Shown here: positions 1-64,000 of the stretch, one piece after another
Layout: each line of letters begins with the position of its first letter
Numbering within the stretch: position 1 is the stretch's first letter
Assembly: GCA_964415895.1 (NCBI GenBank)
Contig: CAYQCC010000003.1
Location: 3,053 to 67,052 of the forward strand
DNA length: 64,000 nucleotides
Origin: an uncultured Candidatus Saccharibacteria bacterium
GTDB taxonomy: Bacteria; Patescibacteriota; Minisyncoccia; Phycocordibacterales; UBA1006
Direction: 5' to 3'
Notes under the pieces: generated by a model
Databases searched by the model: none
Told to the model about the DNA's origin: nothing
What the model saw: the letters and a program-made list of their open reading frames with translations, nothing else
Translations under genes and position numbers: made by a program

Positions 1-49
1 TTCCATAATCAATTCCCATGTATTTCATGGGTTTACTATAGCATACGAA

Positions 50-90
50 ATACAAATGTGGGATTTGCTGCGCAAATCCCACATTTGTAT
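50..90. terminator. Palindromic hairpin 'acaaatgtgggatttgc-tgc-gcaaatcccacatttgt' followed by T-run; likely bidirectional terminator upstream of the tRNA
   Basis: Perfect ~17-bp inverted repeat read directly in sequence, flanked by A/T runs. Confidence 0.5.
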
Positions 91-151
91 TTCTGCTTGT
101 ATTTTCCAGACAATTTGATATAGTAGCCACGCATAACCTGCACCAATTCAC

Positions 152-236
152 GGAGGCGTGGATGAGTGGTTTAAATCAACAGTCTTGAAAACTGTCGACT
201 CGAAAGGGTCCGTGAGTTCGAATCTCACCGCCTCCG
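152..236 (+). tRNA. tRNA-Ser (anticodon TGA), class II with long variable arm
   Basis: Acceptor GGAGGCG/CGCCTCC; anticodon stem ACAGT/ACTGT with loop CTTGAAA (U33, anticodon UGA); long variable arm CGACTCGAAAGGGTCCG; T-arm GTGAG-TTCGAAT-CTCAC; discriminator G. Confidence 0.85.
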
Positions 237-1919
237 CATAGTGATACAAAACTCTTCGTTTTGATGATTTAACCCTTCGTATGTAAGGGTTTTTTCATTG
301 CCGAACCCCTCAAAATTGCTCTGTATCATTTTTATCCCAGAAAAGAATACTTCTATTGATTTTTTACTGTAAAATATGAGTTTTTCTTCATCCCATACTA
401 TGTTCGAACCCAGTGCAGTTAACACTCTTCTTTTTGCTTCATACGAACCGTTTTCAATTGTGTTTATTACTGATGATGCAACATCTGTTATTTCATCTAG
501 TTTTTTTACCCATTCAGTATTTACTGGCTTTGAATTATAAATATCGGAGTATTCAATATCTATCTCTGCCAAGAAATCATCTCGTTCTTCTTTTGTAAGT
601 GAGCCTTCAATAAATAATCTTGTGGCTCGTTTCTTTTTATCATCATACTGCTGTTTTCTTTTTTCAATATCTTCAATTTTTCGTAGACCATCTTTTACTT
701 CCTGTTCAGCTATTTCGTGAATATATTTCTTACCCCAATCAATGAAAGGGCTTGGAGTAGAGAGGTTGTCTTTTGCGTACTGAATAAATTCAGTATTTAC
801 TCTCTCTTCAGTCACAGAATGATATTCAAGTTTTTTCTTTTTCTTTCGGTTATCAAAATAATACTGTTGTATAAAATACTTAGGGTTTTCGAGTGTTGAA
901 ATTCGTTTGTTACATTTTGGACAGTGAGTTTTATCTCTATACGCAAATTTATGTTTGCAGTCGCACCATAGTTGTACTTTGATGTCCTGAGAAAGAGTGT
1001 ATCCTAGTGACGAATTAATAAAACCTGTATAGGTCATTTCGTGTTTTTGGTTTTTAGGCTTGTTTCTACCACCCAATATCTGCTCAATCTTGTTAAAATT
1101 GGTTTCGGTAATCATTCTTGGTAGGTTACTATCGAGCGTATGTCTCTCACCTTGAACATAAAAGAAACCTGCGATAACTGGATTATGGAGAAGTTTTCCA
1201 ATATATTCTCGAGTGACAAAATTTCCTCCTAAATTTTTATGTTTCGCTGTTGTAAGTTTTAATTCTTCAACGGCGTATTTATGAATTTTTGTAATGGAAT
1301 ATCTCCCTGAAAGAAATTCCTCTAAAAGTTTTTGGACTTTCCAAAAACGTTCATCATCCACATACCACCAACGTGTTCCTTTTTCTCCCTGTTTTGAATT
1401 TAGGTAACCAATAGTTGCAAGTCCTGAAGGTAGCCCCATTGTACGAGCCTTGTCTCGCTGTCCTCGTTTTACATCTCTACTGAGTGCTAGGGAATACTCT
1501 TTTGATGCACCAAATTTCTGTGCTATGACTGATACGTCGGAACTGTCATCCCAGACTTCAATGTTGTCATCACAAACAGTAATAATCATCAACTTGCCTT
1601 CACTCAAAAGGTCAATGAGAATACCTCCTTCGGTCATATTGCGAGCGATACGGTTCAAGTGCCACGCTAAAATACAGTTTATTTTTCCTGAAAAAATATC
1701 ACTCAACATTTGAGTAAACAGTGGTCGCTTGTGTGCATTTTTTGCAGAGCGAGCTTCTTGGTATTTTGATATTGCTGGAGTGAGAGTTTTATGTTTCTCT
1801 CTCACTTTGTTTATTGCGTCTTCTTGTCCCTCAAGTGATAGTACCTGTCTCTCTCCGTCTCGAGAAGATTTTCTCAAGTATTCAGCAATCTTTAAGTTTT
1901 TATTTTCTAGTTTTTCCAT
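225..1919 (-). CDS. Large serine recombinase (resolvase/integrase family, serine catalytic N-domain plus C-terminal recombinase/zinc-ribbon domain)
   Basis: N-terminal 'AEYLRKSSRDGERQVLSLEGQ' catalytic-serine motif; C-terminal Cys cluster 'CDCKHK...HCPKCNK'; 564 aa; stop lies ~12 nt inside the 3' end of tRNA-Ser. Confidence 0.8.
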   Translation of the reverse strand: MEKLENKNLKIAEYLRKSSRDGERQVLSLEGQEDAINKVREKHKTLTPAISKYQEARSAKNAHKRPLFTQMLSDIFSGKINCILAWHLNRIARNMTEGGILIDLLSEGKLMIITVCDDNIEVWDDSSDVSVIAQKFGASKEYSLALSRDVKRGQRDKARTMGLPSGLATIGYLNSKQGEKGTRWWYVDDERFWKVQKLLEEFLSGRYSITKIHKYAVEELKLTTAKHKNLGGNFVTREYIGKLLHNPVIAGFFYVQGERHTLDSNLPRMITETNFNKIEQILGGRNKPKNQKHEMTYTGFINSSLGYTLSQDIKVQLWCDCKHKFAYRDKTHCPKCNKRISTLENPKYFIQQYYFDNRKKKKKLEYHSVTEERVNTEFIQYAKDNLSTPSPFIDWGKKYIHEIAEQEVKDGLRKIEDIEKRKQQYDDKKKRATRLFIEGSLTKEERDDFLAEIDIEYSDIYNSKPVNTEWVKKLDEITDVASSVINTIENGSYEAKRRVLTALGSNIVWDEEKLIFYSKKSIEVFFSGIKMIQSNFEGFGNEKTLTYEGLNHQNEEFCITMRRR

Positions 1920-2459
1920 ATAAATTAAACAAAAATGAGGTAACGACTTGGTTTCTTTTAGTTGCTACACCAGAGAAAAAGTCATTACCTCGTTTTTATT
2001 TACAAAAACATTTTTTAATAAGTCTCAAATACGATGTTCTTGTAATTCTCTGATGTAGCACTGCTAATATAGCATTTTTCTTTATCCTTTCCAAAGGGAG
2101 GCTAAAAGCCTGTGTTTACCAGTCTTTTTACCCAACTACTCGATGATTATTTTCGTTCTCATCTGATAACGTAGAAACAATAGTTTCCCTATTCAACATC
2201 ACTGTAACCGTGACGTCACTCTTGCCCCTGTCGGTAGCTTAGCGTCGGGTAGGATTATCATTTTACGCTGTTCCTATTTACCCCGCTTTGTTCTTTATCC
2301 CCACCAACTAGGGTTCCTGCCCTAGCCATCAGCTATAAAGTCTTCACATTTAACGGCATCCAAGGGGTGGCTGTGAAGTTCGCCTACCATTTCCCCTCAG
2401 CAAATCGAGCTAATACTAGCTCTGAAATAAACACACTATGTTCATTTCAGAACAAACAT

Positions 2460-2623
2460 TTAAGCTTCTAAAACACGAATTTTTAAGTCTTCTACCATAG
2501 GAACAATAATTGAAAGTCCAATTTCATTTATCTCCTCATCTGTTAATGCTCCATCAAAGTCCTCACCGAAAGTTTTTCGGAGAGCAATTCGTAAATCTTC
2601 AATTGCTTTCTTTGATAAATGCA
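2460..2623 (-). CDS. Small hypothetical protein (54 aa; MHLSKKAIEDLRIALRKTFGEDFDGALTDEEINEIGLSIIVPMVEDLKIRVLEA)
   Basis: Hand-translated uninterrupted frame below the ORF-track cutoff; protein-like composition; no recognisable family. Confidence 0.3.
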
Positions 2624-2706
2624 TAAATAAAAACACAACGTAGTGTTGTGCTTTTATAGTAAACCCATATCGTTATTGTTTATTAAACTAAATCTGGGAC
2701 CCACAT

Positions 2707-3477
2707 TTAGTATTTTTTATCAATTTCTTTTTTTATTTTAACAATATGCTGTTTATCAATATGGATTTTATGTTTTCCTAATTCTTTGGATATTTCAACA
2801 AGTGTTTTTCCTTGAGATTTTGAAATAACTTCTTTAATTTTTGAGGTTTTTGGATTATTTTTTACCTTTTTATTCTTATATAAATTTGTCGTTATGTGTT
2901 GTCTCAAAAGTGGCTTTATGTCACTTTCAAAGTGTTTATCGATAAAGTTAATTAAGTCATTTTTGGTTATTTCTGGGTGTAATAAAATACCAACTGGCTT
3001 TTCGTTAAATAGGTCCTTAGGTGTTCCTATACTTTCTTCAAACCATTCAAAATCAACCACTTCCTGTAATCCATACCTATTGTAAAATTCTGTAATCTTC
3101 TCGCTCCAATCAAAAGATATCTGATTAAAAAATAGGTAGTAAGCAACGATACTTGGTGTAAAAATTGTTATAGGTTCAATGTGTCCTTTGAGTATATTTT
3201 CTTGTATCTCTTGTCTTATTTTTTGTGCTAAGTTGTTGTTTGTTTTCTTATCTTTAGTAAGCAGTTGAGTGGGAAGAAAAAGAAGGTGTTCTTCTTCGGA
3301 CAGGATAATATATTCATCTTCAGTTATTTCAAAACCATCTTCGGGGATATGGTATTTCTGTCTCATTTCCATAATTTTGTTCACAAAAAATGGTGAGTAC
3401 ATAAAATCCTCTAGTACTTTCAAAACTTTTTTAGTTGTTTGAGGGAGCTCCTTTTTCTTTGGTGTAGCATTTTTCAT
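2707..3477 (-). CDS. Hypothetical protein, 256 aa (island cargo; C-terminal basic/HTH-like segment)
   Basis: Long ORF with coding-like composition; no motif recognised. Confidence 0.5.
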   Translation of the reverse strand: MKNATPKKKELPQTTKKVLKVLEDFMYSPFFVNKIMEMRQKYHIPEDGFEITEDEYIILSEEEHLLFLPTQLLTKDKKTNNNLAQKIRQEIQENILKGHIEPITIFTPSIVAYYLFFNQISFDWSEKITEFYNRYGLQEVVDFEWFEESIGTPKDLFNEKPVGILLHPEITKNDLINFIDKHFESDIKPLLRQHITTNLYKNKKVKNNPKTSKIKEVISKSQGKTLVEISKELGKHKIHIDKQHIVKIKKEIDKKY

Positions 3478-3720
3478 ACCCCTATAATAGCATTTTTGTC
3501 TTTATTTTTGAAGAAAATTATGATACATTTATATTGCTCAACAAACAAATTTAGTGCATTTCCTGCGAAGGCAGTTTTTGTCGTTGCTCGTCCACGGTAT
3601 TGGCATTCCAATATGAGGAAGATGAGCAATGGCAGAAATGCTTTGTTTGTTGAGCACCTCATTAATTGGGGTGCCAATACTTTGTATTAAGAAGACAAGG
3701 TTTGCACCCATTGCAACCTT

Positions 3721-4368
3721 ATGAAATATATTTATATATTCTTAATCGCAGTATTGGCAAATCTCACTTTTCAAACAAACGCCTTTGCGTATGATTACTA
3801 TTCCGACAACGGAATGAACTACAGCGATGAACAGTTCAAAAGAGATATGAAATCATATATTGATGAACAAATGACCAGACAAGAAAATCAAGAATTACTA
3901 GACCGTATTCGCTCGAAAGGCAATGGTCACACTGATACCGATATTCAGATACTTCAAGAAAAGTTTAACCAACAACAAAAAGACAATCAGATGACATTAG
4001 ACCAAATGAAGCAGATGGTTGATAGTGTAAATGCAGATACGGCTAAATTACTACAAGAAAAAGAAACGTATCAAAATACTCGCACTTTTTGTTTATCATT
4101 AGCAGAAAAATATGCTGTATCTGGAGCTACGAGTGACCTTGTGACAAATTGTAGAAAATACAATGTTGAAATACCGCTAGAGAAAAAAGTTACGACCGTT
4201 GCAGGAAAAGAAAGTGTAAAAGAGGAACCAAGAGAACAAACACTTGATGAAATTCTTGCCAGTCCAAGTAGTTCAACAACGCCTATAGCTCAAGAGGTGT
4301 CACAAAAGCAATCATTCTTTAAGCGTGCAGTTTCTCATATTAAGGGCTGGTTTTCTTGGTTACGTTAA
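3721..4368 (+). CDS. Secreted coiled-coil protein (signal peptide MKYIYIFLIAVLANLTFQTNAFA)
   Basis: N-terminal hydrophobic signal with AFA cleavage-like site; Q/E/K-rich body. Confidence 0.55.
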   Translation: MKYIYIFLIAVLANLTFQTNAFAYDYYSDNGMNYSDEQFKRDMKSYIDEQMTRQENQELLDRIRSKGNGHTDTDIQILQEKFNQQQKDNQMTLDQMKQMVDSVNADTAKLLQEKETYQNTRTFCLSLAEKYAVSGATSDLVTNCRKYNVEIPLEKKVTTVAGKESVKEEPREQTLDEILASPSSSTTPIAQEVSQKQSFFKRAVSHIKGWFSWLR

Positions 4369-4573
4369 GCTACTTTCTGCTCAGTGACCGAATACGATAT
4401 TTGCCCGAATTTGATGGTGTTTTGTTAAAATAAGTAATTGGTACATTTTAAGATGAAAAACCTTATGAAGAGGCAAATAAGTGGCTTCTAGGTGGGTATC
4501 ATATTATAGGCTTACTGTCTAAAACTTATTATACCTGTCTTGGTTAATCTTCCTTATTTTTTTGTACGCATCC

Positions 4574-4597
4574 TGTCTAATCCTGTGGAGTTTTTGG
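4574..4597. repeat. Left boundary repeat 'tgtctaatcctgtggagtttttgg' (related to 12501..12524). Further 'GTCTAATCTT' copies at 4666..4678 and 4699..4710, and a tandem 'CCCTTGGGTT' x3 at 4632..4667
   Basis: Direct sequence comparison: 13-mer gtctaatcttacg identical at 4666..4678 and 12502..12514; flanking ggagtttttg shared. Confidence 0.6.
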
Positions 4598-4740
4598 TAC
4601 TATATTTATATTATCTATTCTTATCTCTTCTACCCTTGGGTTCCCCTTGGATTTCCCTTGGGTCTAGTATCTCTGGTCTAATCTTACGCAAAGTATCTGT
4701 ATTTTCAGGTCTAATCTTGCATAGATTTTATATAGACTTT

Positions 4741-6018
4741 CTAGTCTAAGACTGTTTTAAGAGTTTCTACTACCTGTAAATTTTCTCTTAGTGCCTTCTT
4801 TACTTCAGCCTCTAATACGTCTTTCCCTTTGTGGATAACCTTATTTCTAACATCTTTATACGAAGAACACCAGTTAGTCCACAACGACTGGTTTTTATTT
4901 TCTAAGGTAAATCCAGTAACTTCTCTTAAAACTTCTTTTAATCTTGTTTTTGTTTTCCAGTTATCGTCTTTAGATATAAAATCTATAGCCTCTTGCTCAG
5001 TTAAACCTTTATTCTTTTGCAGTTTATCAACAAGAAAGTTTTCAATAAAAATCTCAAGACCTTGATAGGATTGAACAACTGCTAATGCGTAGTTTTTATG
5101 ATTAAAGGAGTTTTCAGCATCCAGCAAAAGTAAGTTATACAGGTCTGGCTTTTGACCCTCTTCAAGCATTTTTTCTATTGCCTCAATTTCAACTTTTGAG
5201 CGATTTATAGTTGCCGTTTCTACATTCATTGGAAGAAGATATAAGCCTTGATTTAGTTCAGTGAAATAAATCATATTTATACTTAGCGTACCCAATCTTG
5301 TTATGTATTCTTGCTTAGTGGTAAATCGATAACTATCAATAAGTTTATTTACCGCATCAAGGGCTTTTTCATTGACCGTGTCTATAACTTTTTCTGATAG
5401 CTCTTTATTCTCGAGGTCTTCTTTTTTGACTTCTAAGTTGAACTGAATATATAAGCGAGTAAATCTGAAAATACCGTTTGTGTCCTTAATTTTTTGAAGG
5501 TTGATGCCTGTGTAATTTTGTTCCCAGCCATCACTAGGGTCAATTGGCATTTTAGGAGTAAGGAATTCACTGTCTTTTAAGTATGTAATTCTATCATCTG
5601 CGTAGAAATCAACTTCATCGGACGGTTTTCCGTCTGAAATAGCTTTTTTTGTCCAAATCTTTTGAGGTGTTAAAAGAGCAGCATCATCAGGGGTGTGTAA
5701 TAAGACTTCAAGGTCATAATTGTTTGGTATATGTAGACAGTAAGGTAGATGAGCTTCAACAAATACATTTCCGTAATCGAAATCTTTCATTGCATTTCTG
5801 CCATTAAAACTAAAAAAAGATTGTGCTACAAAAATACCACTTCCTCCTGTTGGGGATGTTTTTGTGATTTCAGTAAGCAATACAGATTTTGCATCATCTT
5901 CATTTAATTGTTTAAAGCTTTCATCTAATAAAGCATTAAAATTAATGAACTCGCCAGTTAAGCCTGATTTTGCTTGCATATTAATATGGACCACTTTTCG
6001 TTTGTATGGGTCTGACAT
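4741..6018 (-). CDS. Hypothetical 425-aa protein with C-terminal Rx4H (HEPN-like) motif 'VRNKVIHKG'; candidate abortive-infection/defence protein divergent from hsdM
   Basis: ORF track; R-x4-H motif ~40 aa from the C-terminus; position directly upstream of a Type I R-M operon. Confidence 0.45.
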   Translation of the reverse strand: MSDPYKRKVVHINMQAKSGLTGEFINFNALLDESFKQLNEDDAKSVLLTEITKTSPTGGSGIFVAQSFFSFNGRNAMKDFDYGNVFVEAHLPYCLHIPNNYDLEVLLHTPDDAALLTPQKIWTKKAISDGKPSDEVDFYADDRITYLKDSEFLTPKMPIDPSDGWEQNYTGINLQKIKDTNGIFRFTRLYIQFNLEVKKEDLENKELSEKVIDTVNEKALDAVNKLIDSYRFTTKQEYITRLGTLSINMIYFTELNQGLYLLPMNVETATINRSKVEIEAIEKMLEEGQKPDLYNLLLLDAENSFNHKNYALAVVQSYQGLEIFIENFLVDKLQKNKGLTEQEAIDFISKDDNWKTKTRLKEVLREVTGFTLENKNQSLWTNWCSSYKDVRNKVIHKGKDVLEAEVKKALRENLQVVETLKTVLD

Positions 6019-6136
6019 AATTCATTCATTATATCATTTTTAGGCTAATTTGTAGTGCTATGCAAAATTATTTAGCAAGCTATAAAACCATTATTTTCTA
6101 GTAAAATGATGGTTTTTATGGTAAAATAATACTATT

Positions 6137-7594
6137 ATGTTCGAACAAACTTTTAAAAATATCGATGATATTTTACATAAAGATGCAGGCTGTGGAAGTG
6201 AGCTTGATTATGTAGAGCAAACCTCTTGGGTGTTGTTTTTGAAGTATCTTGATGATTTAGAAGAGGACCGAAAAACCGCATCAGAACTTGATGGAAAAAA
6301 GTATCTTCCTCTCATTAAACCTGAATACAAGTGGAGTGTTTGGGCAACACCAAAACGTAGCGACGGCAAGGTGGACCATAACGCAATGACAGGCGATGAT
6401 TTGTTGGATTTTGTAAACGTTAAACTCTTCCCTTATCTTAAGGGATTTAAAAAATCTGCTGAAAATGCTGATACCTTGGAATATAAAATCGGAGAAATCT
6501 TTAGTGAAATCAAAAACAGAATACAATCAGGATATAATCTACGTGAAGTAATCAATCTGATTGATACGCTACGTTTTCGTTCTGATAGCGAAAAGCACGA
6601 GATGAGCCACCTCTATGAGGCTAAAATTCAAAATATGGGTAACGCAGGGCGTAATGGTGGTGAATACTATACACCTCGTCCACTCATTACTACTATCGTG
6701 CGTGTTGTTGGTCCAAAAATTGGTGACAAGATTTATGACGGAGCAGTAGGAAGTGCAGGCTTTTTGTGTGAAGCATTTGAGTATCTAAAAAATAGCAAAA
6801 GCCTGACTACAAAAGATACCGAGATTTTACAAAAGCAAACATTCTATGGGAAAGAGAAAAAGTCTCTCGCATATATCATTGGTATTATGAATATGATTTT
6901 GCACGGTATTGAAGCGCCAAACATTATCCATACCAATACACTTGCAGAAAATCTTGCAGATATTCAAGAAAAGGACCGTTACGATGTGGTTCTTGCAAAC
7001 CCTCCTTTTGGTGGAAAAGAACGCGCAGAGGTCCAACAAAACTTTCCCATAAAAACAAGCGAGACAGCATCGCTTTTCTTGCAACATTTTATCAAGATTT
7101 TACGTGCTGGTGGACGTGCGGGTATTGTCATTAAAAATACATTTCTTAGTAACACTGACAATGCCAGCATTGCGCTTCGTAAGCAACTCCTCGAAAACTG
7201 TAACCTTCACACGGTACTTGATTTGCCAGGTGGGACCTTTACGGGTGCTGGTGTTAAAACAGTTGTGTTATTTTTCCAAAAAGGAACCCCTACACGCAAG
7301 GTGTGGTTTTATCAATTAAATCTCGACCGTAATTTAGGAAAAACTAATCCATTAAGTGAAAAGGATTTGGCTGAATTTGTAACACTACAAAAAACCTTTG
7401 CTGACAGTGATAATTCGTGGAATGTTGATGTTTCTACTATCGACCAAAATACTTTTGATTTGAGTGTAAAAAACCCTCATAAAAAGGAAGAGAAAGGATT
7501 TCGTGAACCAAAAGAGATTTTGAAAGAAATTGAAATACTTGATAAGCAAAGTAAAGATATAGTCGGGGGTATTCTGAAGTTAATCAATCCTTAA
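6137..7594 (+). CDS. hsdM: Type I restriction-modification system, DNA methyltransferase subunit M (N6-adenine)
   Basis: NPPF(G) motif IV 'VLANPPFGG'; SAM-binding 'DGAVGSAGFL'; N-terminal HsdM_N-like region; 485 aa. Confidence 0.9.
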   Translation: MFEQTFKNIDDILHKDAGCGSELDYVEQTSWVLFLKYLDDLEEDRKTASELDGKKYLPLIKPEYKWSVWATPKRSDGKVDHNAMTGDDLLDFVNVKLFPYLKGFKKSAENADTLEYKIGEIFSEIKNRIQSGYNLREVINLIDTLRFRSDSEKHEMSHLYEAKIQNMGNAGRNGGEYYTPRPLITTIVRVVGPKIGDKIYDGAVGSAGFLCEAFEYLKNSKSLTTKDTEILQKQTFYGKEKKSLAYIIGIMNMILHGIEAPNIIHTNTLAENLADIQEKDRYDVVLANPPFGGKERAEVQQNFPIKTSETASLFLQHFIKILRAGGRAGIVIKNTFLSNTDNASIALRKQLLENCNLHTVLDLPGGTFTGAGVKTVVLFFQKGTPTRKVWFYQLNLDRNLGKTNPLSEKDLAEFVTLQKTFADSDNSWNVDVSTIDQNTFDLSVKNPHKKEEKGFREPKEILKEIEILDKQSKDIVGGILKLINP

Positions 7595-7599
7595 GATAT

Positions 7600-8832
7600 A
7601 TGCTTACAAATACCACAACAAATACATTTAACTTATCGCAAGATAACATTGAAGATATTGCAATTAATACTTCAAATGACGGAGAAACCTGCTATATTTC
7701 GAGAGCAGACAACAGAACCATATTTTATGGTGATTTTATTATTTACGATGGACCAAAAGTAAAAAAGTGTTGTAGTGTTACCTTTCAAAAAAGTAGCAAG
7801 ACGACAAAGTTTATACCTAGATTGGTTTTTTATAAAATCAACCAAGAAGGTAATATCGTAGACACGAATAGTCAGAAAGTAAACATTGAATTTAATCAAT
7901 CAGAAACAGGGCTATTTGAGTTTTGGAAGCTAATCTCATTCCTTAAGGGGTATAAAGACTTGATTGATGTCGGTGACTTTGATGAAAAGTATAAAGTTAT
8001 TGATAATTCTTTGTACATTGCAGAATTTAAAAATAAACAAGAATTTGATAAGGTACAAGAATTAAAAAAGCTAGATATTGATGAGGATACTCTTAAATCA
8101 TATTTAGCAGATAAACGAAAAGATGATTTAGTTTTATTTGCACAACTTTTAGCCGATAATAAGGCTAGAGAAGATTATCGAACTCAATACAATGTTACAA
8201 AGCAAGGAGATGAGGCAATATGGCATCATTTCTTAAAAAATAGAACTTGGATATTGGGCTTAAATACAGAACTTAAGTTTATTCAGGACTTTGCCGATGA
8301 GGTCCACGTTGGTAATCCTGATACAACAAACAAAGGAAATCCAACCACTGATTTAATGGGTATTTCAGACTATACCACCCTTGTTGAGCTAAAAACCTCT
8401 GAAACTAAGTTCTTTACAGAAACTAAAACATCAAATTCTCGAGCTGGTACTTGGTCTTTTTCCGCAGAGTTTATTGAGGGTATAAGTCAATGCTTATCTC
8501 AAAAAAATAGTTGGGATAAAAATCAGGGTTCTAAGCAATTAGTTGTTGATGGAAGCGTTAAAGACCAAAACGTTTATAGAACTACTGACCCAAACACTGT
8601 ATTTATTATCGGAAACAAAGAAAAAGAATTACCCAAAAACCAAACAACTCCAGATATTCTCGTAAAAAGAGATACACTTGAAAGATTTCGTCGAAATAGT
8701 CGAAATGTTGTTATCATTTCATATGATGAGCTTTACCAAAAGGCTTATTATATAGTTCACCATACAACTGCTCCAGATTTGGTGTACGATAATGAAAAAT
8801 TATCAGAAGACACTAATAGTATCCCATTTTAA
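7600..8832 (+). CDS. Uncharacterised 410-aa protein embedded between hsdM and hsdS; C-terminal PD-(D/E)xK-like motif (D...ELK); candidate R-M-embedded defence nuclease (DUF4263/Shedu-like?)
   Basis: 5-nt and 3-nt gaps to hsdM and hsdS indicate co-transcription; motif 'GISDYTTLVELKTSE'; no M/S/R-subunit motifs. Confidence 0.5.
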   Translation: MLTNTTTNTFNLSQDNIEDIAINTSNDGETCYISRADNRTIFYGDFIIYDGPKVKKCCSVTFQKSSKTTKFIPRLVFYKINQEGNIVDTNSQKVNIEFNQSETGLFEFWKLISFLKGYKDLIDVGDFDEKYKVIDNSLYIAEFKNKQEFDKVQELKKLDIDEDTLKSYLADKRKDDLVLFAQLLADNKAREDYRTQYNVTKQGDEAIWHHFLKNRTWILGLNTELKFIQDFADEVHVGNPDTTNKGNPTTDLMGISDYTTLVELKTSETKFFTETKTSNSRAGTWSFSAEFIEGISQCLSQKNSWDKNQGSKQLVVDGSVKDQNVYRTTDPNTVFIIGNKEKELPKNQTTPDILVKRDTLERFRRNSRNVVIISYDELYQKAYYIVHHTTAPDLVYDNEKLSEDTNSIPF

Positions 8833-8835
8833 TTT

Positions 8836-10047
8836 ATGAAAACTAACTGGGAAATAAAAAAGCTAGATGAATTATACAGGGTTGGCTCGAGTAAACGAGT
8901 GCTAAAGTCTCAATGGAAAACCAAAGGGGTGCCTTTTTATAGAGGTAGAGAGATAACACGTCTTTCCAATGATGGTTTTGTTGAAAATGAGTTGTATATT
9001 TCTGAAGAGCACTATACTGAACTTTTAGAAAAAACAGGTGTTCCAGTTGCTGGGGATATTGTTATTACTGCAATTGGGACAATCGGAAATACGTATATAG
9101 TTCGTGATACAGATAAGTTTTATTTTAAAGATGCGAGCGTTTTGTGGCTTAAAAAAATCTCCGATGTAAGTAGTGAGTTTTTGAGATATTTTTTGAAATC
9201 ATCATTATTTTTCAATCAATTAAGCAAAGGAAATGGTGCAACCGTTGACACCCTAACAATAGAAAAGTTGCAAGGAATTAAACTACCCTTGCCCTCTTTA
9301 ATTGAACAAAAACGCATTGTTTCCATTCTAGATAAAGCTTTTAGTGAAATTGAAAAAGCAAAAACAAATGCTGAGCAAAACCTCAAAAATGCGAAAGAGC
9401 TTTTTGAAAGTTATTTACAAGGGGTGTTTGAGAATAAAGGTGAAGATTGGGAAGAGAAAACATTAGGAGAGGTTTTAGTAAAAACAGAAACTGTTGACCC
9501 AACCAAAAAACCAAATAAAGAGTTTATTTATCTTGATGTTTCAAGTGTAAATAAGGAAACCAAAGAAATTGAAAATGCTACCGTTTTGCTTGGCAAAGAT
9601 GCACCAAGCCGAGCTAGAAAGTTGGTTAGAACTAACGATGTTATTTTTGCTACTGTTAGACCAACTCATAGTAGAGTTGCTCTAATTACTGATGAGTATG
9701 ATGAACAAGTTTGTAGCACAGGTTATTTTGTTTTAAGAGCAAAGGATTTTCTTAATAATAATTTTGTGTTCTATTTTCTTCTTACATACGGTTTCAATAA
9801 ACAGATGGAAAAACTTCAAAAAGGAGCAAGTTATCCTGCTGTAACTGATGCAGAAGTCAAAAGCATTGTAATACCTTTTCCAAAATCAAAAGAAGAACAA
9901 CAAGCAACCATTCAAAAATTAGATACCCTGCGAGCCGAAACCAAAAAACTTGAAGAAATATACAGAAATAAAATTACAGACTGCGAAGAACTCAAAAAGT
10001 CGATTTTACACAAAGCCTTTACTGGCGAATTATCAACCCCTAACTAA
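8836..10047 (+). CDS. hsdS: Type I restriction-modification system, specificity subunit S (two target-recognition domains)
   Basis: 403 aa; duplicated TRD architecture with conserved central and C-terminal coiled-coil spacers (LPLPSL...QKRIVSILD...; LDTLRAET). Confidence 0.8.
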   Translation: MKTNWEIKKLDELYRVGSSKRVLKSQWKTKGVPFYRGREITRLSNDGFVENELYISEEHYTELLEKTGVPVAGDIVITAIGTIGNTYIVRDTDKFYFKDASVLWLKKISDVSSEFLRYFLKSSLFFNQLSKGNGATVDTLTIEKLQGIKLPLPSLIEQKRIVSILDKAFSEIEKAKTNAEQNLKNAKELFESYLQGVFENKGEDWEEKTLGEVLVKTETVDPTKKPNKEFIYLDVSSVNKETKEIENATVLLGKDAPSRARKLVRTNDVIFATVRPTHSRVALITDEYDEQVCSTGYFVLRAKDFLNNNFVFYFLLTYGFNKQMEKLQKGASYPAVTDAEVKSIVIPFPKSKEEQQATIQKLDTLRAETKKLEEIYRNKITDCEELKKSILHKAFTGELSTPN

Positions 10048-10056
10048 TCAATTCAT

Positions 10057-12414
10057 ATGAACGAAGCAGAAACAAGAGCAGAAATGATTGACCCAAAACT
10101 AACTGCCCTCGGCTGGGGTGTTGTTGATGGTTCAAAGGTACTCCGTGAATACAACATTACCGCAGGAAAAATAAAGGTTGGAGAAAAGAGGGGTAAGCCA
10201 ATGATTGCTGACTATGTATTGGTCTACAAGGGCGTAAAATTGGCTGTTATTGAGGCAAAATCAGTAAAATTAGATGTGAGTGAAGGTGTGGCACAAGCAA
10301 AGCAATATGCGCTCAAACTAGGTATTCGTACTACCTATGCAACTAATGGTAAAGAAATCTACGCAATTGATACGATGACAGCTGATGAGGGTTCTGTGGA
10401 TACTTTTCTGTCACCAGACGAGCTATGGAATAAAACATTCGAGGTACAAAATGAATGGCGAGAAAAGTTCGCATCGGTCCCATTCGAGGATAAAAGTGGT
10501 TCGTGGTCTCCACGATATTATCAAGAGCTAGCTGTTAAAAACACCCTCGAAGCAGTTGCGAATGGTAAAAACAGAATACTCCTCACACTGGCAACAGGTA
10601 CAGGTAAAACTGCTATTTCATTTCAAATTGCGTGGAAACTATTCCAAACTCGCTGGAATTTGTCAGATAGTGGTACTCGTCGTCCGCGTATTCTATTCCT
10701 TGCGGATAGAAACATATTAGCGGACCAAGCTTTTAATGCCTTCTCTGCATTTCCTGAAGACGCACTGGTACGCATTAATCCCAAGGAAATACGCAAAGGA
10801 GGTAAAGTTCCCACAAATGGAAGTATTTTCTTTACCATATTCCAAACGTTTATGAGTGGAACAGATAGTGAAGGAAACCCTGCTCCGTATTTTGGAGAAT
10901 ATCCGCCAGATTATTTTGATTTTATTATTATCGATGAGTGTCACCGCGGAGGTGCAAATGATGAGAGTAATTGGCGAGGTATTTTAGAGTACTTTTCACC
11001 AGCGGTACAGCTCGGTCTGACAGCTACACCAAAACGAAAAGATAACGTTGATACCTATAAGTACTTTGGTGAACCAGTATACATCTACTCACTCAAAGAA
11101 GGTATTGATGACGGATTTTTGACACCGTTTAAAGTGAAGCGTATCAAAACAACACTTGATGATTATATCTATACGAGCGATGACCAAATCGTTGAGGGTG
11201 AGATTGAGGCAGGAAAACTATATCAGGAAAAAGACTTTAACCGAACCATTGAAATACGTGAACGTGAAGCAAAACGTGTAAAAATCTTTTTAGATGATGC
11301 AAATCAAAACGAAAAAGCAATCATTTTCTGTGCTAATCAAACCCACGCCGCAGTGGTCCGTGATTTAGTAAATCAATACAGTGAAAGTAAGGACCCACAC
11401 TATTGTGTACGCGTAACTGCCAATGATGGCGAAATTGGCGAGCAATTCTTGCGAGAATTCCAAGATAACGAGAAGTTTATACCAACTATTCTAACTACCT
11501 CTCAAAAGCTCTCAACGGGTGTAGATGCTCGTAATATACGAAATGTAGTATTGATGCGCCCTGTGAACTCTATGATTGAATTCAAGCAGATTGTTGGTCG
11601 TGGTACTCGTTTATTTGATGGAAAGGAATTCTTTACTATCTATGACTTTGTTGATGCGTACCATCACTTTGCAGACCCAGAGTGGGACGGTGAACCTGTT
11701 TCAGATGAAGGTGATGTACTTGATGAAAATACTGGTGAAAAGATTAAGAAAGAAAAAGAGCAAGTCGAACGTGAGCCAAAAGTTGATGAAGAAAATACCG
11801 CTCCTAAAAAAGTAAAAGTGAAGCTTCGAAATGGTAAAGAAATGGAAATACAGCATATGGTTGCAACATCGTTTTGGGGAGCAGATGGTAAGCCTGTTTC
11901 TGCTGAAGAGTTCCTCCAAAACCTTTTTGGGGCACTACCACAATTCTTTACCTCTGAAGATGAATTGCGTGACCTATGGGGTAATCCAGTAACGCGTGCT
12001 ACATTACTTGAGAAACTTGAAGAAGCTGGTTATGGAAAAGAAGAACTTGCTTCACTGCAAAAACTTATTGATGCCGAAAAGAGTGATATTTTTGATGTAT
12101 TGGAATATGTTTTTAATAGTGATATCAAGCCTATAACAAGAGAAAATCGTGTCCAGTCTGCACATAATGACATTATGGGGGCCTTGTCAGAGAAACAACA
12201 AGAGTTTATCGATTTCGTACTCCAGAAATATATCGAGACAGGAGTTGAAGAATTAAGTGAAGAAAAACTATCATTGCTCCTTGTGAACAAATACCAGTCA
12301 CTCACAGATGCACAAAGTGCTCTAGGAGATACGACATCTATTCGCTCACTTTTCTTTAATTTCCAAAAGTATTTGTATCGTAAACCGAAACAAGAAACAT
12401 ACACAAAGGTTTAA
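10057..12414 (+). CDS. hsdR: Type I restriction enzyme R subunit (N-terminal PD-(D/E)xK nuclease plus SF2 helicase)
   Basis: Motif I 'LATGTGKT', motif II 'DECHRG', N-terminal 'VIEAKS' nuclease core; 785 aa; follows hsdS by 9 nt. Confidence 0.85.
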   Translation: MNEAETRAEMIDPKLTALGWGVVDGSKVLREYNITAGKIKVGEKRGKPMIADYVLVYKGVKLAVIEAKSVKLDVSEGVAQAKQYALKLGIRTTYATNGKEIYAIDTMTADEGSVDTFLSPDELWNKTFEVQNEWREKFASVPFEDKSGSWSPRYYQELAVKNTLEAVANGKNRILLTLATGTGKTAISFQIAWKLFQTRWNLSDSGTRRPRILFLADRNILADQAFNAFSAFPEDALVRINPKEIRKGGKVPTNGSIFFTIFQTFMSGTDSEGNPAPYFGEYPPDYFDFIIIDECHRGGANDESNWRGILEYFSPAVQLGLTATPKRKDNVDTYKYFGEPVYIYSLKEGIDDGFLTPFKVKRIKTTLDDYIYTSDDQIVEGEIEAGKLYQEKDFNRTIEIREREAKRVKIFLDDANQNEKAIIFCANQTHAAVVRDLVNQYSESKDPHYCVRVTANDGEIGEQFLREFQDNEKFIPTILTTSQKLSTGVDARNIRNVVLMRPVNSMIEFKQIVGRGTRLFDGKEFFTIYDFVDAYHHFADPEWDGEPVSDEGDVLDENTGEKIKKEKEQVEREPKVDEENTAPKKVKVKLRNGKEMEIQHMVATSFWGADGKPVSAEEFLQNLFGALPQFFTSEDELRDLWGNPVTRATLLEKLEEAGYGKEELASLQKLIDAEKSDIFDVLEYVFNSDIKPITRENRVQSAHNDIMGALSEKQQEFIDFVLQKYIETGVEELSEEKLSLLLVNKYQSLTDAQSALGDTTSIRSLFFNFQKYLYRKPKQETYTKV

Positions 12415-12441
12415 GTGGTAGAAATTATATCTCCAAAAGAT

Positions 12442-12468
12442 AACGTCATAACAAGGCGTTATTTTTTG
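12442..12468 (+). terminator. Rho-independent terminator after hsdR (ataacg-N-cgttat + T6)
   Basis: Hairpin plus T-run immediately after hsdR stop. Confidence 0.5.
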
Positions 12469-12500
12469 TAGATTAAGTTTTCTATAAAGTTTACGTGTCT

Positions 12501-12524
12501 TGTCTAATCTTACGGAGTTTTTGT
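12501..12524. repeat. Right boundary repeat 'tgtctaatcttacggagtttttgt' (direct-orientation partner of 4574..4597)
   Basis: See left repeat; same orientation; brackets the 425-aa gene plus hsdM-X-hsdS-hsdR. Confidence 0.6.
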
Positions 12525-12637
12525 TTAATTATCTTGATTATTTCGGGTGCTTGGTTGCTCATTCATTCATTTTCTTTGGTTATTATTTTTAGAACATCTT
12601 TACAAGTTTTGGAGTAAGAATTTTTTATATAGTCTAT

Positions 12638-12788
12638 GATAGGCTATCGATAGTCTATCGTTTACTATCTTTAGATATATTGCTTATGCTTACGCTTCTT
12701 TCAATATTGCTTTCCGAACATCATCCCACGTTCGGAGTAGGGATATTTGTTTTTGTTATAGTCTAAGATAGTCTATAGATAGACTATC
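12638..12788. promoter_or_regulatory. Cluster of palindromic operator-like boxes GATAG(G/T)CTATC. Two abutting copies at 12638..12659 and an inverted pair 'gatagtctat-ag-atagactatc' at 12767..12788
   Basis: Exact palindromes read in sequence; located in a 730-bp intergenic region between hsdR and the HNH gene. Confidence 0.45.
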
Positions 12789-12832
12789 TTGTTTATATTT
12801 TACGCTTCTTCTAATATTGCTTGCCGAACATC
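12690..12832. repeat. Two 33-bp direct repeats 'ttacgcttctt(t/c)(c/t)aatattgctt(t/g)ccgaacatc' (12690..12722 and 12800..12832), 110 bp apart, flanking the palindromic boxes
   Basis: 30/33 identity by eye alignment. Confidence 0.6.
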
Positions 12833-12912
12833 GTATACCCACTTCCGCCAAGAGAATAAAGTATCGGAGCTGACTCACTTGCCTCAAATGAGTGATAATG
12901 CCCTGACCAGTA

Positions 12913-12936
12913 AAAAGCACGGTTTCGTGCTTTTTA
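12913..12936. terminator. Rho-independent terminator hairpin aaaagcacg-gttt-cgtgctttt
   Basis: Perfect 9-bp stem, 4-nt loop, T-run; explains away listed ORF 12789..12971. Confidence 0.6.
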
Positions 12937-12951
12937 CTTTAAAATTGATAT

Positions 12952-13113
12952 ATGGAAACAAAAGAAAATGAAAAAACTGAGGAAGAGATTATTATCGACA
13001 ACGAATTGGACTATCTTGCGGAAGTTCTAGTAGAAGCATTCTTAGAAGAGAAAGGGTATGAGTCAATTGATTGGTTGTATCAAAAGAAGATTTGGCAAAA
13101 AAGAAAGAAATAG
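12952..13113 (+). CDS. Small acidic ORF (53 aa; METKENEKTEEEIIIDNELDYLAEVLVEAFLEEKGYESIDWLYQKKIWQKRKK) immediately upstream of the HNH gene
   Basis: Hand translation; ends 33 nt before the 13147 start; below ORF-track cutoff. Confidence 0.3.
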   Translation: METKENEKTEEEIIIDNELDYLAEVLVEAFLEEKGYESIDWLYQKKIWQKRKK

Positions 13114-13146
13114 ATTTTTTAGGTCAATTCATGGTAGGCTAAAAAT

Positions 13147-14241
13147 ATGCCTAGATGTATTTATTGTTTGAAAACAAGTCCAGAAGTTACTTTCGACACA
13201 ACGGAACATGTAATCCCTCAGTCTTTTGGTACTTACGAACCATTAACTCCTACTCTCGAGGAGCTAGTTTGTGATTCGTGCAATTCATTGTTTTCAAAAC
13301 TTGAAACCAAATTAAGAGAAGATACCTTTGAGGGTGTTTTTGGGCAAAGACTTAACTTTCAAAATAAAAACAGTATCACCATAAGAAATAAAAATTTCAA
13401 GATTACTTCTTTAAGTGAATTTAAAGATCCAATGTTTACTAGAACATTTTTTCTTTTTAAAATTGAAGATGAAAAGATTGTGCCTGATATCAAACCTCAC
13501 ATAACTATTAAAATGAAAAATGGCGGGTATAGAGTATTTCTTATAGAAGCACTGAAAAGAATAGAGAAAGATACCAGCAGGTTCAATAAGCTTAAAAAAG
13601 ATATATCAAAACTGAGCAAAGAAGACATTTGGATTTTTGTCCCTAGAGATGATGCTTCTTTGAAAGAAGCGGAGTCGATATTAAAAGATTACGGTATTGA
13701 ATATACAGAAAAGAGTAGAGGTATAGCTGGAGAAGAAACTCCGGAAGCAGTCGAAGTCATAGAGGATTACCAAGGTGTTGTAGATAAAGAAATTTGCAGG
13801 GTTTTAGCAAAAATAGTTTTTAACTATTTTACGTATTGTGCTAAAGAACAAGGAATGGCTGATTTGGTCTTCAGTCCAAATTTTGATCCTATTCGAAACT
13901 TTATTTTAAATGGCGCTGGATATAGTGATACTTTTGTACATATGCCCGAGAGGCGAATTCTAGGGCAAGAGGTTGGAACTAATAGGTATGTCTTTGGTCA
14001 TACGGTATGTTTCGGAGAAGATGAGGCAGGGAAAGTTTATTGTCACTTAGTTCTTTTCAGTTTTCGGCCTTACACAATATCTCTGGGAATTCTTCCGCAA
14101 GAAATAAAAAATCAATTATTTGGCTGCGGGCATGTTTTTGATCCTGTAACAAAACGAATTGAAAATATTGCTCAAAATACACAACCCCGCATGCCTGATG
14201 CTCTCGATCTGTCTTTTGGACTATATAAAAGATTTAGATAG
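13147..14241 (+). CDS. HNH (His-Me finger) nuclease-domain protein with ~300-aa uncharacterised C-terminal extension; candidate defence protein
   Basis: N-terminal 'CIYC...EHVIPQSFG...CDSCNS' matches the CxxC...[DE]H...P...CxxCN HNH signature; 364 aa. Confidence 0.55.
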   Translation: MPRCIYCLKTSPEVTFDTTEHVIPQSFGTYEPLTPTLEELVCDSCNSLFSKLETKLREDTFEGVFGQRLNFQNKNSITIRNKNFKITSLSEFKDPMFTRTFFLFKIEDEKIVPDIKPHITIKMKNGGYRVFLIEALKRIEKDTSRFNKLKKDISKLSKEDIWIFVPRDDASLKEAESILKDYGIEYTEKSRGIAGEETPEAVEVIEDYQGVVDKEICRVLAKIVFNYFTYCAKEQGMADLVFSPNFDPIRNFILNGAGYSDTFVHMPERRILGQEVGTNRYVFGHTVCFGEDEAGKVYCHLVLFSFRPYTISLGILPQEIKNQLFGCGHVFDPVTKRIENIAQNTQPRMPDALDLSFGLYKRFR

Positions 14242-14439
14242 CCTCTTCAGTTAAAAGAGTAAGTTCTTTATCCATATAAACAATCCTAGCTCTCAGATTC
14301 GCCAGCAGTTCTCGCTTCTCAATCACCGTGCCTTCTTTTAGAATATACTTCGCATAGTTCCGTATATCGGTATCTTTTCTGTTCTCAACCTTGTCCGTGC
14401 TTCCAAGCACGGATCTTTGGAATATGTTAAAATACCCCT

Positions 14440-14850
14440 ATGAACTCAATTGCCCATATAGAAGTTAATGTTACAGATCTACAAACCTCAACAAAATTAT
14501 GGAATCTATTTATTTCTCATCTTGGATGGGAGCAATTCGATGTCGATGACCCTTTGGTAACTGGATTCAAAGGTTTGGATAAAACACACATATTTCTTGT
14601 TCAGACAGACCAAGAGTTTATAGGCAACGGATATCATCGTAAAAACATTGGATTAAATCACTTTGCTTTTAGAACAGATTCATTAGAAAAAGTAGATTTG
14701 TTCGCATCTTTTCTTAAAGAAAATGATATTCCTACTCTATATGGTGAAGGTCCAAAAGATTATTCTTTAGAGTATGGGCAAGAAAAGTATTATGCAGTTT
14801 TCTTTGAGGATCCTGACCGAATAAAAATTGAAGTAGTTTTTTGCAAGTAG
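14440..14850 (+). CDS. VOC/glyoxalase-bleomycin resistance family protein
   Basis: 136 aa; glyoxalase-like beta-alpha-beta-beta-beta composition 'HIEVNVTDL...HFAFRTDS'. Confidence 0.5.
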   Translation: MNSIAHIEVNVTDLQTSTKLWNLFISHLGWEQFDVDDPLVTGFKGLDKTHIFLVQTDQEFIGNGYHRKNIGLNHFAFRTDSLEKVDLFASFLKENDIPTLYGEGPKDYSLEYGQEKYYAVFFEDPDRIKIEVVFCK

Positions 14851-14892
14851 ACTATAATATAAAAACACACGATCGCTCGTGTATTTTTATTC

Positions 14893-15360
14893 TTATTTCT
14901 CCAAATCCTTGATAACAATCTTTCTCATCGTCATCATCTGCTGCATAGCATAACTTGCAACTTCTTTGTCGGCGCTTGTGTTTAACTCAAGCAATCTTTT
15001 GGGAGTTACTTGCCACGACAGTCCATACTTATCTTTACACCAACCGCAAGCACTTTCTGCGCCGTCTTTTGTAAAAGCGTCCCAGTAGTAATCTGTTTCT
15101 TCTTGATCTTCTGTCGTAATCATTAATGAAATAGAATCATTGAAATCAACATATCGTTTTGCACCCATAAAATGATATGTATTTCCAAAGAGTTTTACTG
15201 TGGCCATTTCAACTTTCTGCTCTGGCGTGTCTAACATGACATTGTGCATGACTTCTTCAAAATATACCTTTCCATCTCTGTTAAAGATGCCTTGATAATA
15301 ATTGATTACCTCTTTCAAACTCTGATCAAACCAGAAAAACGATGTAAGTTTGTTTTCCAT
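14893..15360 (-). CDS. PhnB-like / 3-demethylubiquinone-9 3-methyltransferase-domain (VOC superfamily) protein
   Basis: C-terminal 'CGWCKDKYGLSWQV' signature. Confidence 0.6.
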   Translation of the reverse strand: MENKLTSFFWFDQSLKEVINYYQGIFNRDGKVYFEEVMHNVMLDTPEQKVEMATVKLFGNTYHFMGAKRYVDFNDSISLMITTEDQEETDYYWDAFTKDGAESACGWCKDKYGLSWQVTPKRLLELNTSADKEVASYAMQQMMTMRKIVIKDLEK

Positions 15361-15367
15361 ATAATTA

Positions 15368-15790
15368 TTATTTAGTTGAATAATCCACCATCCACTCTAC
15401 TCCGTACTTGTCCCGAAACATTCCAAAGTAGGAACCCCAAGGACTGTCGCCCATAGGAAATTCAACAGCTCCTCCAGCTGAAAGCGCATTGAATAATTTG
15501 TCTGCCTCTTCTTTGCTTTCACAATTGATTGAAATTTTGCTTCGATTTTCGTTTTCATTAGTTCGTCCCATAAATGATGGAACATCGTTTCCCATCAAGA
15601 CATTGCCGCCGATAGGAAGCGCGATATGCATGATCTTCTCTGCGTCTTCGTCTCCCACAGGATTCTCGGCGGTTGCCATATCCTTGAAGCGAGCCACGGT
15701 CGCAAATTCTCCGCCAAAGGCAGATTTATAAAAATTGAATGCTTCTTCGGCATTTCCGTTGAAGTTTATTGAAGGATTGATTGTTGCCAT
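15368..15790 (-). CDS. PhnB-like VOC-superfamily protein (paralog of 23600..24037)
   Basis: 'NFNGNAEEAFNFYKSAFGGEF...DKYGVEWMV' shared almost verbatim with 23600..24037. Confidence 0.6.
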   Translation of the reverse strand: MATINPSINFNGNAEEAFNFYKSAFGGEFATVARFKDMATAENPVGDEDAEKIMHIALPIGGNVLMGNDVPSFMGRTNENENRSKISINCESKEEADKLFNALSAGGAVEFPMGDSPWGSYFGMFRDKYGVEWMVDYSTK

Positions 15791-15919
15791 AATTTTAAAG
15801 GTTATTTGTTAATAGATGTATTTTACCATTTTTTATTATCTTTAGGCAAAATATGTGTATTTTTCTTAGAGCATGCCCTGTGCTATACCACCCTTCTATT
15901 AACCAATAATTATAACTAT

Positions 15920-16411
15920 ATGTATACAAAACAAGACTTTATTAACTCATTTGCGTACGATATGAGCATTATTAACCACTTGATCGAGAAAATTCCCGCT
16001 GATAAATACGACTTTAAATTGATGGATAATCAACGAGCAGTTACTGATTTGCTTCACTACCTTAGTTCAATCTTTTCAGACACATTACAAGTAATGAAAG
16101 CTAATGATCAAGATTTATATAAAACACTTCCAAAAGCTCCGGCAATTACTCCAGAAAATGCGATTGCGCAGATGAACGCAGAAGTAGCAAAGGTACAGGA
16201 ACTTCTTGCAACGTGGACAGATGAAGATTTGAAGGCTCCGATTTCATTATTCGGTGGACCAGAAATGTCTAAAGGTACTATGCTGGTAGATTATCTATTA
16301 CAATGGGCAGCTGCATATAAAATGCAATTGTTCCTGTACATCAAACAAATGGGAGCCACTGTTGGTACCAGCAACGTTTGGGGCGGTATGGACATGCCAG
16401 AAATTAAATAA
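15920..16411 (+). CDS. Hypothetical protein (DinB/YfiT-like four-helix-bundle candidate); annotated ORF 15806.. probably starts at internal Met
   Basis: ORF track; N-terminal 38 codons look non-protein-like. Confidence 0.35.
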   Translation: MYTKQDFINSFAYDMSIINHLIEKIPADKYDFKLMDNQRAVTDLLHYLSSIFSDTLQVMKANDQDLYKTLPKAPAITPENAIAQMNAEVAKVQELLATWTDEDLKAPISLFGGPEMSKGTMLVDYLLQWAAAYKMQLFLYIKQMGATVGTSNVWGGMDMPEIK

Positions 16412-16413
16412 TT

Positions 16414-18156
16414 ATGCAGACACTTTATAATTACCTTAAAAAATATTGGAAATTGTGTGTTGCCGTATTGGTGTTGGCCCTGATTAATCAGTTCTTCTCA
16501 CTACTTGAACCCTATATCACGCAACAGCTGATTGACCGATATGCCAGCCATTATAAAGATTTTACACAGCATGAATTTCTGCTTGGTATCGGATTATTCG
16601 TTCTTGCATTTATCGGAACCGCATTCATTTCACGTGTTGCAAAGAATTTCCAGGATTATTATTTAAACACTGTCAGTAAACGATCCGGCGCCGACATGTA
16701 TCGCGAAGGAGTGAAGCATTCGCTCGCGCTGCCGTACAGCGTTTTTGAAGATGAACGATCTGGAGAAACTCTTGGAAAGCTACAGAAGGCGCGACAGGAT
16801 ACGGAAAATCTAATGCTTCAAATCGTAAACTCGATATTCGTTTCGGTTCTTATTTTTATATTCATTGCCGTGTATTCGGCTACGATCTACTGGCTCATTC
16901 CAATCGCGTTTTTTAGTATGGTGTTCCTTGTTGGTGGAATCAGCGCGTTCATGTCTCGTCGCATCAAGAAGATCCAGACTACGATCGTTGCGGAAACAAC
17001 TGCACTTGCTGGGTCTACCACAGAATCGCTACGAAATATCGAGCTTGTAAAATCGCTCGGCCTTGCAGGACAGGAAGTCGATCGCCTAAACATGGTTACG
17101 GAAAAGATTTTGAAACTGGAACTTAAGAAATTGCGTTATCTACGATCTTTGGATTTCGTCCAAGGAACAATTATGAATGCTGTTCGCGCAGCGCTTCTGT
17201 TCTTCCTATTCTACCTGATTTATATAGAGACAATTACGCTTGGTCAGTACTTCTCGCTCAGCATCTATACATTCTTCCTATTCTTCCCATTACAGCAGAT
17301 CGCACCATTTATTGCTGCATATCGCGAGACAGAAGCATCACTTGCAAATTATGAAAAGCTGATGAACACATCACCGGAACCGAACCCAGAAAGCGCAAAA
17401 GCAATTGGCGATGTAACGAAACTTGAATTTAATAATGTTTCATTTGGTTACGGCACCGCAACTACGAAAGCTCTTTCGGATATATCGTACAATGTACAGC
17501 AAGGAAAAACGATTGCATTCGTTGGTCCGTCTGGATCTGGAAAAACATCGCTTGTGAAATTATTGGTTGGTTTGTATATTCCAACAGATGGTGCAATTTT
17601 GTACAACAATATCCGCCACGACGAAATTAACAAGGAAGAACTTCGCAAGCAGATCGGATTTGTTACCCAAGACACGCAATTATTTTCGGGAACAATTCGC
17701 GAGAACTTATTATTTGTGAACCCAAATGCAACAGACGATGAATGTTTGGATGTACTGAACAAAGCACAGTGTCAAAACTTGCTTTCTCGCGGTGGACAAG
17801 GTCTCGACACAGTAATCGGTGAAGGTGGCGTAAAAGTTTCTGGTGGTGAAAAACAACGACTATCAATTGCTCGCGCACTGTTGCGCAAGCCAAAAGTTTT
17901 GGTATTCGATGAGGCGACATCAGCTCTTGATTCATTGACCGAGGAAGAAATCGGAAAAACTATTCGTGATGTATCTCAATTAAAATCTCATATTACCATT
18001 TTGATTGCACACCGACTTTCAACAATCATGCATGCAGATTGTATCTATGTTCTTGAGAAAGGATCTATTATAGAATCTGGAACTCATACACAATTGATCG
18101 AAGAAAAAGGTTTGTACAGCGCTATGTGGCGCCAGCAAGTCGGGGAACGAAACTAG
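16414..18156 (+). CDS. ABC transporter, fused permease/ATP-binding protein (type I exporter, MsbA-like)
   Basis: Six-TM N-domain; Walker A 'GPSGSGKTS', signature 'LSGGEKQRLSIARAL', Walker B 'VLVFDEATSALD'. Confidence 0.85.
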   Translation: MQTLYNYLKKYWKLCVAVLVLALINQFFSLLEPYITQQLIDRYASHYKDFTQHEFLLGIGLFVLAFIGTAFISRVAKNFQDYYLNTVSKRSGADMYREGVKHSLALPYSVFEDERSGETLGKLQKARQDTENLMLQIVNSIFVSVLIFIFIAVYSATIYWLIPIAFFSMVFLVGGISAFMSRRIKKIQTTIVAETTALAGSTTESLRNIELVKSLGLAGQEVDRLNMVTEKILKLELKKLRYLRSLDFVQGTIMNAVRAALLFFLFYLIYIETITLGQYFSLSIYTFFLFFPLQQIAPFIAAYRETEASLANYEKLMNTSPEPNPESAKAIGDVTKLEFNNVSFGYGTATTKALSDISYNVQQGKTIAFVGPSGSGKTSLVKLLVGLYIPTDGAILYNNIRHDEINKEELRKQIGFVTQDTQLFSGTIRENLLFVNPNATDDECLDVLNKAQCQNLLSRGGQGLDTVIGEGGVKVSGGEKQRLSIARALLRKPKVLVFDEATSALDSLTEEEIGKTIRDVSQLKSHITILIAHRLSTIMHADCIYVLEKGSIIESGTHTQLIEEKGLYSAMWRQQVGERN

Positions 18157-18183
18157 TTTAATAAAACACGCTTTATGCGTGTT

Positions 18184-18582
18184 TTATTTTTGTATCATTT
18201 CCAAACGTCCTTTTCGCTTTGTGATATTTTTATAATCCCATTGAATCTCTTTCGCTTTTTTCAGCCATCGCTTCAAGTGAGTAATCTTTATTTGTTTTAG
18301 ATCTGCATAATTTATCTCTGCTGCCTTAAAAGATCCTTCTGGTTTTAAATCTGGTTCATCGAATGATTGTCCACTCCAAAATAGTAATTGAACATCACCT
18401 TTCTTTCTCACCCAATATCCAACAATGGGATTTTCATCAATAAACCATACGGGTCTGCCGTGCCAGACTTTTGAAGTGCTTTTCTTAAGACTGGCATTAA
18501 TAGTAGTTTCCAGAACATCACAGATTTCTTTGATGTTCTTTGGTTGAGATTTATTGTATTCAGTAATGGTTTTAGTGTTCAT
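18184..18582 (-). CDS. Hypothetical protein, 132 aa
   Basis: ORF track only. Confidence 0.4.
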   Translation of the reverse strand: MNTKTITEYNKSQPKNIKEICDVLETTINASLKKSTSKVWHGRPVWFIDENPIVGYWVRKKGDVQLLFWSGQSFDEPDLKPEGSFKAAEINYADLKQIKITHLKRWLKKAKEIQWDYKNITKRKGRLEMIQK

Positions 18583-18586
18583 ATGA

Positions 18587-19723
18587 TTATATTTCGTAAT
18601 CTATTTTTAATTGCTTAATAAATTTATTATGCGTATTTATATTAACTGCTTGTTTCCATAGCCCAAACCCTTCTTTTACATGAGGGTTATCTAAGTCAAA
18701 GTTTTTTGAAATCTTGCTAATGTCTTTGTGTAATCTTTTTTGCTCATTTTTAAGCCATTCAATAATCTCTTTAATAATACTGTGTTGCTTTAGGAATGCA
18801 TGAACTTTCATCGGTAAGTCCTTATTGACGTACTCTCCTGTATTAGCAGCAGTAACCACTTCATTAAATAGATCAGGGTCTGTATCTTGAGCTATTTTCA
18901 GAAGTTTGTAAGTAGGTTCGGTCATTCGATCAGAAATAATATCTTTCATATAGTCTTCGCCTGCAATCTTTTCAGCAGTTGTTATTTCCTTGTTCGGAAT
19001 CATAAAGTCTGAAGCATTATTTATTGCCTGTAGATGAAGACCGTTCTGATAACATATTTTAAAGATGTTTTCCTTTTTTCCTTTAAATAAATCCTGATTC
19101 TCAGAAGGATCAAATTCTCTGGTTATAATTTCAAAACACATTTGATAAAGAGTTCCATTAGTAAATCCGCCGACACTGTTATCCATCTTCCAGAAATTAT
19201 TCTCGGTCATAGTATTGAAATCTTTGAACCGCGTGAAATTCTCACTTGCATATCCTAGAGCACTATTTGAGAACCAAGTATCGAATATAAACAACTTCGT
19301 ACTGTCTTGTAATGGAAGTTTCAGGATATCGTGATGCATTAAATAGCCTAATGTGATCAAGTCTGACATTCTTTGCTTCGGATCTTTTGTTCCAATATTT
19401 TTATTATCAAGAATCCAGTTATATGTATATGATGACCACATGCATAATTCTATGGCTGCCATAGATGGTAATAGCTCCTTAATTGTAATCTCTTTACCGA
19501 GCAATATCTTGGCAGCAATATAAACCCAATTTGCACGAACATGTCCTTTTTTAACTTTCAATTTCCGCTTTAAAATATAGTCTTCATAAAGCGCTTCGAC
19601 AAAATTGCCTTCGATGATTTTATCGAATACTGGCGTTTCCATTGAATGATAGAAGTCGAGCAAATACTGGTTTAGCTCTGCTCCGATTTCTTCACTTATC
19701 TTGTAATAATCTGGTTGATTCAT
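18587..19723 (-). CDS. Hypothetical protein, 378 aa (possibly alpha-helical terpenoid-synthase-like fold; unverified)
   Basis: ORF track; no definitive motif. Confidence 0.4.
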   Translation of the reverse strand: MNQPDYYKISEEIGAELNQYLLDFYHSMETPVFDKIIEGNFVEALYEDYILKRKLKVKKGHVRANWVYIAAKILLGKEITIKELLPSMAAIELCMWSSYTYNWILDNKNIGTKDPKQRMSDLITLGYLMHHDILKLPLQDSTKLFIFDTWFSNSALGYASENFTRFKDFNTMTENNFWKMDNSVGGFTNGTLYQMCFEIITREFDPSENQDLFKGKKENIFKICYQNGLHLQAINNASDFMIPNKEITTAEKIAGEDYMKDIISDRMTEPTYKLLKIAQDTDPDLFNEVVTAANTGEYVNKDLPMKVHAFLKQHSIIKEIIEWLKNEQKRLHKDISKISKNFDLDNPHVKEGFGLWKQAVNINTHNKFIKQLKIDYEI

Positions 19724-19876
19724 AACTTTGTGGAGAGTTGAGGCAGTGAACCCCTTGCATAGATACCTCTATACTTAGCTACAATTAGCACTCCCCAATA
19801 CCACGATTATACTCAAAGCCTCCTTAAAGGAAAGATGTATACCTAAAATACTCTTTTTAGGCTAAACTATACTTAT

Positions 19877-20128
19877 ATGACACAGAAAAAGGTTTCCTCT
19901 GGAACCGTTCACAAATTACCTCTTGATTTGCGCCAAGCTATTATTAGCTCACCTAAAGTTTATGCTTTATGGGAAGACATCACACCGCTTGCTCGTAATG
20001 AATGGATCTGCTGGGTCACTTCTGGCAAGCTTGCGGAAACACGAGGTATTCGCATTGCAAAAGCAATTTCCAAAATGTCAGGCGGAATGCGCCGACCATG
20101 CTGTTGGGCAGGATGTACTCATCGGTAA
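19877..20128 (+). CDS. Small hypothetical protein (YdeI/OmdA-like?)
   Basis: 83-aa ORF; weak family resemblance only. Confidence 0.3.
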   Translation: MTQKKVSSGTVHKLPLDLRQAIISSPKVYALWEDITPLARNEWICWVTSGKLAETRGIRIAKAISKMSGGMRRPCCWAGCTHR

Positions 20129-20161
20129 AATACAATTTATAATTAAGACTAGAAACCCTTT

Positions 20162-20500
20162 ATGATCACTTATGAAGATTTTGAAAAAGTTGATATCCGC
20201 GCTGGAAAAATTATCAATGTCGAAGACTTCCCAGAAGCTCGAAAACCAGCTTTCAAGCTAACAATCGATTTCGGTCCAGAGATTGGAATAAAACGATCAA
20301 GCGTTCAATTGCCAGGAACGTATGTAAAAGAAGAATTGCAAAACATGCTAGTTGTATGCGTGGTAAACTTTCCACCAAAGCGCATTGATACGTTCGTATC
20401 GGAAGTTCTTACGCTTGGATTTAAGAATACCGACGGACAAGGATATGTATTGGTTTCACCATCCAAATCAAGCATTGAACTTGGTGATAAGCTTTGTTAA
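20162..20500 (+). CDS. csaA: tRNA-binding domain protein (CsaA/EMAP-type OB fold)
   Basis: 'DIRAGKIINVEDFPEARKPAFKLTIDFG' is typical of CsaA/MetRS C-terminal tRNA-binding domain. Confidence 0.65.
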   Translation: MITYEDFEKVDIRAGKIINVEDFPEARKPAFKLTIDFGPEIGIKRSSVQLPGTYVKEELQNMLVVCVVNFPPKRIDTFVSEVLTLGFKNTDGQGYVLVSPSKSSIELGDKLC

Positions 20501-20522
20501 TAAAAAACACCGTAGGTGTTTT

Positions 20523-21284
20523 TTATTTTTTGAATGACAGCTTACTTTCTTTTAGCGCTTTCCTTAATACTGGAATTGCGCTTGGCCCAATGCCATGGAG
20601 GCTCATCAATTCTTTTTCAGTCCACTTTGATAAATCTTTTAAATTCTTTATCTTTGCATTTTCAAGTGCACGAGTCGCTGGTGCAGAAATCTTTTCAAAC
20701 ACGCTTGTTAGTTTCATTTCTGTGACCTTATAAGCCTTTCCTTTTGAATCATAGGTCGTCCATGTCCCCCTTTGAATTCCTTTGTCAAAAGTTCCTGATC
20801 GCATTTTTGTTCCGTCCTTCCGAAACCATTCCCAGTATCCATCCATTGTTTTACCAGTAAGTTTTCCTTTCGCCCACATACTTCCGTCTGCATGATAATG
20901 TGTGTAATTACCTGAAGGGCTTTTCTTTGGTGCTTTCTTTACAGATTCTTTCAATCTAAATTTTGTTATCTTTCCAATTAGTGCCAAAGGAGGTTGTTTG
21001 TTAACCGGAAAACGAACACAGCCTTTTGACGTTGAATAACCTGAAAGTTCCTTTTCAAATTTCACAATTGCAGACGGTGCTGGATAAAAACCGATGTGAG
21101 TTTTATAGCCAGCAAAGTGTACAAGATTCTCGTCATTCAGCCGAAATGTCGGCATACCATATCGAATTGCTTCCTCTGCACCAGGAATAGCTTTGTTGAT
21201 CGTCATTCGCATAGACTGCAGTGTGACTTGCATATCTTTCGGAAATGATTTGATGTATTGATCGATGGTCTTATAGTCTTTCAT
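20523..21284 (-). CDS. DUF1801(YdhG)-like N-domain fused to MORN-repeat and helix-hairpin-helix C-region; hypothetical
   Basis: MORN-like 'YHADGSMWAKGKL...GYWEWFRKDGTKMRSG'; C-terminal HhH 'LHGIGPSA'. Confidence 0.45.
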   Translation of the reverse strand: MKDYKTIDQYIKSFPKDMQVTLQSMRMTINKAIPGAEEAIRYGMPTFRLNDENLVHFAGYKTHIGFYPAPSAIVKFEKELSGYSTSKGCVRFPVNKQPPLALIGKITKFRLKESVKKAPKKSPSGNYTHYHADGSMWAKGKLTGKTMDGYWEWFRKDGTKMRSGTFDKGIQRGTWTTYDSKGKAYKVTEMKLTSVFEKISAPATRALENAKIKNLKDLSKWTEKELMSLHGIGPSAIPVLRKALKESKLSFKK

Positions 21285-21316
21285 ATTGTTATTATATCAA
21301 GGTTTGTAACAGTTGT

Positions 21317-22162
21317 TTATTGCTTCTTAATCCAGAAATCCTTACTTAATTTTTTAACAATCTTTTGAGTCTTTTTTGAGTTTTTCGATATAACAATGCG
21401 GTTCTTTCCTCGATTATTAATAATGTCATCGAGTCTTGCAACTGATTCTTTTGTCATGTGAGTATAATTCTTAAAGAATTCTTCTAGTCTATTTGCTGTT
21501 GGAATATCGATATATATTTCAATCAAAATATCACCAAAGATATTTAAATAGTAATTCTTCTTTTTAAATAACGGACGATCAAGATTATTTGCTTGAATAC
21601 CTTCAAGTTTAAGTAGAATCTTTTTTGCCTCTTTATCCAATAATGTATTATTGCCAGCTGTTGCCAAATATTGAACCCCTTTTGTAAAAGCCTTTTTAAT
21701 CTGCCATTCCTCACTATGCGCACGACTCATTAACATAAACCAGTCATGAGGAACATAGGTATATACTTGTGAACCTCTTTTCACGACGTCTAAAAACAAC
21801 CCAAATACGTGTGACCAAAACATTTCGGCTTCCTGAGCCGAGTTAAAGAAGTACTCGATCCGCTCGCTTTCCTGCAAATCCAAGAAAGATTTTTGGGGAG
21901 ATATACCCTTGTTGTTATATTTTGCAACATTCACGTAATCTGCCAAGTCATCCAACCACCGTGAATACAATGTTATTACACCTTTATTAATAGTAATAAC
22001 CCCAGAGTCAGTCAGCTCACGTAATGCCAAATAGACAGCTTGTTTAGTAAAGCTTGTTTTTGATTTCTTAAAATGATCAACCATCTCAAGCGTTTTTATG
22101 GGACCGCTTTTCAGCTCTTTAAGTATTAAATCCTTTAATTTTTTAGGCTTATAGAGCTCCAT
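21317..22162 (-). CDS. wHTH-like 281-aa protein, paralog family member 1 (see 50728..51612 and 53547..54374)
   Basis: Shares N-terminal '...ALREL...', central 'MFW.H' and 'Y.Y.PH.W' blocks and a basic C-terminus with the other two paralogs. Confidence 0.5.
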   Translation of the reverse strand: MELYKPKKLKDLILKELKSGPIKTLEMVDHFKKSKTSFTKQAVYLALRELTDSGVITINKGVITLYSRWLDDLADYVNVAKYNNKGISPQKSFLDLQESERIEYFFNSAQEAEMFWSHVFGLFLDVVKRGSQVYTYVPHDWFMLMSRAHSEEWQIKKAFTKGVQYLATAGNNTLLDKEAKKILLKLEGIQANNLDRPLFKKKNYYLNIFGDILIEIYIDIPTANRLEEFFKNYTHMTKESVARLDDIINNRGKNRIVISKNSKKTQKIVKKLSKDFWIKKQ

Positions 22163-22225
22163 ATAAATAAGTATAGTAAAGTATTACTTTACTGACAAGT
22201 CTTATATTGACATTTTGTTGTAGAT

Positions 22226-23128
22226 GTGTCAATTCCCTGCTATCGTTACGCTATGAGAACATCATTCGACAATGTTTTACGAAAACGACTGATCATTGAA
22301 GCAATTGTTTCGCCTGAGAGTGCGCGCAATTTAAGCAATGTGACTTTTCTTGAAAATTACCTAAGAGACTTAAGCACTCGCGCAAACATGACAATCATGT
22401 TTGGTCCGCTCGTTCACAACTGGGCAGAGCAGCTTGATTATGAAAAATATGCAGGACTGGAAGGTGTGATCATCTGGGCTGAGTCAGGCGTGCAATTATA
22501 TACCTGGGAAAAACATAACGCTCTTACTATTGATATTTATAGCTGCAAGGACTTTTCCATTAACGAGATGGTAGAATTTACAAAAAATTACTTTACTACT
22601 GAAAAAATTGAGTGGAAGGAGGTGGAACCTATCCTAACTCTTGGCTTACCTGAAAACGAACATGTTGAAGTGCGAGATACCCCACATAAAGGAAAAGGCC
22701 TCTTTTTAAAGCATGACGTAAAAAAAGATACAATACTTGCGAGTTTTGACGCTGACATTCATTATGCAAAACGCGCTAGCGAACTTTCACTTCCTGTTCG
22801 AGATCGTGGTATTCAGTGCGGAGAATATTTTTACCGTGACTCTTACCTTATTCAATTTATTAATCATTCTTGTGAACCAAATGCAGGAGTGCATGGATTA
22901 TTTGATATTGTCGCAATGGACAACTTAAAAGCAGGAACTGAAATTAATTTTGATTATGCAATGAGCGAAGATAGCGACTGGGAACTGCCAAATGGAGCTT
23001 GTAAGTGCGGAACCCCAACATGCCGGGGAAAAGTTGGATCTTATAAAAATCTCCCTCTTTCAAAAAAAGCTGAGTATTGGGATTACACTTCTGATTGGCT
23101 GAAAGAAAAATATGGATTTCCAAAATAA
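22226..23128 (+). CDS. Fusion protein: N-terminal pyruvoyl-type S-adenosylmethionine decarboxylase-like domain plus C-terminal SET-domain methyltransferase
   Basis: 'IWAESGVQLYTWEKH' resembles the SpeD/SpeH Glu-Ser self-cleavage motif; SET motifs 'GKGLFL', 'NHSCEPN', post-SET 'CKCGTPTCRGK'. Confidence 0.55.
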   Translation: MSIPCYRYAMRTSFDNVLRKRLIIEAIVSPESARNLSNVTFLENYLRDLSTRANMTIMFGPLVHNWAEQLDYEKYAGLEGVIIWAESGVQLYTWEKHNALTIDIYSCKDFSINEMVEFTKNYFTTEKIEWKEVEPILTLGLPENEHVEVRDTPHKGKGLFLKHDVKKDTILASFDADIHYAKRASELSLPVRDRGIQCGEYFYRDSYLIQFINHSCEPNAGVHGLFDIVAMDNLKAGTEINFDYAMSEDSDWELPNGACKCGTPTCRGKVGSYKNLPLSKKAEYWDYTSDWLKEKYGFPK

Positions 23129-23145
23129 AAACACCAAAGGTGTTT

Positions 23146-23595
23146 TTATTTTTCTGAAATCTCCTTCAATTTTTCAAGCGCTCGTGGCCACATTTCTGTA
23201 AACATATCCGCGTATTGCTCCTCAATTTCAAGCTCTACAGATAGTTCCGTGCCGCCATCTTTTTCATGGAATGTGTAACTTTCAGATGACTTATTCCAGT
23301 GCTGCGCTGCCTCGCTTTCAGTATCAATAATGCCATTTGCATAGATTCCCTTGTGTGCTAGTAAGACATATTCGTGCGGTCGGTTTTCTGCGACATCTGC
23401 AACCATACCATCATCCATTCCGTTCTCGTTTGGTCCAACAAACAACATTCTTGACCCCTTACTCCAATCGCCTTTGTAATAGGATCCTGCATGAAACTCG
23501 TTTGTCCAAACGCGATACGTCGCATCATCTAACATCATATTCCATACATGCTCGATAGGTGCGTTGATAAAGATTGTGTAGTGAACTTTTTTCAT
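23146..23595 (-). CDS. SRPBCC (AHSA1/Aha1-like) domain protein
   Basis: 'TIFINAPIEHVWNMMLD...RVWT' START/Bet v1-like signature. Confidence 0.55.
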   Translation of the reverse strand: MKKVHYTIFINAPIEHVWNMMLDDATYRVWTNEFHAGSYYKGDWSKGSRMLFVGPNENGMDDGMVADVAENRPHEYVLLAHKGIYANGIIDTESEAAQHWNKSSESYTFHEKDGGTELSVELEIEEQYADMFTEMWPRALEKLKEISEK

Positions 23596-23599
23596 ATAA

Positions 23600-24037
23600 T
23601 TATTTATTAGCGCAATTAATCATCCACTGTACGCCATATTTATCAGTGAACGCTGCATAATATCCGCCCCAAAACATTTCGATTGGAGCTTGCTCGATCT
23701 TTCCATCACCCGAAAGAGCTGAAAACAATGTATCAACCTCTGTGCGCGTATCTGGTTCAAGATTGATATAAACATTATTTCCAAAGTTTACTATAAAACC
23801 CATGGATTCAGGTGCATCCGTTCCCATTAATACGTGTCCACCAGTGATCACAAGTTCAACATGTAAGACAAGATTCTTGTCCTCGTCTGATAATTCAGGC
23901 TGTCCGTCAGGTCGTGGTGCGTCACCTAGACGTGCAATTCCATCATTGCCAAATTCACCACCAAATGCAGATTTATAAAAATTGAATGCTTCTTCGGTAT
24001 TGCCATTGAAATTTAAATACGTTGATGTTCGTGCCAT
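23600..24037 (-). CDS. PhnB-like VOC-superfamily protein (paralog of 15368..15790)
   Basis: 'NFNGNTEEAFNFYKSAFGGEF...DKYGVQWMIN'. Confidence 0.6.
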   Translation of the reverse strand: MARTSTYLNFNGNTEEAFNFYKSAFGGEFGNDGIARLGDAPRPDGQPELSDEDKNLVLHVELVITGGHVLMGTDAPESMGFIVNFGNNVYINLEPDTRTEVDTLFSALSGDGKIEQAPIEMFWGGYYAAFTDKYGVQWMINCANK

Positions 24038-24054
24038 ATAAAAGAGATTAATTA

Positions 24055-24483
24055 TTAATTTGCTTCAACATGCTTCTTGAAATTTGAAAGTATAGCTTCC
24101 CACCCAGCTTTCTGCACCTCTTCTGAATTTTGATTTTCAGGATCAAATGTTTCGGTTACTTTTGTCGTATCTCCGATCGCTTTAAATGACACTGAGACAT
24201 TGCGGCCGACTTCTTCACCTGGAAACTTATTCATTGTGTATTCAATCAATTCATTTGGAACAACATTTGTGTATGTTCCTCCAAAATCAAAACTTACTGA
24301 TTTGTCTTTTGCTGCCATAGTCGTTACAAATGTTCCACCAACTGTCAAATCATTAGTTGCATGTGGTGCTTCCCAGTCATCTGAAGCGAATGCCCATTTT
24401 GTAATATGCTCTGGCTCGTTCCAGTATTTCCACACTTTCTCGATTGGTGCATTAATAATTGTTTCTACGGTTATTTTATTCAT
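24055..24483 (-). CDS. SRPBCC (AHSA1-like) domain protein
   Basis: 'ETIINAPIEKVWKYWNEPEHITKW'. Confidence 0.55.
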   Translation of the reverse strand: MNKITVETIINAPIEKVWKYWNEPEHITKWAFASDDWEAPHATNDLTVGGTFVTTMAAKDKSVSFDFGGTYTNVVPNELIEYTMNKFPGEEVGRNVSVSFKAIGDTTKVTETFDPENQNSEEVQKAGWEAILSNFKKHVEAN

Positions 24484-24508
24484 ATACCCAAGTTTAACAT
24501 TTTTAGAT

Positions 24509-25186
24509 TTAATAGGAAATTCTAATGTTTTCTTTCTCTTGTTTTATTTTCCTAATTGAAACGGGTCCAATATCACCAAGATTTTCAACGTGCGTTCCGC
24601 CGCACGGAATGCTGAAATCACCATAATATACAACACGTTGCGGTTTTCCATTCTGTAAAACATCGTTTTCAAACACAAGAGTTGTTTTAATATTCCTATT
24701 TATTATTTCATTGCATTTATTTTCAATATCTTGTAGCAACTTTTCTTTATCTAATCCATCCAAACTTCCTGCATACTCTACGTACGGTCCGTTTGGAAAA
24801 TGATAACCCTTGCCTGGAACCCAGTCGATTAATAATTCTTTTAATGCCATATCTACCAAGTGACCAATGGAATGCAGCCTTGTATGAAGTATCCGTTTTT
24901 CCTGATCGACCAATAGTTCAACCTTTTCTCCAATACTCAAATTTCCTGACTCGTATGTGCCAATATGATGAACCTGTTCGTTCACATAACGAACTTCTTC
25001 GACTTGAAAAATCGCATTGTCATTTTTAATAATGCCAGTGTCGTACGGCTGACCACCACCTTGCGGATAAAAAATTGTCTCGTTCAATACAATGACAGTT
25101 TTTCCATCAATGGTCTTTATATCTTCAATAATAGATTCGTAGGAATACATATTCATGTGCTCCATATAGATAAGTTTTGTAGTCAT
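24509..25186 (-). CDS. alaX: AlaX-like alanyl-tRNA editing protein (tRNA synthetase second additional domain)
   Basis: 'ETIFYPQGGGQPYDTG', 'HTRLHSIGH' (HxxxH) and 'CGGTHV' zinc-binding motifs. Confidence 0.7.
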   Translation of the reverse strand: MTTKLIYMEHMNMYSYESIIEDIKTIDGKTVIVLNETIFYPQGGGQPYDTGIIKNDNAIFQVEEVRYVNEQVHHIGTYESGNLSIGEKVELLVDQEKRILHTRLHSIGHLVDMALKELLIDWVPGKGYHFPNGPYVEYAGSLDGLDKEKLLQDIENKCNEIINRNIKTTLVFENDVLQNGKPQRVVYYGDFSIPCGGTHVENLGDIGPVSIRKIKQEKENIRISY

Positions 25187-25305
25187 ATAGTTTCAAGAAA
25201 ATATTAATAATCATTAATAAGTATAAATATGTGCAAATATAAGTTAATTTTTATAGCAAATTAATCATATTTGTATCTTTTTGTTATAAATGATAGATTA
25301 TCAAC

Positions 25306-25938
25306 ATGATCAAGATTAATGAAATTGTTGAGAATATTGTGTATTCCGAGGAAGAAGCCTTGTATTCCCTTTCGCAGAAATTTATGAACCTGTCTGCGTA
25401 TGCCAAACGCATTCGGAAAGAGGTTGACCGGCAAACAAAGAAAACCGTTCAAGCAACTAGTATTGTTGTTGCACTTTCGCGTATCCAGAAACAAATGAAA
25501 AAGGTGCATCCGTTAATTCAAGATGTTAAGATTAATAATATCACTGCCAAATCTCCCTTGTCAGAAATCGTGTTTGAAAAAACGCCAGCAATTGTGAGCA
25601 AACTTTCCCAGCTATATGAGCAAGTGAAAACAACCAGTGATGATTTTCTAACTATGACACTTTCAACATCGGAAATCACCGTAATTTGTTCTGATCGGAT
25701 TAAAGATTCAGTATTAAAGCATTTCAATGAAAAGCCAATCATGATCGAATCAGGACTGGCTTCGCTTGGCATATCAATTGACCCGAAATATTATCCGATG
25801 CCAAATATCACCTATTCGTTGATCCGCAGAATCGCTACTAAAAAGATTCCATTAGCAGAAACGATTACGACACATGCTGAAATTATTTTTGTGTTTCATC
25901 AGAAAGATCTTTCCGAGATGATTAGCTTGTTTTCGTAA
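25306..25938 (+). CDS. Hypothetical protein, 210 aa (ACT-like regulatory fold?)
   Basis: ORF track only. Confidence 0.35.
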   Translation: MIKINEIVENIVYSEEEALYSLSQKFMNLSAYAKRIRKEVDRQTKKTVQATSIVVALSRIQKQMKKVHPLIQDVKINNITAKSPLSEIVFEKTPAIVSKLSQLYEQVKTTSDDFLTMTLSTSEITVICSDRIKDSVLKHFNEKPIMIESGLASLGISIDPKYYPMPNITYSLIRRIATKKIPLAETITTHAEIIFVFHQKDLSEMISLFS

Positions 25939-27053
25939 TCAAATAATTTTGATGCTTGTTCAGGTTCCGGGCCAATAATCGTATTGTAAAACTGCTCAAG
26001 TAATCGAATCCTATTATTCATTGAATACTTTCCTTGGACATATTTCGCATGACTGTCTTGTTTTGAGGAATTGATTGTTTGTAATATCTTTTCAGCCATA
26101 TCTATAGCATTACCAACCTGAAATGTTGTACCAAGTTTTCCTTGTTCCAGCAATTCTGATAGACCTTCAACGTCAGATGCAACAATAGGAGCACCGACAG
26201 ACAATGCTTCCATAGCCAGATTACACCACGTCTCGGTAAGTGACGGCACGACAACTATTTTTGTTGCGCTTAAATATGATGCGAGTTGTTGATTTTCTAT
26301 ATAATCGACAAGTTCAACATTCGTGAACCCGCTACATTCTATGATTGATGCGACCTGTTGCTTGTCTTGACCATTTCCAATAATTCTAATCGTGAGACTT
26401 GGAATCTTTTGTGTCAGATATGGAATCACTGAAAGCAATACGTGCAATCCCTTCATCCATGAAATTTCACCAACATATGTAAGTGTTACAGGCTTAATAG
26501 ATTCATTGTGTGATAGAAATTGACCCCAATCTTTTGCATTGTAAATTGTTGTGAATTTTTTTGTAACATTTAAAAAATCTAGGCTCGGTTTAAAACAATT
26601 CGAAACAGTTTGAATGGAACATAAATCACTATTCAGATAATCTGAAAACTGATTCAAGAGATTCTCTTTTTCTGATGATTCGAGTGTTGCTAAACGTGAA
26701 AACGGAATATGGTTAATACTTGTACGCAGACAAACAACGTGTTTTTTACCAATTTGGTTAAGGATTCTAAGTGCGTTTATCATGCCATCACGCAAAGAAA
26801 ATGTCGCCTGGATTGATACAATGTCATGATTTGTAATTAGTGAAACAAGACTTTCTTCGGATTCTATATAACAATATTCAATTATAGATTCCGCCGGCAC
26901 AATGACTTTCGAATATGTTTCCGAGGATATTCTTGTAGAAGCAATCGTTACATCATGACCGCGCTTAGAAAGTTCTAATGCATCTAAATTTGTTTGTACT
27001 TCAATACCGCCACCCTCTTTAAAAGGATAGTCGTGAATATATAAAATTTTCAT
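25899..27053 (-). CDS. Glycosyltransferase family 4 (GT-B, retaining)
   Basis: C-terminal 'TETWCNLAMEALSVGAPIVASDVEGLSE' is the EX7E region typical of GT4. Confidence 0.7.
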   Translation of the reverse strand: MKILYIHDYPFKEGGGIEVQTNLDALELSKRGHDVTIASTRISSETYSKVIVPAESIIEYCYIESEESLVSLITNHDIVSIQATFSLRDGMINALRILNQIGKKHVVCLRTSINHIPFSRLATLESSEKENLLNQFSDYLNSDLCSIQTVSNCFKPSLDFLNVTKKFTTIYNAKDWGQFLSHNESIKPVTLTYVGEISWMKGLHVLLSVIPYLTQKIPSLTIRIIGNGQDKQQVASIIECSGFTNVELVDYIENQQLASYLSATKIVVVPSLTETWCNLAMEALSVGAPIVASDVEGLSELLEQGKLGTTFQVGNAIDMAEKILQTINSSKQDSHAKYVQGKYSMNNRIRLLEQFYNTIIGPEPEQASKLFDYENKLIISERSF

Positions 27054-27055
27054 AT

Positions 27056-27769
27056 TTACTCTATTAGTTCTGATAATATTGTGAGCGCATGTGATGTATA
27101 TGATGTCGACCTAACAGGAATAATGCTGTAACACTCTGCGGCTGTTAATTTTTTGCGTGCACCGCGTAGTTGTGCTTTATGAATATCCATATCAATTAAT
27201 GTTCCTAGTCGTTCACGATACGCAAGATTTATAATTCGAGTTTTTTCTGCCAACACGTCAGAGATATCAACATAAAAATCTGGATTATTAATAAGCTCGA
27301 GCCCATCAGCTTCCAATAATACTGAGTCAGTTAGCTTTGGGCCGAGTTCAGAAAACGAAGACCTGCATGCAATTTCAAATGCTTTCTTGACTGAGTTATG
27401 AACAACCTGATGTTCGTCGTGGTAATCATTATTCATGTGTGTCACAACAACAGAAGGTCGTAGTTTTCGTAATGTTGTAAGAATCTCTAATACCAGATTT
27501 TCATTTTCAACCAGCTGCGTATTGGGATTTCGGAGAATACGTGCTGACATTACTCCGATTGCATTGCAGTAGGTTTCAAATTCAAGATTTCTTTCAGTAA
27601 TCATGTGTTGCTGATCACTTACAACTTCTGCTGTATTTGGTTTTCCATTTTTTCCTTCGCTACATATTAAAATATGAGTTTCAAAGCCTTTTTGCTTTGC
27701 TTTTAAAAATAATCCTGTCGCCAATGTTTCGTCGTCAGGATGCGCACCAATAAATAATAATGATTTCAT
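27056..27769 (-). CDS. PIG-L/LmbE-family N-acetylglucosaminyl deacetylase (start likely at internal Met MKSLLFIGAHPDDE)
   Basis: 'GAHPDDE' zinc-binding motif; listed ORF extends to 27847. Confidence 0.65.
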   Translation of the reverse strand: MKSLLFIGAHPDDETLATGLFLKAKQKGFETHILICSEGKNGKPNTAEVVSDQQHMITERNLEFETYCNAIGVMSARILRNPNTQLVENENLVLEILTTLRKLRPSVVVTHMNNDYHDEHQVVHNSVKKAFEIACRSSFSELGPKLTDSVLLEADGLELINNPDFYVDISDVLAEKTRIINLAYRERLGTLIDMDIHKAQLRGARKKLTAAECYSIIPVRSTSYTSHALTILSELIE

Positions 27770-27833
27770 AATGTTTAAAATTAAACAGGTCAGTGATAAA
27801 AGTGGTCTTGCCTGTAATGACAAGACCGATGTG

Positions 27834-28781
27834 CTACGTACATGCAATAACCGTATCGCCGCGCGAGAATGGCGGCTCGATTAAAATAGTGCTTGCACTG
27901 ATAAACGAATCAGATAATGGTTCGTTTACGTAAATTCTTTTTGCGACAATTAATTGATCCTTGAAATTCTCTGCGCATTGCTTTAATGTGCCTCGCGCAT
28001 TTGAATAATCACGAAGAGTAATTGCAGTGCGTGGATTCGCAGCCAGATACTGGGCGTACAATCTAAAGGCGGCTTTTCCATTAATTCTTGCGCCAAGGAT
28101 TCTCTGCAGTTGCGCGAGTTCAGATTCTGCCAATAACTGTAATATCTTTTCAGAATATCCAGGTATTGGTTGTGCAATGTGACTTTTAGTGAGAACCCAT
28201 CCATTTACAGATTGTGAGGACTTACGAACGTACACCATTACTTCTTTTCCCTTTTCTTTTGAAAGAATGGGGCAAGTAAAATTAATAATGGACTCATCTT
28301 CACGTGCACCAACCAAAAGATGCTGAATTGTGAATCCTGCGTGTGGACCATACGAAAATTCGATTCTGGAAATATCTGGAATATCACCTAATAACGTTTG
28401 ATAGTTCAGAATTTTTTCCTTACGGACATCAGTAATACGATTTCCATGTTCTAACATCATGAACGGACGAAGATGTACTGGAATATCCATACCCAAAATT
28501 TCACATACTTCATCCGACGCTTTTCCAAGCATACCGTTGGTATAACTTCCAATCGTGCCAGCATACCAATGGTCAACAATTAATTTCTTGGTGCCAAGAA
28601 ATCTTAACAACCAAGCTGTTTCAAATAACTCTTGGTCATTATTACCTGGTACAGGAGTACCGCAACTCATTGCGTAAATTGTTTGAGCTGCATCAAATCG
28701 GGCAACGGACGTTTCAAATGAAATACCTGCCTCTGTAAATCCACCCAGTGGATCAATGTTGTTGTTTACAAAAAATTCCAT
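27834..28781 (-). CDS. Hypothetical protein, 315 aa, co-oriented with GT4 and LmbE-like genes
   Basis: ORF track; no motif recognised. Confidence 0.4.
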   Translation of the reverse strand: MEFFVNNNIDPLGGFTEAGISFETSVARFDAAQTIYAMSCGTPVPGNNDQELFETAWLLRFLGTKKLIVDHWYAGTIGSYTNGMLGKASDEVCEILGMDIPVHLRPFMMLEHGNRITDVRKEKILNYQTLLGDIPDISRIEFSYGPHAGFTIQHLLVGAREDESIINFTCPILSKEKGKEVMVYVRKSSQSVNGWVLTKSHIAQPIPGYSEKILQLLAESELAQLQRILGARINGKAAFRLYAQYLAANPRTAITLRDYSNARGTLKQCAENFKDQLIVAKRIYVNEPLSDSFISASTILIEPPFSRGDTVIACT

Positions 28782-29057
28782 AAATATTTGGTTTTAAAAT
28801 GAACAAAACTGCATTATGGTATACAAATAAACCCCTTTGATGATTCAAAGGGGTTTATCGTCCGAGGAGGTTGTATGAAAAAAAATACAACAATTTACTG
28901 GATAACGACAAAACTCTTTGAACCATTGTTCAAAGGACAGAAGTGTCGATACCATGAAATTTGTTGAATTTTAATTAAATTCATACCGTACGTATAACAT
29001 ATGTATAAAATAAATGCAATTACCAACAAAAAAACACTCTCGTGTTTTTTTGTTGGT

Positions 29058-29492
29058 TTATTTTTTTCTGTGATTGTCCATCTTAGGTAATCGTTTATCA
29101 GTAGGCCCTTGTTCTGATAACAAAACATTTCGGATTTGTTCCTTGGTAAGATTGTGACTCTTTAATATTTCTGGCATTGATTTTCCTGCGTCAATTTCTG
29201 ATTGAATACCAGATACCGTCACACCAAGTTTCGTCGCAATATTTGCAATTTGCGTATTAGTCAATTTATGATGACTATTTCCAATTCCAGTTTCTGCGAG
29301 GGTTGATCGAATCGCACTCATCGTAATGTTGTGAGACCTCAAGACGTCTTTCACAGGTGTTCCTGCGTTGATTTCAGACTTTATCTTGGTAACTTCGTCG
29401 CTATTTAATTGTAATGTTGATGCAAATGCTGTGTTTGAAAGCAGCAGCATAAGTACCAATAATCCACCGGTAATAAAGGCTTTTTTTCGCAT
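29058..29492 (-). CDS. Secreted small protein (signal peptide; duplicated ~35-aa helical repeats)
   Basis: 'MRKKAFITGGLLVLMLLLSNTAFA' signal; internal repeat '...NITMSAIRSTL...' / '...NLTKEQIRNVL...'. Confidence 0.45.
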   Translation of the reverse strand: MRKKAFITGGLLVLMLLLSNTAFASTLQLNSDEVTKIKSEINAGTPVKDVLRSHNITMSAIRSTLAETGIGNSHHKLTNTQIANIATKLGVTVSGIQSEIDAGKSMPEILKSHNLTKEQIRNVLLSEQGPTDKRLPKMDNHRKK

Positions 29493-29642
29493 AATAATAA
29501 AATATAGTAATTAAAGAACTTGATAAAAATGATTCAAAATAATAAGCATTAATGAGAGATCACGACTGTGATCTCTCTGATAGATTATACGCGACAAATC
29601 AATTTCTGGTGCGAATGTTCCACACTATGGTATGGTTACAAC

Positions 29643-30209
29643 ATGGAAATAACTGACGCACAATTGGTTGAGCAAACGATGCTTGGTGATCAAGGGTCTT
29701 TTGACGAACTTGTGCGCAGATATACAAAACAGATCTATAATTTCAGTTTCAGACTCACAGGAACTATTGAATCAGCTGAAGACATTACACAGGAAACATT
29801 TATTAAGGTTTGGAAGAACTTGAAAAAATACGATTCCAATCAAAACTTTCGTCCGTGGATATTCACTATCGCGCGAAATACTGCCACTGACTGGTTGCGT
29901 AAGAAGAAAAATATATCGTTCTCGCAGTTATCGCATGATGATATGCAGTTCGAGGATTCCGTTTCAGATACAAATGCGGATATTGAGAAAGATATTAGTC
30001 AGATTGAGAATGCTGATCTTGCTAAAAAACTATTGAGCGAGCTTTCGCCAGATTATAAATCAGTTCTAGTTCTGCACTATACGGAAAGTATGACATTTGA
30101 TGAAATTGGAACTATTTTAAATAAACCTCTTAATACTGTAAAAAGTTGGCATCGGCGCGCACTGCTACAACTACGAAAAATGGCATTGAGCAAAAACCCT
30201 TTTAATTAA
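29643..30209 (+). CDS. ECF-type RNA polymerase sigma-70 factor (regions 2 and 4)
   Basis: 'DELVRRYTKQIYNFSFRLTG' (region 2), C-terminal HTH 'MTFDEIGTILNKPLNTVKSWHRRALLQLR' (region 4); start chosen at internal Met of listed ORF. Confidence 0.75.
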   Translation: MEITDAQLVEQTMLGDQGSFDELVRRYTKQIYNFSFRLTGTIESAEDITQETFIKVWKNLKKYDSNQNFRPWIFTIARNTATDWLRKKKNISFSQLSHDDMQFEDSVSDTNADIEKDISQIENADLAKKLLSELSPDYKSVLVLHYTESMTFDEIGTILNKPLNTVKSWHRRALLQLRKMALSKNPFN

Positions 30210-30249
30210 TAAGTGCACCAAAAACCCTTAATCTAACGTATCTATCTAT

Positions 30250-30663
30250 ATGAATCGCGACCATACTACTATTAATAAACTATTCCAAGACCTTGAATCG
30301 CCTCGAGTTGATTTAGAGAATCAAATTATCAAGGCCATTCACAAGCGAATCTACCGCGCACTCCTTATCAGACGAAGCGTTCTGGCAGTTGCAACAACCC
30401 TATCAATTGTCGCAATCGTTCCAGCTGTATCGCACCTGTTGGCTCAGTTATCACAAACTGGATTTGCCCAATATGCTTCGCTTGCATTCTCTGATGGTGC
30501 TGCAATTTGGACCAACGCAAAAGACTTCGGATTATTACTTGCAGAATCACTACCTGTTATGAGCGTCGTACTCGTGTTTACTATTGTACTTGTCATGACA
30601 TGGTCAATCAGAAAACTTATCCAAAAACCATTATCAATTTCTTCGTTTGCTGCGCAAATGTAA
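30250..30663 (+). CDS. Putative anti-sigma factor (single-pass membrane protein)
   Basis: Immediately downstream of ECF sigma; central TM helix. Confidence 0.45.
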   Translation: MNRDHTTINKLFQDLESPRVDLENQIIKAIHKRIYRALLIRRSVLAVATTLSIVAIVPAVSHLLAQLSQTGFAQYASLAFSDGAAIWTNAKDFGLLLAESLPVMSVVLVFTIVLVMTWSIRKLIQKPLSISSFAAQM

Positions 30664-30678
30664 TTCTAAAATAATTCT

Positions 30679-31179
30679 ATGGAAAAAACATTTCAACAAT
30701 TACACACTGCTGTTAAGGATTCGCTCGTAGATAAAGCAACAAAACGGATTACAACTTTGATTGTTGCGCTGATTCTTGCGCTCATCATATTCCAAGCAGG
30801 CGTCACGGTTGGTTTTCGAAAAGCTCATTTTGTAAAATCTTGGAACGATAATTATTTTAAAAATTTTGGGCCACATAAAAAAGGGTTTCCTGTTCCTATG
30901 CCAGGACAATTTCCAAATGCACATGGAACGATCGGAAAGATTATCAGCGTAAATTTCCCAACATTCATCGTTGAAGATCGTGATAAAACAGAAAAGATTA
31001 TTACGCTAGCTGATACTACGAAGATTCGAAAAATGGATAATGATGGCATACAAGCAGACCTATCGATTGATACATACGTCGTAGTTGTCGGAGATCCAAA
31101 TGATCAAGGTCAAATTAACGCAAAATTTATTCGTATCATACCAGCACCACCAACTCAATCCGAGTCAAGAATTCAATAA
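30679..31179 (+). CDS. Membrane-anchored hypothetical protein
   Basis: N-terminal TM 'ITTLIVALILALIIFQAGV'. Confidence 0.4.
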   Translation: MEKTFQQLHTAVKDSLVDKATKRITTLIVALILALIIFQAGVTVGFRKAHFVKSWNDNYFKNFGPHKKGFPVPMPGQFPNAHGTIGKIISVNFPTFIVEDRDKTEKIITLADTTKIRKMDNDGIQADLSIDTYVVVVGDPNDQGQINAKFIRIIPAPPTQSESRIQ

Positions 31180-31182
31180 TAT

Positions 31183-32715
31183 ATGAAACTATTTCTTCAA
31201 AAAATTAAATTATGGATTCCAACTCATAAAAAGACAACGGCTTTTATTGCCGTTGTCGCAATCGCATTAATTGTGATTCTTGTGAAAACGTTGAAATCAA
31301 ATGACGCAAATACAACCTATGTATTAGGAACCGCATCAAAAGGGACCGTCGTATCAACCGTAACAGGAACGGGCCAAGTATCATCCTCAAACGAACTTGC
31401 TATCACACCAAAAGCATCCGGTACTGTAACATTTGTTCGCGTAAAGTCAGGCGACAAAGTAAAAAAAGGTCAGCAATTGTTTTCAATCGATGCAACTGAC
31501 GCACAAAAAAGTGTTCGTGATGCTCAACTGAATTTAAACTCGGCTTTGGCTGAACAGAAAAAATCAACATCAGGCTATCAAACAGCGATTGATAACGCAT
31601 ATGCAACATTATTGAGTTCTGGATTACAAGCAGCAGCAGCCAACAATCTAACACAAAACTATGCAGCACCAACGATTTCAGGAAATTATACGCTTGGCAA
31701 AGAAGGCGTCATTACACTTGAAACATATGAATCAACAGGAGGGATTTCTTTCAAAGCTACAGGGCTCGCAACAGGAACAGGACTTGTAAGCTCAACCACA
31801 TCACAACCAATTGGAGATTCGGGATTATTTATTACGTTTCCATCTGCATCTATCGCAGGAAAACAATTATGGACAATTTCTATTCCAAACAAAAATTCAT
31901 CGAACTACATTTCTAATTACAATAATTACCAAACGGCTTTGAAAAATAAAACTGATGCGCAAGATCCGAATGACACGTCAGCACTTTCGATTCAGTCAAA
32001 ACGCAATGCACTTGCCGATGCGCGACAAAATCTTTCAAACTATTACGTAACGGCACCATTCGACGGAGTGATCGCAAGTGTACCAGTGGAAGTTGGCGAC
32101 AATGCATCGTCTGCAACTACGCTTGGTACGTTAATCACAACAGATAATGTGGTGACTGTTTCGTTGAACGAGGTAGACATTGCAAAGGTAAAAATCGGAC
32201 AAAAAGCGACGATGACATTCGATGCCATTACCGATCTTGAAATGACTGGAAAAATTGCGTCAGTAGATTTATTGGGAACCGTGACATCGGGTGTTGTAAA
32301 TTACAACGTGGAGATCTCATTTGATACTAACGATGAACGAATTAAATCTGGAATGTCAGCAAACGTAACAATCGCAACTAATGTTGCGCAGGATGTGATC
32401 GTCATTCCAAATGCTGCAGTGAAAACTGCTAATGGATCATCATACGTTCAAATTGCTCCACTTGGAAGTGATGCCACAACGACTACAGGAATCGAGCTTC
32501 AAGAAATGCCAGAACGTGTAACCGTCGAGAAAGGAATTTCAGACGATACGTACACGGAAATTAAGTCAGGACTTTCAGAGGGTGATATTATTGTTACAAA
32601 GACAATCACAGCAAGCACTGCAAAAACCACAACTGCTTCTGCGCCAAGTTTACTAGGTGGCGGAACAGGACGAACAACAACGGGTGGAAATGCTACGCGA
32701 GCGTTAGGAAGATAA
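31183..32715 (+). CDS. Efflux periplasmic adaptor (HlyD/MacA-like membrane fusion protein) with long Thr/Ser-rich C-terminus
   Basis: N-terminal TM, biotin-lipoyl-like 'VRVKSGDKVKKGQQLFSID', beta-barrel 'YVTAPFDGVIASV'. Confidence 0.65.
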   Translation: MKLFLQKIKLWIPTHKKTTAFIAVVAIALIVILVKTLKSNDANTTYVLGTASKGTVVSTVTGTGQVSSSNELAITPKASGTVTFVRVKSGDKVKKGQQLFSIDATDAQKSVRDAQLNLNSALAEQKKSTSGYQTAIDNAYATLLSSGLQAAAANNLTQNYAAPTISGNYTLGKEGVITLETYESTGGISFKATGLATGTGLVSSTTSQPIGDSGLFITFPSASIAGKQLWTISIPNKNSSNYISNYNNYQTALKNKTDAQDPNDTSALSIQSKRNALADARQNLSNYYVTAPFDGVIASVPVEVGDNASSATTLGTLITTDNVVTVSLNEVDIAKVKIGQKATMTFDAITDLEMTGKIASVDLLGTVTSGVVNYNVEISFDTNDERIKSGMSANVTIATNVAQDVIVIPNAAVKTANGSSYVQIAPLGSDATTTTGIELQEMPERVTVEKGISDDTYTEIKSGLSEGDIIVTKTITASTAKTTTASAPSLLGGGTGRTTTGGNATRALGR

Positions 32716-32719
32716 TTTT

Positions 32720-33424
32720 ATGATTGAAATAAAAAACATCACAAAAACATATTCATCTGGAAGTGATAATGAATTTCAGGCATTAAAAGGCGTTTCGTTT
32801 ACCATAAACGACGGCGAGTTTGTCGCGATCATGGGACCGTCTGGTTCGGGTAAATCGACACTCATGCACATCCTTGGATGTTTGGACACGCCGACATCGG
32901 GAACATATCATTTGGACAAGAAAGATGTTTCAAAAATGAGCGACGATGACCTTGCAGAAATACGCAGGGATAATATCGGATTTGTATTCCAATCATTCAA
33001 CCTGCTACCACGAACAACAGTACTTCAAAACGTAATGCTGCCATTGGTTTACGCAGATGTTGATGAGAAAGAACGAGAAAAGCGCGCACGGAAAGCATTG
33101 GAGTCTGCTGGTATGCAGGAAACTCATTTCGACCACAAGTCGAACCAACTATCCGGAGGACAAATTCAACGTGTTGCGATTGCGCGAGCATTAGTAAATA
33201 ATCCAACGATGATTCTGGCGGATGAACCGACAGGAAACCTAGATACTAAAACAGGTGAAATTGTACTTGGAACATTCCAACAATTAAACCGCGAACACGG
33301 ACGAACCATTGTCTTGATCACCCATGAACCCGATGTTGCAGAACATGCGGATCGTATCATTACGATCCGTGATGGAGTTATTGTGAGTGATGACAAGAGT
33401 CATGCGAAACGAAAAGTAAAATAA
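32720..33424 (+). CDS. ABC transporter ATP-binding protein, MacB/LolD family
   Basis: 'GPSGSGKST', 'LSGGQIQRVAIARAL', 'ILADEPTGNLD'. Confidence 0.85.
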   Translation: MIEIKNITKTYSSGSDNEFQALKGVSFTINDGEFVAIMGPSGSGKSTLMHILGCLDTPTSGTYHLDKKDVSKMSDDDLAEIRRDNIGFVFQSFNLLPRTTVLQNVMLPLVYADVDEKEREKRARKALESAGMQETHFDHKSNQLSGGQIQRVAIARALVNNPTMILADEPTGNLDTKTGEIVLGTFQQLNREHGRTIVLITHEPDVAEHADRIITIRDGVIVSDDKSHAKRKVK

Positions 33425-33442
33425 AAACACCAAACGGTGTTT

Positions 33443-33853
33443 TTATTTTATAATTTCTAGATCTTTAGCATCTTGTTTCAAAGAAATAAGATTATTTTTA
33501 TCCCACCAGGTCTTGAACCTTGTAATTAATTCTTTCGAAACAATTCCTGCTGCATATACACCAGTAACACTTGATACAATAGGGTGACGTTCATAATTAG
33601 CATATGAAAGCATAATAGTTACAATGCTTGCACAAAACGCAATTAAGGCACCATATTTTATTACTGAAAGTTCATGTGTTTTTGTAGTAATTAATTCGTC
33701 TAATTTATTAATACCACCAAGAGCATTTATTTTTTGTTTTATTATTTCTATCTTTTTAAGAAATTTTTGACGTTCCTTGGAAACAAACTCTTCTTTTGTT
33801 TCAACGGGGTTTATAGCTTTTGGTTCGTGGGAGAAATTTGGTACAGGGTTCAT
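33443..33853 (-). CDS. Hypothetical membrane protein, 136 aa
   Basis: ORF track; TM 'GALIAFCASIVTIMLSY'. Confidence 0.4.
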   Translation of the reverse strand: MNPVPNFSHEPKAINPVETKEEFVSKERQKFLKKIEIIKQKINALGGINKLDELITTKTHELSVIKYGALIAFCASIVTIMLSYANYERHPIVSSVTGVYAAGIVSKELITRFKTWWDKNNLISLKQDAKDLEIIK

Positions 33854-33867
33854 AAGATTATTATATA

Positions 33868-34080
33868 TTATTCTGATACGTTATCTTTTTCAATGGAATT
33901 AATTATATCTTCTAAGGCGTCAGCTCCTTTGTTTAAAGCTTGAAGAAGACTAATTTCCTCATCAGTAGTGATAGTGTCGTTGCCAGCTTTTTCTAACAAT
34001 TCTTTAAGTTCTTGTTCTGTCATAATAATTAAAGTATACCGTAACCTCCACGAAATACAACTAATGTACTTTTGCACCAA
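33868..34080 (-). CDS. Small acidic hypothetical protein
   Basis: ORF track; likely starts at internal MTEQELKELL. Confidence 0.3.
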   Translation of the reverse strand: MVQKYISCISWRLRYTLIIMTEQELKELLEKAGNDTITTDEEISLLQALNKGADALEDIINSIEKDNVSE

Positions 34081-34109
34081 AAACCTTTATTTTCACGTAT
34101 AATAATCAT

Positions 34110-35330
34110 ATGACAACACTCGATATTCTCCATGAAACATATAGCGCACTAACCGCCAACAAGGTCCGAACGGGCCTTACTATGCTCGGAATCATCATTG
34201 GTATCAGTTCAGTGATCGCTATGGTTTCAATCGGAAACGGCGCGAAAGGAACGATCCAATCAAGCATCGAATCAATTGGTTCAAACCTTGTGATGGTTAC
34301 ACCTGGCGCTGCACGAAGTTTTGGTGGGCCAAGCGGCGGACGTGGAAACGCGCAGACATTAACTGTTGAAGACGCGGAAGCAATTCAAAGCACTGTTGAA
34401 AATATTTCTGGCGTTGCGTTCGTTGTGTCATCACGACAGCAGGTTGCAGCAACTGGAACCAACACTAACACAAGCATTGTCGGAACCAATGTTGATTATG
34501 CAACTGTGCGAAACGTGACAGTTGAAGATGGCGAATTTTTGAGTGATGCAAATGTGCAATCAGCCGCAAAAATTGCTGTGATTGGACCCACAACGAGCAC
34601 CGATTTGTTTGGTGAAGATGGACAAGCAATTGGTCAGACGATTCGTATCAAAGGTGCGCAATACAAAGTGATTGGTGTAACAAAATCAAAAGGTGGTTCA
34701 GGATTCAGCAACGCAGACGACACAATCTATATTCCCTACACAGCAGCGCAACGCTATCTAACAGGAAATAAATATCTGACAGAGATTGATATTTCAGCGA
34801 GCGATCCAGATGTCACAACTCAAGTTCAAACAGATGCCACAGACTTGTTGATGACTCGACACAATATTACTGATGCAACCAAAGCTGATTTTTCAATTTT
34901 GAATCAATCAGACATCTTAGCAACTGCATCAAGTGTTACAGGCACGTTCACCATATTGCTTGCAGCAGTGGCTGGAATATCTCTTGTTGTCGGCGGAATC
35001 GGAATTATGAATATGATGCTCACAACGGTTACTGAACGAACGCGGGAAATCGGACTACGAAAAGCTATTGGTGCGAAGAAGGGCGACATCAACAAGCAAT
35101 TTCTCTTTGAATCCGTGATGCTTACATTTTCAGGCGGTGTCATTGGAGTAATACTTGGCTGGGCGATATCGTTTACAGTGACAAAACTTGGCATACTGCA
35201 AACCAGCGTTACGTGGTCATCAGTGCTGCTCGCGTTCGGCGTATCTGCGTTCATTGGAGTCGTATTTGGATACTATCCAGCACGACGCGCATCAAATCTG
35301 AATCCGATTGATGCATTGCGATTTGAGTAA
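34110..35330 (+). CDS. ABC transporter permease, MacB/FtsX family
   Basis: N-terminal TM plus periplasmic domain plus C-terminal FtsX-like 3-TM bundle; 406 aa. Confidence 0.8.
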   Translation: MTTLDILHETYSALTANKVRTGLTMLGIIIGISSVIAMVSIGNGAKGTIQSSIESIGSNLVMVTPGAARSFGGPSGGRGNAQTLTVEDAEAIQSTVENISGVAFVVSSRQQVAATGTNTNTSIVGTNVDYATVRNVTVEDGEFLSDANVQSAAKIAVIGPTTSTDLFGEDGQAIGQTIRIKGAQYKVIGVTKSKGGSGFSNADDTIYIPYTAAQRYLTGNKYLTEIDISASDPDVTTQVQTDATDLLMTRHNITDATKADFSILNQSDILATASSVTGTFTILLAAVAGISLVVGGIGIMNMMLTTVTERTREIGLRKAIGAKKGDINKQFLFESVMLTFSGGVIGVILGWAISFTVTKLGILQTSVTWSSVLLAFGVSAFIGVVFGYYPARRASNLNPIDALRFE

Positions 35331-35701
35331 TCAAGATCCTCGAAAGAGGATCTTTGTAATAAAAAAGCCGTCCTAAGTGTGCGGCTAAATTTCAATAATA
35401 AATTGTTGGAACATTGGATTAATCGTCTTCCTCTTCGGCTAACTGACTTTTTGCGTCTGCAGTACGAATATTATTCTCTACCTTGCCTGCCTTATTTTGA
35501 GTATTTTCTTTTTCTGGCTGTTCCGTTGTTTGCGACTTGTTTGTGTCGTCTTTTTCACCATTTGGCATGTCTTTTTTTTAAATTGTTATCAATACTATAA
35601 ATTTGATATTACCTTCTATTCTAAGCAAGTCAATATGCACCAAAAACCCTCTCCTTTCCCGTACTAAAAAGTGTTAGTAATTAATTTTAAATTTTATAAT
35701 T

Positions 35702-36184
35702 ATGTCAAAAGACTTAAAGGTTAAGGCAATCATTGGAGGAATCATCGTTGCTATCGTTTTCTTTGGAATAGGAATGGCTGCAGGGCGTCACAGCGGAAAG
35801 CGCGGACAGATGAACCGAATGGGTGATCGTTCAGGTATGATGCAAGGCGGAAGTTTCCAAGGCGGTATGCCAAATGGTGCACAAGGTGGACGCATGGGTG
35901 GAATGAATCGTGGTGGTGGATTCGCATCTGGTGAGATTATTTCATCAGATGACAAAAGCATCACAATTAAATTACAAGATGGTGGATCAAAAGTGATTTA
36001 CTTAACAGATACCACGCCTGTTATGAAATCAACTTCTGTTGCAAAATCAGATCTTGCAACAGGAATAACTGTTACTGTGAATGGAACATCAAATGCTGAT
36101 GGATCAATTGCAGCACAGTCTGTACAAATCAGGCCAGCTGGTATAGCAGTACCAATGGGACAGGCCACACAACCAAAGCAATAA
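35702..36184 (+). CDS. Gly/Met-rich secreted or membrane-anchored protein
   Basis: N-terminal TM; 'GGMPNGAQGGRMGGMNRGGG' low-complexity. Confidence 0.4.
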   Translation: MSKDLKVKAIIGGIIVAIVFFGIGMAAGRHSGKRGQMNRMGDRSGMMQGGSFQGGMPNGAQGGRMGGMNRGGGFASGEIISSDDKSITIKLQDGGSKVIYLTDTTPVMKSTSVAKSDLATGITVTVNGTSNADGSIAAQSVQIRPAGIAVPMGQATQPKQ

Positions 36185-36261
36185 TACATTATTAAAACTC
36201 GAATAACATTCGGGTTTTAATGTTGCTGTTTAAAAAATATTCAAAGTGATATACTTATCAC

Positions 36262-37170
36262 ATGAAATTGCGTTTACTAGTTGTGACACTCTTTACTCTA
36301 TTCTGTATCGTCTTCATTATCGAAAATAATTCGATGGCAGTTTTTCGCTGGTTTGGTGCAATCGTATCGGCGATGAGCATCACATCAATGTACTACGCAC
36401 ATCGCAAGGAACGACGTGAAAAATCTGAACAAGAAAAAGGTGCCATTATGGAACAAGCTAATAAAAAGATGGAAACTATTAACCAAGCAAAGGATGAATT
36501 TCTTTCATTTGCAACGCATCAGTTGCGCAGTCCGCTTACTTCGATAAAATGGGGTTTGAATGCTATTTCTGATTCTGTAAAAAATGATACAACAACTCTC
36601 CAACTGGTTGAACAGCTGCGAACCATTGCAGACAATATGGTAAACACAGTTAATGATTTGTTGGATATTTCAAAAATAGAACAAGGCGGACTCGTTTTAA
36701 CAGTAGAGCCAGTTGATTTGGTTGAACTATTGGATCAACTTGCTGAGAACTACCGTATGACAGCTGCTGCAAAAAATCTACTATTGCAATTTCAGACAAA
36801 TCTTCCTATTGCGATTATTTCAGGCGATAAAACAAAACTGCGGCAAGTGTTTGCAAACCTTATTGATAATGCCATTAAATATACAAGCACTGGATCAATC
36901 GCCATATCGCTTTCCTATCAGCAAGATCGTAACGAATTTATTGTTGATGTTACAGACACTGGTCCTGGAATCGCAAAAGAAGAACTTGATAACTTGTTTG
37001 AAAAGTTCGCGCGTGGAACAGCAGGAAAAGCATCCGCAACAAAAGGTTCAGGGCTTGGACTCTATCTTGGCAAGAAAATAGTAGAACTCCATAAAGGCTC
37101 TATTAACGTAACCTCTGCAGGCACAGACAAAGGAAGCACTTTTTCAGTACATCTTCCAAAAAACGTATAG
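36262..37170 (+). CDS. Sensor histidine kinase (HisKA plus HATPase_c), membrane-anchored
   Basis: H-box 'FATHQLRSPLTSI', N-box 'NLIDNAIKYT', G-boxes 'DTGPGI', 'GSGLGL'. Confidence 0.8.
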   Translation: MKLRLLVVTLFTLFCIVFIIENNSMAVFRWFGAIVSAMSITSMYYAHRKERREKSEQEKGAIMEQANKKMETINQAKDEFLSFATHQLRSPLTSIKWGLNAISDSVKNDTTTLQLVEQLRTIADNMVNTVNDLLDISKIEQGGLVLTVEPVDLVELLDQLAENYRMTAAAKNLLLQFQTNLPIAIISGDKTKLRQVFANLIDNAIKYTSTGSIAISLSYQQDRNEFIVDVTDTGPGIAKEELDNLFEKFARGTAGKASATKGSGLGLYLGKKIVELHKGSINVTSAGTDKGSTFSVHLPKNV

Positions 37171-37213
37171 TTGTTTGTCTTGATAAAAAAAATAACGTAT
37201 AATAATAGCAATT

Positions 37214-37690
37214 ATGATTCACGAAGAAACAATCGAATTCTCATGGAGTACGCTGCAATACGAACACCGCGTGAAAAGTACCGACTGGTATTGGGCTTTG
37301 GGTATTTTAGTAGTACTTGGTGCGGCAATAGCATTCATCAGTAAGAACTTATTATTTGGATTTCTTATCTTGATGGGTGGTTTTATGATTGGACTGTTTG
37401 CGAATAAAAAAAATGATCCAATGTCAGTCGAGGTAAGTGAGCGCGGAGTTATTATTAACGATCTTATTATCAATTTTAGTGATATTAGCGGGTTCTGGCT
37501 TTATAAAAACATTTCAGGTATTCGAAAGCTTATCTTAAAAACAAACCGTAACATGGCTTCTGTTATATCTTTACCTATTCCAGACGATATGCGTGCAGCT
37601 GATCTACGAGATTTTCTACTAAAACATATTCCAGAAAAAGAATTAAAGGAATCATTCGTAGACTTACTGTCAGAAAAGATTGGTTTTTAA
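37214..37690 (+). CDS. Hypothetical membrane protein
   Basis: Two TM helices; ORF track. Confidence 0.4.
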   Translation: MIHEETIEFSWSTLQYEHRVKSTDWYWALGILVVLGAAIAFISKNLLFGFLILMGGFMIGLFANKKNDPMSVEVSERGVIINDLIINFSDISGFWLYKNISGIRKLILKTNRNMASVISLPIPDDMRAADLRDFLLKHIPEKELKESFVDLLSEKIGF

Positions 37691-37764
37691 TAAAAATACA
37701 CATTACGTGTATTTTTATTACGGTTCTTGAATAATCAAACAATCCATGGTATGGTTGCCCTACT

Positions 37765-37836
37765 GCTTTCGTCGTTCAACGGATAGGACATAACTTTGCG
37801 GAAGTTAAGATCCAGGTTCGATTCCTGGCGAGAGCA
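37765..37836 (+). tRNA. tRNA, putative Arg (anticodon GCG as folded by hand)
   Basis: Acceptor GCTTTCG/CGAGAGC (one G-U), D-arm GTTC-AACGGATA-GGAC, anticodon arm TAACT-TTGCGGA-AGTTA, V-loop AGAT, T-arm CCAGG-TTCGATT-CCTGG, discriminator A; followed by terminator 37848..37878. Confidence 0.6.
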
Positions 37837-37847
37837 CCTGCGAAATA

Positions 37848-37878
37848 AAGAAAAACACCGATTCCTAGGTGTTTTTCT
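37848..37878. terminator. Bidirectional rho-independent terminator aaaaacacc-N-ggtgttttt
   Basis: Perfect 9-bp stem with A/T runs on both sides. Confidence 0.55.
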
Positions 37879-38493
37879 TTATTCTTCAATTACTTTTGCA
37901 ATCGGTTTTCCGTTCTGGATCAGATATTTTTTAAGGGATCGGAATAACATCGTTCCAATCACAATGATGAATATGACAAGTATTATGTTTTGTATAATTC
38001 CTACTCCAGCAAGGACGCGTTCCAGCTGATTTCGCAAGAAGTAACCAACGCCGATGAAAAGACTTGTGTATATTGAAAGCGAAACAAATTCATATCCAAC
38101 AAATCGCTTGAAGGATATCTTGTAAAATCCTGCGAGGAATCCAGATAAGAATCGAAAATAAATCAAGAATCGAGCAAAAATAATAACGCGCTCCAATTTT
38201 TCATCTGTCATGTCGTTCAAGAAATCGAACTTATCGGCAAACAGTTTCTTGTAAAACTTGGTTGTGATTTTTGATCCATGATATGCCAACTGATACACTG
38301 CGAAATCTGCAACAAATAATCCTGCCATACAAACTGGTATAAGTATCGCAAGATGAAACACGCCGATTCCTGCTAAATATCCAAATGAGATCAATGTGAC
38401 TTCCTCGGGAAATGGCAAAACGATCATTGCTAGCATCGAAATTCCAAACACTCCTAAATATGATAATCCGCCCAATTGATGAATAAACTCCAT
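37879..38493 (-). CDS. DedA/TVP38-family membrane protein
   Basis: Multi-pass; 'VTLISFGYLAGIGVFHLA' DedA core. Confidence 0.55.
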   Translation of the reverse strand: MEFIHQLGGLSYLGVFGISMLAMIVLPFPEEVTLISFGYLAGIGVFHLAILIPVCMAGLFVADFAVYQLAYHGSKITTKFYKKLFADKFDFLNDMTDEKLERVIIFARFLIYFRFLSGFLAGFYKISFKRFVGYEFVSLSIYTSLFIGVGYFLRNQLERVLAGVGIIQNIILVIFIIVIGTMLFRSLKKYLIQNGKPIAKVIEE

Positions 38494-38502
38494 AGAATAA
38501 TA

Positions 38503-38781
38503 CTATTGTACCACATTTGCACCTTGCGCCCAAGACACTAATTGCTTGTAGGTTACCTCGCCACACAACACAACATTGGTCATCGTATTTATGAAAACAG
38601 GAATTCCTGGACAATCCGTTTCGCGCGTATAATTTTCCATTAATCGATAATTAGATTCGTTCGTCCAAACTTCGCGTTCGTCGACAATAATCCCAAATTC
38701 TGTTTCCATTCGAGAAATTAATCGACGCATTATTTCACAATGGTCGCAATCCGCGCCAGAGAAAAAGAGTAAGTGGTTCAT
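38503..38781 (-). CDS. Thioredoxin-fold protein (glutaredoxin-like, CxxC = CDHC)
   Basis: 'SGADCDHCEIM' active-site-like motif; 92 aa. Confidence 0.5.
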   Translation of the reverse strand: MNHLLFFSGADCDHCEIMRRLISRMETEFGIIVDEREVWTNESNYRLMENYTRETDCPGIPVFINTMTNVVLCGEVTYKQLVSWAQGANVVQ

Positions 38782-38821
38782 AAAAAAAGTATATCATATA
38801 ACAAAAAAATCCTATGAAGGA

Positions 38822-39070
38822 TTATTTTGCTTGTTTTTTAGCAACAGCTTTTGAAAGTCGTGACTTCTTTCGGCTTGCTGCATTTTTCTTGATAACGCCG
38901 CGTTTTGCCGCTTTATCAATTGCTTGGAATGCTTTTGAAAGGTCTTCAGCTGCACTTGAAACCTTTACAGATTTCACAGCAACTTTCATAGCACGACGAC
39001 GTCGGTCATTCAATACTCGTTTTCGAGCTGCTACGCGCAACGCTTTTTTTGCATTTTGGAGATTAGGCAT
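38822..39070 (-). CDS. rpsT: 30S ribosomal protein S20
   Basis: 'MPNLQNAKKALRVAARKRVLNDRRRRAMK...' is canonical S20. Confidence 0.9.
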   Translation of the reverse strand: MPNLQNAKKALRVAARKRVLNDRRRRAMKVAVKSVKVSSAAEDLSKAFQAIDKAAKRGVIKKNAASRKKSRLSKAVAKKQAK

Positions 39071-39240
39071 AATTAATTAAATAGGTTTGAGAGCGTTTCA
39101 AATAATATGTCACATAGTCGGTAGAATATGTGACGATGAAACAAGTGAATATCTGTCAGGAGAACAGAGGCTTGATTCATTGAACTGCCCACACAATATA
39201 GCACAGTTTTTAATTTCTGCAACCAGTGAATTATATAGGC

Positions 39241-39813
39241 TTATTTCCCAAGAATCTTCAAAGCTTCACGGATAATACGACTTGTGTCACCGTCATCGGT
39301 GTCGATTGATTGGATAGAAATGCGTATAACACGTTCGTGATAGCCCATAGCAAGCAAGGCATCCACTACGTCACGGATATGGTCGGATTCCACATGGCCA
39401 TGTTCCATTGATAGTTTTTCAACCTTATCTTTCAATTCCAGTACAATTTTCTCGGCAGTTTTTTTGCCTATTCCTGATACTTGCGTTAGATATGCAACGT
39501 TTTCTGTCTTGATAGCATGAATCAACGAACCCATATCTGCTACTGACAATATTCCAAGAGCGGATTTTGGTCCAATTCCTGAAACGTTTAAAAGGAGTTC
39601 AAATACGTCTTGGGCAGATAGTGATTCAAACCCAAACAAATCAAGAGCATCCTCGCGGACAGATGTGTAAATCCAAAGTGAGGTTTGTGCACCAACAACA
39701 GATTGCTGCAAGATTGGTGGCGCAACAAACACCTTATATCCAACACCACCCGTATCAATCACGATATATTTTTCCGTAACGGCAATAATAGTGCCCGATA
39801 AATAACTAATCAT
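39241..39813 (-). CDS. ruvA: Holliday junction DNA helicase subunit RuvA (start at internal MISYLSGTI; listed ORF is extended through a repeat element)
   Basis: 'MISYLSGTI...GGVGYKV', HhH pairs 'VSGIGPKSALGIL' and 'VSGIGKKTAEKIV'. Confidence 0.8.
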   Translation of the reverse strand: MISYLSGTIIAVTEKYIVIDTGGVGYKVFVAPPILQQSVVGAQTSLWIYTSVREDALDLFGFESLSAQDVFELLLNVSGIGPKSALGILSVADMGSLIHAIKTENVAYLTQVSGIGKKTAEKIVLELKDKVEKLSMEHGHVESDHIRDVVDALLAMGYHERVIRISIQSIDTDDGDTSRIIREALKILGK

Positions 39814-39838
39814 ATGCGTCAGTATATCACATGTATTG

Positions 39839-39967
39839 TCATTCCCGCGAAGGCGGGAATCTGTATGAGACCAGTTCATTCGGGTACTCATTTTTTATAA
39901 GAATATAGCTCATAAAATCTACAGATGCAGTTCTGCAAATCATGGATTCCCGCCTTCGCGGGAATGA
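39839..39967. repeat. Palindromic repeat element: two inverted 23-bp arms 'tcattcccgcgaaggcgggaatc' and 'gattcccgccttcgcgggaatga' around an 83-bp core; MITE-like
   Basis: Arms are exact reverse complements; each arm is itself a GC hairpin (ttcccgc-gaag-gcgggaa); translates into the spurious 'DSRLRGND' peptides seen in listed ORFs. Confidence 0.75.
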
Positions 39968-39996
39968 CAGCAAAATTCATGATATACTAATTTCAT

Positions 39997-40269
39997 ATGG
40001 CAGATGCTCCAAAAGATGGAAAAGACAAAGGTGGCGACAAAAAACCTTCCAGTGGTGGTGGGTCAAGTGGCGCAAGCTCTTTTTTGGCAATCTTACTGAT
40101 TCTGTTTATTTTATGGGTTATCAGCGGGGGACCTGAACGAAATCCCGAGTCACGATTCAATCAATTTATAGAGCCAATTGGTGTTAATGGTCATGTTGGT
40201 GAAACCTACCATGACGATCCATTTGGACAACCTGGCTCTGTGACAAACACGTTGCCGTTTCTAAAATAA
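39997..40269 (+). CDS. Small membrane protein, Gly/Ser-rich N-terminus
   Basis: ORF track; TM 'FLAILLILFILWVI'. Confidence 0.4.
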   Translation: MADAPKDGKDKGGDKKPSSGGGSSGASSFLAILLILFILWVISGGPERNPESRFNQFIEPIGVNGHVGETYHDDPFGQPGSVTNTLPFLK

Positions 40270-40276
40270 GCTACAT

Positions 40277-40873
40277 ATGCATTACGTTATAATTGTTAAT
40301 GGACTGGGTGGCGAAACCACACCTTTACGATGGGCTACAGCATCTTGGAAACAATACGGGCTCACTCCGATAGTTTTTCATATCGACTGGAAGGAAAAGA
40401 ATACTAATTTAGAAAACAAATTGAATTCATTTTTGGAAAAGATAGACTCTCTAATATCTTCAGAAAACAAGGTATCACTGATTGGATGTAGCGCTGGCGC
40501 AGGATTTGTCTTGAATGCGTTTCTGGAACGAAGAAATGCTATTGATCATGTGATCAATATCTGCGGACCAGTAAGAATGGATCGTCCGCAAACAATAAAA
40601 CTTCGATCGATCTCATGGTGGAAAAATGTCAGCCCACTATTAATACAGTCGTTGACTAGGTTGGAAGACAACTTCCACAAACTAAGAGATTCTGATATAG
40701 AAAAAATAATGACTATACGTGCCGCGTTTGGAGACGAATTGGTCCCTTCAGAAACGATTATGGTCAAAGGTGCATATAATATAACCATTCCTACAATCGA
40801 ACATACCCTTTCTATTTATTTAGCACTTACTATATTTAAAAAAAGGTTAATCAAATTTCTGTATACAAAATAA
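40277..40873 (+). CDS. Alpha/beta-hydrolase-fold protein (lipase/esterase-like)
   Basis: GxSxG nucleophile elbow 'GCSAG'. Confidence 0.5.
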   Translation: MHYVIIVNGLGGETTPLRWATASWKQYGLTPIVFHIDWKEKNTNLENKLNSFLEKIDSLISSENKVSLIGCSAGAGFVLNAFLERRNAIDHVINICGPVRMDRPQTIKLRSISWWKNVSPLLIQSLTRLEDNFHKLRDSDIEKIMTIRAAFGDELVPSETIMVKGAYNITIPTIEHTLSIYLALTIFKKRLIKFLYTK

Positions 40874-40901
40874 AATCCTTAGAAGGATTTTATTTTGATT
40901 A

Positions 40902-40937
40902 TAGACTTTGTGTTTTATGTGCGCCCGGTAGGAATCG
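40902..40937. repeat. 36-bp direct repeat copy of tRNA-Lys 3' end plus flank (agactttgtgttttatgtgcgcccggtaggaatcg); partner 41082..41117
   Basis: Exact 36/36 identity read in sequence. Confidence 0.8.
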
Positions 40938-41099
40938 GTCACGATCGCATAGTCGCTATCGCTCCTTGCGCCCCGACCCGGACTCGCCGACAAAATTCTC
41001 ATGCTTCGAATTTCGTAGACCGGCTCCGTCTTTCGATTCCTCCGTACTTGGTAAAACACAAAAGCCTGAACGCTTTGCGTCCAGACTTTGTGTTTTATG

Positions 41100-41172
41100 T
41101 GCGCCCGGTAGGAATCGAACCTACGACCCTCTGCTTAAAAGGCAGGTGCTCTACCAGCTGAGCTACAGGCGC
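41100..41172 (-). tRNA. tRNA-Lys (anticodon TTT)
   Basis: Reverse complement GCGCCTG-TA-GCTC-AGCTGGTA-GAGC-A-CCTGC-CTTTTAA-GCAGA-GGGTC-GTAGG-TTCGATT-CCTAC-CGGGCGC-A. Confidence 0.9.
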
Positions 41173-41213
41173 AATGTAGTTAAATATACACAATTTCTGT
41201 ATAATGACAAGAT

Positions 41214-41723
41214 ATGAAAGTTGTTAAACCTATCGAATCCCTAAATCTACCTCAAACAATCCTGATTCTAAACGATATCCGCAGCATAATCAATGTTGGT
41301 GCCATCTTTCGAACAGCAGACGCAGTTGGAATTAATCAGATCATCCTATCAGGCGTAAGTCCAGCCCCTATTGATCGATTTGGTCGTGTCCGCGGAGATT
41401 TTGCAAAGGCATCGCTTGGATCAGAGCATTCGGTTCCCTGGGAACAAGTTGAAGATATTATTAAGTCGATTAAAGACTTTAAAAAGCAAGGATATACGAT
41501 AATTGCGATCGAACAGGCTAAGAATTCCGTTCATTTCAAGAAATATTCCCAAATTGTGGATCAGAAAGTAGTTATTATCCCTGGAAACGAGGTTGATGGT
41601 GTGCCAAGCCCTATTTTAAAATTAGCAGACGTTATCCTAGAGTTGCCTATGCGAGGAATTAAGGAATCATTGAACGTATCCGTTGCGACAGGAATTATTT
41701 TGTATCACTTGTTAGATAATTAG
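41214..41723 (+). CDS. SpoU/TrmH-family RNA 2'-O-methyltransferase
   Basis: 'NVGAIFRTADAVGINQIILSG' and C-terminal 'LNVSVATGIILY'. Confidence 0.75.
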   Translation: MKVVKPIESLNLPQTILILNDIRSIINVGAIFRTADAVGINQIILSGVSPAPIDRFGRVRGDFAKASLGSEHSVPWEQVEDIIKSIKDFKKQGYTIIAIEQAKNSVHFKKYSQIVDQKVVIIPGNEVDGVPSPILKLADVILELPMRGIKESLNVSVATGIILYHLLDN

Positions 41724-42056
41724 TTATCCACAGTTTTATTTCTATTTACCATACAAACACTTGCGGTGTGTTTTTTGTTTAGGTATACTGTGGGTAGAGA
41801 TTTAGAAACCAAAAAGTACCTGAGTTCCAGATTGGAACAAATATTACAGTCTTTTTTAACTAAATGTACATTATATCTTGTTCCTCTCAACTACAAAAAC
41901 TTTTAGTTTTACAACTAAATCTCCTCAAAAATTTCATAACCGTGTTTAATTATTATTAAACACACGATCACACTTCATCTCTATATACCGATGTAAGTGT
42001 TTTTTATTACCTTGATTTTAAAACAAAAAAGAGTAATGTAGTGGAAAATAAAAATT

Positions 42057-42209
42057 ATGAAAAAAATTCATCCTTTCACTCATTCATTCTTCGTGTTCTT
42101 CTTCGTTCTGAGTCTCGGCTTTGGTATCTTTGCGAAAAATTGGACTATTTCAATCTCCATTGCTGCAATATATGTAATAATGGTTATGTTTATGCTAAAA
42201 AAGTCCTGA
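42057..42209 (+). CDS. Small hydrophobic ORF (50 aa; MKKIHPFTHSFFVFFFVLSLGFGIFAKNW...) followed by perfect terminator
   Basis: Hand translation; terminator gtcctgataagcaattgcttatcaggac at 42203..42230. Confidence 0.3.
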   Translation: MKKIHPFTHSFFVFFFVLSLGFGIFAKNWTISISIAAIYVIMVMFMLKKS

Positions 42210-42237
42210 TAAGCAATTGCTTATCAGGACTTAAAAA

Positions 42238-42864
42238 CTATAGATCTTTCCGTGATAATTTTAATAATACTTCTTCTAATCCTGTTTCAAGTTCACCACC
42301 TGTTTCTCGAGCTTGTGAATAGGCAGTTAGAAATGTTTTCAATGTTTTCTTGAACTCTGGCGTAATAGCTGGTTTTTTCTTTGCAATATCTTTTAATTTC
42401 CACCATAGGATTCCAAAAATTGCTTCTGGTGCTTGGTTTTCAGCAAGGAGTTCTTGGTATGTTGTCCATAATCCAGAGGAGCTTCCTGATGATAATTGAT
42501 TTGCAATAGCAAACGGGTTTGATTTTTCAGATGTTTTTTTCTCTGCGTATTCCTGTAATTGATGGGTTGGCATCGATTTTAGAAATGCGACAGGAAAAGA
42601 ATCTTCTGACCAAACAACGATGGTCGATTCCGAGATACTTGAAAGAGTGTCGATAATCTTATTCCATAATTCTCGATCAATATCTGATAAGAAAATTAGC
42701 TGATCATTTCCAAATAAATTTTGTGCAGTTAGTGCATGTGTAATTTCTGTTGCGTCGCCATCAAATCCACTGAATCGTATCATGTCATGATTCGGATAAT
42801 CTGATTTTATAATTGAAAGAATATCTTCACGTGGAAATTTTTTATATAAATAGATCATAGCCAC
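42238..42864 (-). CDS. holA: Putative DNA polymerase III delta subunit (minimal HolA-like)
   Basis: 208 aa; 'AQNLFGNDQLIFL' and 'ILWWKLKDIA' resemble HolA N-domain and helix; weak. Confidence 0.4.
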   Translation of the reverse strand: MAMIYLYKKFPREDILSIIKSDYPNHDMIRFSGFDGDATEITHALTAQNLFGNDQLIFLSDIDRELWNKIIDTLSSISESTIVVWSEDSFPVAFLKSMPTHQLQEYAEKKTSEKSNPFAIANQLSSGSSSGLWTTYQELLAENQAPEAIFGILWWKLKDIAKKKPAITPEFKKTLKTFLTAYSQARETGGELETGLEEVLLKLSRKDL

Positions 42865-43355
42865 ATGCGAACCTGCGCGCAGTACTTAATATATTCTTCA
42901 CCACAAAATGCAGTCATATGTTTCTCGACGATTGGGATAATAATCCATGATAATACTGACGAAATAACCCATGCACAAATAATAATAGTGATTGAGTTTA
43001 CAAAAAATCCAAATCCAAAAAATAGCAATAGAAATCCGATTGTTCCGGGATGACGACTGTATTTATAAATTCCACGTGACAAATCATTACAAGTCATTTC
43101 GCCTGAAAATAACTGAGAAAGTTTGTGGTGAGAAAATTCACACCATGCAACCATAACCGTTCCCCACACAAAAAAGATAACACCCATTACAATAGCTGTT
43201 GTTGGTGAGTGAAAAAGACGCTGGGGAAATACCCGGAATAATAGTAATGCAATAATGAGAGCGACCAAAAATAATACAGGTATGTAAAATGCAGATAATT
43301 TATAATATTTTAATTTGGCGGGTTCCTGTTCCATAATGAAAGTATTGCACAGCAA
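42855..43355 (-). CDS. Membrane methyltransferase of ICMT/PEMT family
   Basis: Multi-TM with C-terminal 'HPGTIGFL...EEYIKYCAQV' ICMT-like region. Confidence 0.5.
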   Translation of the reverse strand: MLCNTFIMEQEPAKLKYYKLSAFYIPVLFLVALIIALLLFRVFPQRLFHSPTTAIVMGVIFFVWGTVMVAWCEFSHHKLSQLFSGEMTCNDLSRGIYKYSRHPGTIGFLLLFFGFGFFVNSITIIICAWVISSVLSWIIIPIVEKHMTAFCGEEYIKYCAQVRMWL

Positions 43356-43387
43356 ACAAAAAAAGCAAACATTTGCTTTTTTAATGA

Positions 43388-45868
43388 TTAAACTAAAGGC
43401 TCTAAATGATTTAAATCACGCCCTGCTTCCACTGAAACAGTAATCGGAATATCAAGCGTTTTTGCCACTGTAGTATCGACAATATTCATATGTCGCGTAA
43501 TAACTGATTCCATAAGCTCTTTCAGAATCTTTCCAAATGGTTTCACTAAATCATCTGCAACTTCGTATACAATTTCATCGTGAATTTGTAAGACTGGAAA
43601 GACTTTATCTTGCCAATCCTTTTCCTTGATAGCCATGTCAATATCGACCATCGCTAATTTCACAATATCAGCGTTGGTTCCTTGAATTGGTGCATTAATC
43701 GCTGTTCGTTCGGCAAGCGCAATCATAAACGGCAATTTTGAGCGAAACATGGGGAAATTACGCACTCGTCCAAATAATGTTTTTGTCTCAAGCGTTTCTT
43801 TTGCATTTTTCTTTACATTATCAATATATTCACGGATGGCTGGAAATTCATTAAAATATGCCTCGTAAAATTGTTCAGCTTCCCCACGCGTTCCACCAAG
43901 ATTTTTCTGAAGTGAAGAAATCCCCATTCCGTATAAAATTCCAAAATTAATAATCTTTGCATCGCGACGATGACTTTTTGTAACTTCTGATTCTGGAATT
44001 TTTAATACGCGCGAAGCAACAGCCGTATGGATATCTCGGTTTGTTTTAAATACATCGTGCAAAATTGCATCACCTGACAACATTGCTAATACGCGCAGTT
44101 CAATTTGCGAATAATCGGCTGAAATTAATGTATGACCTGGAGCTGCAACAAACGCAGTTCGGATGGCTCGACCCACGTCTGTACGAATTGGAATATTCTG
44201 GAGATTTGGATTCTGTGAAGAGAATCGACCCGTGGTTGTTCCATGCTGCAAGAATTGTGCATGTAAACGCATTCCACTATCAAGCAACGTTGGCAGTGTA
44301 TCAATATAAGTGCCAACCAATTTTTGAAGTTCGCGGTAGTCTATAATTTTTTGAACTAATGGGTGAGCGTCAGTTAATTCTTCAAGAATATCGCCACGTG
44401 TTGAAAAACTTCCTGTTTTATTTTTCTTTCCTTTTGGTTTTAAGCCAAGTTCGTTGAATAAAAATTCAGATAGTTGTTTTGGTGAATTAATGTTAAAAGG
44501 TTCCTTTGAAACGGAAAATATCTCTGCTGCAAGTTCATCAATTTTCTTATGGTATTCAGTTGAAAGATTCTCTAAATACTTTTTATCAATCATAATTCCG
44601 TGCTCGGTCATAGCGTGCACCACAGGAATCAACGGCTTTTCAATATTGTTGAAAATATCAAGCAGTTTCTTTTCTTTCAGTTTTTTCAAGATAACTGCAA
44701 GCGCCTGATCTACTGTTTCGGTTTCTGTTTCTCGTAACACCTCTGCTGTACTTGGGTGTGCCATATCAGAATTTAATACCCACAATCCAACGGACGCGGC
44801 AAATGCTGTATTCCAATTTTCAGAAGTTTCAGGTATTTCTTCAAATGAAATTTCATTTTTTATAGGACTATCAAAATCATCATCGATTGTTTCATTTGGT
44901 GCGTATATTTTCTTTGGGGCTTTCACTGGCAATACAGCTGAAAATAAATGTTCGAATTTTGAAATAAGAGACCTGAATTCATATTCGCGGATCAGTCGTA
45001 CCATCTTTTCAGCATCATACTGATCTTTAAATGTTTTTTCTGGTAATTCAAAAGTAATTGGCGCATCACGGCGAATGGTCGCAAGTATTTTTGAAAACTG
45101 TGCGCCTTCCTCGTGTTCGGTTAGTAAATCCAATATTCGTGGTTTAATTCCTGCGTCCAAAAATGGCTGTCGATCTGTATGTAGCTTTTTGTAAATTTCT
45201 TCAATTGTTCCAAATTTTGTAATTAAATCGGTTGCAGTTTTTTCGCCAATCCCGGGCACACCAATAATATTATCAGATGGATCACCACGAAGACCTTTAT
45301 AGTCTGCAACGAAACTTGGAGGAAATTTATATCGCTCAACGACATCTGATTCTTTGTAAATCATTGTTTCTTGGATTCCCTTTTTCATTGTATAGACAAC
45401 AACTCGATCATTATCCACCAACTGCAGTGTATCCATATCGCCTGAAACAATCACAATACGCATAGTTGGATGAGATTCGGTTACTTGTTCAACAATCGTA
45501 CCTAACATGTCGTCAGCCTCGAATCCTGGGGCCTCGTAAACAGGAACGTGCAAAGCATGAAACACGTTTCGCGACTCATCGATTTGAATCTTTAATGAAT
45601 CCTCTGTCGCTTTTCGTCCTTTTTTATAACCATCATAACTTTCATGACGAAATGTTGGTTGCGGTAAATCATAACACGCAATCACGTAATCTGGCTTCAA
45701 GTCAGTCAGCATTTTCAGAAACATATTCAAAAGACCATAGAGTGCGCCAGTTGGAACACCAAGTGACGACGTAAAATCAGGCACAGCGTGGTATGCGCGA
45801 TGTAAAATAGCATGCGTATCAAGTAATACCAGCGTTTTAACGTCGGATTGTTTAGGAGATTTTGCCAT
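43388..45868 (-). CDS. polA: DNA polymerase I (5'-3' exonuclease plus polymerase domains); start probably MAKSPKQ
   Basis: 5'-nuclease 'LLDTHAILHRAYHA'; polymerase motifs A 'LISADYSQIELR', B 'RRDAKIINFGILYG', C 'LQIHDEI'. Confidence 0.9.
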   Translation of the reverse strand: MAKSPKQSDVKTLVLLDTHAILHRAYHAVPDFTSSLGVPTGALYGLLNMFLKMLTDLKPDYVIACYDLPQPTFRHESYDGYKKGRKATEDSLKIQIDESRNVFHALHVPVYEAPGFEADDMLGTIVEQVTESHPTMRIVIVSGDMDTLQLVDNDRVVVYTMKKGIQETMIYKESDVVERYKFPPSFVADYKGLRGDPSDNIIGVPGIGEKTATDLITKFGTIEEIYKKLHTDRQPFLDAGIKPRILDLLTEHEEGAQFSKILATIRRDAPITFELPEKTFKDQYDAEKMVRLIREYEFRSLISKFEHLFSAVLPVKAPKKIYAPNETIDDDFDSPIKNEISFEEIPETSENWNTAFAASVGLWVLNSDMAHPSTAEVLRETETETVDQALAVILKKLKEKKLLDIFNNIEKPLIPVVHAMTEHGIMIDKKYLENLSTEYHKKIDELAAEIFSVSKEPFNINSPKQLSEFLFNELGLKPKGKKNKTGSFSTRGDILEELTDAHPLVQKIIDYRELQKLVGTYIDTLPTLLDSGMRLHAQFLQHGTTTGRFSSQNPNLQNIPIRTDVGRAIRTAFVAAPGHTLISADYSQIELRVLAMLSGDAILHDVFKTNRDIHTAVASRVLKIPESEVTKSHRRDAKIINFGILYGMGISSLQKNLGGTRGEAEQFYEAYFNEFPAIREYIDNVKKNAKETLETKTLFGRVRNFPMFRSKLPFMIALAERTAINAPIQGTNADIVKLAMVDIDMAIKEKDWQDKVFPVLQIHDEIVYEVADDLVKPFGKILKELMESVITRHMNIVDTTVAKTLDIPITVSVEAGRDLNHLEPLV

Positions 45869-45920
45869 GGAATCATTATAGCACAGCACACCTCTTGAAT
45901 CTTTTTTAATATGTTATGAT

Positions 45921-46421
45921 ATGAATATGAAAATTATCGCCATTGACCCAGGGTATGATCGTGTTGGGGTCGCAATCCTTCAAAAACCAAATTCTGGAAA
46001 GGAACAAGTTCTCTACTCGACCTGTATAACAACTAATCGCAAGGCTGATTTTTACGATCGATTGAAAGATGTTCAGGCAAGACTGTCCGTAGTAATCGAA
46101 GAATATGCGCCAAATATAATGATTATGGAAGAATTGTTTTTTGCCAATAACTCGCCAACCGCACTTCACGTAGCAGAAGCTCGAGGCATTATCAGTGGCG
46201 AGGCATTGCGACAAGGCATCCAAGTGCGAGAAATACATCCTAATCACGTAAAAATTGCAATCACAGGTCATGGTGCCGCCAAAAAGGCAGATATACTGTG
46301 GATGATTCCGAAGTTGGTTGATATTGATGTTTCTGGGAAGCTTGATGATGAACTGGACGCTATTGCTATTGGTATCGCTTATTTTGCACATTTTAAATAT
46401 GAAACGTTATTAGGAAAATAA
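45921..46421 (+). CDS. ruvC: Crossover junction endodeoxyribonuclease RuvC
   Basis: 'MKIIAIDPGYDRVGVAIL', '...IMEELFF', 'HVAEARG', C-terminal 'DELDAIAIGIAYF'. Confidence 0.85.
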   Translation: MNMKIIAIDPGYDRVGVAILQKPNSGKEQVLYSTCITTNRKADFYDRLKDVQARLSVVIEEYAPNIMIMEELFFANNSPTALHVAEARGIISGEALRQGIQVREIHPNHVKIAITGHGAAKKADILWMIPKLVDIDVSGKLDDELDAIAIGIAYFAHFKYETLLGK

Positions 46422-46555
46422 AATGCTAAAATTGCTTGCAAAAAAATCTATATTTGATACAAATAGAACTAACCCGTCGCTCGCAGTTCTTGCAGTGGGG
46501 ATATTATAAGTCAACCAAGAATTATTTCTTGAATATTATTTATATATTTTAATAT

Positions 46556-46744
46556 ATGGAATTTGATGACGATACTGATTTTGCAGAAATACCAGCCGGA
46601 TATCATATTGCTGATGAAAGCGATACTGATGACGAGCTAGACGATGATATCTTTCCAAAGAAAAAAGTTACTGACGAGGATGAAGACGAATTCGACTTTG
46701 ACGAAACGCCTTTGGAAGATGACATAGAGAGCGAGTTATTCTAA
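46556..46744 (+). CDS. Highly acidic 62-aa protein (~45% Asp/Glu)
   Basis: 'MEFDDDTDFAEIPAGYHIADESDTDDELDDDIF...DEDEDEFDFDETPLEDDIESELF'; followed by terminator 46745..46772. Confidence 0.45.
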   Translation: MEFDDDTDFAEIPAGYHIADESDTDDELDDDIFPKKKVTDEDEDEFDFDETPLEDDIESELF

Positions 46745-46781
46745 TGCAAACTAAAAAACACACATATGTGTGTTTTTTAGT

Positions 46782-49436
46782 TTATTTGATTGTAATAGGT
46801 ATAATCTTTTCTCCGCGATTATAAATCGAATCTACAGCAACAATACGCACATTCATTATCCCTGCAGAACTTATATATTCAGATGGCAAGAATGAGTAAT
46901 GCCCGATCTCGCCATCAGTTGAACCAATGAATTGATCGTTTACGTAATACTCGAATTTTTGAATAGGACGAAGCGCTGTTGCCATTGCATCAATCGATAC
47001 GAGTTGATTTAATCCAATCGACATATCTGATGTAGGGTTTTCAACAGTTACAGACGGAGCATATTCTGGTCTATGCACATCATCAGTGCCAACAGGCGCA
47101 GGCGGTGTTGCGGGAACATTAGAAATACCGTGTGTTTGAATCCAGCTTTGGAATGCCGCTTCCCAGTTTTTATACTGACCATCAGACAATCCAATTCCAG
47201 AACGCGAATTTAGTAAATCAGCTTTGTTAATCCAATATAAAATATTATGTGGATTAACAATCACATGTTCTTCTTTTGTCTCTGGTGGCGTATATTCTGT
47301 TGCTAGCTTTCCAGATATTTTATCTGTAAAGAACGATTCGCCACCCCACCATGATCCACGAATCACAGGAGGCATTTTATCATCTGATCCGTTGTACTGA
47401 CCGAACTGCGTGATCGGCTTGTCAGCAAGCGCAGCATTCATCACAGCACGCCATGCAGGAACCGAAATACTTGAACCTTTTTTCATTGGCTTGTTATCAT
47501 TGTTTCCTGACCACACACCAACCGCTATGTCGGGTGAGTATCCAATCAGCCATGCATCCTTATTGTCGTTTGTGGTTCCAGATTTTGCAGCCACAGGACG
47601 ATCTCCGAAATTCAATTGAGAATTTGCTCCAAACAATGGTGTTCGAGCAACATTATCAGACAATACCGATGAAAGCATTCGTGCAGCATTTGCAGATATT
47701 ACTTGTTCTCCTGGTTGTGGTTTATATTCTTCGAGCACTTTTCCGCTTAGGTCTTCAATTTTCAAAATTCCTGTGGGCGGAACGCGAATTCCGTCGTTTG
47801 CAAATACTCCATATACTGACGTCATTTCAAGAAGTGATACTTCACCACCTCCCAATACCAATGTCAGTCCGTAACGATCTGCGTTTTTATCAAGCGTTGT
47901 AATACCAAGTTGTTTCGCGCTTTGTAATGCATCACTTACTCCAACTAAATAGAGTAGTTCTACGGCAGGAATGTTTCGTGATTGACCGAGAGCACTTCGA
48001 AGTGATAATGGTCCAACAAATTTTCCATCATAGTTATCTGGCGCATAACAACCAGTTGCACTACTACTTCGATCAAACGCCCCACAAGACGGATTAAACT
48101 GAGTCGGAACGTCAAAGATCGTTGTTTCAGGTCGATACCCTTTTTCAAATGCTCGTGCATACACAATCGGTTTAAACGATGATCCAGGCTGGCGATTTGC
48201 AGTTGTTACATTAAACTGCCCGTCGATAGTCGTATCAGAATATCCACGAGATCCAACCATAGCAAGGATTTGCCCTGTCTTTGGATCAAGGGCAACAATC
48301 GCCATGTTCGACGCGTTCCAATCTTTTTCATTCTTTGCAGCTTGTTCTGCTGCTGCTTTTTCTGCCTGTTCCTGTAATTTCCAATCAAGCGTTGTGGTCA
48401 CTTTCAAACCATCAACGGTCAAAGATTCTTTTCCGTAGTTTTCTTCTAAGTAGCTACGAATATAATCTACGAAGTGAAGTGCTTTTCCATTACTGTCAGA
48501 GAGTGGTTTAAATACAACTACATCAGCTTTTGCTGCATCGTATTGTTCTTGTGTAACAAAACCTTGTTCTAACATTTTTTTCAACACAAGATTCTTTCGC
48601 TCATCTAATAGTTTTTTATTCTTTCCGTAAGGCGAATAATAACTTGGCGCGTTTGGAACTGCCGCAAGATATGCCGCTTCTGCAAGCGTTACATCGTTAC
48701 TCGACTTTCCAAAGAATGTTTTTGCACCTTGCTCAACTCCATACACTGAACCACCATACGGTGCTTCGTTTAGATAAAGCGCGAGAATATCGTCCTTGCT
48801 CATTACTCGTTCCAATTTTAATGATAAAATCCATTCTTTTACTTTTCGTGAAATTCGTTTATCAGAATTCAATAATGTGTTTTTAATAACTTGTTGAGTA
48901 ATTGTTGAACCACCCTGTGTTCCGTTCAATGGTGTCAGATTTACAATTACCGCTCGAATTGTAGAACTAAACTTAATTCCGTGATGCTGATAGAAATCCT
49001 TGTCCTCGATCGCTATGATCGCATGCTTAATTTTTTCATCAATCGTGTTTCCTGGAACAACTGTTCGGCGAATGTTTTCATGTACATCATATAAGATAAC
49101 GCCATTGCGATCATAAATTTGAGTTGAGCTTGCAACCTTTCGTTCTGCAAAATTATCTAGGGTTGGAATTTTTAGCGTAGCTACCCAGATAAAGAATCCT
49201 CCGACAATAAGTGCTCCAACAATCGCAATAGTCCAAACAATCAGTTGCGTATGATGACTTGCCCATCCTCGGAAACGTCCCCAAGCGGTTTTTGCACGCT
49301 TTGCCTGTTTTTCAACAAGTGGTTTTACTGTCTTCTGAGCATGAACGTGGGTGTATTTTTTTACCTCGTGCACGGAATCAAAGAATTTTTTTGAAGGTTT
49401 TTTTTCTGGTGTCATATTAAGGGTAGTGTACCGCAT
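46782..49436 (-). CDS. Class A penicillin-binding protein (glycosyltransferase plus transpeptidase) with long C-terminal extension; listed start 49502 overlaps tyrS, so an internal Met is more likely
   Basis: GT51 'IEDKDFYQHHGI'; TP 'SSFKP' (SxxK), 'KSGTT' (KTG). Confidence 0.85.
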   Translation of the reverse strand: MRYTTLNMTPEKKPSKKFFDSVHEVKKYTHVHAQKTVKPLVEKQAKRAKTAWGRFRGWASHHTQLIVWTIAIVGALIVGGFFIWVATLKIPTLDNFAERKVASSTQIYDRNGVILYDVHENIRRTVVPGNTIDEKIKHAIIAIEDKDFYQHHGIKFSSTIRAVIVNLTPLNGTQGGSTITQQVIKNTLLNSDKRISRKVKEWILSLKLERVMSKDDILALYLNEAPYGGSVYGVEQGAKTFFGKSSNDVTLAEAAYLAAVPNAPSYYSPYGKNKKLLDERKNLVLKKMLEQGFVTQEQYDAAKADVVVFKPLSDSNGKALHFVDYIRSYLEENYGKESLTVDGLKVTTTLDWKLQEQAEKAAAEQAAKNEKDWNASNMAIVALDPKTGQILAMVGSRGYSDTTIDGQFNVTTANRQPGSSFKPIVYARAFEKGYRPETTIFDVPTQFNPSCGAFDRSSSATGCYAPDNYDGKFVGPLSLRSALGQSRNIPAVELLYLVGVSDALQSAKQLGITTLDKNADRYGLTLVLGGGEVSLLEMTSVYGVFANDGIRVPPTGILKIEDLSGKVLEEYKPQPGEQVISANAARMLSSVLSDNVARTPLFGANSQLNFGDRPVAAKSGTTNDNKDAWLIGYSPDIAVGVWSGNNDNKPMKKGSSISVPAWRAVMNAALADKPITQFGQYNGSDDKMPPVIRGSWWGGESFFTDKISGKLATEYTPPETKEEHVIVNPHNILYWINKADLLNSRSGIGLSDGQYKNWEAAFQSWIQTHGISNVPATPPAPVGTDDVHRPEYAPSVTVENPTSDMSIGLNQLVSIDAMATALRPIQKFEYYVNDQFIGSTDGEIGHYSFLPSEYISSAGIMNVRIVAVDSIYNRGEKIIPITIK

Positions 49437-49492
49437 TTTGACGCTTTTTTCAAAAGCTCCACAATTTCCAGTTTTTCTGGTAGGGTGTAGAT

Positions 49493-50701
49493 ATGACAAC
49501 AAAGAATCCCGAACAAATCAATGAATTTTTAAGCCGAGGAGTTGAAGCAATTCTTCCTTCTCGTGATTTTGTCGAATCACAACTTACTTCAGGAAAGCAA
49601 CTGACTGTCTATCTGGGAATCGACCCAACAGGACCAACTCTTCATATTGGTCATGCTATTGCGATGAAAAAATTGGCACAGTTGCAGAACTTGGGACATA
49701 AAATCATTTTGTTAATGGGAGATTTCACAGCAAAGATTGGCGATCCTACTGATAAATTGGCTGCTCGAAAAACTCTTACAACGGAAGAGATTATGGAGAA
49801 TTTGAAGAACTACAAACAACAGGCCTCAAAGATTATTTCATTCAGCGGAGACAATGCGGCAGAAATCAAATTCAACTCAGAATGGTTAGGCAAGATGAAT
49901 TTTGCAGATGTATTAGAACTCGCATCAAAGACAACAGTTCAGCGTATGCTTGAACGCGACATGTTTCAAAAACGCATCGAGGAAGGAAAACCAATCTACG
50001 TACATGAATTCATGTATCCATTAATGCAGGGACAGGACAGTGTTGCAATGGATGTTGATGGTGAAATCGGCGGAAACGATCAATTATTCAACATGTTAAT
50101 GGGTCGCGAACTATTAAAAGACTCTGGTAAGGAAAAGTTCGTCGTTACTGTAAAACTCCTTGCAGATCCAACAGGAAAGAAAATGGGTAAATCTGAAGGT
50201 AACATGATCACACTTGATGATTCTGCAGACAGTATGTTTGGAAAAATCATGTCGTGGAGTGATGGAATGATTATTGGTGGATTTGAATTGTGTACTGATA
50301 TTCCACGCGAACAAATTCTGCAAATCGAACTTGCTATTCAAAATAATGAAAATCCAATTCAGTTCAAGAAACAATTGGCGCGCGAGATCATCACGATCTA
50401 CCACAGCGCGGACCAGGCAATGGACGCACAGAACAATTGGGAAAAGACATTTTCAGAGGGTGGACTGCCTGATGTCGTTGCCGAAATTAATGGAGAACAG
50501 AGGAAATTGCTTTCTGAAGTATTGGTTGAAAACGGATACCTTGAATCCAAAGCGGAATTTCGGCGATTAACAGACGAGGGCGGAATTAAAATTATTTCTG
50601 AAGACTTATCTGAAGAAAAGATTACAGATTTCCAGTATAAGTTATCTGAAACAGTTGTGTTGAAGATTGGAAAGAAAAAGTTTGTGAAAGTTATTATATA
50701 A
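49493..50701 (+). CDS. tyrS: Tyrosyl-tRNA synthetase with C-terminal S4-like domain
   Basis: 'GIDPTGPTLHIGH' (HIGH), 'KMGKS' (KMSKS), 402 aa. Confidence 0.9.
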   Translation: MTTKNPEQINEFLSRGVEAILPSRDFVESQLTSGKQLTVYLGIDPTGPTLHIGHAIAMKKLAQLQNLGHKIILLMGDFTAKIGDPTDKLAARKTLTTEEIMENLKNYKQQASKIISFSGDNAAEIKFNSEWLGKMNFADVLELASKTTVQRMLERDMFQKRIEEGKPIYVHEFMYPLMQGQDSVAMDVDGEIGGNDQLFNMLMGRELLKDSGKEKFVVTVKLLADPTGKKMGKSEGNMITLDDSADSMFGKIMSWSDGMIIGGFELCTDIPREQILQIELAIQNNENPIQFKKQLAREIITIYHSADQAMDAQNNWEKTFSEGGLPDVVAEINGEQRKLLSEVLVENGYLESKAEFRRLTDEGGIKIISEDLSEEKITDFQYKLSETVVLKIGKKKFVKVII

Positions 50702-50727
50702 AAAGCACCTAATGGTGCTTTTTATAT

Positions 50728-51612
50728 TTAAAACAAATCAAACTTTTCACGAAGCTCTCGTGGAATATGAAATTCGGTTGATATCCGCTTGCGAAGCTTT
50801 TTTGCTTTTAATTCATCATATTCTACGGTCATATTTATTGGTCCTGGTTTTAGGAATCTTGGCTTCAAGATATCAAAAAGTTCTTTTTCCGATTGAGATG
50901 TTCCGTATGCAAAATCAAGAACGCGAGAAATAGTTGACGATGTTTTAGTTGTAATAATATAAGGACCAATTATTGAATAATGCTCCCTCCTTGTAAAGGG
51001 GTATTTTTTAGTGAATGAAAAATGTTCAAAACCTGACCGCTCTTTATTACTATTTTTATCAAAAACAGTAACGCCACCTATTAACGTGAAAACGTGCTTT
51101 TCTTTTTCTGAAAAGATTTCTCGGTATTCTTTTTCACTTGAACCTCTTCCAGGAACTAAGTACCAAAAATTATGTGGATTACTGTGGAATACTGGAAAAT
51201 CACCTAATTCATCATGAATATCATTAATAGTATGTTTCCAAAACATATCCATATGGTCTATTTTTGAGAATCGATACACAACTTGTTCTCCTGGAAAAAG
51301 CCTGAATGTTCTTCTGTTTGAAATTGCACTATTTACCTTATTTCTCCAAACATTACTAATTATAAAGCTCTTTCTTTGTTTTGTAACAACATCTCCTTTT
51401 ATCAACTCTCGTAGGTTTTTATATACACCTTCAAGAGTAACACTCTCTTTCAATACTTGTTCGAGGCTTTTCTGTAACTCAATGGCGCTAAGTGGTTTTT
51501 CAATAAGAAGCTCAATAATAACGTCTCGTATTGTTTTTTTGGAAGAGAAGATCATATATATCAGTATATAAAAATACAACTTTTTGTTCAAATTTAATAT
51601 AAAAAGTACCAT
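50728..51612 (-). CDS. wHTH-like ~280-aa protein, paralog family member 2 (likely start MIFSSKK at ~51555)
   Basis: C-terminus 'KKLRKRISTEFHIPRELREKFDLF' nearly identical to paralog 3. Confidence 0.5.
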   Translation of the reverse strand: MVLFILNLNKKLYFYILIYMIFSSKKTIRDVIIELLIEKPLSAIELQKSLEQVLKESVTLEGVYKNLRELIKGDVVTKQRKSFIISNVWRNKVNSAISNRRTFRLFPGEQVVYRFSKIDHMDMFWKHTINDIHDELGDFPVFHSNPHNFWYLVPGRGSSEKEYREIFSEKEKHVFTLIGGVTVFDKNSNKERSGFEHFSFTKKYPFTRREHYSIIGPYIITTKTSSTISRVLDFAYGTSQSEKELFDILKPRFLKPGPINMTVEYDELKAKKLRKRISTEFHIPRELREKFDLF

Positions 51613-51616
51613 TTAA

Positions 51617-52333
51617 ATGAAAAAAGTCAATATCCTTGTTATGCTTCCCTTGTCTATGAAACAAGATTTATCAAAACAATACAACGCTTTTGCTCAAGAC
51701 TTTATTTCCGAGATTAGTCACAGTAATAACATTTCTCGAAATGAGTTTTATAAAAAAATACCAAGAGACCTTACTAGCCTTAAGGTTCTCGATCTAGCAT
51801 GTGGTGATGGGAGTGATATATTTGAATATAAAAAAAGAGGTGCAATCTGTTCTGGTTGCGACTCATCCGAAGAATTAATAAAAGTTGCACGACAAAAAAT
51901 TGGAGATTCTATTGATTTACAAGTACAAGATATGCGCTCTACTTCTTATAATGACCAATCCTTTGATATGGTATTTAGTAAATATGCGATTGGTACTGTT
52001 GATGTTATTTCTGATGTGTATGATGAGGTTTCAAGAATAATCAAGCCAGGCGGATTATTTGTTTTTCTTACAACACACCCTATGCGTCTTTTCCTTGAAA
52101 ATAAAAATGAGACGAAGGATTATTTTATTCAAGAATCTGTCCCTTTAGAATGCTTTAATAGGAAATTTATTATCACCGAACCATCTCACACATTTAATGA
52201 ATTCTTTAGCCGTCAATTCTTCAAGAATTTTGAATTACTGGACTTTACTGAGCATTATGACCCACAATCAGCGTCTTTTAATGGTCGAGATATTTACCCA
52301 GATTTTTTTATTGTGGTAGCTCAAAAAAAATAA
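51617..52333 (+). CDS. Class I SAM-dependent methyltransferase
   Basis: Motif I 'VLDLACGDGSD'. Confidence 0.7.
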   Translation: MKKVNILVMLPLSMKQDLSKQYNAFAQDFISEISHSNNISRNEFYKKIPRDLTSLKVLDLACGDGSDIFEYKKRGAICSGCDSSEELIKVARQKIGDSIDLQVQDMRSTSYNDQSFDMVFSKYAIGTVDVISDVYDEVSRIIKPGGLFVFLTTHPMRLFLENKNETKDYFIQESVPLECFNRKFIITEPSHTFNEFFSRQFFKNFELLDFTEHYDPQSASFNGRDIYPDFFIVVAQKK

Positions 52334-52335
52334 TT

Positions 52336-53001
52336 ATGAAACAAAACCTAACAAAACAATATAATGGAATTGCTAACACATTTAATGTAAGTAATAACAA
52401 TTTCAACCGATTCAGCAACACAGAATTCTTTTCTCACCTCCCAGAAGATTTGAGCGGTAAGAAGCTGTTAGATGTTGGCTGTGGTGATGGAAATGATTTT
52501 GAGGAATATCAAAACAAGGGAGCCGATGTATATGGAACTGACGCTTCGGAAGAATTAATTAACCTTTCAAAATTTAAAGAAAAGATAATATTAGGATCTT
52601 TTGATTCAATACCCTTCGAAAAAGAACATTTCGATGTTGTTGTTAGTAAATACGCTCTGCAAACCTCAGCTGAAATTGACCCTTTTTACAATGAATCGGC
52701 GCGTATTTTAAAACAAAATGGAGAACTTCTTTTTCTAGTAGTTCATCCTATGCGCCAATTTTTTGAGAAAAAAACCCACCATAAAGATTATTTTGATAAA
52801 ACGGTAGTAGATTCCAGTATTTTTAATGGAACCATTACTGTAAAAGAGCCAACACATACAATGCAAGAATATCTCAGTGAAACATTCTTTAATGAATTTA
52901 CTCTTGAATCCATATATGAGGGTTGTGATTTCTATTCTGCTGAAAAAATTGGTTCAAATGACTATCCAACATATCTTATTATTAAAGCTCACAAGAAATA
53001 A
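52336..53001 (+). CDS. Class I SAM-dependent methyltransferase (paralog)
   Basis: 'LLDVGCGDGND'; C-terminal 'YPTYLIIKAHKK' shared with 54442..55152. Confidence 0.7.
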   Translation: MKQNLTKQYNGIANTFNVSNNNFNRFSNTEFFSHLPEDLSGKKLLDVGCGDGNDFEEYQNKGADVYGTDASEELINLSKFKEKIILGSFDSIPFEKEHFDVVVSKYALQTSAEIDPFYNESARILKQNGELLFLVVHPMRQFFEKKTHHKDYFDKTVVDSSIFNGTITVKEPTHTMQEYLSETFFNEFTLESIYEGCDFYSAEKIGSNDYPTYLIIKAHKK

Positions 53002-53003
53002 TT

Positions 53004-53537
53004 ATGAATATTGCAATTATATCTTCCGCAGACGAGAGAACTTCACGTCAATATACCAAACCTACGAAAGATCTTATTTTAAAGCTTGGAAAGTCTTTTT
53101 CAAATCTTAAGATTATAACAGGCGGTTCACTTGGAATTCCAGGGATTGCAGTTAAGCACGCCCAGGCATTAGGCATTGCAACTAAATGTTATTCACCTGA
53201 TAAAAACTCTCGGGCACATGAATTGCGCGACGACAACCTAAAAACTAAATATTTTTCAGAGATAGTTTATATACCTGGATTTACAAATCGTAGCTTACGT
53301 ATGATTAATGATGCTGAGGGTATTATTTTACTCAACGGTCGCATTGGAACACTATCTGAATTCACTATCGCACTGGAAGAGGGTAAGAAAATTGCCGTAC
53401 TCACTGAAACAGGTGGTGTAGCAGATCATTTGGAATATATTTTAGATATAGCTCAAAAAGAATTCCCTGGGCAAACCTTTTTTTCTGACAATATTTCTGA
53501 AATTATTAACTTTTTAAAACAAGAACCTACTGAATAG
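53004..53537 (+). CDS. LOG/SLOG-superfamily Rossmann protein (TIGR00725-like)
   Basis: 'TGGSLGIPGIA' and 'NGRIGTLSEF' correspond to LOG GGGxxGLM and PGGxGTxxE motifs. Confidence 0.6.
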   Translation: MNIAIISSADERTSRQYTKPTKDLILKLGKSFSNLKIITGGSLGIPGIAVKHAQALGIATKCYSPDKNSRAHELRDDNLKTKYFSEIVYIPGFTNRSLRMINDAEGIILLNGRIGTLSEFTIALEEGKKIAVLTETGGVADHLEYILDIAQKEFPGQTFFSDNISEIINFLKQEPTE

Positions 53538-53546
53538 GTTCTTGTT

Positions 53547-54374
53547 TTAAAATAGATTAAATTTTTCCCTTAATTCCTTTGGAATATAAAAATCTTTCGA
53601 TAATTTCTTTCTTAGTTTTTTCGCCTTTTCCTTATTTCTCTCGATAATCAATTTTACTTTTTTCGTCTGGAAATCTATTTTCTGGATGTTTTGTTCTAAT
53701 TCATTAATATTTTTTGCTATTTTATAACATTCTTCTATTTCTTGAACTGTTTTTTTTGAAAGCTGTGTAGTAATAATATATTCATTAAATATCGCTATAT
53801 AGCCAGATTTATCCAGTGGTATACTATCAATATAAATACGAACATATTCGCTTTCAATTATTTTTTTTGTTTCTATTTCTAGTGGTGAATTAGATCCAAC
53901 TAATGAAAATGCAAATTTCTTATCTCGGATAAAGGATTTATAGTATTCAATTTCAGATTTTTTTCGAGATTCTCCTAAATGAATCCATATATAGTGGTAG
54001 TTGTAGAAAAAAATGGGGTCATTAGTATATTTTTCATGTAAAGGAAGTACAATATTTTTCCATTGAATATCGTGGTGATTAAGCGATGAGAGTATATAAA
54101 TATATTGTTCCCCTTCATTAATTTCAAAATCTTTTTCTTGTCCTAACTCTCTAATTACTTGTTGTTGCCATTCTTTATTTAATGAGTACTTAGTCCCTCT
54201 TTTAAAAACTATTTCTTGCTCTAATAAATCTCGTAAAACAACATATAATGCCTGAATCGTATACTTCCCATGCTCTTGTTTGATCTTTGAAAGCATATGT
54301 TTTGCAGTACTTTCAGATATTATTAAGCTTTTCACAATTAAATCCTCAATGTGTGCTTTTTTGGAGAATAACAT
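53547..54374 (-). CDS. wHTH-like 275-aa protein, paralog family member 3
   Basis: See paralogs; C-terminus 'KKLRKKLSKDFYIPKELREKFNLF'. Confidence 0.5.
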   Translation of the reverse strand: MLFSKKAHIEDLIVKSLIISESTAKHMLSKIKQEHGKYTIQALYVVLRDLLEQEIVFKRGTKYSLNKEWQQQVIRELGQEKDFEINEGEQYIYILSSLNHHDIQWKNIVLPLHEKYTNDPIFFYNYHYIWIHLGESRKKSEIEYYKSFIRDKKFAFSLVGSNSPLEIETKKIIESEYVRIYIDSIPLDKSGYIAIFNEYIITTQLSKKTVQEIEECYKIAKNINELEQNIQKIDFQTKKVKLIIERNKEKAKKLRKKLSKDFYIPKELREKFNLF

Positions 54375-54441
54375 AGCTTTATAATATCATATTTTTAAAA
54401 TAATTTTTTAAAAATATATCATAAAACAACATTATTTTGAT

Positions 54442-55152
54442 ATGTCAATTATTTTCAGGTATAGTTACTTTGCTATGAAAAAAATAACTAACCAATATAA
54501 TAATTTTTCTGAAACATACTCAAAAAATGTTAATTATGACAAAAAAAGCAATGTTGCCTTTTATCAACATATTGATTTTAACCTTACTAATAAAAAATTA
54601 TTAGACATAGGTTGTGGTGATGGTGTGGATTTATATAAATTTCAAAAATTAGGTGCTGTTGTGTATGGAATTGATCCAAGTAAAGAATTTATCGATATAT
54701 CAAAGAAAAATAACCCAACTGGAATATTAAAACAAGGCATGGCGGAATTAATACCCTTTAATAATGAAACATTTGATGTTGTAGTATCTAAATGGGCACT
54801 ACAAACATGTTCTGATCTTCCAAAAGTATTATATGAAGTAGGTCGAGTACTAAAAAAGAATGGATTATTTGTATTACTTTCTAAGCATCCCTGGATGCAG
54901 TGGATGGAAAAAAATAGGGATTATGGCAATGGTGTAGATTATTATGAACAAAAAATTGTAACTTCTAATATTTATGAGGGAAAAATTGTTTTAAAAGAAC
55001 CAACACATACAATTAATGACTATTTGAATTCTGAATTTTTAAACCAATTTGAAATAATGTCTTATGAAGAAAATACTGATTTTCCTGCAAGCGAACAAAT
55101 TGATGGGAAAATTTATCCTACCTATTTTATAATTAAGGCTCGTAAAAAATAA
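54442..55152 (+). CDS. Class I SAM-dependent methyltransferase (paralog)
   Basis: 'LLDIGCGDGVD'; 'YPTYFIIKARKK'. Confidence 0.7.
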   Translation: MSIIFRYSYFAMKKITNQYNNFSETYSKNVNYDKKSNVAFYQHIDFNLTNKKLLDIGCGDGVDLYKFQKLGAVVYGIDPSKEFIDISKKNNPTGILKQGMAELIPFNNETFDVVVSKWALQTCSDLPKVLYEVGRVLKKNGLFVLLSKHPWMQWMEKNRDYGNGVDYYEQKIVTSNIYEGKIVLKEPTHTINDYLNSEFLNQFEIMSYEENTDFPASEQIDGKIYPTYFIIKARKK

Positions 55153-55154
55153 TT

Positions 55155-55703
55155 ATGAAAATAGCCATCTTTAGTTCGTGGTTACCAGAGATTACTCAGG
55201 AAAATAGAGACCTTATAGTTAAGATAAGTGAATACTTATGCAGTAAAAATATAACCGTTGTTACGGGTGGTTGCAGCGGAATACCGGCGCTCGCGATAGA
55301 AACTGCGTTTAACCTAAAAAATAAAACAATGGGTTACTTCCCATTAAAAGATCAGCAAGATTATTTTGATCGACAGCACGAGAAAAATATTCACTGTATT
55401 GATTTTTATTCAACTGCTCATTTTGTTGCAGGGTTTACCGCGCGAAGTCTTGAAATGATTAAAAATGTCGACGCAGCCATAGTTTTAAATGGTCGTATTG
55501 GAACACTATCTGAATTCGGCATTGCAATCGAAGAAGGCTTACCCCTTGCTGTCATCGAAGGAACGGGTGGAGTTAGTAATGAACTGCGCACTATCGTGAC
55601 TGTCGCGCAAAAGGAACTTCCAAATAATGAAGTTATTTTTGAAAAGAATTATAAAAAAGCAATTGATAAATTAATCGAAAACTACAATCTAAAAACCGCT
55701 TAG
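55155..55703 (+). CDS. LOG/SLOG-superfamily Rossmann protein (paralog of 53004..53537)
   Basis: 'TGGCSGIPALA', 'NGRIGTLSEFGIAIEEG'. Confidence 0.6.
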   Translation: MKIAIFSSWLPEITQENRDLIVKISEYLCSKNITVVTGGCSGIPALAIETAFNLKNKTMGYFPLKDQQDYFDRQHEKNIHCIDFYSTAHFVAGFTARSLEMIKNVDAAIVLNGRIGTLSEFGIAIEEGLPLAVIEGTGGVSNELRTIVTVAQKELPNNEVIFEKNYKKAIDKLIENYNLKTA

Positions 55704-55714
55704 GCGGTTTTTAG

Positions 55715-55984
55715 TTACATAATCCTTTTAATCACCAACTTCATCCCATGTTCTTTCAGATGCTTGTTCAAATCATCCATGCACGGTTCGCATTGCGCGG
55801 AGAACTTGGCGCGGATAATAGGGGAGACATGCAGCTGGATCATGTTTTTCGTAAGGATAATATCTTTTCGATCTATTTCAATGCTGCAGTTTTCTTTCAG
55901 ATACTTCATTAGAAAATCACGCACACGTGTTTCAGTGGGAATTCCTCTTGCAACTATAGGTAGTAATTCAAGGAAAGATTTCAT
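55715..55984 (-). CDS. Hypothetical protein, 89 aa
   Basis: ORF track only. Confidence 0.35.
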   Translation of the reverse strand: MKSFLELLPIVARGIPTETRVRDFLMKYLKENCSIEIDRKDIILTKNMIQLHVSPIIRAKFSAQCEPCMDDLNKHLKEHGMKLVIKRIM

Positions 55985-55994
55985 AATAAGTTAA

Positions 55995-57104
55995 TTAGTT
56001 TCGATTTAATGGCATGATCAGATACAAGAATGTATTATCATGCTGTCCGCGTACAATTAATGGTTTTTTAGGGTCTAACCATTCAAAGAACAATGAATCA
56101 CTTTGAATAATATTAATTCCTTCTTGGATTTGCTGAGCAGATAATCCAACCTCGATTGAATTTCCCTCGATCACCGCATCAAGCGTCGTATGAATTTCAC
56201 CAACACTTGTGTTCTCGGCGTGAAACAAAACTGTTTTATCTTCCGCACTCACTGTCATGGTGATGTGGTGGTAGTGGTTTGAAAAGAGGGGAATGGTTTT
56301 TAATAGATGAACCAGGTCGTTTCGCAGGATAATTACTTGAGTTGTGTGGGTTGTTGGAATAATTTTTGTATAGTCTGGAAAATTTCCATGGGTCAGCTGC
56401 GCAGTAATAAAGATATTTTGTGTTTGTAGGTAGATCTGATGATCGTTTACTGAAAGTATTACGTCCTCGTCTGAGTCTGCTAGAATTTTGATAATATCCT
56501 GAGCATTTTTAATTGGGAGTAGGAACGACCCAATGGATTCTGCGTTTATAAAGGCAATTTTCTTTTCTGCGAGGCGAAACGCGTCAGTGGCTACAAAATA
56601 AAGATTATTCTCCTTGCCAGTAATGTAAATACTTGATAATTCTGGCTTAATATCACTGTTTGATCCAGCGAATAACACTGACTTCATGCCTGATAGTAAG
56701 TCTGATACAGGAAGTGTTATCTGCGTGTCACCATCAACCTTTTTAGGAAGTTCTGGAAAATCGTCTACCGGGAAAGTTTTAAGCTTACTTTTTGATTTTT
56801 TGGTCTTGATATGAAAAATATCACCTTCTGTTTCGCATGTAATAGTTTCTTGGTGAGGAATACCAGAAAGAACTTGTGAGAAGTAGCTTCCAGGTAGAGC
56901 ACATACACCAGGTTCGTCGACTTTTGCTGAAATAGTTATTTCTGCACCCGTGTGTAAGTTGGTAGATCTAAATACTACCTTTCCATCAGTTGTTGCAGTA
57001 CATAAGATGCATGACAGCACTGGAAGTGTTGGATGCTTTCCTGTCACCTTTTCAGTTTTTGTGATTGCAGAGAATATTTTCTCATGAGAGCATTCGAATT
57101 TCAT
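55995..57104 (-). CDS. dnaN: DNA polymerase III beta sliding clamp
   Basis: 369 aa; three-domain clamp pattern; directly downstream of dnaA. Confidence 0.85.
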   Translation of the reverse strand: MKFECSHEKIFSAITKTEKVTGKHPTLPVLSCILCTATTDGKVVFRSTNLHTGAEITISAKVDEPGVCALPGSYFSQVLSGIPHQETITCETEGDIFHIKTKKSKSKLKTFPVDDFPELPKKVDGDTQITLPVSDLLSGMKSVLFAGSNSDIKPELSSIYITGKENNLYFVATDAFRLAEKKIAFINAESIGSFLLPIKNAQDIIKILADSDEDVILSVNDHQIYLQTQNIFITAQLTHGNFPDYTKIIPTTHTTQVIILRNDLVHLLKTIPLFSNHYHHITMTVSAEDKTVLFHAENTSVGEIHTTLDAVIEGNSIEVGLSAQQIQEGINIIQSDSLFFEWLDPKKPLIVRGQHDNTFLYLIMPLNRN

Positions 57105-57386
57105 AGTAGTAATAGATTTGAATTGATAATTTTTTAAAATACAAGATTATTATGAGGGGTGTGGATACTGTGGAAAAGTTTTTATATCCTTACGGTAACA
57201 ATCTTATTTTCATAAACGAGTGTTGATAATTGTTTGGATAAAAACAAATAGTAAACAGTGTTGTGAATATTATTCTAAACCATACAAACTTATTAAATGT
57301 TTTCCCACACTTACAAGTATGTTATCCAAAAGAAATAAGTGAGATACCACCATACTTCTCCACACCCTTATCCCAATAATTTGTTT
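57105..57386. promoter_or_regulatory. oriC: oriC segment (dnaN-dnaA spacer): AT-rich with DnaA-box-like 9-mers (tgtggatac 57160..57168, ttatccaaa 57322..57330, ttctccaca, cttatccca)
   Basis: Matches to TTATCCACA/TGTGGATAA with 1 or 2 mismatches counted by eye; AT-rich 'ttttttaaaat' candidate DUE. Confidence 0.55.
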
Positions 57387-58775
57387 TTATGTTTGCAACA
57401 TGGCACGAATTTGTTCGATATCATGAATTAAGTTTGGACTCTCTGTTAGTTCGCGTGTAATCTTTTCATATGAGTGCATTACGGTTGTATGATCGCGTCC
57501 TCCTAATTTCTTTCCTATATGAGGGAATGAGATACTGTAATCTTCTCGTAAAATATACATAGCCACCTGGCGTGCCTCAACAATTTCTTTTCTACGATTC
57601 TTTTCATACATAGATGCTTCTTCAAGGTTATAAAAATGTGCCACTACCTTTACAATATCTTCCAATGAAATATTTCGTTTTGGTTTAATATTATTTTTAA
57701 TAAGAAGTTTTATTTCTTGAATATTTAATTCTCTTTTCCGTAATTCCATCTGCATAATAAGGGTGTTAATAATACCCTCTAATTCGCGAATATTACCCTC
57801 TACATGGCTCGCAATGTAATCAATTGACTCTTCGGTTAGTTGGAAATTATGAGCCTTTAATTTTGATTGTAGGATCGCACTACGAGATTCATATTCTGGA
57901 CGAGCCATATCAACAGTCATTCCGGCAGAAAATCTTGATTTTAAACGATCTTCTAGGCCTACAATATAGTTTGGGTGCTTATCAGAAGAGAATATTAACT
58001 GACGGTTCCTATCATGAAGTGTGTTAAATAAATGGAATAATTCTTCTTGAACCTTCTCTTTTCCTGCTGAGAAAAATTGAATATCATCCATAATTAATAC
58101 ATCACAAGTTCTATATTTCTCTTTAAATTGGTTTATACGGTTTGTTTGAAGTGATGAGACATAATCCATCAGGAATTTTTCAGAACTTGTATAAAAGACG
58201 TTCAAGTTTGGATTACTTGCAACCATTGCGTTCCCTACTGCTTGAACAAGGTGAGTTTTTCCAATTCCTGTTGACCCGTAAATAAATAATGGATTAAATG
58301 ACCCAGGTTTTTTAATAACAGCCTGAGCCGCAGAATACGCAACTTCATTAAATGATCCAATAATAAATGTTTCGAATGTATATTTTGGATTTAGATTATT
58401 TTTTCTTGGTACTGAATGGTCAAGTGGTAATTCTTGCATAATCTCCTTCTCCATCTTTTCTTGTTCTGTGGCAATTGGCGCAGTAACCACCTTTGTTGGT
58501 TTTTTTGCAATAATAAATTCAACTGACCTAATATTTTCTCGATGACTGCGGATAGATTTTAATACTTCGCGACTAAATTTTGTCGCAAGCCAGTCCTTAA
58601 TAAACTCATTAGGTACGCCCACAAAAAAAACGCCGTCCTCCTCGCGCACTGCGTGAGTATTTTTGAACCACGTTGTAAAATTGGCCTTTGAAACGGACAA
58701 TTCTATTTCAGCGAGTACGGTTTCCCAAAGGTTTGTGACATCCTGCATACACGTTAAAAGAGAGTTACTGAGCAC
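57387..58775 (-). CDS. dnaA: Chromosomal replication initiator DnaA
   Basis: Walker A 'GSTGIGKTHL', sensor and box VII regions, C-terminal DNA-binding 'HTTVMHSYEKI'. Confidence 0.9.
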   Translation of the reverse strand: MLSNSLLTCMQDVTNLWETVLAEIELSVSKANFTTWFKNTHAVREEDGVFFVGVPNEFIKDWLATKFSREVLKSIRSHRENIRSVEFIIAKKPTKVVTAPIATEQEKMEKEIMQELPLDHSVPRKNNLNPKYTFETFIIGSFNEVAYSAAQAVIKKPGSFNPLFIYGSTGIGKTHLVQAVGNAMVASNPNLNVFYTSSEKFLMDYVSSLQTNRINQFKEKYRTCDVLIMDDIQFFSAGKEKVQEELFHLFNTLHDRNRQLIFSSDKHPNYIVGLEDRLKSRFSAGMTVDMARPEYESRSAILQSKLKAHNFQLTEESIDYIASHVEGNIRELEGIINTLIMQMELRKRELNIQEIKLLIKNNIKPKRNISLEDIVKVVAHFYNLEEASMYEKNRRKEIVEARQVAMYILREDYSISFPHIGKKLGGRDHTTVMHSYEKITRELTESPNLIHDIEQIRAMLQT

Positions 58776-58941
58776 CTAATAAAAAGATATCCACAGTATA
58801 TATCCTTTTGCCTTCAATGTGAAATTAAAATCTCGGGTTTACTATGTGGATTACCTGTTGAAAAAGTGGATAACTAAACATTTCGAAACTTGTCAAAATA
58901 CCTTGCACATTTTTTATTTTCATGTATTATGGCTCGTATCT
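58776..58941. promoter_or_regulatory. oriC: dnaA-rpmH divergent spacer with DnaA boxes (atatccaca 58787..58795, tgtggatta 58845..58853, agtggataa 58865..58873)
   Basis: Box matches read directly; classic dnaA autoregulatory/origin region. Confidence 0.55.
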
Positions 58942-59076
58942 ATGTCAGTTACCTACCAACCAAAGGTTAAAAAACGAAAAACAACTCACGGTTTTCTGGT
59001 TCGTCAAGCTACAACCAGCGGACGAAACACAATCCGAAACCGACGTCGCAAAGGACGAGCAAAATTAGCTGTATAA
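58942..59076 (+). CDS. rpmH: 50S ribosomal protein L34
   Basis: '[44 protein letters not shown]'. Confidence 0.9.
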
Positions 59077-59130
59077 TCACCTTGTTTAACAATAAAAGCC
59101 TTATTTATAAGGCTTTTATTGTGGCTATAC

Positions 59131-59158
59131 TTGACAAATAATCTAATATGATTATAAT
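59131..59158 (+). promoter_or_regulatory. Near-consensus sigma70-type promoter: TTGACA, 16-nt spacer, TATAAT
   Basis: Exact -35 and -10 hexamers at 59131..59136 and 59153..59158. Confidence 0.5.
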
Positions 59159-59164
59159 GCCTAG

Positions 59165-59266
59165 CTAACATTATTCACAGGTATGTGCTGTGTCTATGCC
59201 AGGGTGTTCTAAAGGGTTACGACCTTTAGAATGCCTGTTGCCAAGCTTGTGAAAGCTTGGTTTTTT
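59165..59266 (+). ncRNA. Candidate ~100-nt small RNA or leader between rpmH and rnpA (two hairpins, the second an intrinsic terminator ccaagctt-gtga-aagcttgg + T6)
   Basis: Promoter upstream, hairpin ttctaaagg-N7-cctttagaa at 59199..59225, terminator 59241..59266; no ORF. Confidence 0.3.
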
Positions 59267-59310
59267 AATATATATTTCCCTTTAAGTTCCAACCATGGTA
59301 TGGTTTTTAC

Positions 59311-59682
59311 ATGATTTCAAGTAAATACCGTATTTCTAAACAGCATTTCCCTGCTATTCTACGAAACCCATCCATAAATGGAGCCTATTTTCGTGCGGTT
59401 ATTGCGCCTTCATTTTCAACAAATAAGCCTCATTTTGCGGTTATTATCTCGAAAAAACATGCAAACCTCGCTGTTATACGTAATTTATTTCGACGCACTG
59501 TATATCAGGTAATACATGATAAAATAAGCCAAATACCTGTAAAATCAATCATTTTTGTCATGCAAAAAGCAGTAATATATGAAAAAACCGCGCTAGGACG
59601 AAAAAATGCCACATTACAGCTCGCTAATGACATAAACAATGTCTTAGATCAAATCATTAAAAAATATGACAAAAACAAGTAA
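59311..59682 (+). CDS. rnpA: Ribonuclease P protein component
   Basis: '[15 protein letters not shown]' RNR-like motif; position after rpmH. Confidence 0.8.
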
Positions 59683-59899
59683 TTCACCTTCAAAAAAGAT
59701 TGGGATTTTTTTGATCAAAATATACCAACTCATCTTGCGACCATTATTCCCTTCCGCGTGCAGATTTACTCCAACCTGTTCCGAGTATTCAATCCAAGCA
59801 ATTGAAAAATATGGGTTTTTAAAAGGTGTAACTCTAGGGATAAAACGAATCTCGCGTTGCCATGGCGGGAATATTGGTGGATTAGATGAACTAAAATAA
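59666..59899 (+). CDS. yidD: Membrane protein insertion efficiency factor YidD
   Basis: '[19 protein letters not shown]...RCHGG'. Confidence 0.85.
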
Positions 59900-59922
59900 T
59901 ATCTATCTCAAGGTCTATCTTT

Positions 59923-60660
59923 GTGATATACTCACATTCTATGTTTAACACCATCGTTTTTATACCACTTACCAATGCGCTTGTATTTCTAACATCATTA
60001 TTATGGGGAAATATCGGACTTGCAGTTATTGTTTTAACTATATTAATAAAATTAATACTCCTACCTTTTTCATACGCTCAAACTAAAAGCCAGATTGCTA
60101 TTAAAAAGATTCAGCCATTAATTGATGATATCAAGAAGAATACACCAGACAAAACAGAACAAACTCAAAAAATAATGGCATTGTATAAGGAACACAACAC
60201 CAATCCATTATCTGGATGTTTGCCTTTAATTATTCAGTTGCCAATTATTATTGCACTCTATCAAGTATTTTTACGAGGAGCATCTGTCGATGGAAGTGTA
60301 CTATATTCATTTGTACACGCGCCAGAAACGATTTCAAATATGTTTCTAGGAATTAATATGGCAGACAAAAGTATCATCATTGCGTTAATTGCTGGAATAT
60401 CTCAGTATTTCCAATTGAAATTATCTCCAAGTATGAAGGATGATGTTGCTACTGTTACAACTGGTTCATCTGATATGCAAACAGAAATGATGGCAAATAT
60501 GTCGAAAGTTATGAAATATAGCTTACCTGTTATGATTACCGTGTTTGCAGCACTTGTTCCTGCAGCTGTTGCGTTGTACTGGGTTGTAACTAACTTGTTC
60601 CAAATTGTTCAAGAGTGGTGGATTAATAAAAAGGTTAATGCGTTAACTATAAAAGTATAA
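59923..60660 (+). CDS. yidC: Membrane protein insertase YidC (short form)
   Basis: 'NIGLAVIVLTILIKLILLPF...SQIAIKKIQP...GCLPLIIQLPI'. Confidence 0.8.
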   Translation: MIYSHSMFNTIVFIPLTNALVFLTSLLWGNIGLAVIVLTILIKLILLPFSYAQTKSQIAIKKIQPLIDDIKKNTPDKTEQTQKIMALYKEHNTNPLSGCLPLIIQLPIIIALYQVFLRGASVDGSVLYSFVHAPETISNMFLGINMADKSIIIALIAGISQYFQLKLSPSMKDDVATVTTGSSDMQTEMMANMSKVMKYSLPVMITVFAALVPAAVALYWVVTNLFQIVQEWWINKKVNALTIKV

Positions 60661-60704
60661 ATAAAAACATCTCATACGAGATGTTTTTATTTATCTATTC
60701 TTTA

Positions 60705-62294
60705 TTAATTTGCGCCACCTACACGATATGACCATAATTCATTACTAATTTTATTAATGAAAAATAAGTAGCCGGCTTCTGGATGTGATTCCATTTTAAT
60801 AATATCTATAACTTGTTTTGGAACAGCTACCTGTTCTACTGATTTTGTAGATACGGTATAGCTCCAAAGAGTATCTGAAAGATTTACTAAACCTTTATAC
60901 CAGTCGTCAGGATAAGTTCCTGTTGGAAACGAGTTAACAATACCGCAATATAATATATCGTTTGAATACCAAGCACATTTCTCTGGAAGGGTTGTGAAAG
61001 GCATATTTTGAATGGTGCCTGTAGTTATATCAACCAGACGAGTAGTTAACATGTTGCCTTCAGTGGTGGCAGTTAGTGTATGTACACCGTCCGGGCTGGT
61101 TAGTGTTGTTAGTCCTCGTAATGGTCCAAGTAATTTAGAAAATGTATTTGTTACTGGGTTAAGTCCGTACATATATCCATCAACAGACGCTGCTGAATAT
61201 GTTGTTAACGTAACAAGGTTTTTATTTACATACTGAGGCATCCATTCATTAAATGATGAACTAAATACAGGTTTCACCTGGTTTGAATCAGAAAAGCGAA
61301 TTGAACCCTTTGTCTTTAGCTTATCTGTTTCCAACGCAAAGAAGTCGCCTGTTTGTAAGTTATGTACCAACTGTGAAACGTATCCTGTAACCAAAGACCC
61401 CTTCAACTCTTTTGGTTCATTGGTATTGGCGAGCTCGGCTTCTTTTTGTATATCAACACACTCTTTTGATAGCGCATCACGCGTTGCCTGATCAACAATA
61501 CCTGTTTCTTTTAGGGCTGACATGTTTTGAACCTTTTTAACTGATGCTTCAGTTCCTTTTCCAAATATTCCGTCCAATTTTAAGTTCTGACTGAATTTGT
61601 AGTTTAAATAATCTTGTAGAATTTTTACCTGATCATTTTTATCTTTTATTTTAAGATCAGCTGTTAGTGTTGTTGTACACACTTGCGGAACTGTTATTTT
61701 TTTATCACTTGGAATAGTTAATTTAAATGTTTCAATACCATTATTCTTTTCATATCGCAGGAAGCCAACATTACCGGTTGCGTTAAATATTAATTCTTCT
61801 GCAGACGGTAAGTCAGTTTTTGTTATTTGACTGTTTAAAATTGAACTATCTTCAACTATTCCATCAAAAATATGTCCATTACGCTGATCGTTGTAGCGTA
61901 TGTGGTGAGCGGTGAAAGGAATTGTTATTTGTTTTTCTTTCCCTGTTTTCTCATCTATAACTGTTTCGATTCTTATATTTTTTACAAGAAATGAGACAAA
62001 TCCAGAAACAGGAAACGATGTTATTTTACGTAGTCGTTCTTTTGTATTGCTTGAAACAGGATTTACCTCGAGTTCAGTAATTGGGTTGTCAGTACTTGTG
62101 CCATCTATAGTTATGATTCCGTTACTCTCAGACAATGCTCTTTCGTCAAATGGGACAAGTGATTTATTTACAGAAACTGATTGAAGTGAGTTGTCATTTT
62201 TTCCTGCAAAAAAGATGAAATAAATAGTAACACCTAAAAACAGCAAAATAACAATCGCTGCAATAGTAAGAAGTCGTTTTCCGCGTTGATCCAT
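60705..62294 (-). CDS. Membrane-anchored protein with peptidoglycan-binding (PG_binding_1) domain
   Basis: N-terminal TM; 'VKILQDYLNYKFSQNLKLDGIFGKGTEASVKKVQ'. Confidence 0.55.
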   Translation of the reverse strand: MDQRGKRLLTIAAIVILLFLGVTIYFIFFAGKNDNSLQSVSVNKSLVPFDERALSESNGIITIDGTSTDNPITELEVNPVSSNTKERLRKITSFPVSGFVSFLVKNIRIETVIDEKTGKEKQITIPFTAHHIRYNDQRNGHIFDGIVEDSSILNSQITKTDLPSAEELIFNATGNVGFLRYEKNNGIETFKLTIPSDKKITVPQVCTTTLTADLKIKDKNDQVKILQDYLNYKFSQNLKLDGIFGKGTEASVKKVQNMSALKETGIVDQATRDALSKECVDIQKEAELANTNEPKELKGSLVTGYVSQLVHNLQTGDFFALETDKLKTKGSIRFSDSNQVKPVFSSSFNEWMPQYVNKNLVTLTTYSAASVDGYMYGLNPVTNTFSKLLGPLRGLTTLTSPDGVHTLTATTEGNMLTTRLVDITTGTIQNMPFTTLPEKCAWYSNDILYCGIVNSFPTGTYPDDWYKGLVNLSDTLWSYTVSTKSVEQVAVPKQVIDIIKMESHPEAGYLFFINKISNELWSYRVGGAN

Positions 62295-62357
62295 AATGTG
62301 AAGTATATCATAAATTAAAAAAACCTCGAACGAGGTGATTTTAACAAATAATATTAC

Positions 62358-63542
62358 CTATATATCCAACTGTCTGAACCCTTTATCTTTCGAAGAAGCG
62401 TCACATGACCATTGATTGTTCATAATATTTTGATATGAACGAATAACTTTTGGTCCATACGTTCGGTTTTCTGCATAGCCTTGACCACAAATCCATTTTG
62501 CCTTCCCGCAGGAACCGTTGGCATTTGCACCCTTTCCTCCATTATATGCGTGTGCAGCATATCTAACAATTCCTGAGCCAGCTGAGTTTCCAGGATTAGC
62601 AATGAAACCTTTAATAAGACCTGCTGCCATTGTTGCGTTTGTTTTAGGAACATCCAAATCAATACCGTTTCTTTTGAGCGATGCATGTACTTGCGCCTGC
62701 AGTGAAGCGTTCCATAGATAACTAATAGTTTGTCCTGGAAAATCTGCCTGAACCTTGGCTCTGATCGCTGCGGGTACAGTATCATAAGCAGTTGTTGGCA
62801 TGATTTGAATGATTCCACGCGCACCAACAGGACTTAAGGTGTTCTGGCCCGCAGTTGACTCAACATACATAAATGCTTTTAGAACACCACAATCAAGGCC
62901 TGCTGCTTGCGCTGCCTCTTTCAATACGGTGTCGTATGTCGTTACATTTCTATTAAGGATATTGGTTACGCTTAATGGAGTATTGCTTTTACCAGAACCA
63001 GAGGCTCCCTGCTCATCAGCAAGATTAGCAACGCTTAAGAGGCTGATACTTGTTAGGTCTGGCTCCACAATCAACAAATCTGGATTAATCGTTCTTAGAA
63101 TTATTGTAATACCAAGCAACAACATCAAACCAAGAATAACCTTTGTAATCTTGTCTTTTAACTGAGCAAACGTACCCACATTCTTGTCTTCTGCTGCGTA
63201 CTGAAATCCGTACACAACTAACATAACAACACCTAATACTCCTGCTATTCCAATACCTATCTCCATCGCAAAGTTAATGAAACCCCCAATTCCTCCTGTA
63301 CCTCCTGTTTTTCCAAGATCAATACTCTCTACAGGTACTCCATCACTTCCTGGTAATGCCTCAAGGAGTACATAACAGTCTCCCGCTTTAGCGGTACTGT
63401 CACATTTGGGGACGATGGAAGGAACAACTCCATTTTGGGGTGTCTGAGCAAGGGTCGTCGTCCCAAATAGAAATATGCCAACAATTATCGAAATCAAGAG
63501 AAAATAAGTCTTCATATAATAAACAGAGTATATCATGTCCAT
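62358..63542 (-). CDS. Membrane protein with C-terminal lytic transglycosylase (SLT) domain
   Basis: 'GARGIIQIMPTTAY' SLT catalytic-region motif; several TM helices. Confidence 0.55.
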   Translation of the reverse strand: MDMIYSVYYMKTYFLLISIIVGIFLFGTTTLAQTPQNGVVPSIVPKCDSTAKAGDCYVLLEALPGSDGVPVESIDLGKTGGTGGIGGFINFAMEIGIGIAGVLGVVMLVVYGFQYAAEDKNVGTFAQLKDKITKVILGLMLLLGITIILRTINPDLLIVEPDLTSISLLSVANLADEQGASGSGKSNTPLSVTNILNRNVTTYDTVLKEAAQAAGLDCGVLKAFMYVESTAGQNTLSPVGARGIIQIMPTTAYDTVPAAIRAKVQADFPGQTISYLWNASLQAQVHASLKRNGIDLDVPKTNATMAAGLIKGFIANPGNSAGSGIVRYAAHAYNGGKGANANGSCGKAKWICGQGYAENRTYGPKVIRSYQNIMNNQWSCDASSKDKGFRQLDI

Positions 63543-63571
63543 TCATAAGAAAAAACCACCCTGATTGGTGA

Positions 63572-64000
63572 TTAGTTTTCTGGCCCTTGGAAAAAGAGAG
63601 AAACAGAGCTTGTTAAAGATTGCAAGAATGTTTTTGGATTTTCTATAGCCACTTTAAATATTGCTTGTCCTGCTTGTCCAGGATTCTGTACCAACAGCTC
63701 TCTTTTAATGGATCCAGGCTCCAAATAAAGTGTGTCATTGTTTATTTTCCAAGCATAATTTAGATCTGCAGCATTAGCTATTGTTGAAAAGAAATAGGGT
63801 TCTGACACAAGGGTTACATTACCATTTGTAATGCGTAATCCTCTATCAATAGATGCTAGTTTCCTATAATTGTTTTCGTTTTTGTAATACCAGTGAATCT
63901 GAGGATTTCCAATAGGAACTACGACTGTTTTTTGGGCTCGTGTACTGTTGTTAACATCTGAAACATCTACGCTAATCTTTTCTGTTGCACGTAGTCTATT
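63572..64000 (-). CDS. Hypothetical protein, 5'-partial (reading frame continues beyond window end)
   Basis: Frame of listed 63572..63808 ORF stays open upstream to position 64000. Confidence 0.4.
   Translation of the reverse strand, partial: NRLRATEKISVDVSDVNNSTRAQKTVVVPIGNPQIHWYYKNENNYRKLASIDRGLRITNGNVTLVSEPYFFSTIANAADLNYAWKINNDTLYLEPGSIKRELLVQNPGQAGQAIFKVAIENPKTFLQSLTSSVSLFFQGPEN

Follow-up and report, generated by a model that had tools for sequence, protein, structure and literature searches.

The 364-aa protein encoded at 13147-14241 of the window (the whole stretch of 64,000 nucleotides analysed) is regarded here, with moderate confidence, as a self-contained defence-type nuclease, in which a zinc-stabilised HNH domain of the HNH_5/PtuB type is joined to a C-terminal domain (CTD) of ~290 aa found only in its own family. 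The features of the locus are as follows:

12901-14252, + strand: accessory cassette of ~1.35 kb with the hairpin, the small ORF and the HNH gene, delimited by blastn and alignments against L074-L079 (left edge uncertain within 12901-12917)
12911-12936, no strand: palindromic hairpin AAAAAGCACG-GTTT-CGTGCTTTTT, like a bidirectional terminator, at the left edge of the cassette
12940-12945, + strand: -10-like hexamer TAAAAT, which ends 6 nt ahead of the start codon of the small ORF
12952-13113, + strand: acidic orphan ORF of 53 aa (METKENEK...KRKK), from the ORF call and codon usage
13135-13140, + strand: -10-like hexamer TAGGCT, closely preceded by TGG, which ends 6 nt ahead of the start codon of the HNH gene
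13147-14241, + strand: 364-aa gene, N-terminal HNH_5 nuclease plus family-specific CTD, from ORF, Pfam, homologues and AlphaFold
13156-13311, + strand: HNH (His-Me finger) core, aa 4-55, from the Pfam match over these residues
13354-14238, + strand: CTD, aa 70-364 (~290 aa), fold unassigned, from family conservation
238-12843: 12.6-kb serine-recombinase island at tRNA-Ser, with a type I restriction-modification (R-M) system, Shedu (SduA) and a repeat-rich spacer

The ORF positions and the CIYCLK/EHVIPQSFG/CDSCNS signature of an HNH zinc ribbon given in a preliminary description of this DNA are confirmed: the protein starts with MPRCIYCLK..., and its CIYC...EHVIP...CDSCN motif reaches 35.8 bits over aa 4-55 with the Pfam model HNH_5 (PF14279), for which the gathering cut-off is 27.5. 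The window protein has the zinc ligands C4, C7, C42 and C45, the catalytic pair E20-H21 and the metal-binding N46. C4, Y6, C7, H21, C42, C45 and N46 are invariant across 128 family members, and E20, not invariant, is kept in at least 90% of the family. At the middle position of H-N-H the family consensus has Asn where the window protein has Thr34, a replacement that its HNH domain likely tolerates. Searching the N-terminal profile against solved HNH domains gave weak matches, with IscB/Cas9-like entries at E about 0.004 and 4h9d at E 0.079, which exceeds the customary cut-off. Full-length homologues exist, and the AlphaFold model (pLDDT 87.3, pTM 0.88) predicts a single compact body. The hexamer TAGGCT is a probable leaderless promoter of the HNH gene itself; a TAnnnT hexamer ends 6 nt before the ATG in 14 of the 51 window genes, compared with 2.6% of all ATGs (p=3e-11), and a Shine-Dalgarno core is found in just 1 of the 51. 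The 364-aa ORF is a real HNH nuclease gene, and its product is probably active.

The remaining ~300 aa, described beforehand as lacking a known function, did indeed match nothing in Pfam, PADLOC, PDB sequences or Foldseek. Pfam returned HNH_5/HNH only for the 128 family members, and no additional Pfam domain was found in the longer members P0076, P0120 and P0166. A profile search of PDB sequences with the CTD gave nothing at E<=1, and Foldseek against PDB and BFVD, run with both full-length and CTD-only models, gave nothing at E<=1e-3. GHKL ATPase domains (Hsp90/TRAP1, GyrB/ParE, MutL) recurred in both Foldseek searches at E 0.4-3 and a probability of 0.15 or lower; these matches are non-significant, and the modelled resemblance to a GHKL ATP-binding fold may be taken as a hint only. 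Nine CTD residues are conserved, namely R218, K222, N226, Y227, F246, R250, H285, Y309 and H329. Every return of a CTD-only profile search was an HNH_5-bearing protein or a fragment, and none joined the CTD to other effectors or nuclease classes. In this lack of other effector partners the CTD contrasts with typical modular sensor domains.

The protein can be assigned by sequence to a large, widespread and uncharacterised family. Counted as clusters at 50% identity, the family hits number 4421 at E<=1e-3, 1787 at E<=1e-10 and 598 at E<=1e-30, and nearly all of the top hits are 320-380 aa long; 126 out of 128 members match Pfam HNH_5. A motif-seeded scan, which sets a lower bound, found 58 family loci among 185,579 species-representative genomes. 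The loci span Patescibacteria, Melainabacteria, Nitrospira, Chloroflexota, Planctomycetes, Legionella, Paenibacillus and one Thermoplasmata record, so that the distribution across phyla is sporadic and patchy. Relatives were absent from 2.9 million viral contigs and 50,697 phage records. There were two plasmid matches, both weak; one is a divergent B. thuringiensis relative whose zinc cysteines have been lost. With no phage or viral relatives and these two weak plasmid matches only, a phage or plasmid origin was dropped.

No partner gene is conserved in the ~70 homologous loci. In an all-versus-all BLAST of 287 neighbours only a serine recombinase recurred, at seven CPR (Patescibacteria) loci, and the 103 immediate neighbours proved heterogeneous when scanned with Pfam and PADLOC. 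R-M, Abi, Mrr and recombinase genes often adjoin the homologues. One locus contained Mrr, N6/N4 methyltransferases and a serine recombinase; another contained a transposase, a recombinase, a type I R-M system and AAA_21/DUF4435; a third had an EcoRI R-M system and two recombinases, and a fourth had Abi_2 immediately upstream. The genes directly on either side of the homologues also include DUF4238, HEPN_LA2681, DUF3644, DUF4209, mad3/mad8, PDC-S19/S39 and Dsr1. Some neighbours are shared within sub-clades: 228-272-aa and 233-aa proteins at some CPR loci, a 143/144-aa protein at the P0003/P0004 loci, DUF4209 at L021/L023, and UvrA-like/HerA-like proteins in Nitrospira. These are not general and were dropped as candidates for a general partner; some of them may reflect merely shared elements or synteny.

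Comparison with related genomes showed how the gene is placed. Window positions 12844-12900 correspond to 4092-4148 of the related locus L074, and 14253-14887 to its positions 5791-6426, while L074 4149-5790, with a radical-SAM-like and a TrpR-like gene, is missing from the window. The cassette thus replaces the native radical-SAM-like and TrpR-like genes of the related genomes, and the HNH gene is missing from close relatives whose flanks are 84-97% identical. At the right junction the native sequence resumes 11 nt past the HNH stop codon. The hairpin at the left edge is the dominant stem of the RNA fold, and the relatives have a different hairpin at the equivalent position. No att repeats flanking the cassette were found, and base composition does not set the region apart. 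The island at 238-12843, whose type I R-M gene hsdR extends to 12414, with the repeat-rich spacer between hsdR and the small ORF, is separated from the cassette by about 57 nt of native sequence (12844-12900). Comparison with related genomes without these genes reveals the island and the cassette as two separate acquisitions, and the adjacency of the R-M system and spacer to the HNH gene results from two independent insertions. The setting reported earlier, next to an R-M system and downstream of an operator-rich spacer, therefore stands as adjacency but not as a shared unit. In other strains the same hotspot beside tRNA-Ser holds a TIR-domain gene, and this variable-hotspot location suggests anti-phage or anti-plasmid defence. 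The earlier proposal of a standalone nuclease is supported, and so is a location in a defence-rich variable region.

If the protein is such a defence nuclease, it would act alone, with phages or other mobile DNA as its targets. Given the lack of both a cognate methyltransferase and an immunity protein, the CTD would have to restrain the nuclease, and it could keep it harmless to the host either by recognising a nucleic-acid feature that only foreign molecules carry, or by holding the HNH domain inactive until a trigger binds. A putative binding site in the CTD would be formed by R218, K222, N226, Y227, R250, H285, Y309 and H329. That the CTD, which resembles no known sensor, is a sensor or regulator is purely what we infer. 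The substrate would most likely be DNA, and tRNA is a possible substrate because PtuB-type HNH nucleases have been reported to act on DNA or tRNA. More tentatively, the family could represent an immune system of one gene, widespread but previously unrecognised: a "PtuA-independent Septu-like" nuclease with a new infection sensor or nucleotide-binding regulator as its CTD. Under this reading the HNH domain might cut tRNA rather than DNA, by analogy with PtuB of Retron-Eco7, and in this strain the acidic orphan peptide could have evolved recently to modulate the nuclease.

A specific version of the defence reading, which we consider unlikely, is modification-dependent (type IV-like) restriction, with the CTD reading modified phage bases and the HNH domain cutting nearby. 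A nuclease with a separate sensor is the usual layout of modification-dependent enzymes; their usual nuclease classes include HNH, and further sensor domains of new kinds are to be expected among them (PMC12191111). The lack of a cognate methyltransferase, the conserved aromatic and basic residues of the CTD, and the Mrr and R-M genes that adjoin some homologues all agree with it. However, no SRA, EVE/PUA, YTH, winged-helix, iEndoIII or other known reader domain was recognised by Pfam, PADLOC or Foldseek; the CTD, in contrast to known reader domains, is not recombined with other nuclease classes; and RNA could be the substrate instead.

It is likewise unlikely that the protein is a selfish mobile nuclease, that is, a free-standing homing-type endonuclease or an addiction gene, whose CTD would read a specific DNA site and which would serve its own spread rather than host defence. 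The layout of an N-terminal HNH domain with a large CTD, the gene-sized replacement with its right junction so close to the stop codon, the patchy phyletic distribution and the serine recombinase that often adjoins the gene could each be expected of such an element. So could the finding that one Nitrospirota MAG contained two copies of 1091 bp, 98.35% identical, at unrelated loci. These copies, however, are gene-sized units bounded by GTT...GTT and accompanied by an attC-like palindrome, a structure that favours integron-type movement over homing, and recombinases can account for the movement of the surrounding elements. HNH_5 is among the abundant functions of integron gene cassettes (PMC7370490). 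Within the family, junction alignment together with an attC-like repeat identifies L046/L048 as fitting an integron cassette, and a heuristic scan does the same for L048 and L050; the window HNH gene has no attC-like element 3' of its ORF. The family-wide heuristic attC scan gave 6 out of 53 loci downstream versus 8 out of 52 in the upstream control, and in view of this lack of enrichment an integron cassette was dropped as a general explanation. A homing endonuclease in an intron or intein context, which the preliminary description had named as an outcome that would overturn its proposal, was looked for and found at no locus examined. The insertion sites are mutually unrelated, with no conserved target gene, and free-standing homing endonucleases are common in viral contigs and phage records, the collections that yielded no relatives.

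The small ORF bears on a further explanation, a two-gene module in which the 53-aa acidic protein would inhibit or regulate the HNH nuclease in the role of antitoxin, immunity protein or DNA mimic; we hold this to be improbable. As noticed before, the ORF (12952-13113, +) lies 33 nt upstream of the HNH ORF (13147-14241, +). The two are in the same frame, and a fusion between them is ruled out by three in-frame TAG stops in the interval and by the MxxC start of all homologues of the 364-aa protein. The small ORF is probably a real gene in this strain, as both its coding-like codons and the leaderless-start signature typical of real genes of this genome suggest: its codon score is 0.41, compared with -0.73 and -0.69 in the other frames, and 2.9% of spurious ORFs score higher. 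Its predicted protein has a pI of 4.56; residues 1-40 have a net charge of -12 and residues 41-53 one of +6. In the strong acidity of residues 1-40 it is like DNA mimics and the immunity proteins of colicin DNases, and the ORF travels on the same ~1.35-kb cassette as the nuclease gene. Against a module, no homologue of the ORF was found among 5.8 billion protein clusters, tblastn against 82 fetched loci gave nothing similar, and no comparable small ORF lies upstream of the HNH homologues, including the closest ones at 58-64% identity. This is the co-occurrence check by which the two-gene module of the preliminary description was to be judged, and the absence of the small ORF from all homologous loci is the very result that it had named as speaking against the proposal. 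No small neighbour is conserved across homologues as expected of a toxin-antitoxin or nuclease-immunity pair. The HNH gene also has a -10 element of its own, and about 600 family clusters lack a conserved partner, so that the nuclease generally needs none. The 53-aa ORF had no Pfam, PADLOC or PHROG match, and its region matched no Rfam family and showed no notable RNA structure besides the hairpin. The three available copies are 100% identical, and the strain comparison is thus uninformative on selection. On this evidence we regard the ORF as a strain-specific orphan that was brought in on the same cassette, and not as a general component of the system.

That the nuclease serves housekeeping or repair and takes no part in conflict is very improbable: some homologues do have housekeeping neighbours (one between a Gly_transporter-family protein and a SpoU methylase, one after ThiC, one after a DnaJ-domain protein) and several Nitrospira species have the gene between UvrA-like and HerA-like ATPases, but it is present in this strain and missing from close relatives with flanks of 84-97% identity, it is sporadic across phyla even allowing that the 58 loci are a lower bound, and mobile-element and defence neighbours are frequent.

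If the family does defend against phages alone, it would be a compact addition, one gene of ~1.1 kb, to the defence systems of many phyla, including the small-genome Patescibacteria, for which the known defence repertoire is thin, and it would reveal a new sensor or regulatory fold joined to an HNH nuclease. If it is not defensive, about 600 clusters labelled just "HNH endonuclease" would still form a distinct family with a conserved second domain.

Among known systems, Cap5 of CBASS is one chain of about 360-390 aa, in which the HNH domain comes first and a ligand-sensing domain forms the C-terminal part. Cap5 (HNH-SAVED) and the window protein thus share the same overall logic of an N-terminal HNH domain followed by a C-terminal domain; no match of the window protein to SAVED/Cap5 was found by Pfam, PADLOC or Foldseek against PDB, and no CD-NTase gene lies nearby or among the neighbours. 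Free-standing HNH homing endonucleases such as phage T4 Mob proteins and I-HmuI resemble the window protein in having an N-terminal HNH domain with a CTD and gene-sized presence/absence polymorphism. They differ in that this family has no phage or viral relatives and no intron, intein or conserved target context, and in being extended DNA-binding modules, whereas the window protein is modelled as compact and globular. McrA-type HNH enzymes and END nucleases resemble it in their nuclease-plus-sensor layout, without a methyltransferase and in defence islands (PMC12191111); they differ from the window protein in domain order, and the fold of its presumed sensor has no relation to the known reader domains. 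Jablonska et al. 2017, who classified the His-Me fingers, placed 158 bacterial proteins and one archaeal protein in "Group 8" (PF14279, HNH_5) (PMC5714182). Both Group 8 and this family are defined by the HNH_5 domain alone and have no assigned function, a likeness that concerns the domain only; this family is much larger, and the main text of that paper has no separate description of Group 8 (PMC5714182).

A search of NCBIfam with the window protein returned nothing, and PADLOC 2.0 models of known or candidate systems gave no family match beyond the HNH core. ZorE and AbiH, which had been suggested for comparison, gave no match at E<=1 in PADLOC or Pfam, and the neighbours are unrelated to them. 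PtuB, suggested alongside them, proved the closest of the PADLOC models to the HNH domain: PtuB models alone match the family, over the HNH core only, in 27 out of 128 members (best E 1.7e-5), and the window protein itself matches at E=0.017 over 45 residues (aa 3-47). PtuB, known from Septu and from the type I-A retrons Retron-Eco7/Ec78, shares with the window protein an HNH_5-type His-Me finger, a Cys4 zinc site and a catalytic His, the residues in PtuB being C43/C46/C78/C90 and H57 (PMC12673091), and both PtuB and this family are found in defence contexts. PtuB is about 216 aa long with a short 3-helix CTD and forms a complex with the ABC ATPase PtuA (PMC12673091), whereas the window protein has 364 aa and an unrelated CTD of ~290 aa, and does not correspond to PtuB over its full length. 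No PtuA (ABC/SMC-type ATPase) adjoins the window gene, and the genes next to about 55 homologues include no recurrent ATPase family. One report describes cleavage of tRNA-Tyr by PtuB in Retron-Eco7 and says that Septu PtuAB degrades phage DNA (PMC12673091), and another reports that Septu itself cleaves tRNA-Tyr (PMC13096335). A PtuB-like HNH domain able to work without an ATPase partner would bear on a question raised for Septu and the retron PtuAB, namely how the choice between phage DNA and host tRNA is made and how the nuclease is kept inactive.

The two open reading frames that the preliminary description had paired were recovered at the same positions when their coordinates were checked, and they lie among the following features.

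152-237: tRNA-Ser (tRNA call)
225-1919, minus strand: serine recombinase of the island, its 3′ end overlapping the 3′ end of tRNA-Ser
4741-6018, minus strand: HEPN_Apea-like 425-aa protein of the island (weak, sub-threshold match)
6137-12414: type I R-M operon of the island, hsdM-SduA(Shedu)-hsdS-hsdR, with SduA embedded
Elsewhere in the 12.6-kb element: two genes without known function
12415-12843: repeat-rich 'operator' spacer, the right end of the island (junction versus L074)
12911-12936: terminator-like hairpin (RNA fold)
12940-12945, plus strand: TAAAAT hexamer, ending 6 nt upstream of the small ORF ATG
12952-13113, plus strand: small ORF, 53 aa
13135-13140, plus strand: hexamer of TGG-TAGGCT, ending 6 nt upstream of the HNH ATG
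13147-14241, plus strand: HNH gene, 364 aa
14234-14410, minus strand: native 58-aa ORF, called as a 54-aa gene in island-free relatives (about 88-91% nucleotide identity)

The HNH signature claimed for the large protein was borne out by a match to Pfam HNH_5 (PF14279) of 35.8 bits against a cut-off of 27.5, with the motif C4-x2-C7 ... E20-H21-V-I-P ... C42-x2-C45-N46, and on this sequence basis the protein is assigned to the His-Me finger/HNH_5 superfamily; Thr34 occupies the middle Asn position of H-N-H. The small ORF, acidic (pI 4.56) with a basic tail, ends 33 nt upstream in the same reading frame, with three TAG stops between; all homologues start with MxxC, which leaves the large protein without an N-terminal extension.

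Among 5.8 billion clusters, word-indexed searching returned 30 relatives, all of 327-379 aa and, where named, from Patescibacteria (Nomurabacteria, Pacebacteria). When 1.84 billion representatives were searched exhaustively with a profile, 4421 proteins passed E<=1e-3, of which 1787 reached E<=1e-10 and 598 reached E<=1e-30; the best 150 were nearly all 320-380 aa and aligned end to end. Species-representative genomes yielded 58 loci, belonging to Patescibacteria, Melainabacteria, Nitrospira, Chloroflexota, Planctomycetes, Acidobacteriota, Legionella, Paenibacillus and one Thermoplasmata record. The matching lengths, end-to-end alignments and range of taxa indicate a large family with a single fixed architecture and a patchy distribution. 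The large protein also matches PHROG 35254 (365 positions, function unknown; E=1e-10). In 128 members C4, Y6, C7, H21, C42, C45 and N46 are invariant, indicating selection on the nuclease site, and the HNH nuclease is conserved and apparently catalytically competent. At least 90% of these members share E20, P24, G28, E62, R218, K222, N226, Y227, F246, R250, H285, Y309, G328 and F331, and the C-terminal part, judged from the alignment, conserves basic, aromatic and histidine positions of its own. WP_000715243.1 on Bacillus thuringiensis HD-771 plasmid p02 (L072 5317-6402) is a full-length but divergent relative (hhalign probability 98.4%) that retains E-H and lacks the zinc-binding cysteines (CIYL..., VSHNANN); upstream of its gene come one hypothetical gene and, beyond that, an SLFN-g3/AAA_30-like helicase gene. 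At another homologue locus (L011 7057-9107, and L012), the called genes do not translate under table 11, the Abi_2 neighbour is interrupted by four stops in frame and the translation of the focal gene is flagged as differing from the query, a pattern that points to an alternative genetic code in this organism.

The preliminary description had left about 300 aa after the HNH motif without assigned function, and these ~290 residues, the C-terminal domain (CTD), stayed without annotation in every resource searched. Pfam found only HNH_5/HNH over all 128 members, the PtuB models of PADLOC matched the HNH core and nothing beyond it, NCBIfam did not match the large protein, and a sequence-profile search of the PDB gave no match. 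The AlphaFold2 model is one confident body (pLDDT 87.3, pTM 0.88); neither this full model nor a CTD-only model (pLDDT 78.8) had a Foldseek match in PDB or BFVD at E<=1e-3. CTD-only profile searches confined the domain to HNH_5-bearing proteins or fragments, and the isolated HNH profile weakly matched solved HNH domains (IscB/Cas9-type entries at E about 0.004, 4h9d at E 0.079). Among non-significant Foldseek matches for both models, GHKL/Bergerat-fold ATP-binding domains recur (TRAP1/Hsp90, GRP94, ParE/GyrB, MutL, Topo II; E 0.4-3.4, probability <=0.15), and in the model the conserved, helix-borne K222-x3-N226 loosely resembles a GHKL N-box; we treat this recurrence as a lead only.

The native state of the locus was read from related genomes (L074-L079) with flanks 84-97% identical. 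Window 1-237, including tRNA-Ser, aligns with L074 3861-4096, and the following native bases (L074 4092-4148) align with window 12844-12900; this continuity across 237/12844 identifies window 238-12843 as a 12.6-kb element integrated at the tRNA-Ser 3′ end. The earlier placement of the HNH gene beside the R-M system and the operator-rich spacer thus holds as adjacency, but by these junctions the spacer belongs to the separate tRNA-Ser island and not to the HNH cassette. The spacer comprises two ~125-nt tandem-like units, each with GATAGnCTATC-type palindromes followed by TTACGCTTCTTCTAATATTGCTTGCCGAACATC, which could be binding sites for a recombinase or a regulator. The short repeat TCTGGTCTAATCTTACG has three copies, all intergenic in the island (window 4672-4721 and 12498-12514). 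The cassette itself, hairpin, small ORF and HNH gene (window ~12901-14252), stands in place of L074 4149-5790, which encodes radical-SAM-like and TrpR-like proteins, and homology to L074 restarts at 14253, 11 nt past the HNH stop. From these alignments, the cassette was gained independently of the R-M island. The native 58-aa ORF shows only faint Pfam similarity to TTRAP (E=0.029), and its stop and that of the HNH gene share an overlap of 8 nt. Three relatives (L077 6768-9346, L078 3547-6125, L079 226-1909) have sulfotransferase, TIR_2 (276 aa) and methyltransferase genes between this ORF and a glyoxalase gene, and such differing content among related strains marks the neighbourhood as a variable hotspot.

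Mobility recurs elsewhere in the family. One Nitrospirota MAG holds two copies, 98.35% identical over 1091 bp, with unrelated flanks (L046 7984-9074, L048 7984-9074); the duplicated unit is bounded by GTT...GTT and ends with a palindromic attC-like element, which in L048 is repeated 601 nt downstream, past the next small ORF, and a similar element occurs in L050. By its sequence organization this duplicate behaves like an integron cassette, and HNH_5 is among the abundant functions in metagenome integron cassettes (PMC7370490). With a crude attC scan, no family-wide enrichment (6/53 versus 8/52 in the control) and no attC-like site in the window were found. In Patescibacteria a serine recombinase more often adjoins the family gene. 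Searches of IMG/VR and INPHARED returned no relatives, and the only two plasmid matches were weak, one being the divergent B. thuringiensis relative lacking zinc cysteines. The HNH gene is accessory and horizontally mobile. That it encodes a selfish or homing-type nuclease appears unlikely.

Still somewhat less probable is a two-gene module of nuclease and small partner. In its favour, the small ORF is probably a real gene, particular to the strain or lineage. In this 36.6% GC genome, a Shine-Dalgarno core precedes one of the 51 genes of the whole window, and 14 of them have a TAnnnT hexamer whose end lies exactly 6 nt upstream of the ATG, against 2.6% of all ATGs (p=3e-11); the spacing and the near-absence of Shine-Dalgarno sites appear to reflect leaderless mRNAs. 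The small ORF has a codon score of 0.41 in its own frame and of -0.73 and -0.69 in the other two, the in-frame value being exceeded by only 2.9% of spurious ORFs, and its region has no Rfam family or unusual RNA structure except the hairpin. From its own hexamer, the HNH gene could be expressed independently. Against the module, the small ORF found only itself among 5.8 billion clusters, tblastn against all 82 fetched loci gave nothing below E=0.9, and no comparable ORF lies upstream of the homologues examined (contigs of close homologues, P0002-P0005 with 58-64% identity among them, and 55 of the 58 genome loci), so the proposed conserved pairing falls. When 287 neighbours (at most three genes per side) were compared with one another by BLAST, no general partner gene emerged, the sole sizeable cluster being a large serine recombinase at seven Patescibacteria loci. 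Pfam and PADLOC scans found the 103 immediate neighbours heterogeneous and without a recurring PtuA-like ATPase. In several Nitrospira genomes ATPase genes adjoin the family gene, a UvrA-like ABC ATPase (813-835 aa) on its upstream side (L037, L038, L043) and a HerA/DUF87-like ATPase (839-845 aa) on its downstream side (L033, L037, L038), with both present only in L037 and L038; the genes may form a multi-gene unit particular to this lineage, or their order may be mere synteny.

Some of the 103 neighbours are housekeeping genes (ThiC and cytidylate kinase, for example), and a housekeeping role for this accessory gene is very improbable. The same neighbours include defence-type families (DUF4238, HEPN_LA2681, DUF3644, DUF4209, FRG, DUF4145, mad3/mad8, PDC-S19/S39, Dsr1, HerA and cytosine methylase), and the family gene often adjoins R-M, Abi_2, Mrr, EcoRI and recombinase genes. 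The large protein has a conserved second domain and no obligate partner, and to its reading as a single-protein defence-type nuclease we give even chances. What survives of the standalone defence nuclease with a partner module is the HNH nuclease without a general partner, but not the small ORF as a conserved partner. With no cognate methyltransferase or immunity protein, the CTD would have to supply self-tolerance, either through recognition of a feature peculiar to foreign nucleic acid or through gating of the HNH active site. Type IV-like restriction and trigger activation are two mechanisms within the defence reading, neither preferred; the former, a specific version rather than an independent rival, is on its own doubtful. 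The HNH gene is a good candidate for phage challenge, and for now an 'HNH plus unknown domain' gene with a putative defence role.

Among known systems, the suggested comparison with ZorE, PtuB and AbiH held only for PtuB, whose models match the HNH core, while ZorE and AbiH identities were rejected. The large protein is not recognizable as a homing endonuclease, and the nuclease-immunity pair was rejected as its class, there being no conserved small partner. Septu/PtuAB identity was also rejected because PtuA is missing and the length and CTD differ, and Cap5 identity because the SAVED domain and CD-NTase are missing. On sequence, PtuB is nonetheless the nearest characterized HNH type, and its precedents differ: phage DNA degradation is reported in Septu and tRNA-Tyr cleavage in Retron-Eco7 (PMC12673091), whereas another study describes tRNA-Tyr cleavage by Septu itself (PMC13096335), so that by analogy the large protein may act on DNA or on tRNA. 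With Cap5 and the modification-dependent enzymes the large protein would share the fusion of a nuclease to its own sensor, here a domain of unknown fold.

Follow-up and report, generated by a model that had tools for sequence, protein, structure and literature searches.

A divergent gene pair in a CPR genome encodes a rare AdoMetDC-like–SET fusion protein and a putative winged-helix regulator

Results

A rare but genuine fusion protein

Within a 64,000-nucleotide stretch of DNA from an uncultured Candidatus Saccharibacteria bacterium (henceforth referred to as the window, with positions counted from its first letter) we identified a divergent gene pair. One gene (22253..23128, + strand; 291 amino acids plus stop codon, delimited by ORF, Pfam and alignment) encodes an S-adenosylmethionine decarboxylase (AdoMetDC)-like domain fused to a SET methyltransferase, and the other (21317..22162, − strand; 281 amino acids) encodes a partner in which ORF analysis, an AF2 model and Foldseek delineate an N-terminal winged helix-turn-helix (wHTH) and a C-terminal alpha/beta domain of the PLD/Nuc-like type. 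Our preferred reading, which we consider plausible yet tentative, is that the pair is a two-gene divergent module of a CPR genome, consisting of a probably ligand-binding wHTH regulator and a bifunctional decarboxylase/SET methyltransferase that would act on a small metabolite.

A preliminary description of this DNA had proposed an AdoMetDC-like::SET fusion carrying the motifs NHSCEPN and CxCxxxxC, and both domains indeed score above their Pfam cut-offs. In the 300-amino acid ORF at 22226-23128, which holds IWAESGVQLYTWEKH, NHSCEPN and CKCGTPTC, Pfam AdoMet_dc (PF02675) matches residues 33-133 (E 1.3e-14, 54.8 bits against a cut-off of 25) and Pfam SET (PF00856) residues 156-244 (E 3.2e-7, 31.2 bits against 22.4). 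Translation most likely starts at ATG 22253 rather than GTG 22226, because one ortholog (L008) has a TAG stop codon at the place aligned with the GTG; the resulting length of 291 amino acids was also given by one gene caller. Pfam and NCBIfam detected no domain other than AdoMet_dc and SET in the 291-amino acid protein, and specifically no aminopropyltransferase domain.

The fusion is real, since single ORFs of this architecture recur in independent assemblies at 100, 82-83, 68, 43 and 36-37% identity. Both halves are under purifying selection (pN 0.10-0.11 against a saturated pS of ~0.7, window versus ortholog L002). It is also rare: about 8 clusters at 90% identity were found among 5.8 billion proteins, none in the 185,579 species genomes searched, and a literature search gave no paper on a bacterial AdoMetDC-SET fusion. 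The preliminary description had called the architecture non-standard, which holds for prokaryotes; the domain combination is, however, not wholly unprecedented, because diatom proteins that join AdoMetDC, aminopropyltransferase and histone N-methyltransferase domains have been reported (Michael 2011, FEBS Lett 585:2627, as cited in the reviews PMC3820600 and PMC12029483). As these reviews present them, the diatom proteins have a predicted function only, with N-methylation of long-chain polyamines proposed, and they share with the fusion an AdoMetDC-type and a histone-type N-methyltransferase domain in one polypeptide and a logic of making an amine and then N-methylating it. Unlike the fusion, they are eukaryotic, contain an aminopropyltransferase domain and have an AdoMetDC part described as a real producer of decarboxylated SAM (dcSAM); their methyltransferase domain is compared here by the reviews' wording (histone N-methyltransferase). 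A defence-system reading was rejected, as neither the fusion nor the partner had a match in PADLOC.

The N-terminal domain belongs to a Tyr-type branch of the AdoMetDC superfamily

The N-terminal domain (residues 1-128; 22253..22636, + strand) was defined by Pfam, AF2 and Foldseek. Its AF2 model has a pLDDT of 88-98 over residues 11-120, and Foldseek superposes it on Thermotoga maritima AdoMetDC (1tmi, 1vr7 and 1tlu) with target-normalised TM-scores of 0.79-0.81 and an rmsd of 2.0-2.6 Å over 118-120 columns. As modelled, the domain thus has the AdoMetDC alpha/beta sandwich fold, and a TM-score of ~0.80 to the T. maritima enzyme agrees with what the preliminary description had supposed; the geometry between the two domains of the full model is uncertain (pTM 0.55). 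In an HMM alignment to 1tlu, WAE77-S78G falls on SE62-S63H of the T. maritima enzyme, which places the predicted self-cleavage and pyruvoyl-forming site at Glu77-Ser78 (22481..22486, + strand). The same alignment identifies Cys98 (22544..22546, + strand) as the equivalent of the catalytic Cys83 and puts Tyr83 (22499..22501, + strand) at the position of His68. The Glu-Ser site, whose conservation the preliminary description had left to be checked, is retained throughout the clade to which the domain belongs (Ser in 120/120 members, Glu in 118/120), and Tyr83 (120/120) and Cys98 (119/119 sequences) are invariant. The full set of clade invariants (n=120) comprises R10, R12, E16, P52, W75, E77, S78, G79, Y83, W85, D94 and C98.

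In T. maritima AdoMetDC, His68 is essential for self-processing (PMC10407285), so that self-processing of the fusion is not assured with Tyr at this position. The Pro of the HTWPE motif is completely conserved among bona fide AdoMetDCs (PMC10407285); in the fusion this residue (Pro71) is absent, Glu86 being aligned there, and the position varies across the clade. The score against the NCBIfam equivalog TIGR03330 is 35.6 bits, below the cut-off of 75.65, compared with 78.6 for the H-type SpeD homolog of another locus (L032). Judged by the published diagnostic residues in its sequence, the domain is not a bona fide AdoMetDC, because His68 is replaced by Tyr, Pro71 is absent and the equivalog cut-off is missed. 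The AdoMetDC-type identity proposed earlier therefore stands as regards Pfam family, fold and Glu-Ser site, but not as regards these three features. Similarly, the domain resembles class 1b AdoMetDC/SpeD and its relatives SpeDA (arginine decarboxylase) and SpeDC (ornithine decarboxylase) (Li et al. 2023, PMC10407285) in Pfam family, fold, Glu-Ser site, Cys83 equivalent and size (~120 residues), and differs from them in lacking the diagnostic Pro, in having Gly in place of His after the Ser, in two invariant N-terminal Arg residues and in being fused to SET.

The Tyr-type signature recurs in over 100 stand-alone proteins encoded by DPANN, Bathyarchaeia and CPR, and most members of the clade are stand-alone proteins of 118-135 amino acids. 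The nearest relatives of the N-terminal domain (55-59% identity) are likewise stand-alone, at 120-135 amino acids, and the domain would therefore function on its own. With S78, Y83, W85, C98, R10 and R12 invariant over 120 clade members, the active site looks like a working rather than a decayed one.

The SET domain has intact catalytic motifs and histone methyltransferase relatives

SET is classically the fold of histone methyltransferases, and little is understood of what it does in bacteria. In the fusion, the SET domain, post-SET cysteines and a C-terminal helical tail occupy residues 138-291 (22664..23125, + strand), as defined by Pfam SET, phmmer against PDB sequences and Foldseek. The SAM-binding and catalytic motifs are all intact, namely GxG (within KGKG, 146-149), NHSCxPN (NHSCEPN, 204-210; 22862-22882), the Tyr of ELxFDY (Tyr235 of FDY) and the zinc cluster CxCx4C of the post-SET region (C250-x-C252-x4-C257), and in six fusions K146-G147-x-G149, N204-H205-S206-C207-x-P209-N210, Y235, C250, C252 and C257 are invariant. 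Among PDB sequences the fusion matches ASH1L (4.4e-7), MLL1 (2e-6) and NSD1 and, more weakly, BurB (9l4t; E 2.3e-5), and the C-terminal segment alone matches ASH1L at 0.009 and BurB at 0.11; Foldseek returned NSD1, MLL1 and ASH1L at E values of about 1e-8. A specific affinity to BurB was rejected, as histone methyltransferases score better in both PDB searches.

We considered whether the fusion could instead be a protein lysine methyltransferase that modifies a nucleoid, ribosomal or host protein, with the AdoMetDC-like domain as an accessory for SAM/SAH sensing, oligomerisation or targeting. In its favour, histone lysine methyltransferases account for all of the closest structurally solved relatives of the SET domain, the NHSCxPN, Tyr and post-SET motifs are those usually seen in such enzymes, and the His68 of canonical decarboxylases is missing from the N-terminal domain. 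We nevertheless regard this explanation as rather unlikely, though a real contender. The Glu-Ser, Cys98, Tyr83 and Arg10/Arg12 signature does not vary over 120 sequences, and since most of these are stand-alone proteins of 118-135 amino acids, it argues for an autonomous catalytic function. In addition, the N-terminal domain evolves as slowly as the SET domain, and a regulator with a ligand-type domain better fits a metabolic gene.

Genomic context and small-molecule chemistry

A different possibility is that the N-terminal domain is a genuine AdoMetDC that makes dcSAM despite the His-to-Tyr change, the SET domain being unrelated or loosely coupled and the fusion merely co-expressing two SAM consumers. 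This would be consistent with the Pfam match and fold, with the retained equivalents of Ser63, Cys83 and Glu11 and with the annotation of clade members as AdoMetDC in their sources. The absent Pro, the replaced His68 and the TIGR03330 score (35.6 against 75.65) count against it, as does the neighbourhood: none of the clade members examined has a spermidine synthase gene next to it. We judge dcSAM production to be improbable. No aminopropyltransferase is found among the genes annotated around the fusion in the 64-kb window.

Polyamine-related context was found at a few loci. The gene for the closest stand-alone relative (P0098) follows one for a lysA-like PLP decarboxylase, and in a Bdellovibrionales MAG a saccharopine-dehydrogenase-like gene, a SpeD homolog and a SET gene are consecutive. 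L185 alone among the stand-alone clade loci examined has a lysA-like decarboxylase, and no polyamine genes lie beside stand-alone clade members in the DPANN contigs or at three other loci (L013, L014 and L016). A general adjacency of SET and SpeD genes was rejected, because an adjacent SpeD homolog occurs at 1/80 SET loci in genomes (L032), with two more within about 3.5 kb.

The fusion could also make a sulfonium amine, the SET domain S-methylating Met to S-methylmethionine and the AdoMetDC-like domain decarboxylating this to DMSP-amine. There is a precedent in BurB/MSMT, the SET-domain methionine S-methyltransferases of the DMSP methylation pathway (PMC12542666): BurB is a 172-amino acid bacterial SET enzyme that acts on a free small molecule, Met, with a decarboxylase next in the pathway. 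The BurB match among PDB sequences (E 2.3e-5) and the fact that the native substrate of AdoMetDC is a sulfonium amino acid fit such a scheme. However, similarity to BurB does not go beyond the shared SET fold, in which histone methyltransferases score better, and the decarboxylases of the BurB pathway, BurI/SMMDC, are separate proteins (PMC12542666). The remaining DMSP pathway is not present near the fusion, whose neighbourhood lacks the aminotransferase and aldehyde dehydrogenase genes that the later steps would require; no DMSP-type cluster was seen at Streptomyces SET loci (L042) either. We think this specific product very improbable.

The partner represents a large unnamed winged-helix family

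The partner has no Pfam or NCBIfam match. Its AF2 model (pLDDT 75.6, moderate) begins with helices at 9-17, 24-33 and 40-52 followed by strands at 56-59 and 62-65, and Foldseek matched winged-helix proteins (PadR, E 2e-4; YodB; Rv0047c) and PLD-type proteins (NucT, Nuc and Zucchini, E 2.6e-4 to 1.3e-3). The PLD-like match is weak (NucT 6ehi, E 2.6e-4, target-normalised TM 0.57; Nuc 1byr, 0.54; query-normalised TM 0.33-0.35), and the catalytic HKD motif HxK(x)4D is absent from the partner family, in which the His of N-P-H-x-W-F is kept and Trp stands at the place of the Lys. With 1,718 representatives at E<=1e-3, the family is large, unnamed and previously undescribed. A profile of 56 members searched against PDB sequences gave weak FUR-type winged-helix matches only, and weak profile matches of the family include TrmB, FUR and PadR. 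Assignment to the TrmB family was rejected: Pfam TrmB (PF01978) is matched by 4/56 family members, sub-threshold (best E 0.0049) and not by the partner in the window, and the top 50 PDB matches of Foldseek do not include a TrmB structure. A PLD-like middle domain in TrmB found no confirmation in a literature search.

TrmB and PadR proteins are ligand-responsive winged-helix regulators that bind palindromic operators beside divergent target genes. The partner resembles them in its N-terminal winged helix, in a C-terminal domain of non-DNA-binding type, and in having a palindrome in the divergent intergenic region that overlaps a promoter-like site. Unlike them, it falls below every Pfam and NCBIfam threshold and has a C-terminal PLD/Nuc resemblance devoid of HKD.

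A conserved palindrome lies between the two genes

The palindrome, AGTAAAGTA-T-TACTTTACT (22175..22193), is perfect over 9+9 bp, has the core AGTAAA-N7-TTTACT and is the only perfect site of its kind in the window. It is kept in L002 and L008, and L009 shows symmetric changes in both half-sites. A single exact GTAAA-N7-TTTAC stands immediately upstream of the partner-family gene at 50/80 metagenome loci; among SET control loci the count is 0/80. Inverted repeats of at least 7 bp were found in 51/63 upstream regions of partner-family genes, compared with 14.5 in shuffles. The best promoter-like match in the region (10/12 to consensus, the sole basis of the assignment) belongs to the partner gene (22170..22198, − strand; −35 TTGTCA at 22198-22193, −10 TATACT at 22175-22170), and its 17-nt spacer is filled by the palindrome.

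On the other side, an alignment of the window with L002 and L008 defines a conserved non-coding leader of the fusion gene (22207..22252, + strand). It holds TTGACA (22208-22213), the inverted repeat ATTGACA-N14-TGTCAAT, to which a related repeat is present in L002, and the conserved block GTCAATTCCCTGCTAT (22229-22244), which is non-coding because the TAG closes the frame in L008. Although synonymous sites are saturated, the window and L002 barely differ in their intergenic DNA. We interpret the palindrome as the putative operator of the partner. Most likely, the partner regulates transcription of the module, with DNA binding presumed from sequence, because the palindrome core lies upstream of family members and because the upstream neighbours of the family are mostly divergent (51/56; downstream neighbours split 29:29).

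Conservation of the gene pair and of the partner family's neighbourhoods

Fusion and partner stay paired wherever the context of an ortholog can be read, even where partner identity has fallen to 47% (L002, L008, L009/L010), although in the most divergent fusion lineage (P0005 type) no partner was seen immediately upstream; apart from this lineage, the orthologs with readable context thus bear out the conserved pairing anticipated in the preliminary description. That description had also placed the partner in one family with two oriC-proximal paralogs, which BLASTP (1e-12 and 4e-8) and phmmer (7e-13 and 7e-15) support. These paralogs (50728-51612 and 53547-54374, both − strand; ~24% full-length identity) are located 1.6-6 kb from dnaN (55995-57104) and dnaA (57387-58775). 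Each has a class I methyltransferase gene as its divergent neighbour (51617-52333 and 54442-55152), so that all three family members in the window face a gene for a SAM-type enzyme, as first noted. The first paralogous module (50728..53537) comprises the paralog (50728-51555 or 51612, − strand) and, on the + strand, two class I methyltransferases (51617-52333 and 52336-53001) and a SLOG/LDcluster4 protein (53004-53537). The second (53547..55703) comprises the paralog (53547-54374, − strand) and, on the + strand, the class I methyltransferase at 54442-55152 and a SLOG/LDcluster4 protein (55155-55703). In PADLOC the oriC-proximal methyltransferases match a generic mad2 methyltransferase model only. 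AGTAAA-N7-TTTACT is absent from both modules; the second has an AT-rich 12+12 bp palindrome (54389-54417) that differs in sequence from the site at 22175.

Of 56 distinct loci from another partner subfamily, just 3 have an AdoMet_dc-like divergent neighbour, and the remaining divergent neighbours are mostly a small unknown protein or a NAD-binding protein. Pairing with SAM enzymes is therefore not general across the family. The earlier suggestion of a functional coupling, with the partner as regulator or substrate of a SAM enzyme, is favoured for the regulator by the palindrome conserved across the partner family, but does not hold as a general SAM-enzyme association.

These neighbourhoods also bear on whether, instead of regulating transcription, the partner is methylated by the SET domain or forms a physical subunit of the enzyme. 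There is precedent for prokaryotic SET enzymes that methylate DNA-binding proteins, and the gene pair is kept over four ortholog lineages. Against this, the partner family is divergently paired, with the same operator, to unrelated genes at most other loci, so that its conserved companion is the DNA site and not the SET enzyme, and the most divergent fusions have no partner immediately upstream. A substrate or subunit role is, in our view, highly improbable. The same low standing applies to the palindrome as an RNA element such as a 5′-UTR hairpin of the partner mRNA: the changes in L009 also preserve base pairing and the element sits 13-45 nt upstream of start codons, but the hairpin is weak (−7 kcal/mol, z −1.18, no better than shuffles), primary sequence and 7-nt spacing are kept across proteins just 25-45% identical, and the downstream gene encodes a winged-helix protein.

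Discussion

In the mechanism that we propose for a regulator and a bifunctional enzyme, a dimer of the partner would bind AGTAAA-N7-TTTACT, and the C-terminal PLD/Nuc-like domain, devoid of HKD, would probably bind a ligand. The putative operator fills the spacer of the partner's promoter-like site and lies just upstream of the promoter region of the fusion gene; given this position, the partner would autoregulate and control the enzyme gene. The N-terminal domain of the fusion would self-cleave at Glu77-Ser78 into a 77-residue beta chain and a pyruvoyl-headed alpha chain bearing the SET domain. The two domains most likely act sequentially on one small metabolite, in that one would decarboxylate an amino acid or sulfonium amino acid and the other would use SAM to methylate an amine or sulfur, either the one that results or its precursor, and so yield a methylated (poly)amine-type product. 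Our best guess for the chemistry is thus a two-step decarboxylation and methylation of a small amine, for which the amine and polyamine context (P0098, the Bdellovibrionales MAG, the diatom fusions and BurB) is modest support. A bolder version seems to us distinctly doubtful: a self-contained CPR enzyme that decarboxylates and methylates to yield a methylated polyamine or sulfonium amine (e.g. DMSP-amine), combining a Tyr-type pyruvoyl branch with a small-molecule SET domain and switched by a new ligand-sensing winged-helix family whose operator, AGTAAA-N7-TTTACT, would be common to hundreds of CPR-type genomes.

SpeD homologs are common in CPR bacteria and DPANN archaea (PMC10407285). Within the AdoMetDC superfamily, the Tyr-type clade forms a conserved branch with members in DPANN, Bathyarchaeia and CPR, is distinguished by the change of His68 to Tyr and by two added invariant Arg residues, and lies outside the coverage of the recent survey of SpeD neofunctionalisation (PMC10407285). 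Such a branch should have either a different processing mechanism or a new substrate. Together with the BurB precedent, the fusion points to small-molecule chemistry for bacterial SET enzymes and offers a concrete protein to test.

The locus also gives a large unnamed family of putative regulators with a candidate operator that can be read from sequence, which makes EMSA and regulon prediction directly feasible. To our knowledge, the control of transcription in CPR bacteria is almost unexplored. Judged by the sources of the loci, partner-family genes come largely from groundwater and sediment metagenomes.

A rare bacterial fusion of AdoMetDC-like and SET domains

Three elements meet in the finding reported here, which is real: a rare bacterial fusion of AdoMet_dc-like and SET domains, a so far uncharacterised branch of the AdoMetDC superfamily in which Tyr replaces His, and a large unnamed regulator family whose putative operator is readable in silico. 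We regard it as more than routine annotation. Both divergent ORFs and the sequence strings quoted in the preliminary description were found in the window, and the claim that AdoMetDC-like and SET domains share one protein held: the fusion ORF (GTG 22226 or ATG 22253 to 23128, forward strand) matches Pfam AdoMet_dc (E 1.3e-14, 54.8 bits, cut-off 25) and Pfam SET (E 3.2e-7, 31.2 bits, cut-off 22.4). Comparison with orthologs places the start very probably at ATG 22253, correcting the GTG start at 22226; because the frame of the ortholog at locus L008 has TAG at the codon aligned with GTG 22226 though the DNA block GTCAATTCCCTGCTAT is still kept there, this block is a non-coding leader. The window's TyrRS and DNA polymerase I share 90%-identity clusters with proteins labelled 'Candidatus Paceibacterota bacterium', so the genome belongs to the CPR/Patescibacteria.

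The fusion is genuine and very rare. Among 5.8 billion protein clusters searched, just five combined the two domains (P0001-P0005); L009:1785-2624, P0108/P0365 and P0364 came to light in later look-ups. When one genome per species was scanned by pattern and tblastn (185,579 species representatives, a set that does not include the window's own genome), no fusion turned up. It is present as a single ORF in independent assemblies at 82-83, 68, 43 and 36-37% identity. Between the window and L002 fusions synonymous sites are saturated (pS about 0.7). Non-synonymous divergence is 0.10 for the N-terminal and 0.11 for the SET domain, so that constraint is strong and of equal degree on the two halves.

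The N-terminal domain belongs to a Tyr-for-His clade

Absence of the AdoMetDC fold from the predicted structure had been set beforehand as the refutation test, and the fold is present. The AlphaFold2 model (75-sequence alignment) has a pLDDT of 88-98 over residues 11-120, and its top Foldseek match in the PDB is T. maritima AdoMetDC (1tmi, 1vr7 and 1tlu; target-normalised TM 0.79-0.81, rmsd 2.0-2.6 A). In the HMM alignment to 1tlu, T. maritima E62-S63 corresponds to E77-S78 of the fusion, H64 to G79, H68 to Y83, P71 to E86, C83 to C98 and E11 to E16. Li et al. 2023 (PMC10407285) state that processing and catalysis need S63, H68 and C83, and that every bona fide AdoMetDC has the Pro. Compared with these enzymes, the fusion domain retains the equivalents of S63 and C83 but lacks H68 and the Pro, and it scores 35.6 bits against the NCBIfam AdoMetDC equivalog, below the cut-off of 75.65.

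A profile search with the N-terminal domains gave 183 proteins, almost all of them stand-alone and 118-135 aa long, with Woesearchaeota, Nanoarchaeota and Bathyarchaeia among the named sources. Across 120 clade sequences R10, R12, E16, P52, W75, G79, Y83, W85, D94 and C98 are invariant or nearly so, as are E77 and S78, the predicted Glu-Ser cleavage site whose conservation was to be checked. By these sequence criteria the group is a distinct, strongly constrained clade of the AdoMetDC superfamily, of which our literature search found no description. The N-terminal domains of three fusion lineages are 55-59% identical to stand-alone proteins (48-49% for the P0005 type) and 39-43% identical to each other, so the domain works alone in close relatives. 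By contrast, the SET domains of these lineages are among each other's best matches.

A possible two-step reaction of the fusion

Weighing a weak amine-metabolism context against contrary contexts, we adopted, with moderate confidence, a reading in which the fusion would carry out a two-step small-molecule reaction, decarboxylation plus SAM-dependent methylation. The main rival would make the fusion a protein lysine methyltransferase in which the AdoMetDC-like domain is accessory. KGxG, NHSCxPN, the FDY tyrosine and the post-SET CxCx4C are invariant among the fusions, as is S-D-W-x-x-P, which is specific to them. The closest solved relatives of the SET domain are ASH1L, MLL1, NSD1 and SETD2; it also matches, but less well, the bacterial SET enzyme BurB, whose substrate for S-methylation is free methionine, in a pathway where decarboxylation follows (PMC12542666). 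Stand-alone SET genes from an unclassified bacterium, from Saccharibacteria and from Jorgensenbacteria are the closest (40-44% identity).

Gene context points weakly to amine metabolism. P0098, the closest stand-alone relative of the N-terminal domain (56% identity), directly follows a lysA-like PLP decarboxylase gene, and in a Bdellovibrionales MAG (L032) three genes stand in a row: one is saccharopine-dehydrogenase-like, one is for a SpeD homolog of canonical type (ESHISVHTFPK; TIGR03330, 78.6 bits) and one encodes a SET protein of 164 aa. This row looks like an operon and is an unfused counterpart of the decarboxylase and SET combination in a polyamine-type context. Reviews describe diatom fusions of AdoMetDC, aminopropyltransferase and histone N-methyltransferase domains, proposed to make and N-methylate long-chain polyamines (PMC3820600, PMC12029483). 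On the contrary side, stand-alone clade members on DPANN contigs lie among translation and tRNA-modification genes, where polyamine genes were not found; the clade-member contexts L013, L014 and L016 gave no pointer to function, and a SpeD homolog is adjacent in only 1 of 80 SET loci.

Some details of these loci may be recorded. The L032 row (2853-4969, CAYHND010000045) is operon-like, with proteins of 389 aa (saccharopine-dehydrogenase-like) and 130 aa (SpeD homolog) and the SET gene 19 nt downstream. The P0098 run (L185:2584-5393) begins with a 383-aa uncharacterised protein, whose gene the lysA-like gene (408 aa) overlaps by 8 nt, and ends with P0098. On DPANN-type archaeal contigs (L177:3854-5981) the Tyr-type AdoMet_dc-like gene lies between MnmA-like tRNA thiolase and nitroreductase genes, with TYW3 and translation factor genes, and no polyamine genes, nearby.

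The divergent partner and its putative operator

No Pfam or NCBIfam model matches the partner (21317-22162, reverse strand, 281 aa). Its AF2 model (pLDDT 75.6) contains a helix-helix-helix-strand-strand winged helix at residues 9-65 and a C-terminal alpha/beta domain; Foldseek matches are weak, to PadR and to NucT, Nuc and Zucchini (E 2e-4 to 1e-3), and the family has the His of N-P-H-x-W-F, though not the lysine of HKD. Among 1.84 billion representatives, a profile search gave 1,718 relatives, nearly all of 270-290 aa, and none of the members tested reached a Pfam threshold. The partner is most likely a transcription regulator, the decisive evidence being a cis-element.

A perfect palindrome, AGTAAAGTA-T-TACTTTACT, lies between the two genes (22175-22193) and is the sole perfect AGTAAA-N7-TTTACT site in the window. 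L002 has the same palindrome but for the central base, L008 retains the outer hexamers, and L009, with a partner only 47% identical, has ACTAAAC-N5-GTTTAGT, with identical substitutions in both half-sites. In 50 of 80 metagenome loci fetched with A7, an alignment of a different partner subfamily, there is a single exact GTAAA-N7-TTTAC, immediately upstream of the family gene; none of 80 SET control loci has one. Inverted repeats of at least 7 bp are found in 51 of 63 distinct upstream regions of family genes versus 14.5 in shuffles, and of 56 distinct upstream neighbours 51 lie on the other strand, compared with 29:29 for downstream neighbours. Of the promoter-like sites for the partner gene, the best (-35 TTGTCA, -10 TATACT) has a 17-nt spacer, which the palindrome fills; a TTGACA hexamer oriented towards the fusion gene is 14 nt away from the palindrome. 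In the simplest reading, a dimeric winged-helix partner would autoregulate and control the divergent gene. An RNA element was rejected, the palindrome folding only weakly as RNA.

Within the leader (22207-22252, 5' of the fusion ATG) the block GTCAATTCCCTGCTAT is kept in orthologs down to 68% protein identity, and an inverted repeat, ATTGACA-N14-TGTCAAT, runs across a TTGACA hexamer; this may act as an additional regulatory element or as an atypical promoter. Two further genes adjoin the module, both on the reverse strand and neither kept beside it in L002: 18587-19723 (378 aa, no Pfam match, conserved in the near-identical contig L001) and 20523-21284 (a DUF1801 protein whose C-terminus weakly matches the helix-hairpin-helix of the RNA polymerase alpha CTD).

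Pairing with SAM enzymes within and beyond the window

The partner does share a family with two oriC-proximal paralogs (full-length, about 24% identity), at 50728-51612 (BLASTP 1e-12) and 53547-54374 (4e-8), both on the reverse strand. Each diverges from a class I methyltransferase gene, with a SLOG/LDcluster4 gene next in line, and both lie beside dnaN and dnaA, so that "oriC-proximal" and "paired with SAM enzymes" are accurate for the three paralogs in the window. The pairing, from whose recurrence the preliminary description drew a functional coupling, holds for these paralogs and extends to every fusion ortholog whose context could be read (L001, L002, L008, L009, L010), but it is not general further afield. 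The P0005-type fusions, the most divergent, have an apparent tRNA gene upstream and no partner there. At 56 distinct loci of the A7 subfamily, the divergent neighbour is an uncharacterised small protein family in 17, an NAD-binding Rossmann protein of about 265 aa in 14, an AdoMet_dc-like protein (WVTSG variant) in 3 and assorted others in the remainder. The recurring element is therefore the regulator with its putative operator and not a specific SAM coupling, although AdoMet_dc-like neighbours of partner-family genes do recur.

Among these neighbours, the small family measures 85-163 aa as called (e.g. L139:3487-3846), the Rossmann protein is NAD_binding_10-like (e.g. L102:2343-3107), and Thr-Ser replaces Glu-Ser in the three AdoMet_dc-like proteins (L100:3524-3892, L128, L129). 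The oriC-proximal paralogs form two tandem paralogous cassettes (50728-55703), each with a regulator of the partner family and, divergent to it, one or two class I methyltransferases and a SLOG/LDcluster4 protein. The AGTAAA-N7-TTTACT site is absent from both; the second has an AT-rich 12+12 bp palindrome at 54389-54417. With PADLOC, the cassette methyltransferases match the mad2 model (about 1e-17); the second SLOG protein has a weak ThsA STALD match. At L014 (1584-3149 and 3706-4598), close to P0107, another stand-alone member of the clade, the gene for a 237-aa TrmB-family regulator diverges from a class I methyltransferase gene; this is the cassette layout with another family of regulator. 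There is a 4-nt overlap between P0107 and a CxxCxxCC (PF03692) gene.

Follow-up and report, generated by a model that had tools for sequence, protein, structure and literature searches.

Two related gene cassettes beside the replication genes of a small CPR bacterium as possible repressor-gated operons for nucleotide methylation and base release

Two related cassettes, A and B, lie beside replication genes of a small CPR bacterium in the 64-kb stretch of DNA that was analysed as a whole (the window). Both encode a regulator and a SLOG protein, accompanied by two methyltransferases in cassette A and by one in cassette B. On the reading that we prefer, to which we give a probability of roughly 45%, the cassettes would be self-contained operons, gated by a repressor, whose enzymes methylate a nucleotide and set its base free, the unit probably making a methylated nucleobase. 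The regulatory part of this reading is well supported, and it is the chemistry, from the substrate and the sequence of the two reactions to the product, that we infer. The genes and border elements of both cassettes, together with a third regulator paralog and the gene facing it, are as follows.

21317..22162, minus strand: C1, third regulator paralog, 281 aa (tblastn; aligned full length with the family)
22226..23128, plus strand: C2, S-adenosylmethionine decarboxylase-like and SET-domain methyltransferase fusion (PF02675, E 1e-14; PF00856, E 3e-7)
50700..50723, no strand: hairpin AAAAAGCACC-TAAT-GGTGCTTTTT between the convergent tyrS and A1 (sequence read and inverted-repeat arms)
50728..51555, minus strand: A1, TrmB/TrmBL2-like local regulator, 275 aa (open reading frame; public-contig gene call; 29% identity to B1)
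51617..52333, plus strand: A2, class I SAM-dependent methyltransferase of small-molecule type, at the head of the A operon (Methyltransf_11, E 4e-18)
52336..53001, plus strand: A3, second class I SAM-dependent methyltransferase (Methyltransf_11, E 4.5e-18; 43% identity to B2)
53004..53537, plus strand: A4, LOG-like protein of SLOG cluster 4, a predicted nucleotide N-glycosidase (PF18306, 46.8 bits)
53512..53552, no strand: perfect inverted repeat across the converging ends of A4 and B1 (18-nt arms, 5-nt loop)
53547..54374, minus strand: B1, TrmB/TrmBL2-like local regulator, 275 aa (AlphaFold2 model; structure matches; homolog clusters)
54442..55152, plus strand: B2, class I SAM-dependent methyltransferase of small-molecule type (Methyltransf_11, E 6e-21)
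55155..55703, plus strand: B3, LOG-like protein of SLOG cluster 4, a predicted nucleotide N-glycosidase (PF18306, 56.0 bits)
55689..55714, no strand: terminator-like hairpin AAAAACCGC-TTAG-GCGGTTTTT after B3, at the right edge of cassette B

The seven open reading frames of the first-pass annotation are all present, with the coordinates and orientations that it gave, and its assignments to winged-helix regulators, SAM methyltransferases (Pfam) and SLOG/LOG-like Rossmann proteins (PF18306) hold. The size of 280 aa that it gave for the regulators needs adjustment: A1 most likely has 275 aa and starts at 51555, since the start that would give 294 aa lies upstream of both the common start of the homologs and the start chosen by the gene caller in the public contig. 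The true start of A2 may be Met14, at 51656. The proteins of the two cassettes are paralogous as claimed, with identities of 29–43% and E-values of 1e-31 to 1e-62 in pairwise blastp comparisons within the window (A1/B1 29%, E 1e-31; A3/B2 43%, E 7e-62; A2/A3 41%; A2/B2 33%; A4/B3 40%, E 2e-34).

Judging from their sequences, the hairpin at the left edge of cassette A and the inverted repeat that parts cassettes A and B are both likely to be bidirectional terminators. At all three of the gene junctions (3/3), the TAA stop of the upstream gene is followed after 2 nt by the next ATG, inside a common junction, AAATAATTATGAA, which is the sequence found between A2 and A3. Cassette B is near dnaN, as had been stated, though not directly adjacent to it, as one small conserved open reading frame (55715–55984) intervenes after B3. 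The slot occupied by the cassettes has a low GC content (0.31), and its content varies between close relatives.

The regulators A1 and B1 have an N-terminal winged helix, an alpha/beta C-terminal domain and a basic tail, and A1 aligns with the family over its full length. Their tails are nearly identical, as first described (KAKKLRKRISTEFHIPRELREKFDLF in A1, KAKKLRKKLSKDFYIPKELREKFNLF in B1), and the third paralog, C1, is also confirmed (25% identity to A1, E 4e-16, tblastn). C1 faces C2, the AdoMet_dc-SET fusion gene, which scores below the cut-off of TIGR03330. We found no Pfam model for the 275-aa family; only one of the 94 clusters of B1 homologs has a Pfam match, a 180-aa fragment with FUR (PF01475). 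The AlphaFold2 model of B1 (pLDDT 88) has its best full-length matches in the PDB to TrmBL2 chains (~285 columns, E 4e-7), followed by PadR. The family shares with TrmBL2 of Thermococcales (PDB 5bpd, 5bpi, 5bqt, 5box) a length of ~260–275 aa and the order of its two domains, winged helix and then alpha/beta, and neighbouring paralogs in distant loci carry the true TrmB Pfam domain. It differs, however, in that the TM-score is only about 0.35, that no member has a significant match to PF01978 (one of 37 reaches E 0.026), that there is no indication of sugar binding and that the family, found in Patescibacteria, has a conserved basic C-terminal tail (KAKKLRKK...ELREKFDLF). It also appears to act at a single local palindrome and not as a chromatin protein. 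The wider superfamily is paired with unrelated genes as well, among them solute-binding proteins and an FtsX permease, so the regulator itself is uninformative about the chemistry.

A palindrome is found upstream of each of the three regulator genes in the window.

22175..22193, no strand: putative C operator, perfect palindrome AGTAAAG-TATTA-CTTTACT, in a divergent intergenic region of 63 bp
51575..51591, no strand: putative A operator, imperfect palindrome TTGAAC-AAAAA-GTTGTA in minus-strand reading (pattern match)
54389..54417, no strand: putative B operator, perfect palindrome ATATTTTTAAAA-TAATT-TTTTAAAAATAT with 12-nt arms (shuffles, window scan)

The B palindrome (P about 0.0025 in comparison with shuffles) is matched nowhere else in the 64-kb window, where 0.04 matches are expected. 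In the B2 promoter, it covers the -35 element (TTTAAA) and extends into the -10 element; by sequence symmetry, it would also cover a mirror-image B1 promoter, which is absent from the promoter scan list. In L001–L008, the B motif occurs in one copy per locus, directly upstream of the regulator gene. The C palindrome is likewise the sole exact match in the window. The A site is weaker than the other two and does no better than shuffles; it is the sole window match (0.10 expected) to the degenerate pattern TTGAACNNNNNGTTSWA, which was derived from the A site itself. Its left half is the -35 element of the A1 promoter (TTGAAC, 17-nt spacer, TATACT).

In 16 loci (14 distinct), a related palindrome is present in a single copy, in every case a short way upstream of the regulator gene. 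Two of these motifs, TTTTAAAA-N5-TTTTAAAA and TTAAAC-N5-GTTTAA, are each found one time only in 8 of 21 loci, and every copy starts 20–50 bp before the start codon of the regulator; the operators of L018, L019 and L021, which are the most distant loci, are not clearly the same. The residue of the recognition helix that follows an invariant Tyr changes along with the half-site (Lys/Arg for ..AAC, Val/Asn for TTTTAAAA, Leu for AGTAAAG), a correlation confounded by phylogeny. Because the palindromes are unique, lie just upstream of the regulator gene and overlap promoters, a role of the regulator as an autoregulated local repressor is well supported; repression as opposed to activation we infer solely from the overlap with promoters.

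The methyltransferases are class I enzymes of the small-molecule type. Their matches are to generic families only, Methyltransf_11 being matched by all three with E-values from 4e-18 to 6e-21 (Pfam), and all NCBIfam equivalogs are far below their cut-offs. The motifs reported as shared, LLD(V/I)GCGDG and YPTY(L/F)IIKA(H/R)KK, are present in A3 and B2, but A2 deviates from them (VLDLACGDG, YPDFFIVVAQKK). The nearest structural neighbours of the B2 model (pLDDT 88.8) are uncharacterised small-molecule methyltransferases and natural-product methyltransferases, and the lid has many invariant polar residues. Homologs of B2 form at least 139 clusters, of which the few with an organism-named source come from candidate-phyla-radiation or unclassified metagenome bins; orthologs of A2 in L010, L011 and L027 are 52–55% identical to it. 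The window cassettes contain no enzyme that fixes the substrate. No ThyA-like, kinase or transporter genes are found in them.

Both SLOG proteins are above the PF18306 cut-off of 26.3 bits and contain NGRIGTLSEF, as was first noticed. The GG..G, GxGTxxE (G(R)xGTxxE) and Arg positions are invariant or nearly so across the family, and in the alignment of B3 with the LOG protein 5zbj, ARS/ARK and GTLsE/GTLeE coincide; by sequence, the SLOG proteins retain the catalytic Arg and Glu of LOG phosphoribohydrolases. Of the three proteins of its cassette, B3 is conserved best, with 70–79% identity to its orthologs. Together with the Rossmann-like fold class, these features (phosphate loop GG..G, Arg and the Glu of PGGxGTxxE) are shared with the LOG enzymes, which are cytokinin riboside 5'-monophosphate phosphoribohydrolases, and with nucleotide nucleosidases of the PpnN type. 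These proteins are nevertheless distinct from the canonical, lysine-decarboxylase-like housekeeping LOG enzymes, since they score below the cut-offs of PF03641 (LOG/"lysine decarboxylase") and TIGR00730, and their motif has NGR in place of PGG; a SLOG protein is also far below the cut-off of TIGR00725. They belong to the uncharacterised SLOG cluster 4, the nearest solved structure is an unannotated Thermotoga protein (PDB 1rcu, E 8e-6 with B3) and no isopentenyltransferase or other cytokinin gene is near the cassettes. SLOG domains can act as ligand sensors instead of enzymes, as in ThsA.

In the fas/mtr locus of Rhodococcus fascians, two SAM methyltransferases and the LOG enzyme FasF give methylated cytokinins, the methyltransferases acting on isopentenyl diphosphate and not on the nucleotide. 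The cassettes are analogous in that a single regulated locus holds a LOG-type enzyme together with one or two methyltransferases of the small-molecule type, the fas product being a methylated purine-base signal, but they have no isopentenyltransferase, cytokinin oxidase or P450.

The unit of regulator, methyltransferase and SLOG protein is conserved across many Patescibacteria loci, and the linkage implied by the first-pass annotation is borne out: where a related locus includes upstream DNA, a methyltransferase gene practically always diverges from the regulator gene, and in most of these loci a SLOG protein follows. A Methyltransf_11 gene takes this position in L003, L005–L012, L014–L019, L021, L024 and L027; in most of these, the SLOG cluster 4 gene is directly next, and the flanking genes are wholly different. 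The description of the cassettes as tandemly duplicated is misleading, as A, B and C are each closer to cassettes of other genomes than to one another; from these comparisons they are old paralog lineages, with no recent duplication. Regulators and enzymes behave as modules that have been reshuffled among the cassettes, and the cassette is accessory, varying between near-identical genomes.

Sister cassettes with the same regulator subfamily (L012, L014, L025) unite a ThyA paralog with a LOG-like protein and a methyltransferase, the gene order being different in each of the three, with SHMT added in L014 and L025, and L009 has a B2-like methyltransferase together with the second methyltransferase and the LOG-like protein of the sister cassettes. 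The ThyA paralog carries the Asn-to-Asp change that marks cytosine-using enzymes (rule for substrate choice, PMC5175136). The early steps of the bacimethrin and mildiomycin pathways use a ThyA-like CMP hydroxymethylase (BcmA/MilA), an N-glycosidase (BcmB/MilB) and a methyltransferase (BcmC) (PMC4081090, PMC5175136, bioRxiv 10.1101/2025.04.17.649140), a route that leads to 5-hydroxymethylcytosine and bacimethrin (PMC4081090, bioRxiv 10.1101/2025.04.17.649140). By analogy, the sister cassettes hold a full bacimethrin-type gene set, and the logic would be the same: a pyrimidine nucleoside monophosphate is modified, its N-glycosidic bond is cut and SAM methylation takes place. There are also differences. 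The window cassettes have no ThyA-like gene; the candidate N-glycosidase is of the SLOG/LOG type, whereas MilB/BcmB belong to the nucleoside 2'-deoxyribosyltransferase family; and the ThyA paralog is much nearer to true ThyA (E 1e-58 to thymidylate synthases in the PDB) than expected of phage or antibiotic hydroxymethylases. The nucleotide or small-molecule modification pathway proposed at first is still the best reading, backed by these sister cassettes with their cytosine-type ThyA and, usually, SHMT.

Other readings have to be weighed against it. Small-genome bacteria of this kind rely on nucleotide salvage, enzymes of the LOG family (PpnN, for instance) are general nucleotide nucleosidases and TrmB-family regulators classically control sugar metabolism. 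All this would fit salvage, catabolism or pool sanitation, in which the LOG-like enzyme splits nucleoside monophosphates that have been scavenged, and may be modified, into base and ribose 5-phosphate, feeding carbon metabolism or removing modified nucleotides, with the methyltransferase as an accessory that, for example, marks or detoxifies the released base; another member of the regulator family also faces an operon with Ham1 (ITPase) and adenylosuccinate-synthetase-like genes. We regard this as unlikely, as it leaves unexplained the strict pairing and close abutment of methyltransferase and SLOG genes, the second methyltransferase of cassette A and the ThyA paralog and SHMT of the sister cassettes, which build a modification and do not remove one; an accessory, variable cassette would also be unusual for core salvage. 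It is less probable again that the SLOG protein is an S-adenosylhomocysteine/methylthioadenosine nucleosidase, removing an inhibitory by-product of a methyltransferase whose substrate is unrelated to nucleotides. LOG enzymes do act on adenine N-glycosides, and the regulator subfamily adjoins enzymes of several unrelated folds that all use SAM (Methyltransf_11, TehB-type, MTS-type, SET and RlmN/Cfr-like radical SAM), which makes SAM use the common denominator. The phosphate-binding GG..G loop is conserved, however, yet S-adenosylhomocysteine has no 5'-phosphate; many methyltransferase cassettes have no SLOG gene (L016, L017, L031, L032), and in the sister cassettes the LOG-like protein travels with a folate-dependent ThyA paralog.

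A conflict or signalling system, at which the first-pass annotation hinted, now looks improbable. In such a system, the SLOG protein would sense or process a nucleotide-derived signal, the methyltransferase would modify a target or the signal and the winged-helix protein would act as the switch, much as in defence effectors that contain SLOG domains. SLOG domains do recur in defence systems, and the low-GC slot with its varying content and the diversified paralogs are both features of defence islands; PADLOC, however, gave no defence system, its matches being one of a generic kind for the methyltransferase and a weak one to the SLOG domain of ThsA (E 1e-4), the viral contigs searched contained no cassette homologs and no effector domain (SIR2, TIR, nuclease, transmembrane) is found in the cassette. 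The SLOG protein is, moreover, the most conserved component and not a diversifying one, and it retains the catalytic residues of a hydrolase. We consider least probable of all that the methyltransferases modify rRNA, tRNA or a protein (such as the TrmBL2-like regulator itself, at its lysine-rich tail) with the SLOG protein as a DprA-like, nucleic-acid-binding partner. The pairing of C1 with a SET-domain lysine methyltransferase, SET proteins near two other cassettes, an RlmN/Cfr-like gene in the L016 cassette and the nature of TrmBL2 as a chromatin protein speak for it, as does a match of B3 to DprA (PF02481, 22 bits), but this match is below threshold and is an expected cross-hit within the SLOG superfamily. 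The fold neighbours of the methyltransferases are small-molecule enzymes, and the unique palindromes point to a site-specific local regulator and away from a chromatin protein.

We thus return to nucleotide methylation with base release. A dimer of the 275-aa regulator would bind a palindrome of two 7–8-bp half-sites with a 5-bp spacer, which overlaps the -35 elements of the regulator's own promoter and of the divergent enzyme operon, so that both promoters would be repressed. Repression would be lifted when a ligand, possibly the substrate or product of the pathway or a SAM-related metabolite, binds the C-terminal domain of the regulator. With the operon switched on, the class I methyltransferase, of which cassette A has two, would methylate a polar small substrate, which we propose to be a nucleoside 5'-monophosphate or its base, and the SLOG cluster 4 protein, encoded by the closely abutting gene, would cleave the N-glycosidic bond, yielding ribose 5-phosphate and a methylated nucleobase. 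Cassettes A, B and C, like their variants in related genomes, would then be old versions diverged in specificity, able to coexist without cross-talk because their operators differ, and these versions may be exchanged at the variable slot between tyrS and dnaN.

The region adjoining dnaN holds seven open reading frames exactly as the first-pass annotation described them. They form two cassettes, A and B, each consisting of a regulator divergent to one or two methyltransferases and a SLOG protein (LOG-like, predicted to be a nucleotide N-glycosidase):

50728–51555, minus strand: A1, regulator of cassette A
51617–52333, plus strand: A2, methyltransferase
52336–53001, plus strand: A3, methyltransferase
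53004–53537, plus strand: A4, SLOG protein
53547–54374, minus strand: B1, regulator of cassette B
54442–55152, plus strand: B2, methyltransferase
55155–55703, plus strand: B3, SLOG protein
55715–55984, minus strand: small conserved open reading frame (89 aa) between B3 and dnaN, no family match
55995–57104: dnaN
57387–58775: dnaA, next after dnaN

A1 is most likely 275 aa long, because the start of its longest open reading frame (294 aa) lies upstream of the start common to all homologs and of the gene caller's start on an identical public contig. In pairwise comparisons the paralogy of the two cassettes is far beyond chance, with identities of 29% for A1/B1 (E = 1e-31), 43% for A3/B2 (E = 7e-62) and 40% for A4/B3 (E = 2e-34); A2 and A3 are 41% identical. 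The shared motifs quoted in the annotation were all found, but A2 departs from both methyltransferase motifs. The third regulator paralog that it mentioned, C1, was located at 21317–22162 on the minus strand. In relatives too, the 55715–55984 frame lies directly downstream of dnaN, with 44–66% identity (loci L005, L006, L014, L022 and L023; L numbers denote fetched homologous loci), whatever cassette adjoins.

The association of these genes is conserved. Loci were fetched from genomes and metagenomes, the named ones being Patescibacteria (Minisyncoccia, Nomurabacteria, Falkowbacteria) and some bins being labelled otherwise. In essentially all the loci that include upstream DNA, a Methyltransf_11 gene lies divergent to the regulator; the gene content varies as follows.

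Variants of the cassette
Methyltransferase and SLOG cluster 4 protein: L003, L005, L007 (twice), L008, L015
Two methyltransferases and SLOG cluster 4 protein: window cassette A, L010, L011, L027
Second methyltransferase type, ThyA paralog and 212-aa LOG-like protein: L012, L014, L025 (SHMT in two of the three; three gene orders)
B2-like methyltransferase, second methyltransferase type and LOG-like protein: L009
RlmN/Cfr-like radical SAM gene and methyltransferase: L016
Methyltransferase alone: L017

A search starting from distant SLOG homologs (40–45% identity, on long contigs) recovered the triad again in L018, L019 and L021, where the regulators are just 26–29% identical and the flanking genes are unrelated. 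The homologs are therefore not scattered without linkage, the outcome that the annotation had named as refuting its reading. In L020 the methyltransferase and SLOG genes occur without the regulator; a deaminase upstream of this pair is not supported as a pyrimidine deaminase, its best match being TadA. More distant regulators bearing the same C-terminal tail face an MTS-type methyltransferase in L031 and a TehB-type methyltransferase in L032. At 2109–4311 in L030 such a regulator is divergent to genes for a 157-aa protein of no known function, a 335-aa adenylosuccinate-synthetase-like protein and a Ham1/ITPase-family protein; this operon is another nucleotide-metabolism partner of the regulator subfamily. 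In the window, C1 faces C2 (22226–23128, plus strand, 300 aa), an S-adenosylmethionine decarboxylase-like domain fused to a SET-domain methyltransferase (AdoMet_dc-SET). The first domain of C2 keeps an AES motif resembling the self-processing site, and standalone SET proteins also lie near the cassettes in L010 and L017. The stretch beside the C cassette, 18184–21284, encodes two proteins of 132 and 253 aa with DUF1801 domains and one of 378 aa without a family match.

The 275-aa regulator has no sequence match in Pfam, NCBIfam or the PDB. The TrmB domain (PF01978) is found at threshold in none of 37 members and at E = 0.026 in one, and a profile search of PDB sequences with the family returned Fur at E = 0.19 and nothing else. 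The structural model (pLDDT 88) consists of a winged helix at the N-terminus and a C-terminal alpha/beta domain; its eight best PDB matches are all TrmBL2 chains, aligned over the full length (E = 4e-7), followed by PadR and other winged-helix regulators. The family comprises 94 clusters at 90% identity, all of about 275 aa. A profile search found 2,005 representatives (50% identity) at E ≤ 1e-3 and 1,260 at ≤ 1e-10, the best 150 of the 2,005 being nearly all full length. Among the distant superfamily members sampled, those in L035 (1966–6976) are arranged with periplasmic binding proteins (Peripla_BP_6) as three divergent pairs in tandem, beside paralogs with the TrmB Pfam domain, and that in L037 (2–2465) lies with two genes on the same strand whose products are of similar size (253 and 284 aa), with an FtsX-type permease after them. 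The superfamily thus appears to be a general local-regulator family of Patescibacteria, and these contexts suggest that it is large and expanded in this lineage. Methyltransferase linkage appears to be a property of the KAKKLRKK-tail subfamily rather than of the whole superfamily; the idea that the whole family senses SAM is weakened by the distant members that pair with periplasmic binding proteins or the FtsX permease.

The divergent intergenic regions, 61–67 bp long, each contain a palindrome:

22175–22193: C palindrome, AGTAAAG-TATTA-CTTTACT, perfect
51575–51591: A palindrome, TTGAAC-AAAAA-GTTGTA, imperfect
54389–54417: B palindrome, perfect, 12-nt arms, core TTTTAAAA-N5-TTTTAAAA

In the whole 64-kb window there are 16 perfect inverted repeats that have a 5-nt spacer and arms of 7 nt or more, most of the others resembling terminator hairpins. 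The B and C motifs are each unique within it (0.04 occurrences expected for B). Two palindrome classes, TTTTAAAA-N5-TTTTAAAA and TTAAAC-N5-GTTTAA, were searched over 21 loci; each is present in exactly one copy per locus in 8 of the 21, and all such copies begin 20–50 bp upstream of the regulator start codon, with none elsewhere. A promoter scan placed the −35 element of B2 inside the B palindrome and its −10 element across the palindrome end; a mirror-image B1 promoter, absent from the scan listing, may be read from the symmetry of the sequence. In cassette A, the half-site TTGAAC is the −35 element of the A1 promoter. Such unique, position-conserved palindromes over promoter-like hexamers are consistent with TrmB-type binding to a predicted local operator, and we infer that the 275-aa regulator would be an autoregulated local repressor gating both promoters. 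In the recognition helix, an invariant Tyr is followed by a residue that varies with the half-site, being Lys or Arg for ..AAC, Val or Asn for TTTTAAAA and Leu for AGTAAAG, a correlation confounded by phylogeny; the three paralogs would have diverged in predicted operator specificity. Strong hairpins bound the transcription units at 50700–50723, 53512–53552 and 55689–55714. In the window Rfam found three tRNAs only, and no riboswitch that would indicate SAM or nucleotide sensing at the RNA level. A 21-nt inverted repeat (90% complementary; 50711–50731 and 51593–51613) flanks A1, one arm overlapping the tyrS terminator and the other immediately preceding the start codon of A2; a duplicated terminator or an earlier rearrangement could have left it behind.

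The annotation viewed the two cassettes as a tandem duplication. If a recent event is meant, this is rejected by the neighbour-joining tree of the regulators, in which A1 groups with L017, B1 with L005 and L007a (one of the two L007 cassettes) and C1 with L019. The A-type enzymes have orthologs in L010, L011 and L027 (50–55% identity) that are closer than the cassette B copies, and the B-type enzymes are 55–79% identical to those of L003, L005, L008 and L015. In the tree A1 does not cluster with the regulators of L010 and L011, so recombination has reassorted regulator and enzyme modules. Close relatives differ in the content of the slot that lies between tyrS and the small frame adjoining dnaN; this slot is the lowest-GC stretch of the window (0.31). 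In L014, whose dnaN fragment is 97% and tyrS 91% identical, the slot is occupied by a regulator, a methyltransferase, a LOG-like protein, a ThyA paralog and SHMT; in L007 it holds two cassettes, and in L005 a single cassette of B type, in which the methyltransferase gene is broken into two open reading frames and may be a pseudogene or an assembly error. The two-cassette segment of the window (50700–55714) is opposite in orientation to the cassettes of L005, L007 and L014.

A2, A3 and B2 are class I SAM-dependent methyltransferases (Methyltransf_11, PF08241; E = 4e-18 to 6e-21; 66–75 bits against the Pfam threshold of 21.2). SAM-binding motif I reads LDxGCGDG; D55, G59 and D112, among others, are invariant in the family alignment, and the lid has many invariant polar residues. 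None of the curated NCBIfam equivalogs (UbiE/MenG, BioC, DVU_1556, UbiG, ArsM and others) matched at cut-off, the best scoring 41–63 bits against 103–420. The B2 model has a Rossmann fold (pLDDT 88.8), and its closest structures are the uncharacterised structural-genomics methyltransferases 3g5l, 3l8d, 3bkw and YcgJ, followed by the natural-product enzymes CypM, AtmM, RebM, MitM and ToxA; judged by these neighbours of the model, B2 therefore looks like a small-molecule methyltransferase. A structure-based search for the substrate gave generic small-molecule methyltransferases and nothing more specific.

A4 and B3 belong to SLOG cluster 4 (LDcluster4, PF18306), scoring 46.8 and 56.0 bits against a gathering threshold of 26.3, and all homolog clusters listed carry this domain. 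The LOG models PF03641 (23.8 and 16.0 bits against 27) and TIGR00730 (18.1 and 13.5 against 96.35) fall below their cut-offs, as does TIGR00725 (33.4 and 42.3 against 106.9), a label that some source databases still give to homologs. Literature searches for TIGR00725 and PF18306 returned nothing relevant, and the sole solved relative by sequence is an unannotated Thermotoga protein, 1rcu. The annotation proposed comparing the active site with cytokinin-type LOG, a phosphoribohydrolase that frees the base from nucleoside monophosphates. On alignment with LOG 5zbj, the catalytic Arg (ARS against ARK) and Glu (GTLsE against GTLeE) coincide. The LOG motif PGGxGTxxE reads NGRIGTLSE in A4 and B3, so that PGG is replaced by NGR and GT and Glu are kept, and the nucleotide loop GGGxxGxMG reads TGG(C/S)xGIP. 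Across the family alignment there is no variation in the GG..G loop or at the Gly, Thr and Glu positions, and the Arg too is conserved.

A clue to the chemistry comes from the sister cassettes L012, L014 and L025, which have regulators of the same subfamily and a ThyA paralog (6412–7251, 5680–6516 and 2701–3531, respectively), joined in L014 and L025 by SHMT beside the LOG-like protein and methyltransferase. Compared with true ThyA, the paralogs differ in four active-site motifs: PND for PFN (Asn to Asp), KR for RR, PPCP for PPCH and GQIELYENH for GDxHxYxNH. The ThyA of L017, which adjoins DHFR and a frame that reads as dUTPase/dCTP-deaminase-like, is canonical at the compared motifs; given these four changes, the sister gene is unlikely to be a mere housekeeping thyA, although the NCBI model TIGR03284 would still name it thymidylate synthase. 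Asp at the Asn position is common to cytosine-nucleotide enzymes (MilA, BcmA, T4 dCMP hydroxymethylase), and Asn marks uracil users (PMC5175136). From the motif changes we predict a cytosine-nucleotide methylase or hydroxymethylase, and thus a putative bacimethrin-like gene set in Patescibacteria. In the bacimethrin route CMP is the substrate of a ThyA-like hydroxymethylase, after which an N-glycosidase releases 5-hydroxymethylcytosine and a methyltransferase step leads to bacimethrin (PMC4081090; bioRxiv 10.1101/2025.04.17.649140); its environmental producers are still unclear (PMC12637900). A comparable gene set is present in the sister cassettes, where the glycosidase would be of LOG type instead of deoxyribosyltransferase type. 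The window cassettes differ further: the bacimethrin/mildiomycin cluster encodes a ThyA-like (d)CMP hydroxymethylase with Asp, whereas no ThyA-like sequence occurs anywhere in the window, and MilB/BcmB belong to the nucleoside 2'-deoxyribosyltransferase family, a family that does not figure in the listed Pfam hits of the cassette proteins, whereas the window candidate is of SLOG/LOG type.

Both kinds of cassette combine SAM-dependent methylation with a LOG-type enzyme. By extension, the methyltransferases of the window cassettes would methylate a nucleotide or its base and the SLOG enzyme would release the base. We rate the cassette as a candidate repressor-gated nucleotide-tailoring operon of uncharacterised families. 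The whole explanation has a probability of roughly 0.45: what is methylated, in which order the two steps run and what is produced are inferred, and this chemistry is considerably less secure than the regulatory architecture or the conclusion that the cassette is a unit. A role in salvaging or sanitising scavenged nucleotides would fit the biology of these bacteria and leaves the obligatory methyltransferases unexplained; we consider it rather unlikely. That the SLOG protein is an SAH/MTA nucleosidase serving the methyltransferase agrees with the SAM theme of the regulator subfamily but not with the conserved phosphate loop or the ThyA-containing variants, and seems improbable.

The annotation's hint of a conflict or signalling system fares slightly worse still, since the cassettes contain no effector. 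PADLOC-DB 2.0 gave no system-level match; its hits were limited to a generic methyltransferase domain (mad2) and, weakly, the SLOG domain of ThsA (E = 1e-4 and 1e-3), with none for the regulators, and scans of viral contigs with the regulator profile and B3 found nothing. The cassette is neither an artefact nor a known defence system. Sub-threshold DprA matches and the SET partner of C1 would speak for methylation of a macromolecule, to which we give the least credence. Nucleotide tailoring can be extended to a wider, and on balance quite unlikely, joint proposal: that Patescibacteria carry swappable cassettes, each with its own repressor, at a variable slot by dnaA–dnaN, and that their products are methylated nucleobase antimetabolites or signals. 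The variants with ThyA (Asn to Asp), LOG-like protein and methyltransferase, usually with SHMT, would make bacimethrin-like thiamin antivitamins and the window variants other methylated bases, used by tiny episymbionts against hosts or competitors.

To our knowledge, most genes of Patescibacteria have no known function. The analysis joins three uncharacterised families into one compact, widely conserved unit of these bacteria: a large TrmB-like regulator family that Pfam does not model, with about 2,000 clusters at 50% identity; a particular clade of small-molecule methyltransferases; and the SLOG cluster 4 proteins, for which an unannotated structural-genomics entry is the sole solved relative. 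The unit offers a precise predicted operator and a simple two-enzyme chemistry. We regard the finding as moderately interesting, and more so if methylated-base release or the bacimethrin-like chemistry of the sister cassettes is true. In that case SLOG cluster 4 would gain its first function, LOG-type enzymes would stand in for MilB-type glycosidases in base-release pathways, and reduced bacteria might be makers of modified nucleobases. The products of the sister cassettes could be bacimethrin-like compounds, and if the antivitamin reading is true, these bacteria would be an unsuspected source of environmental antivitamins.
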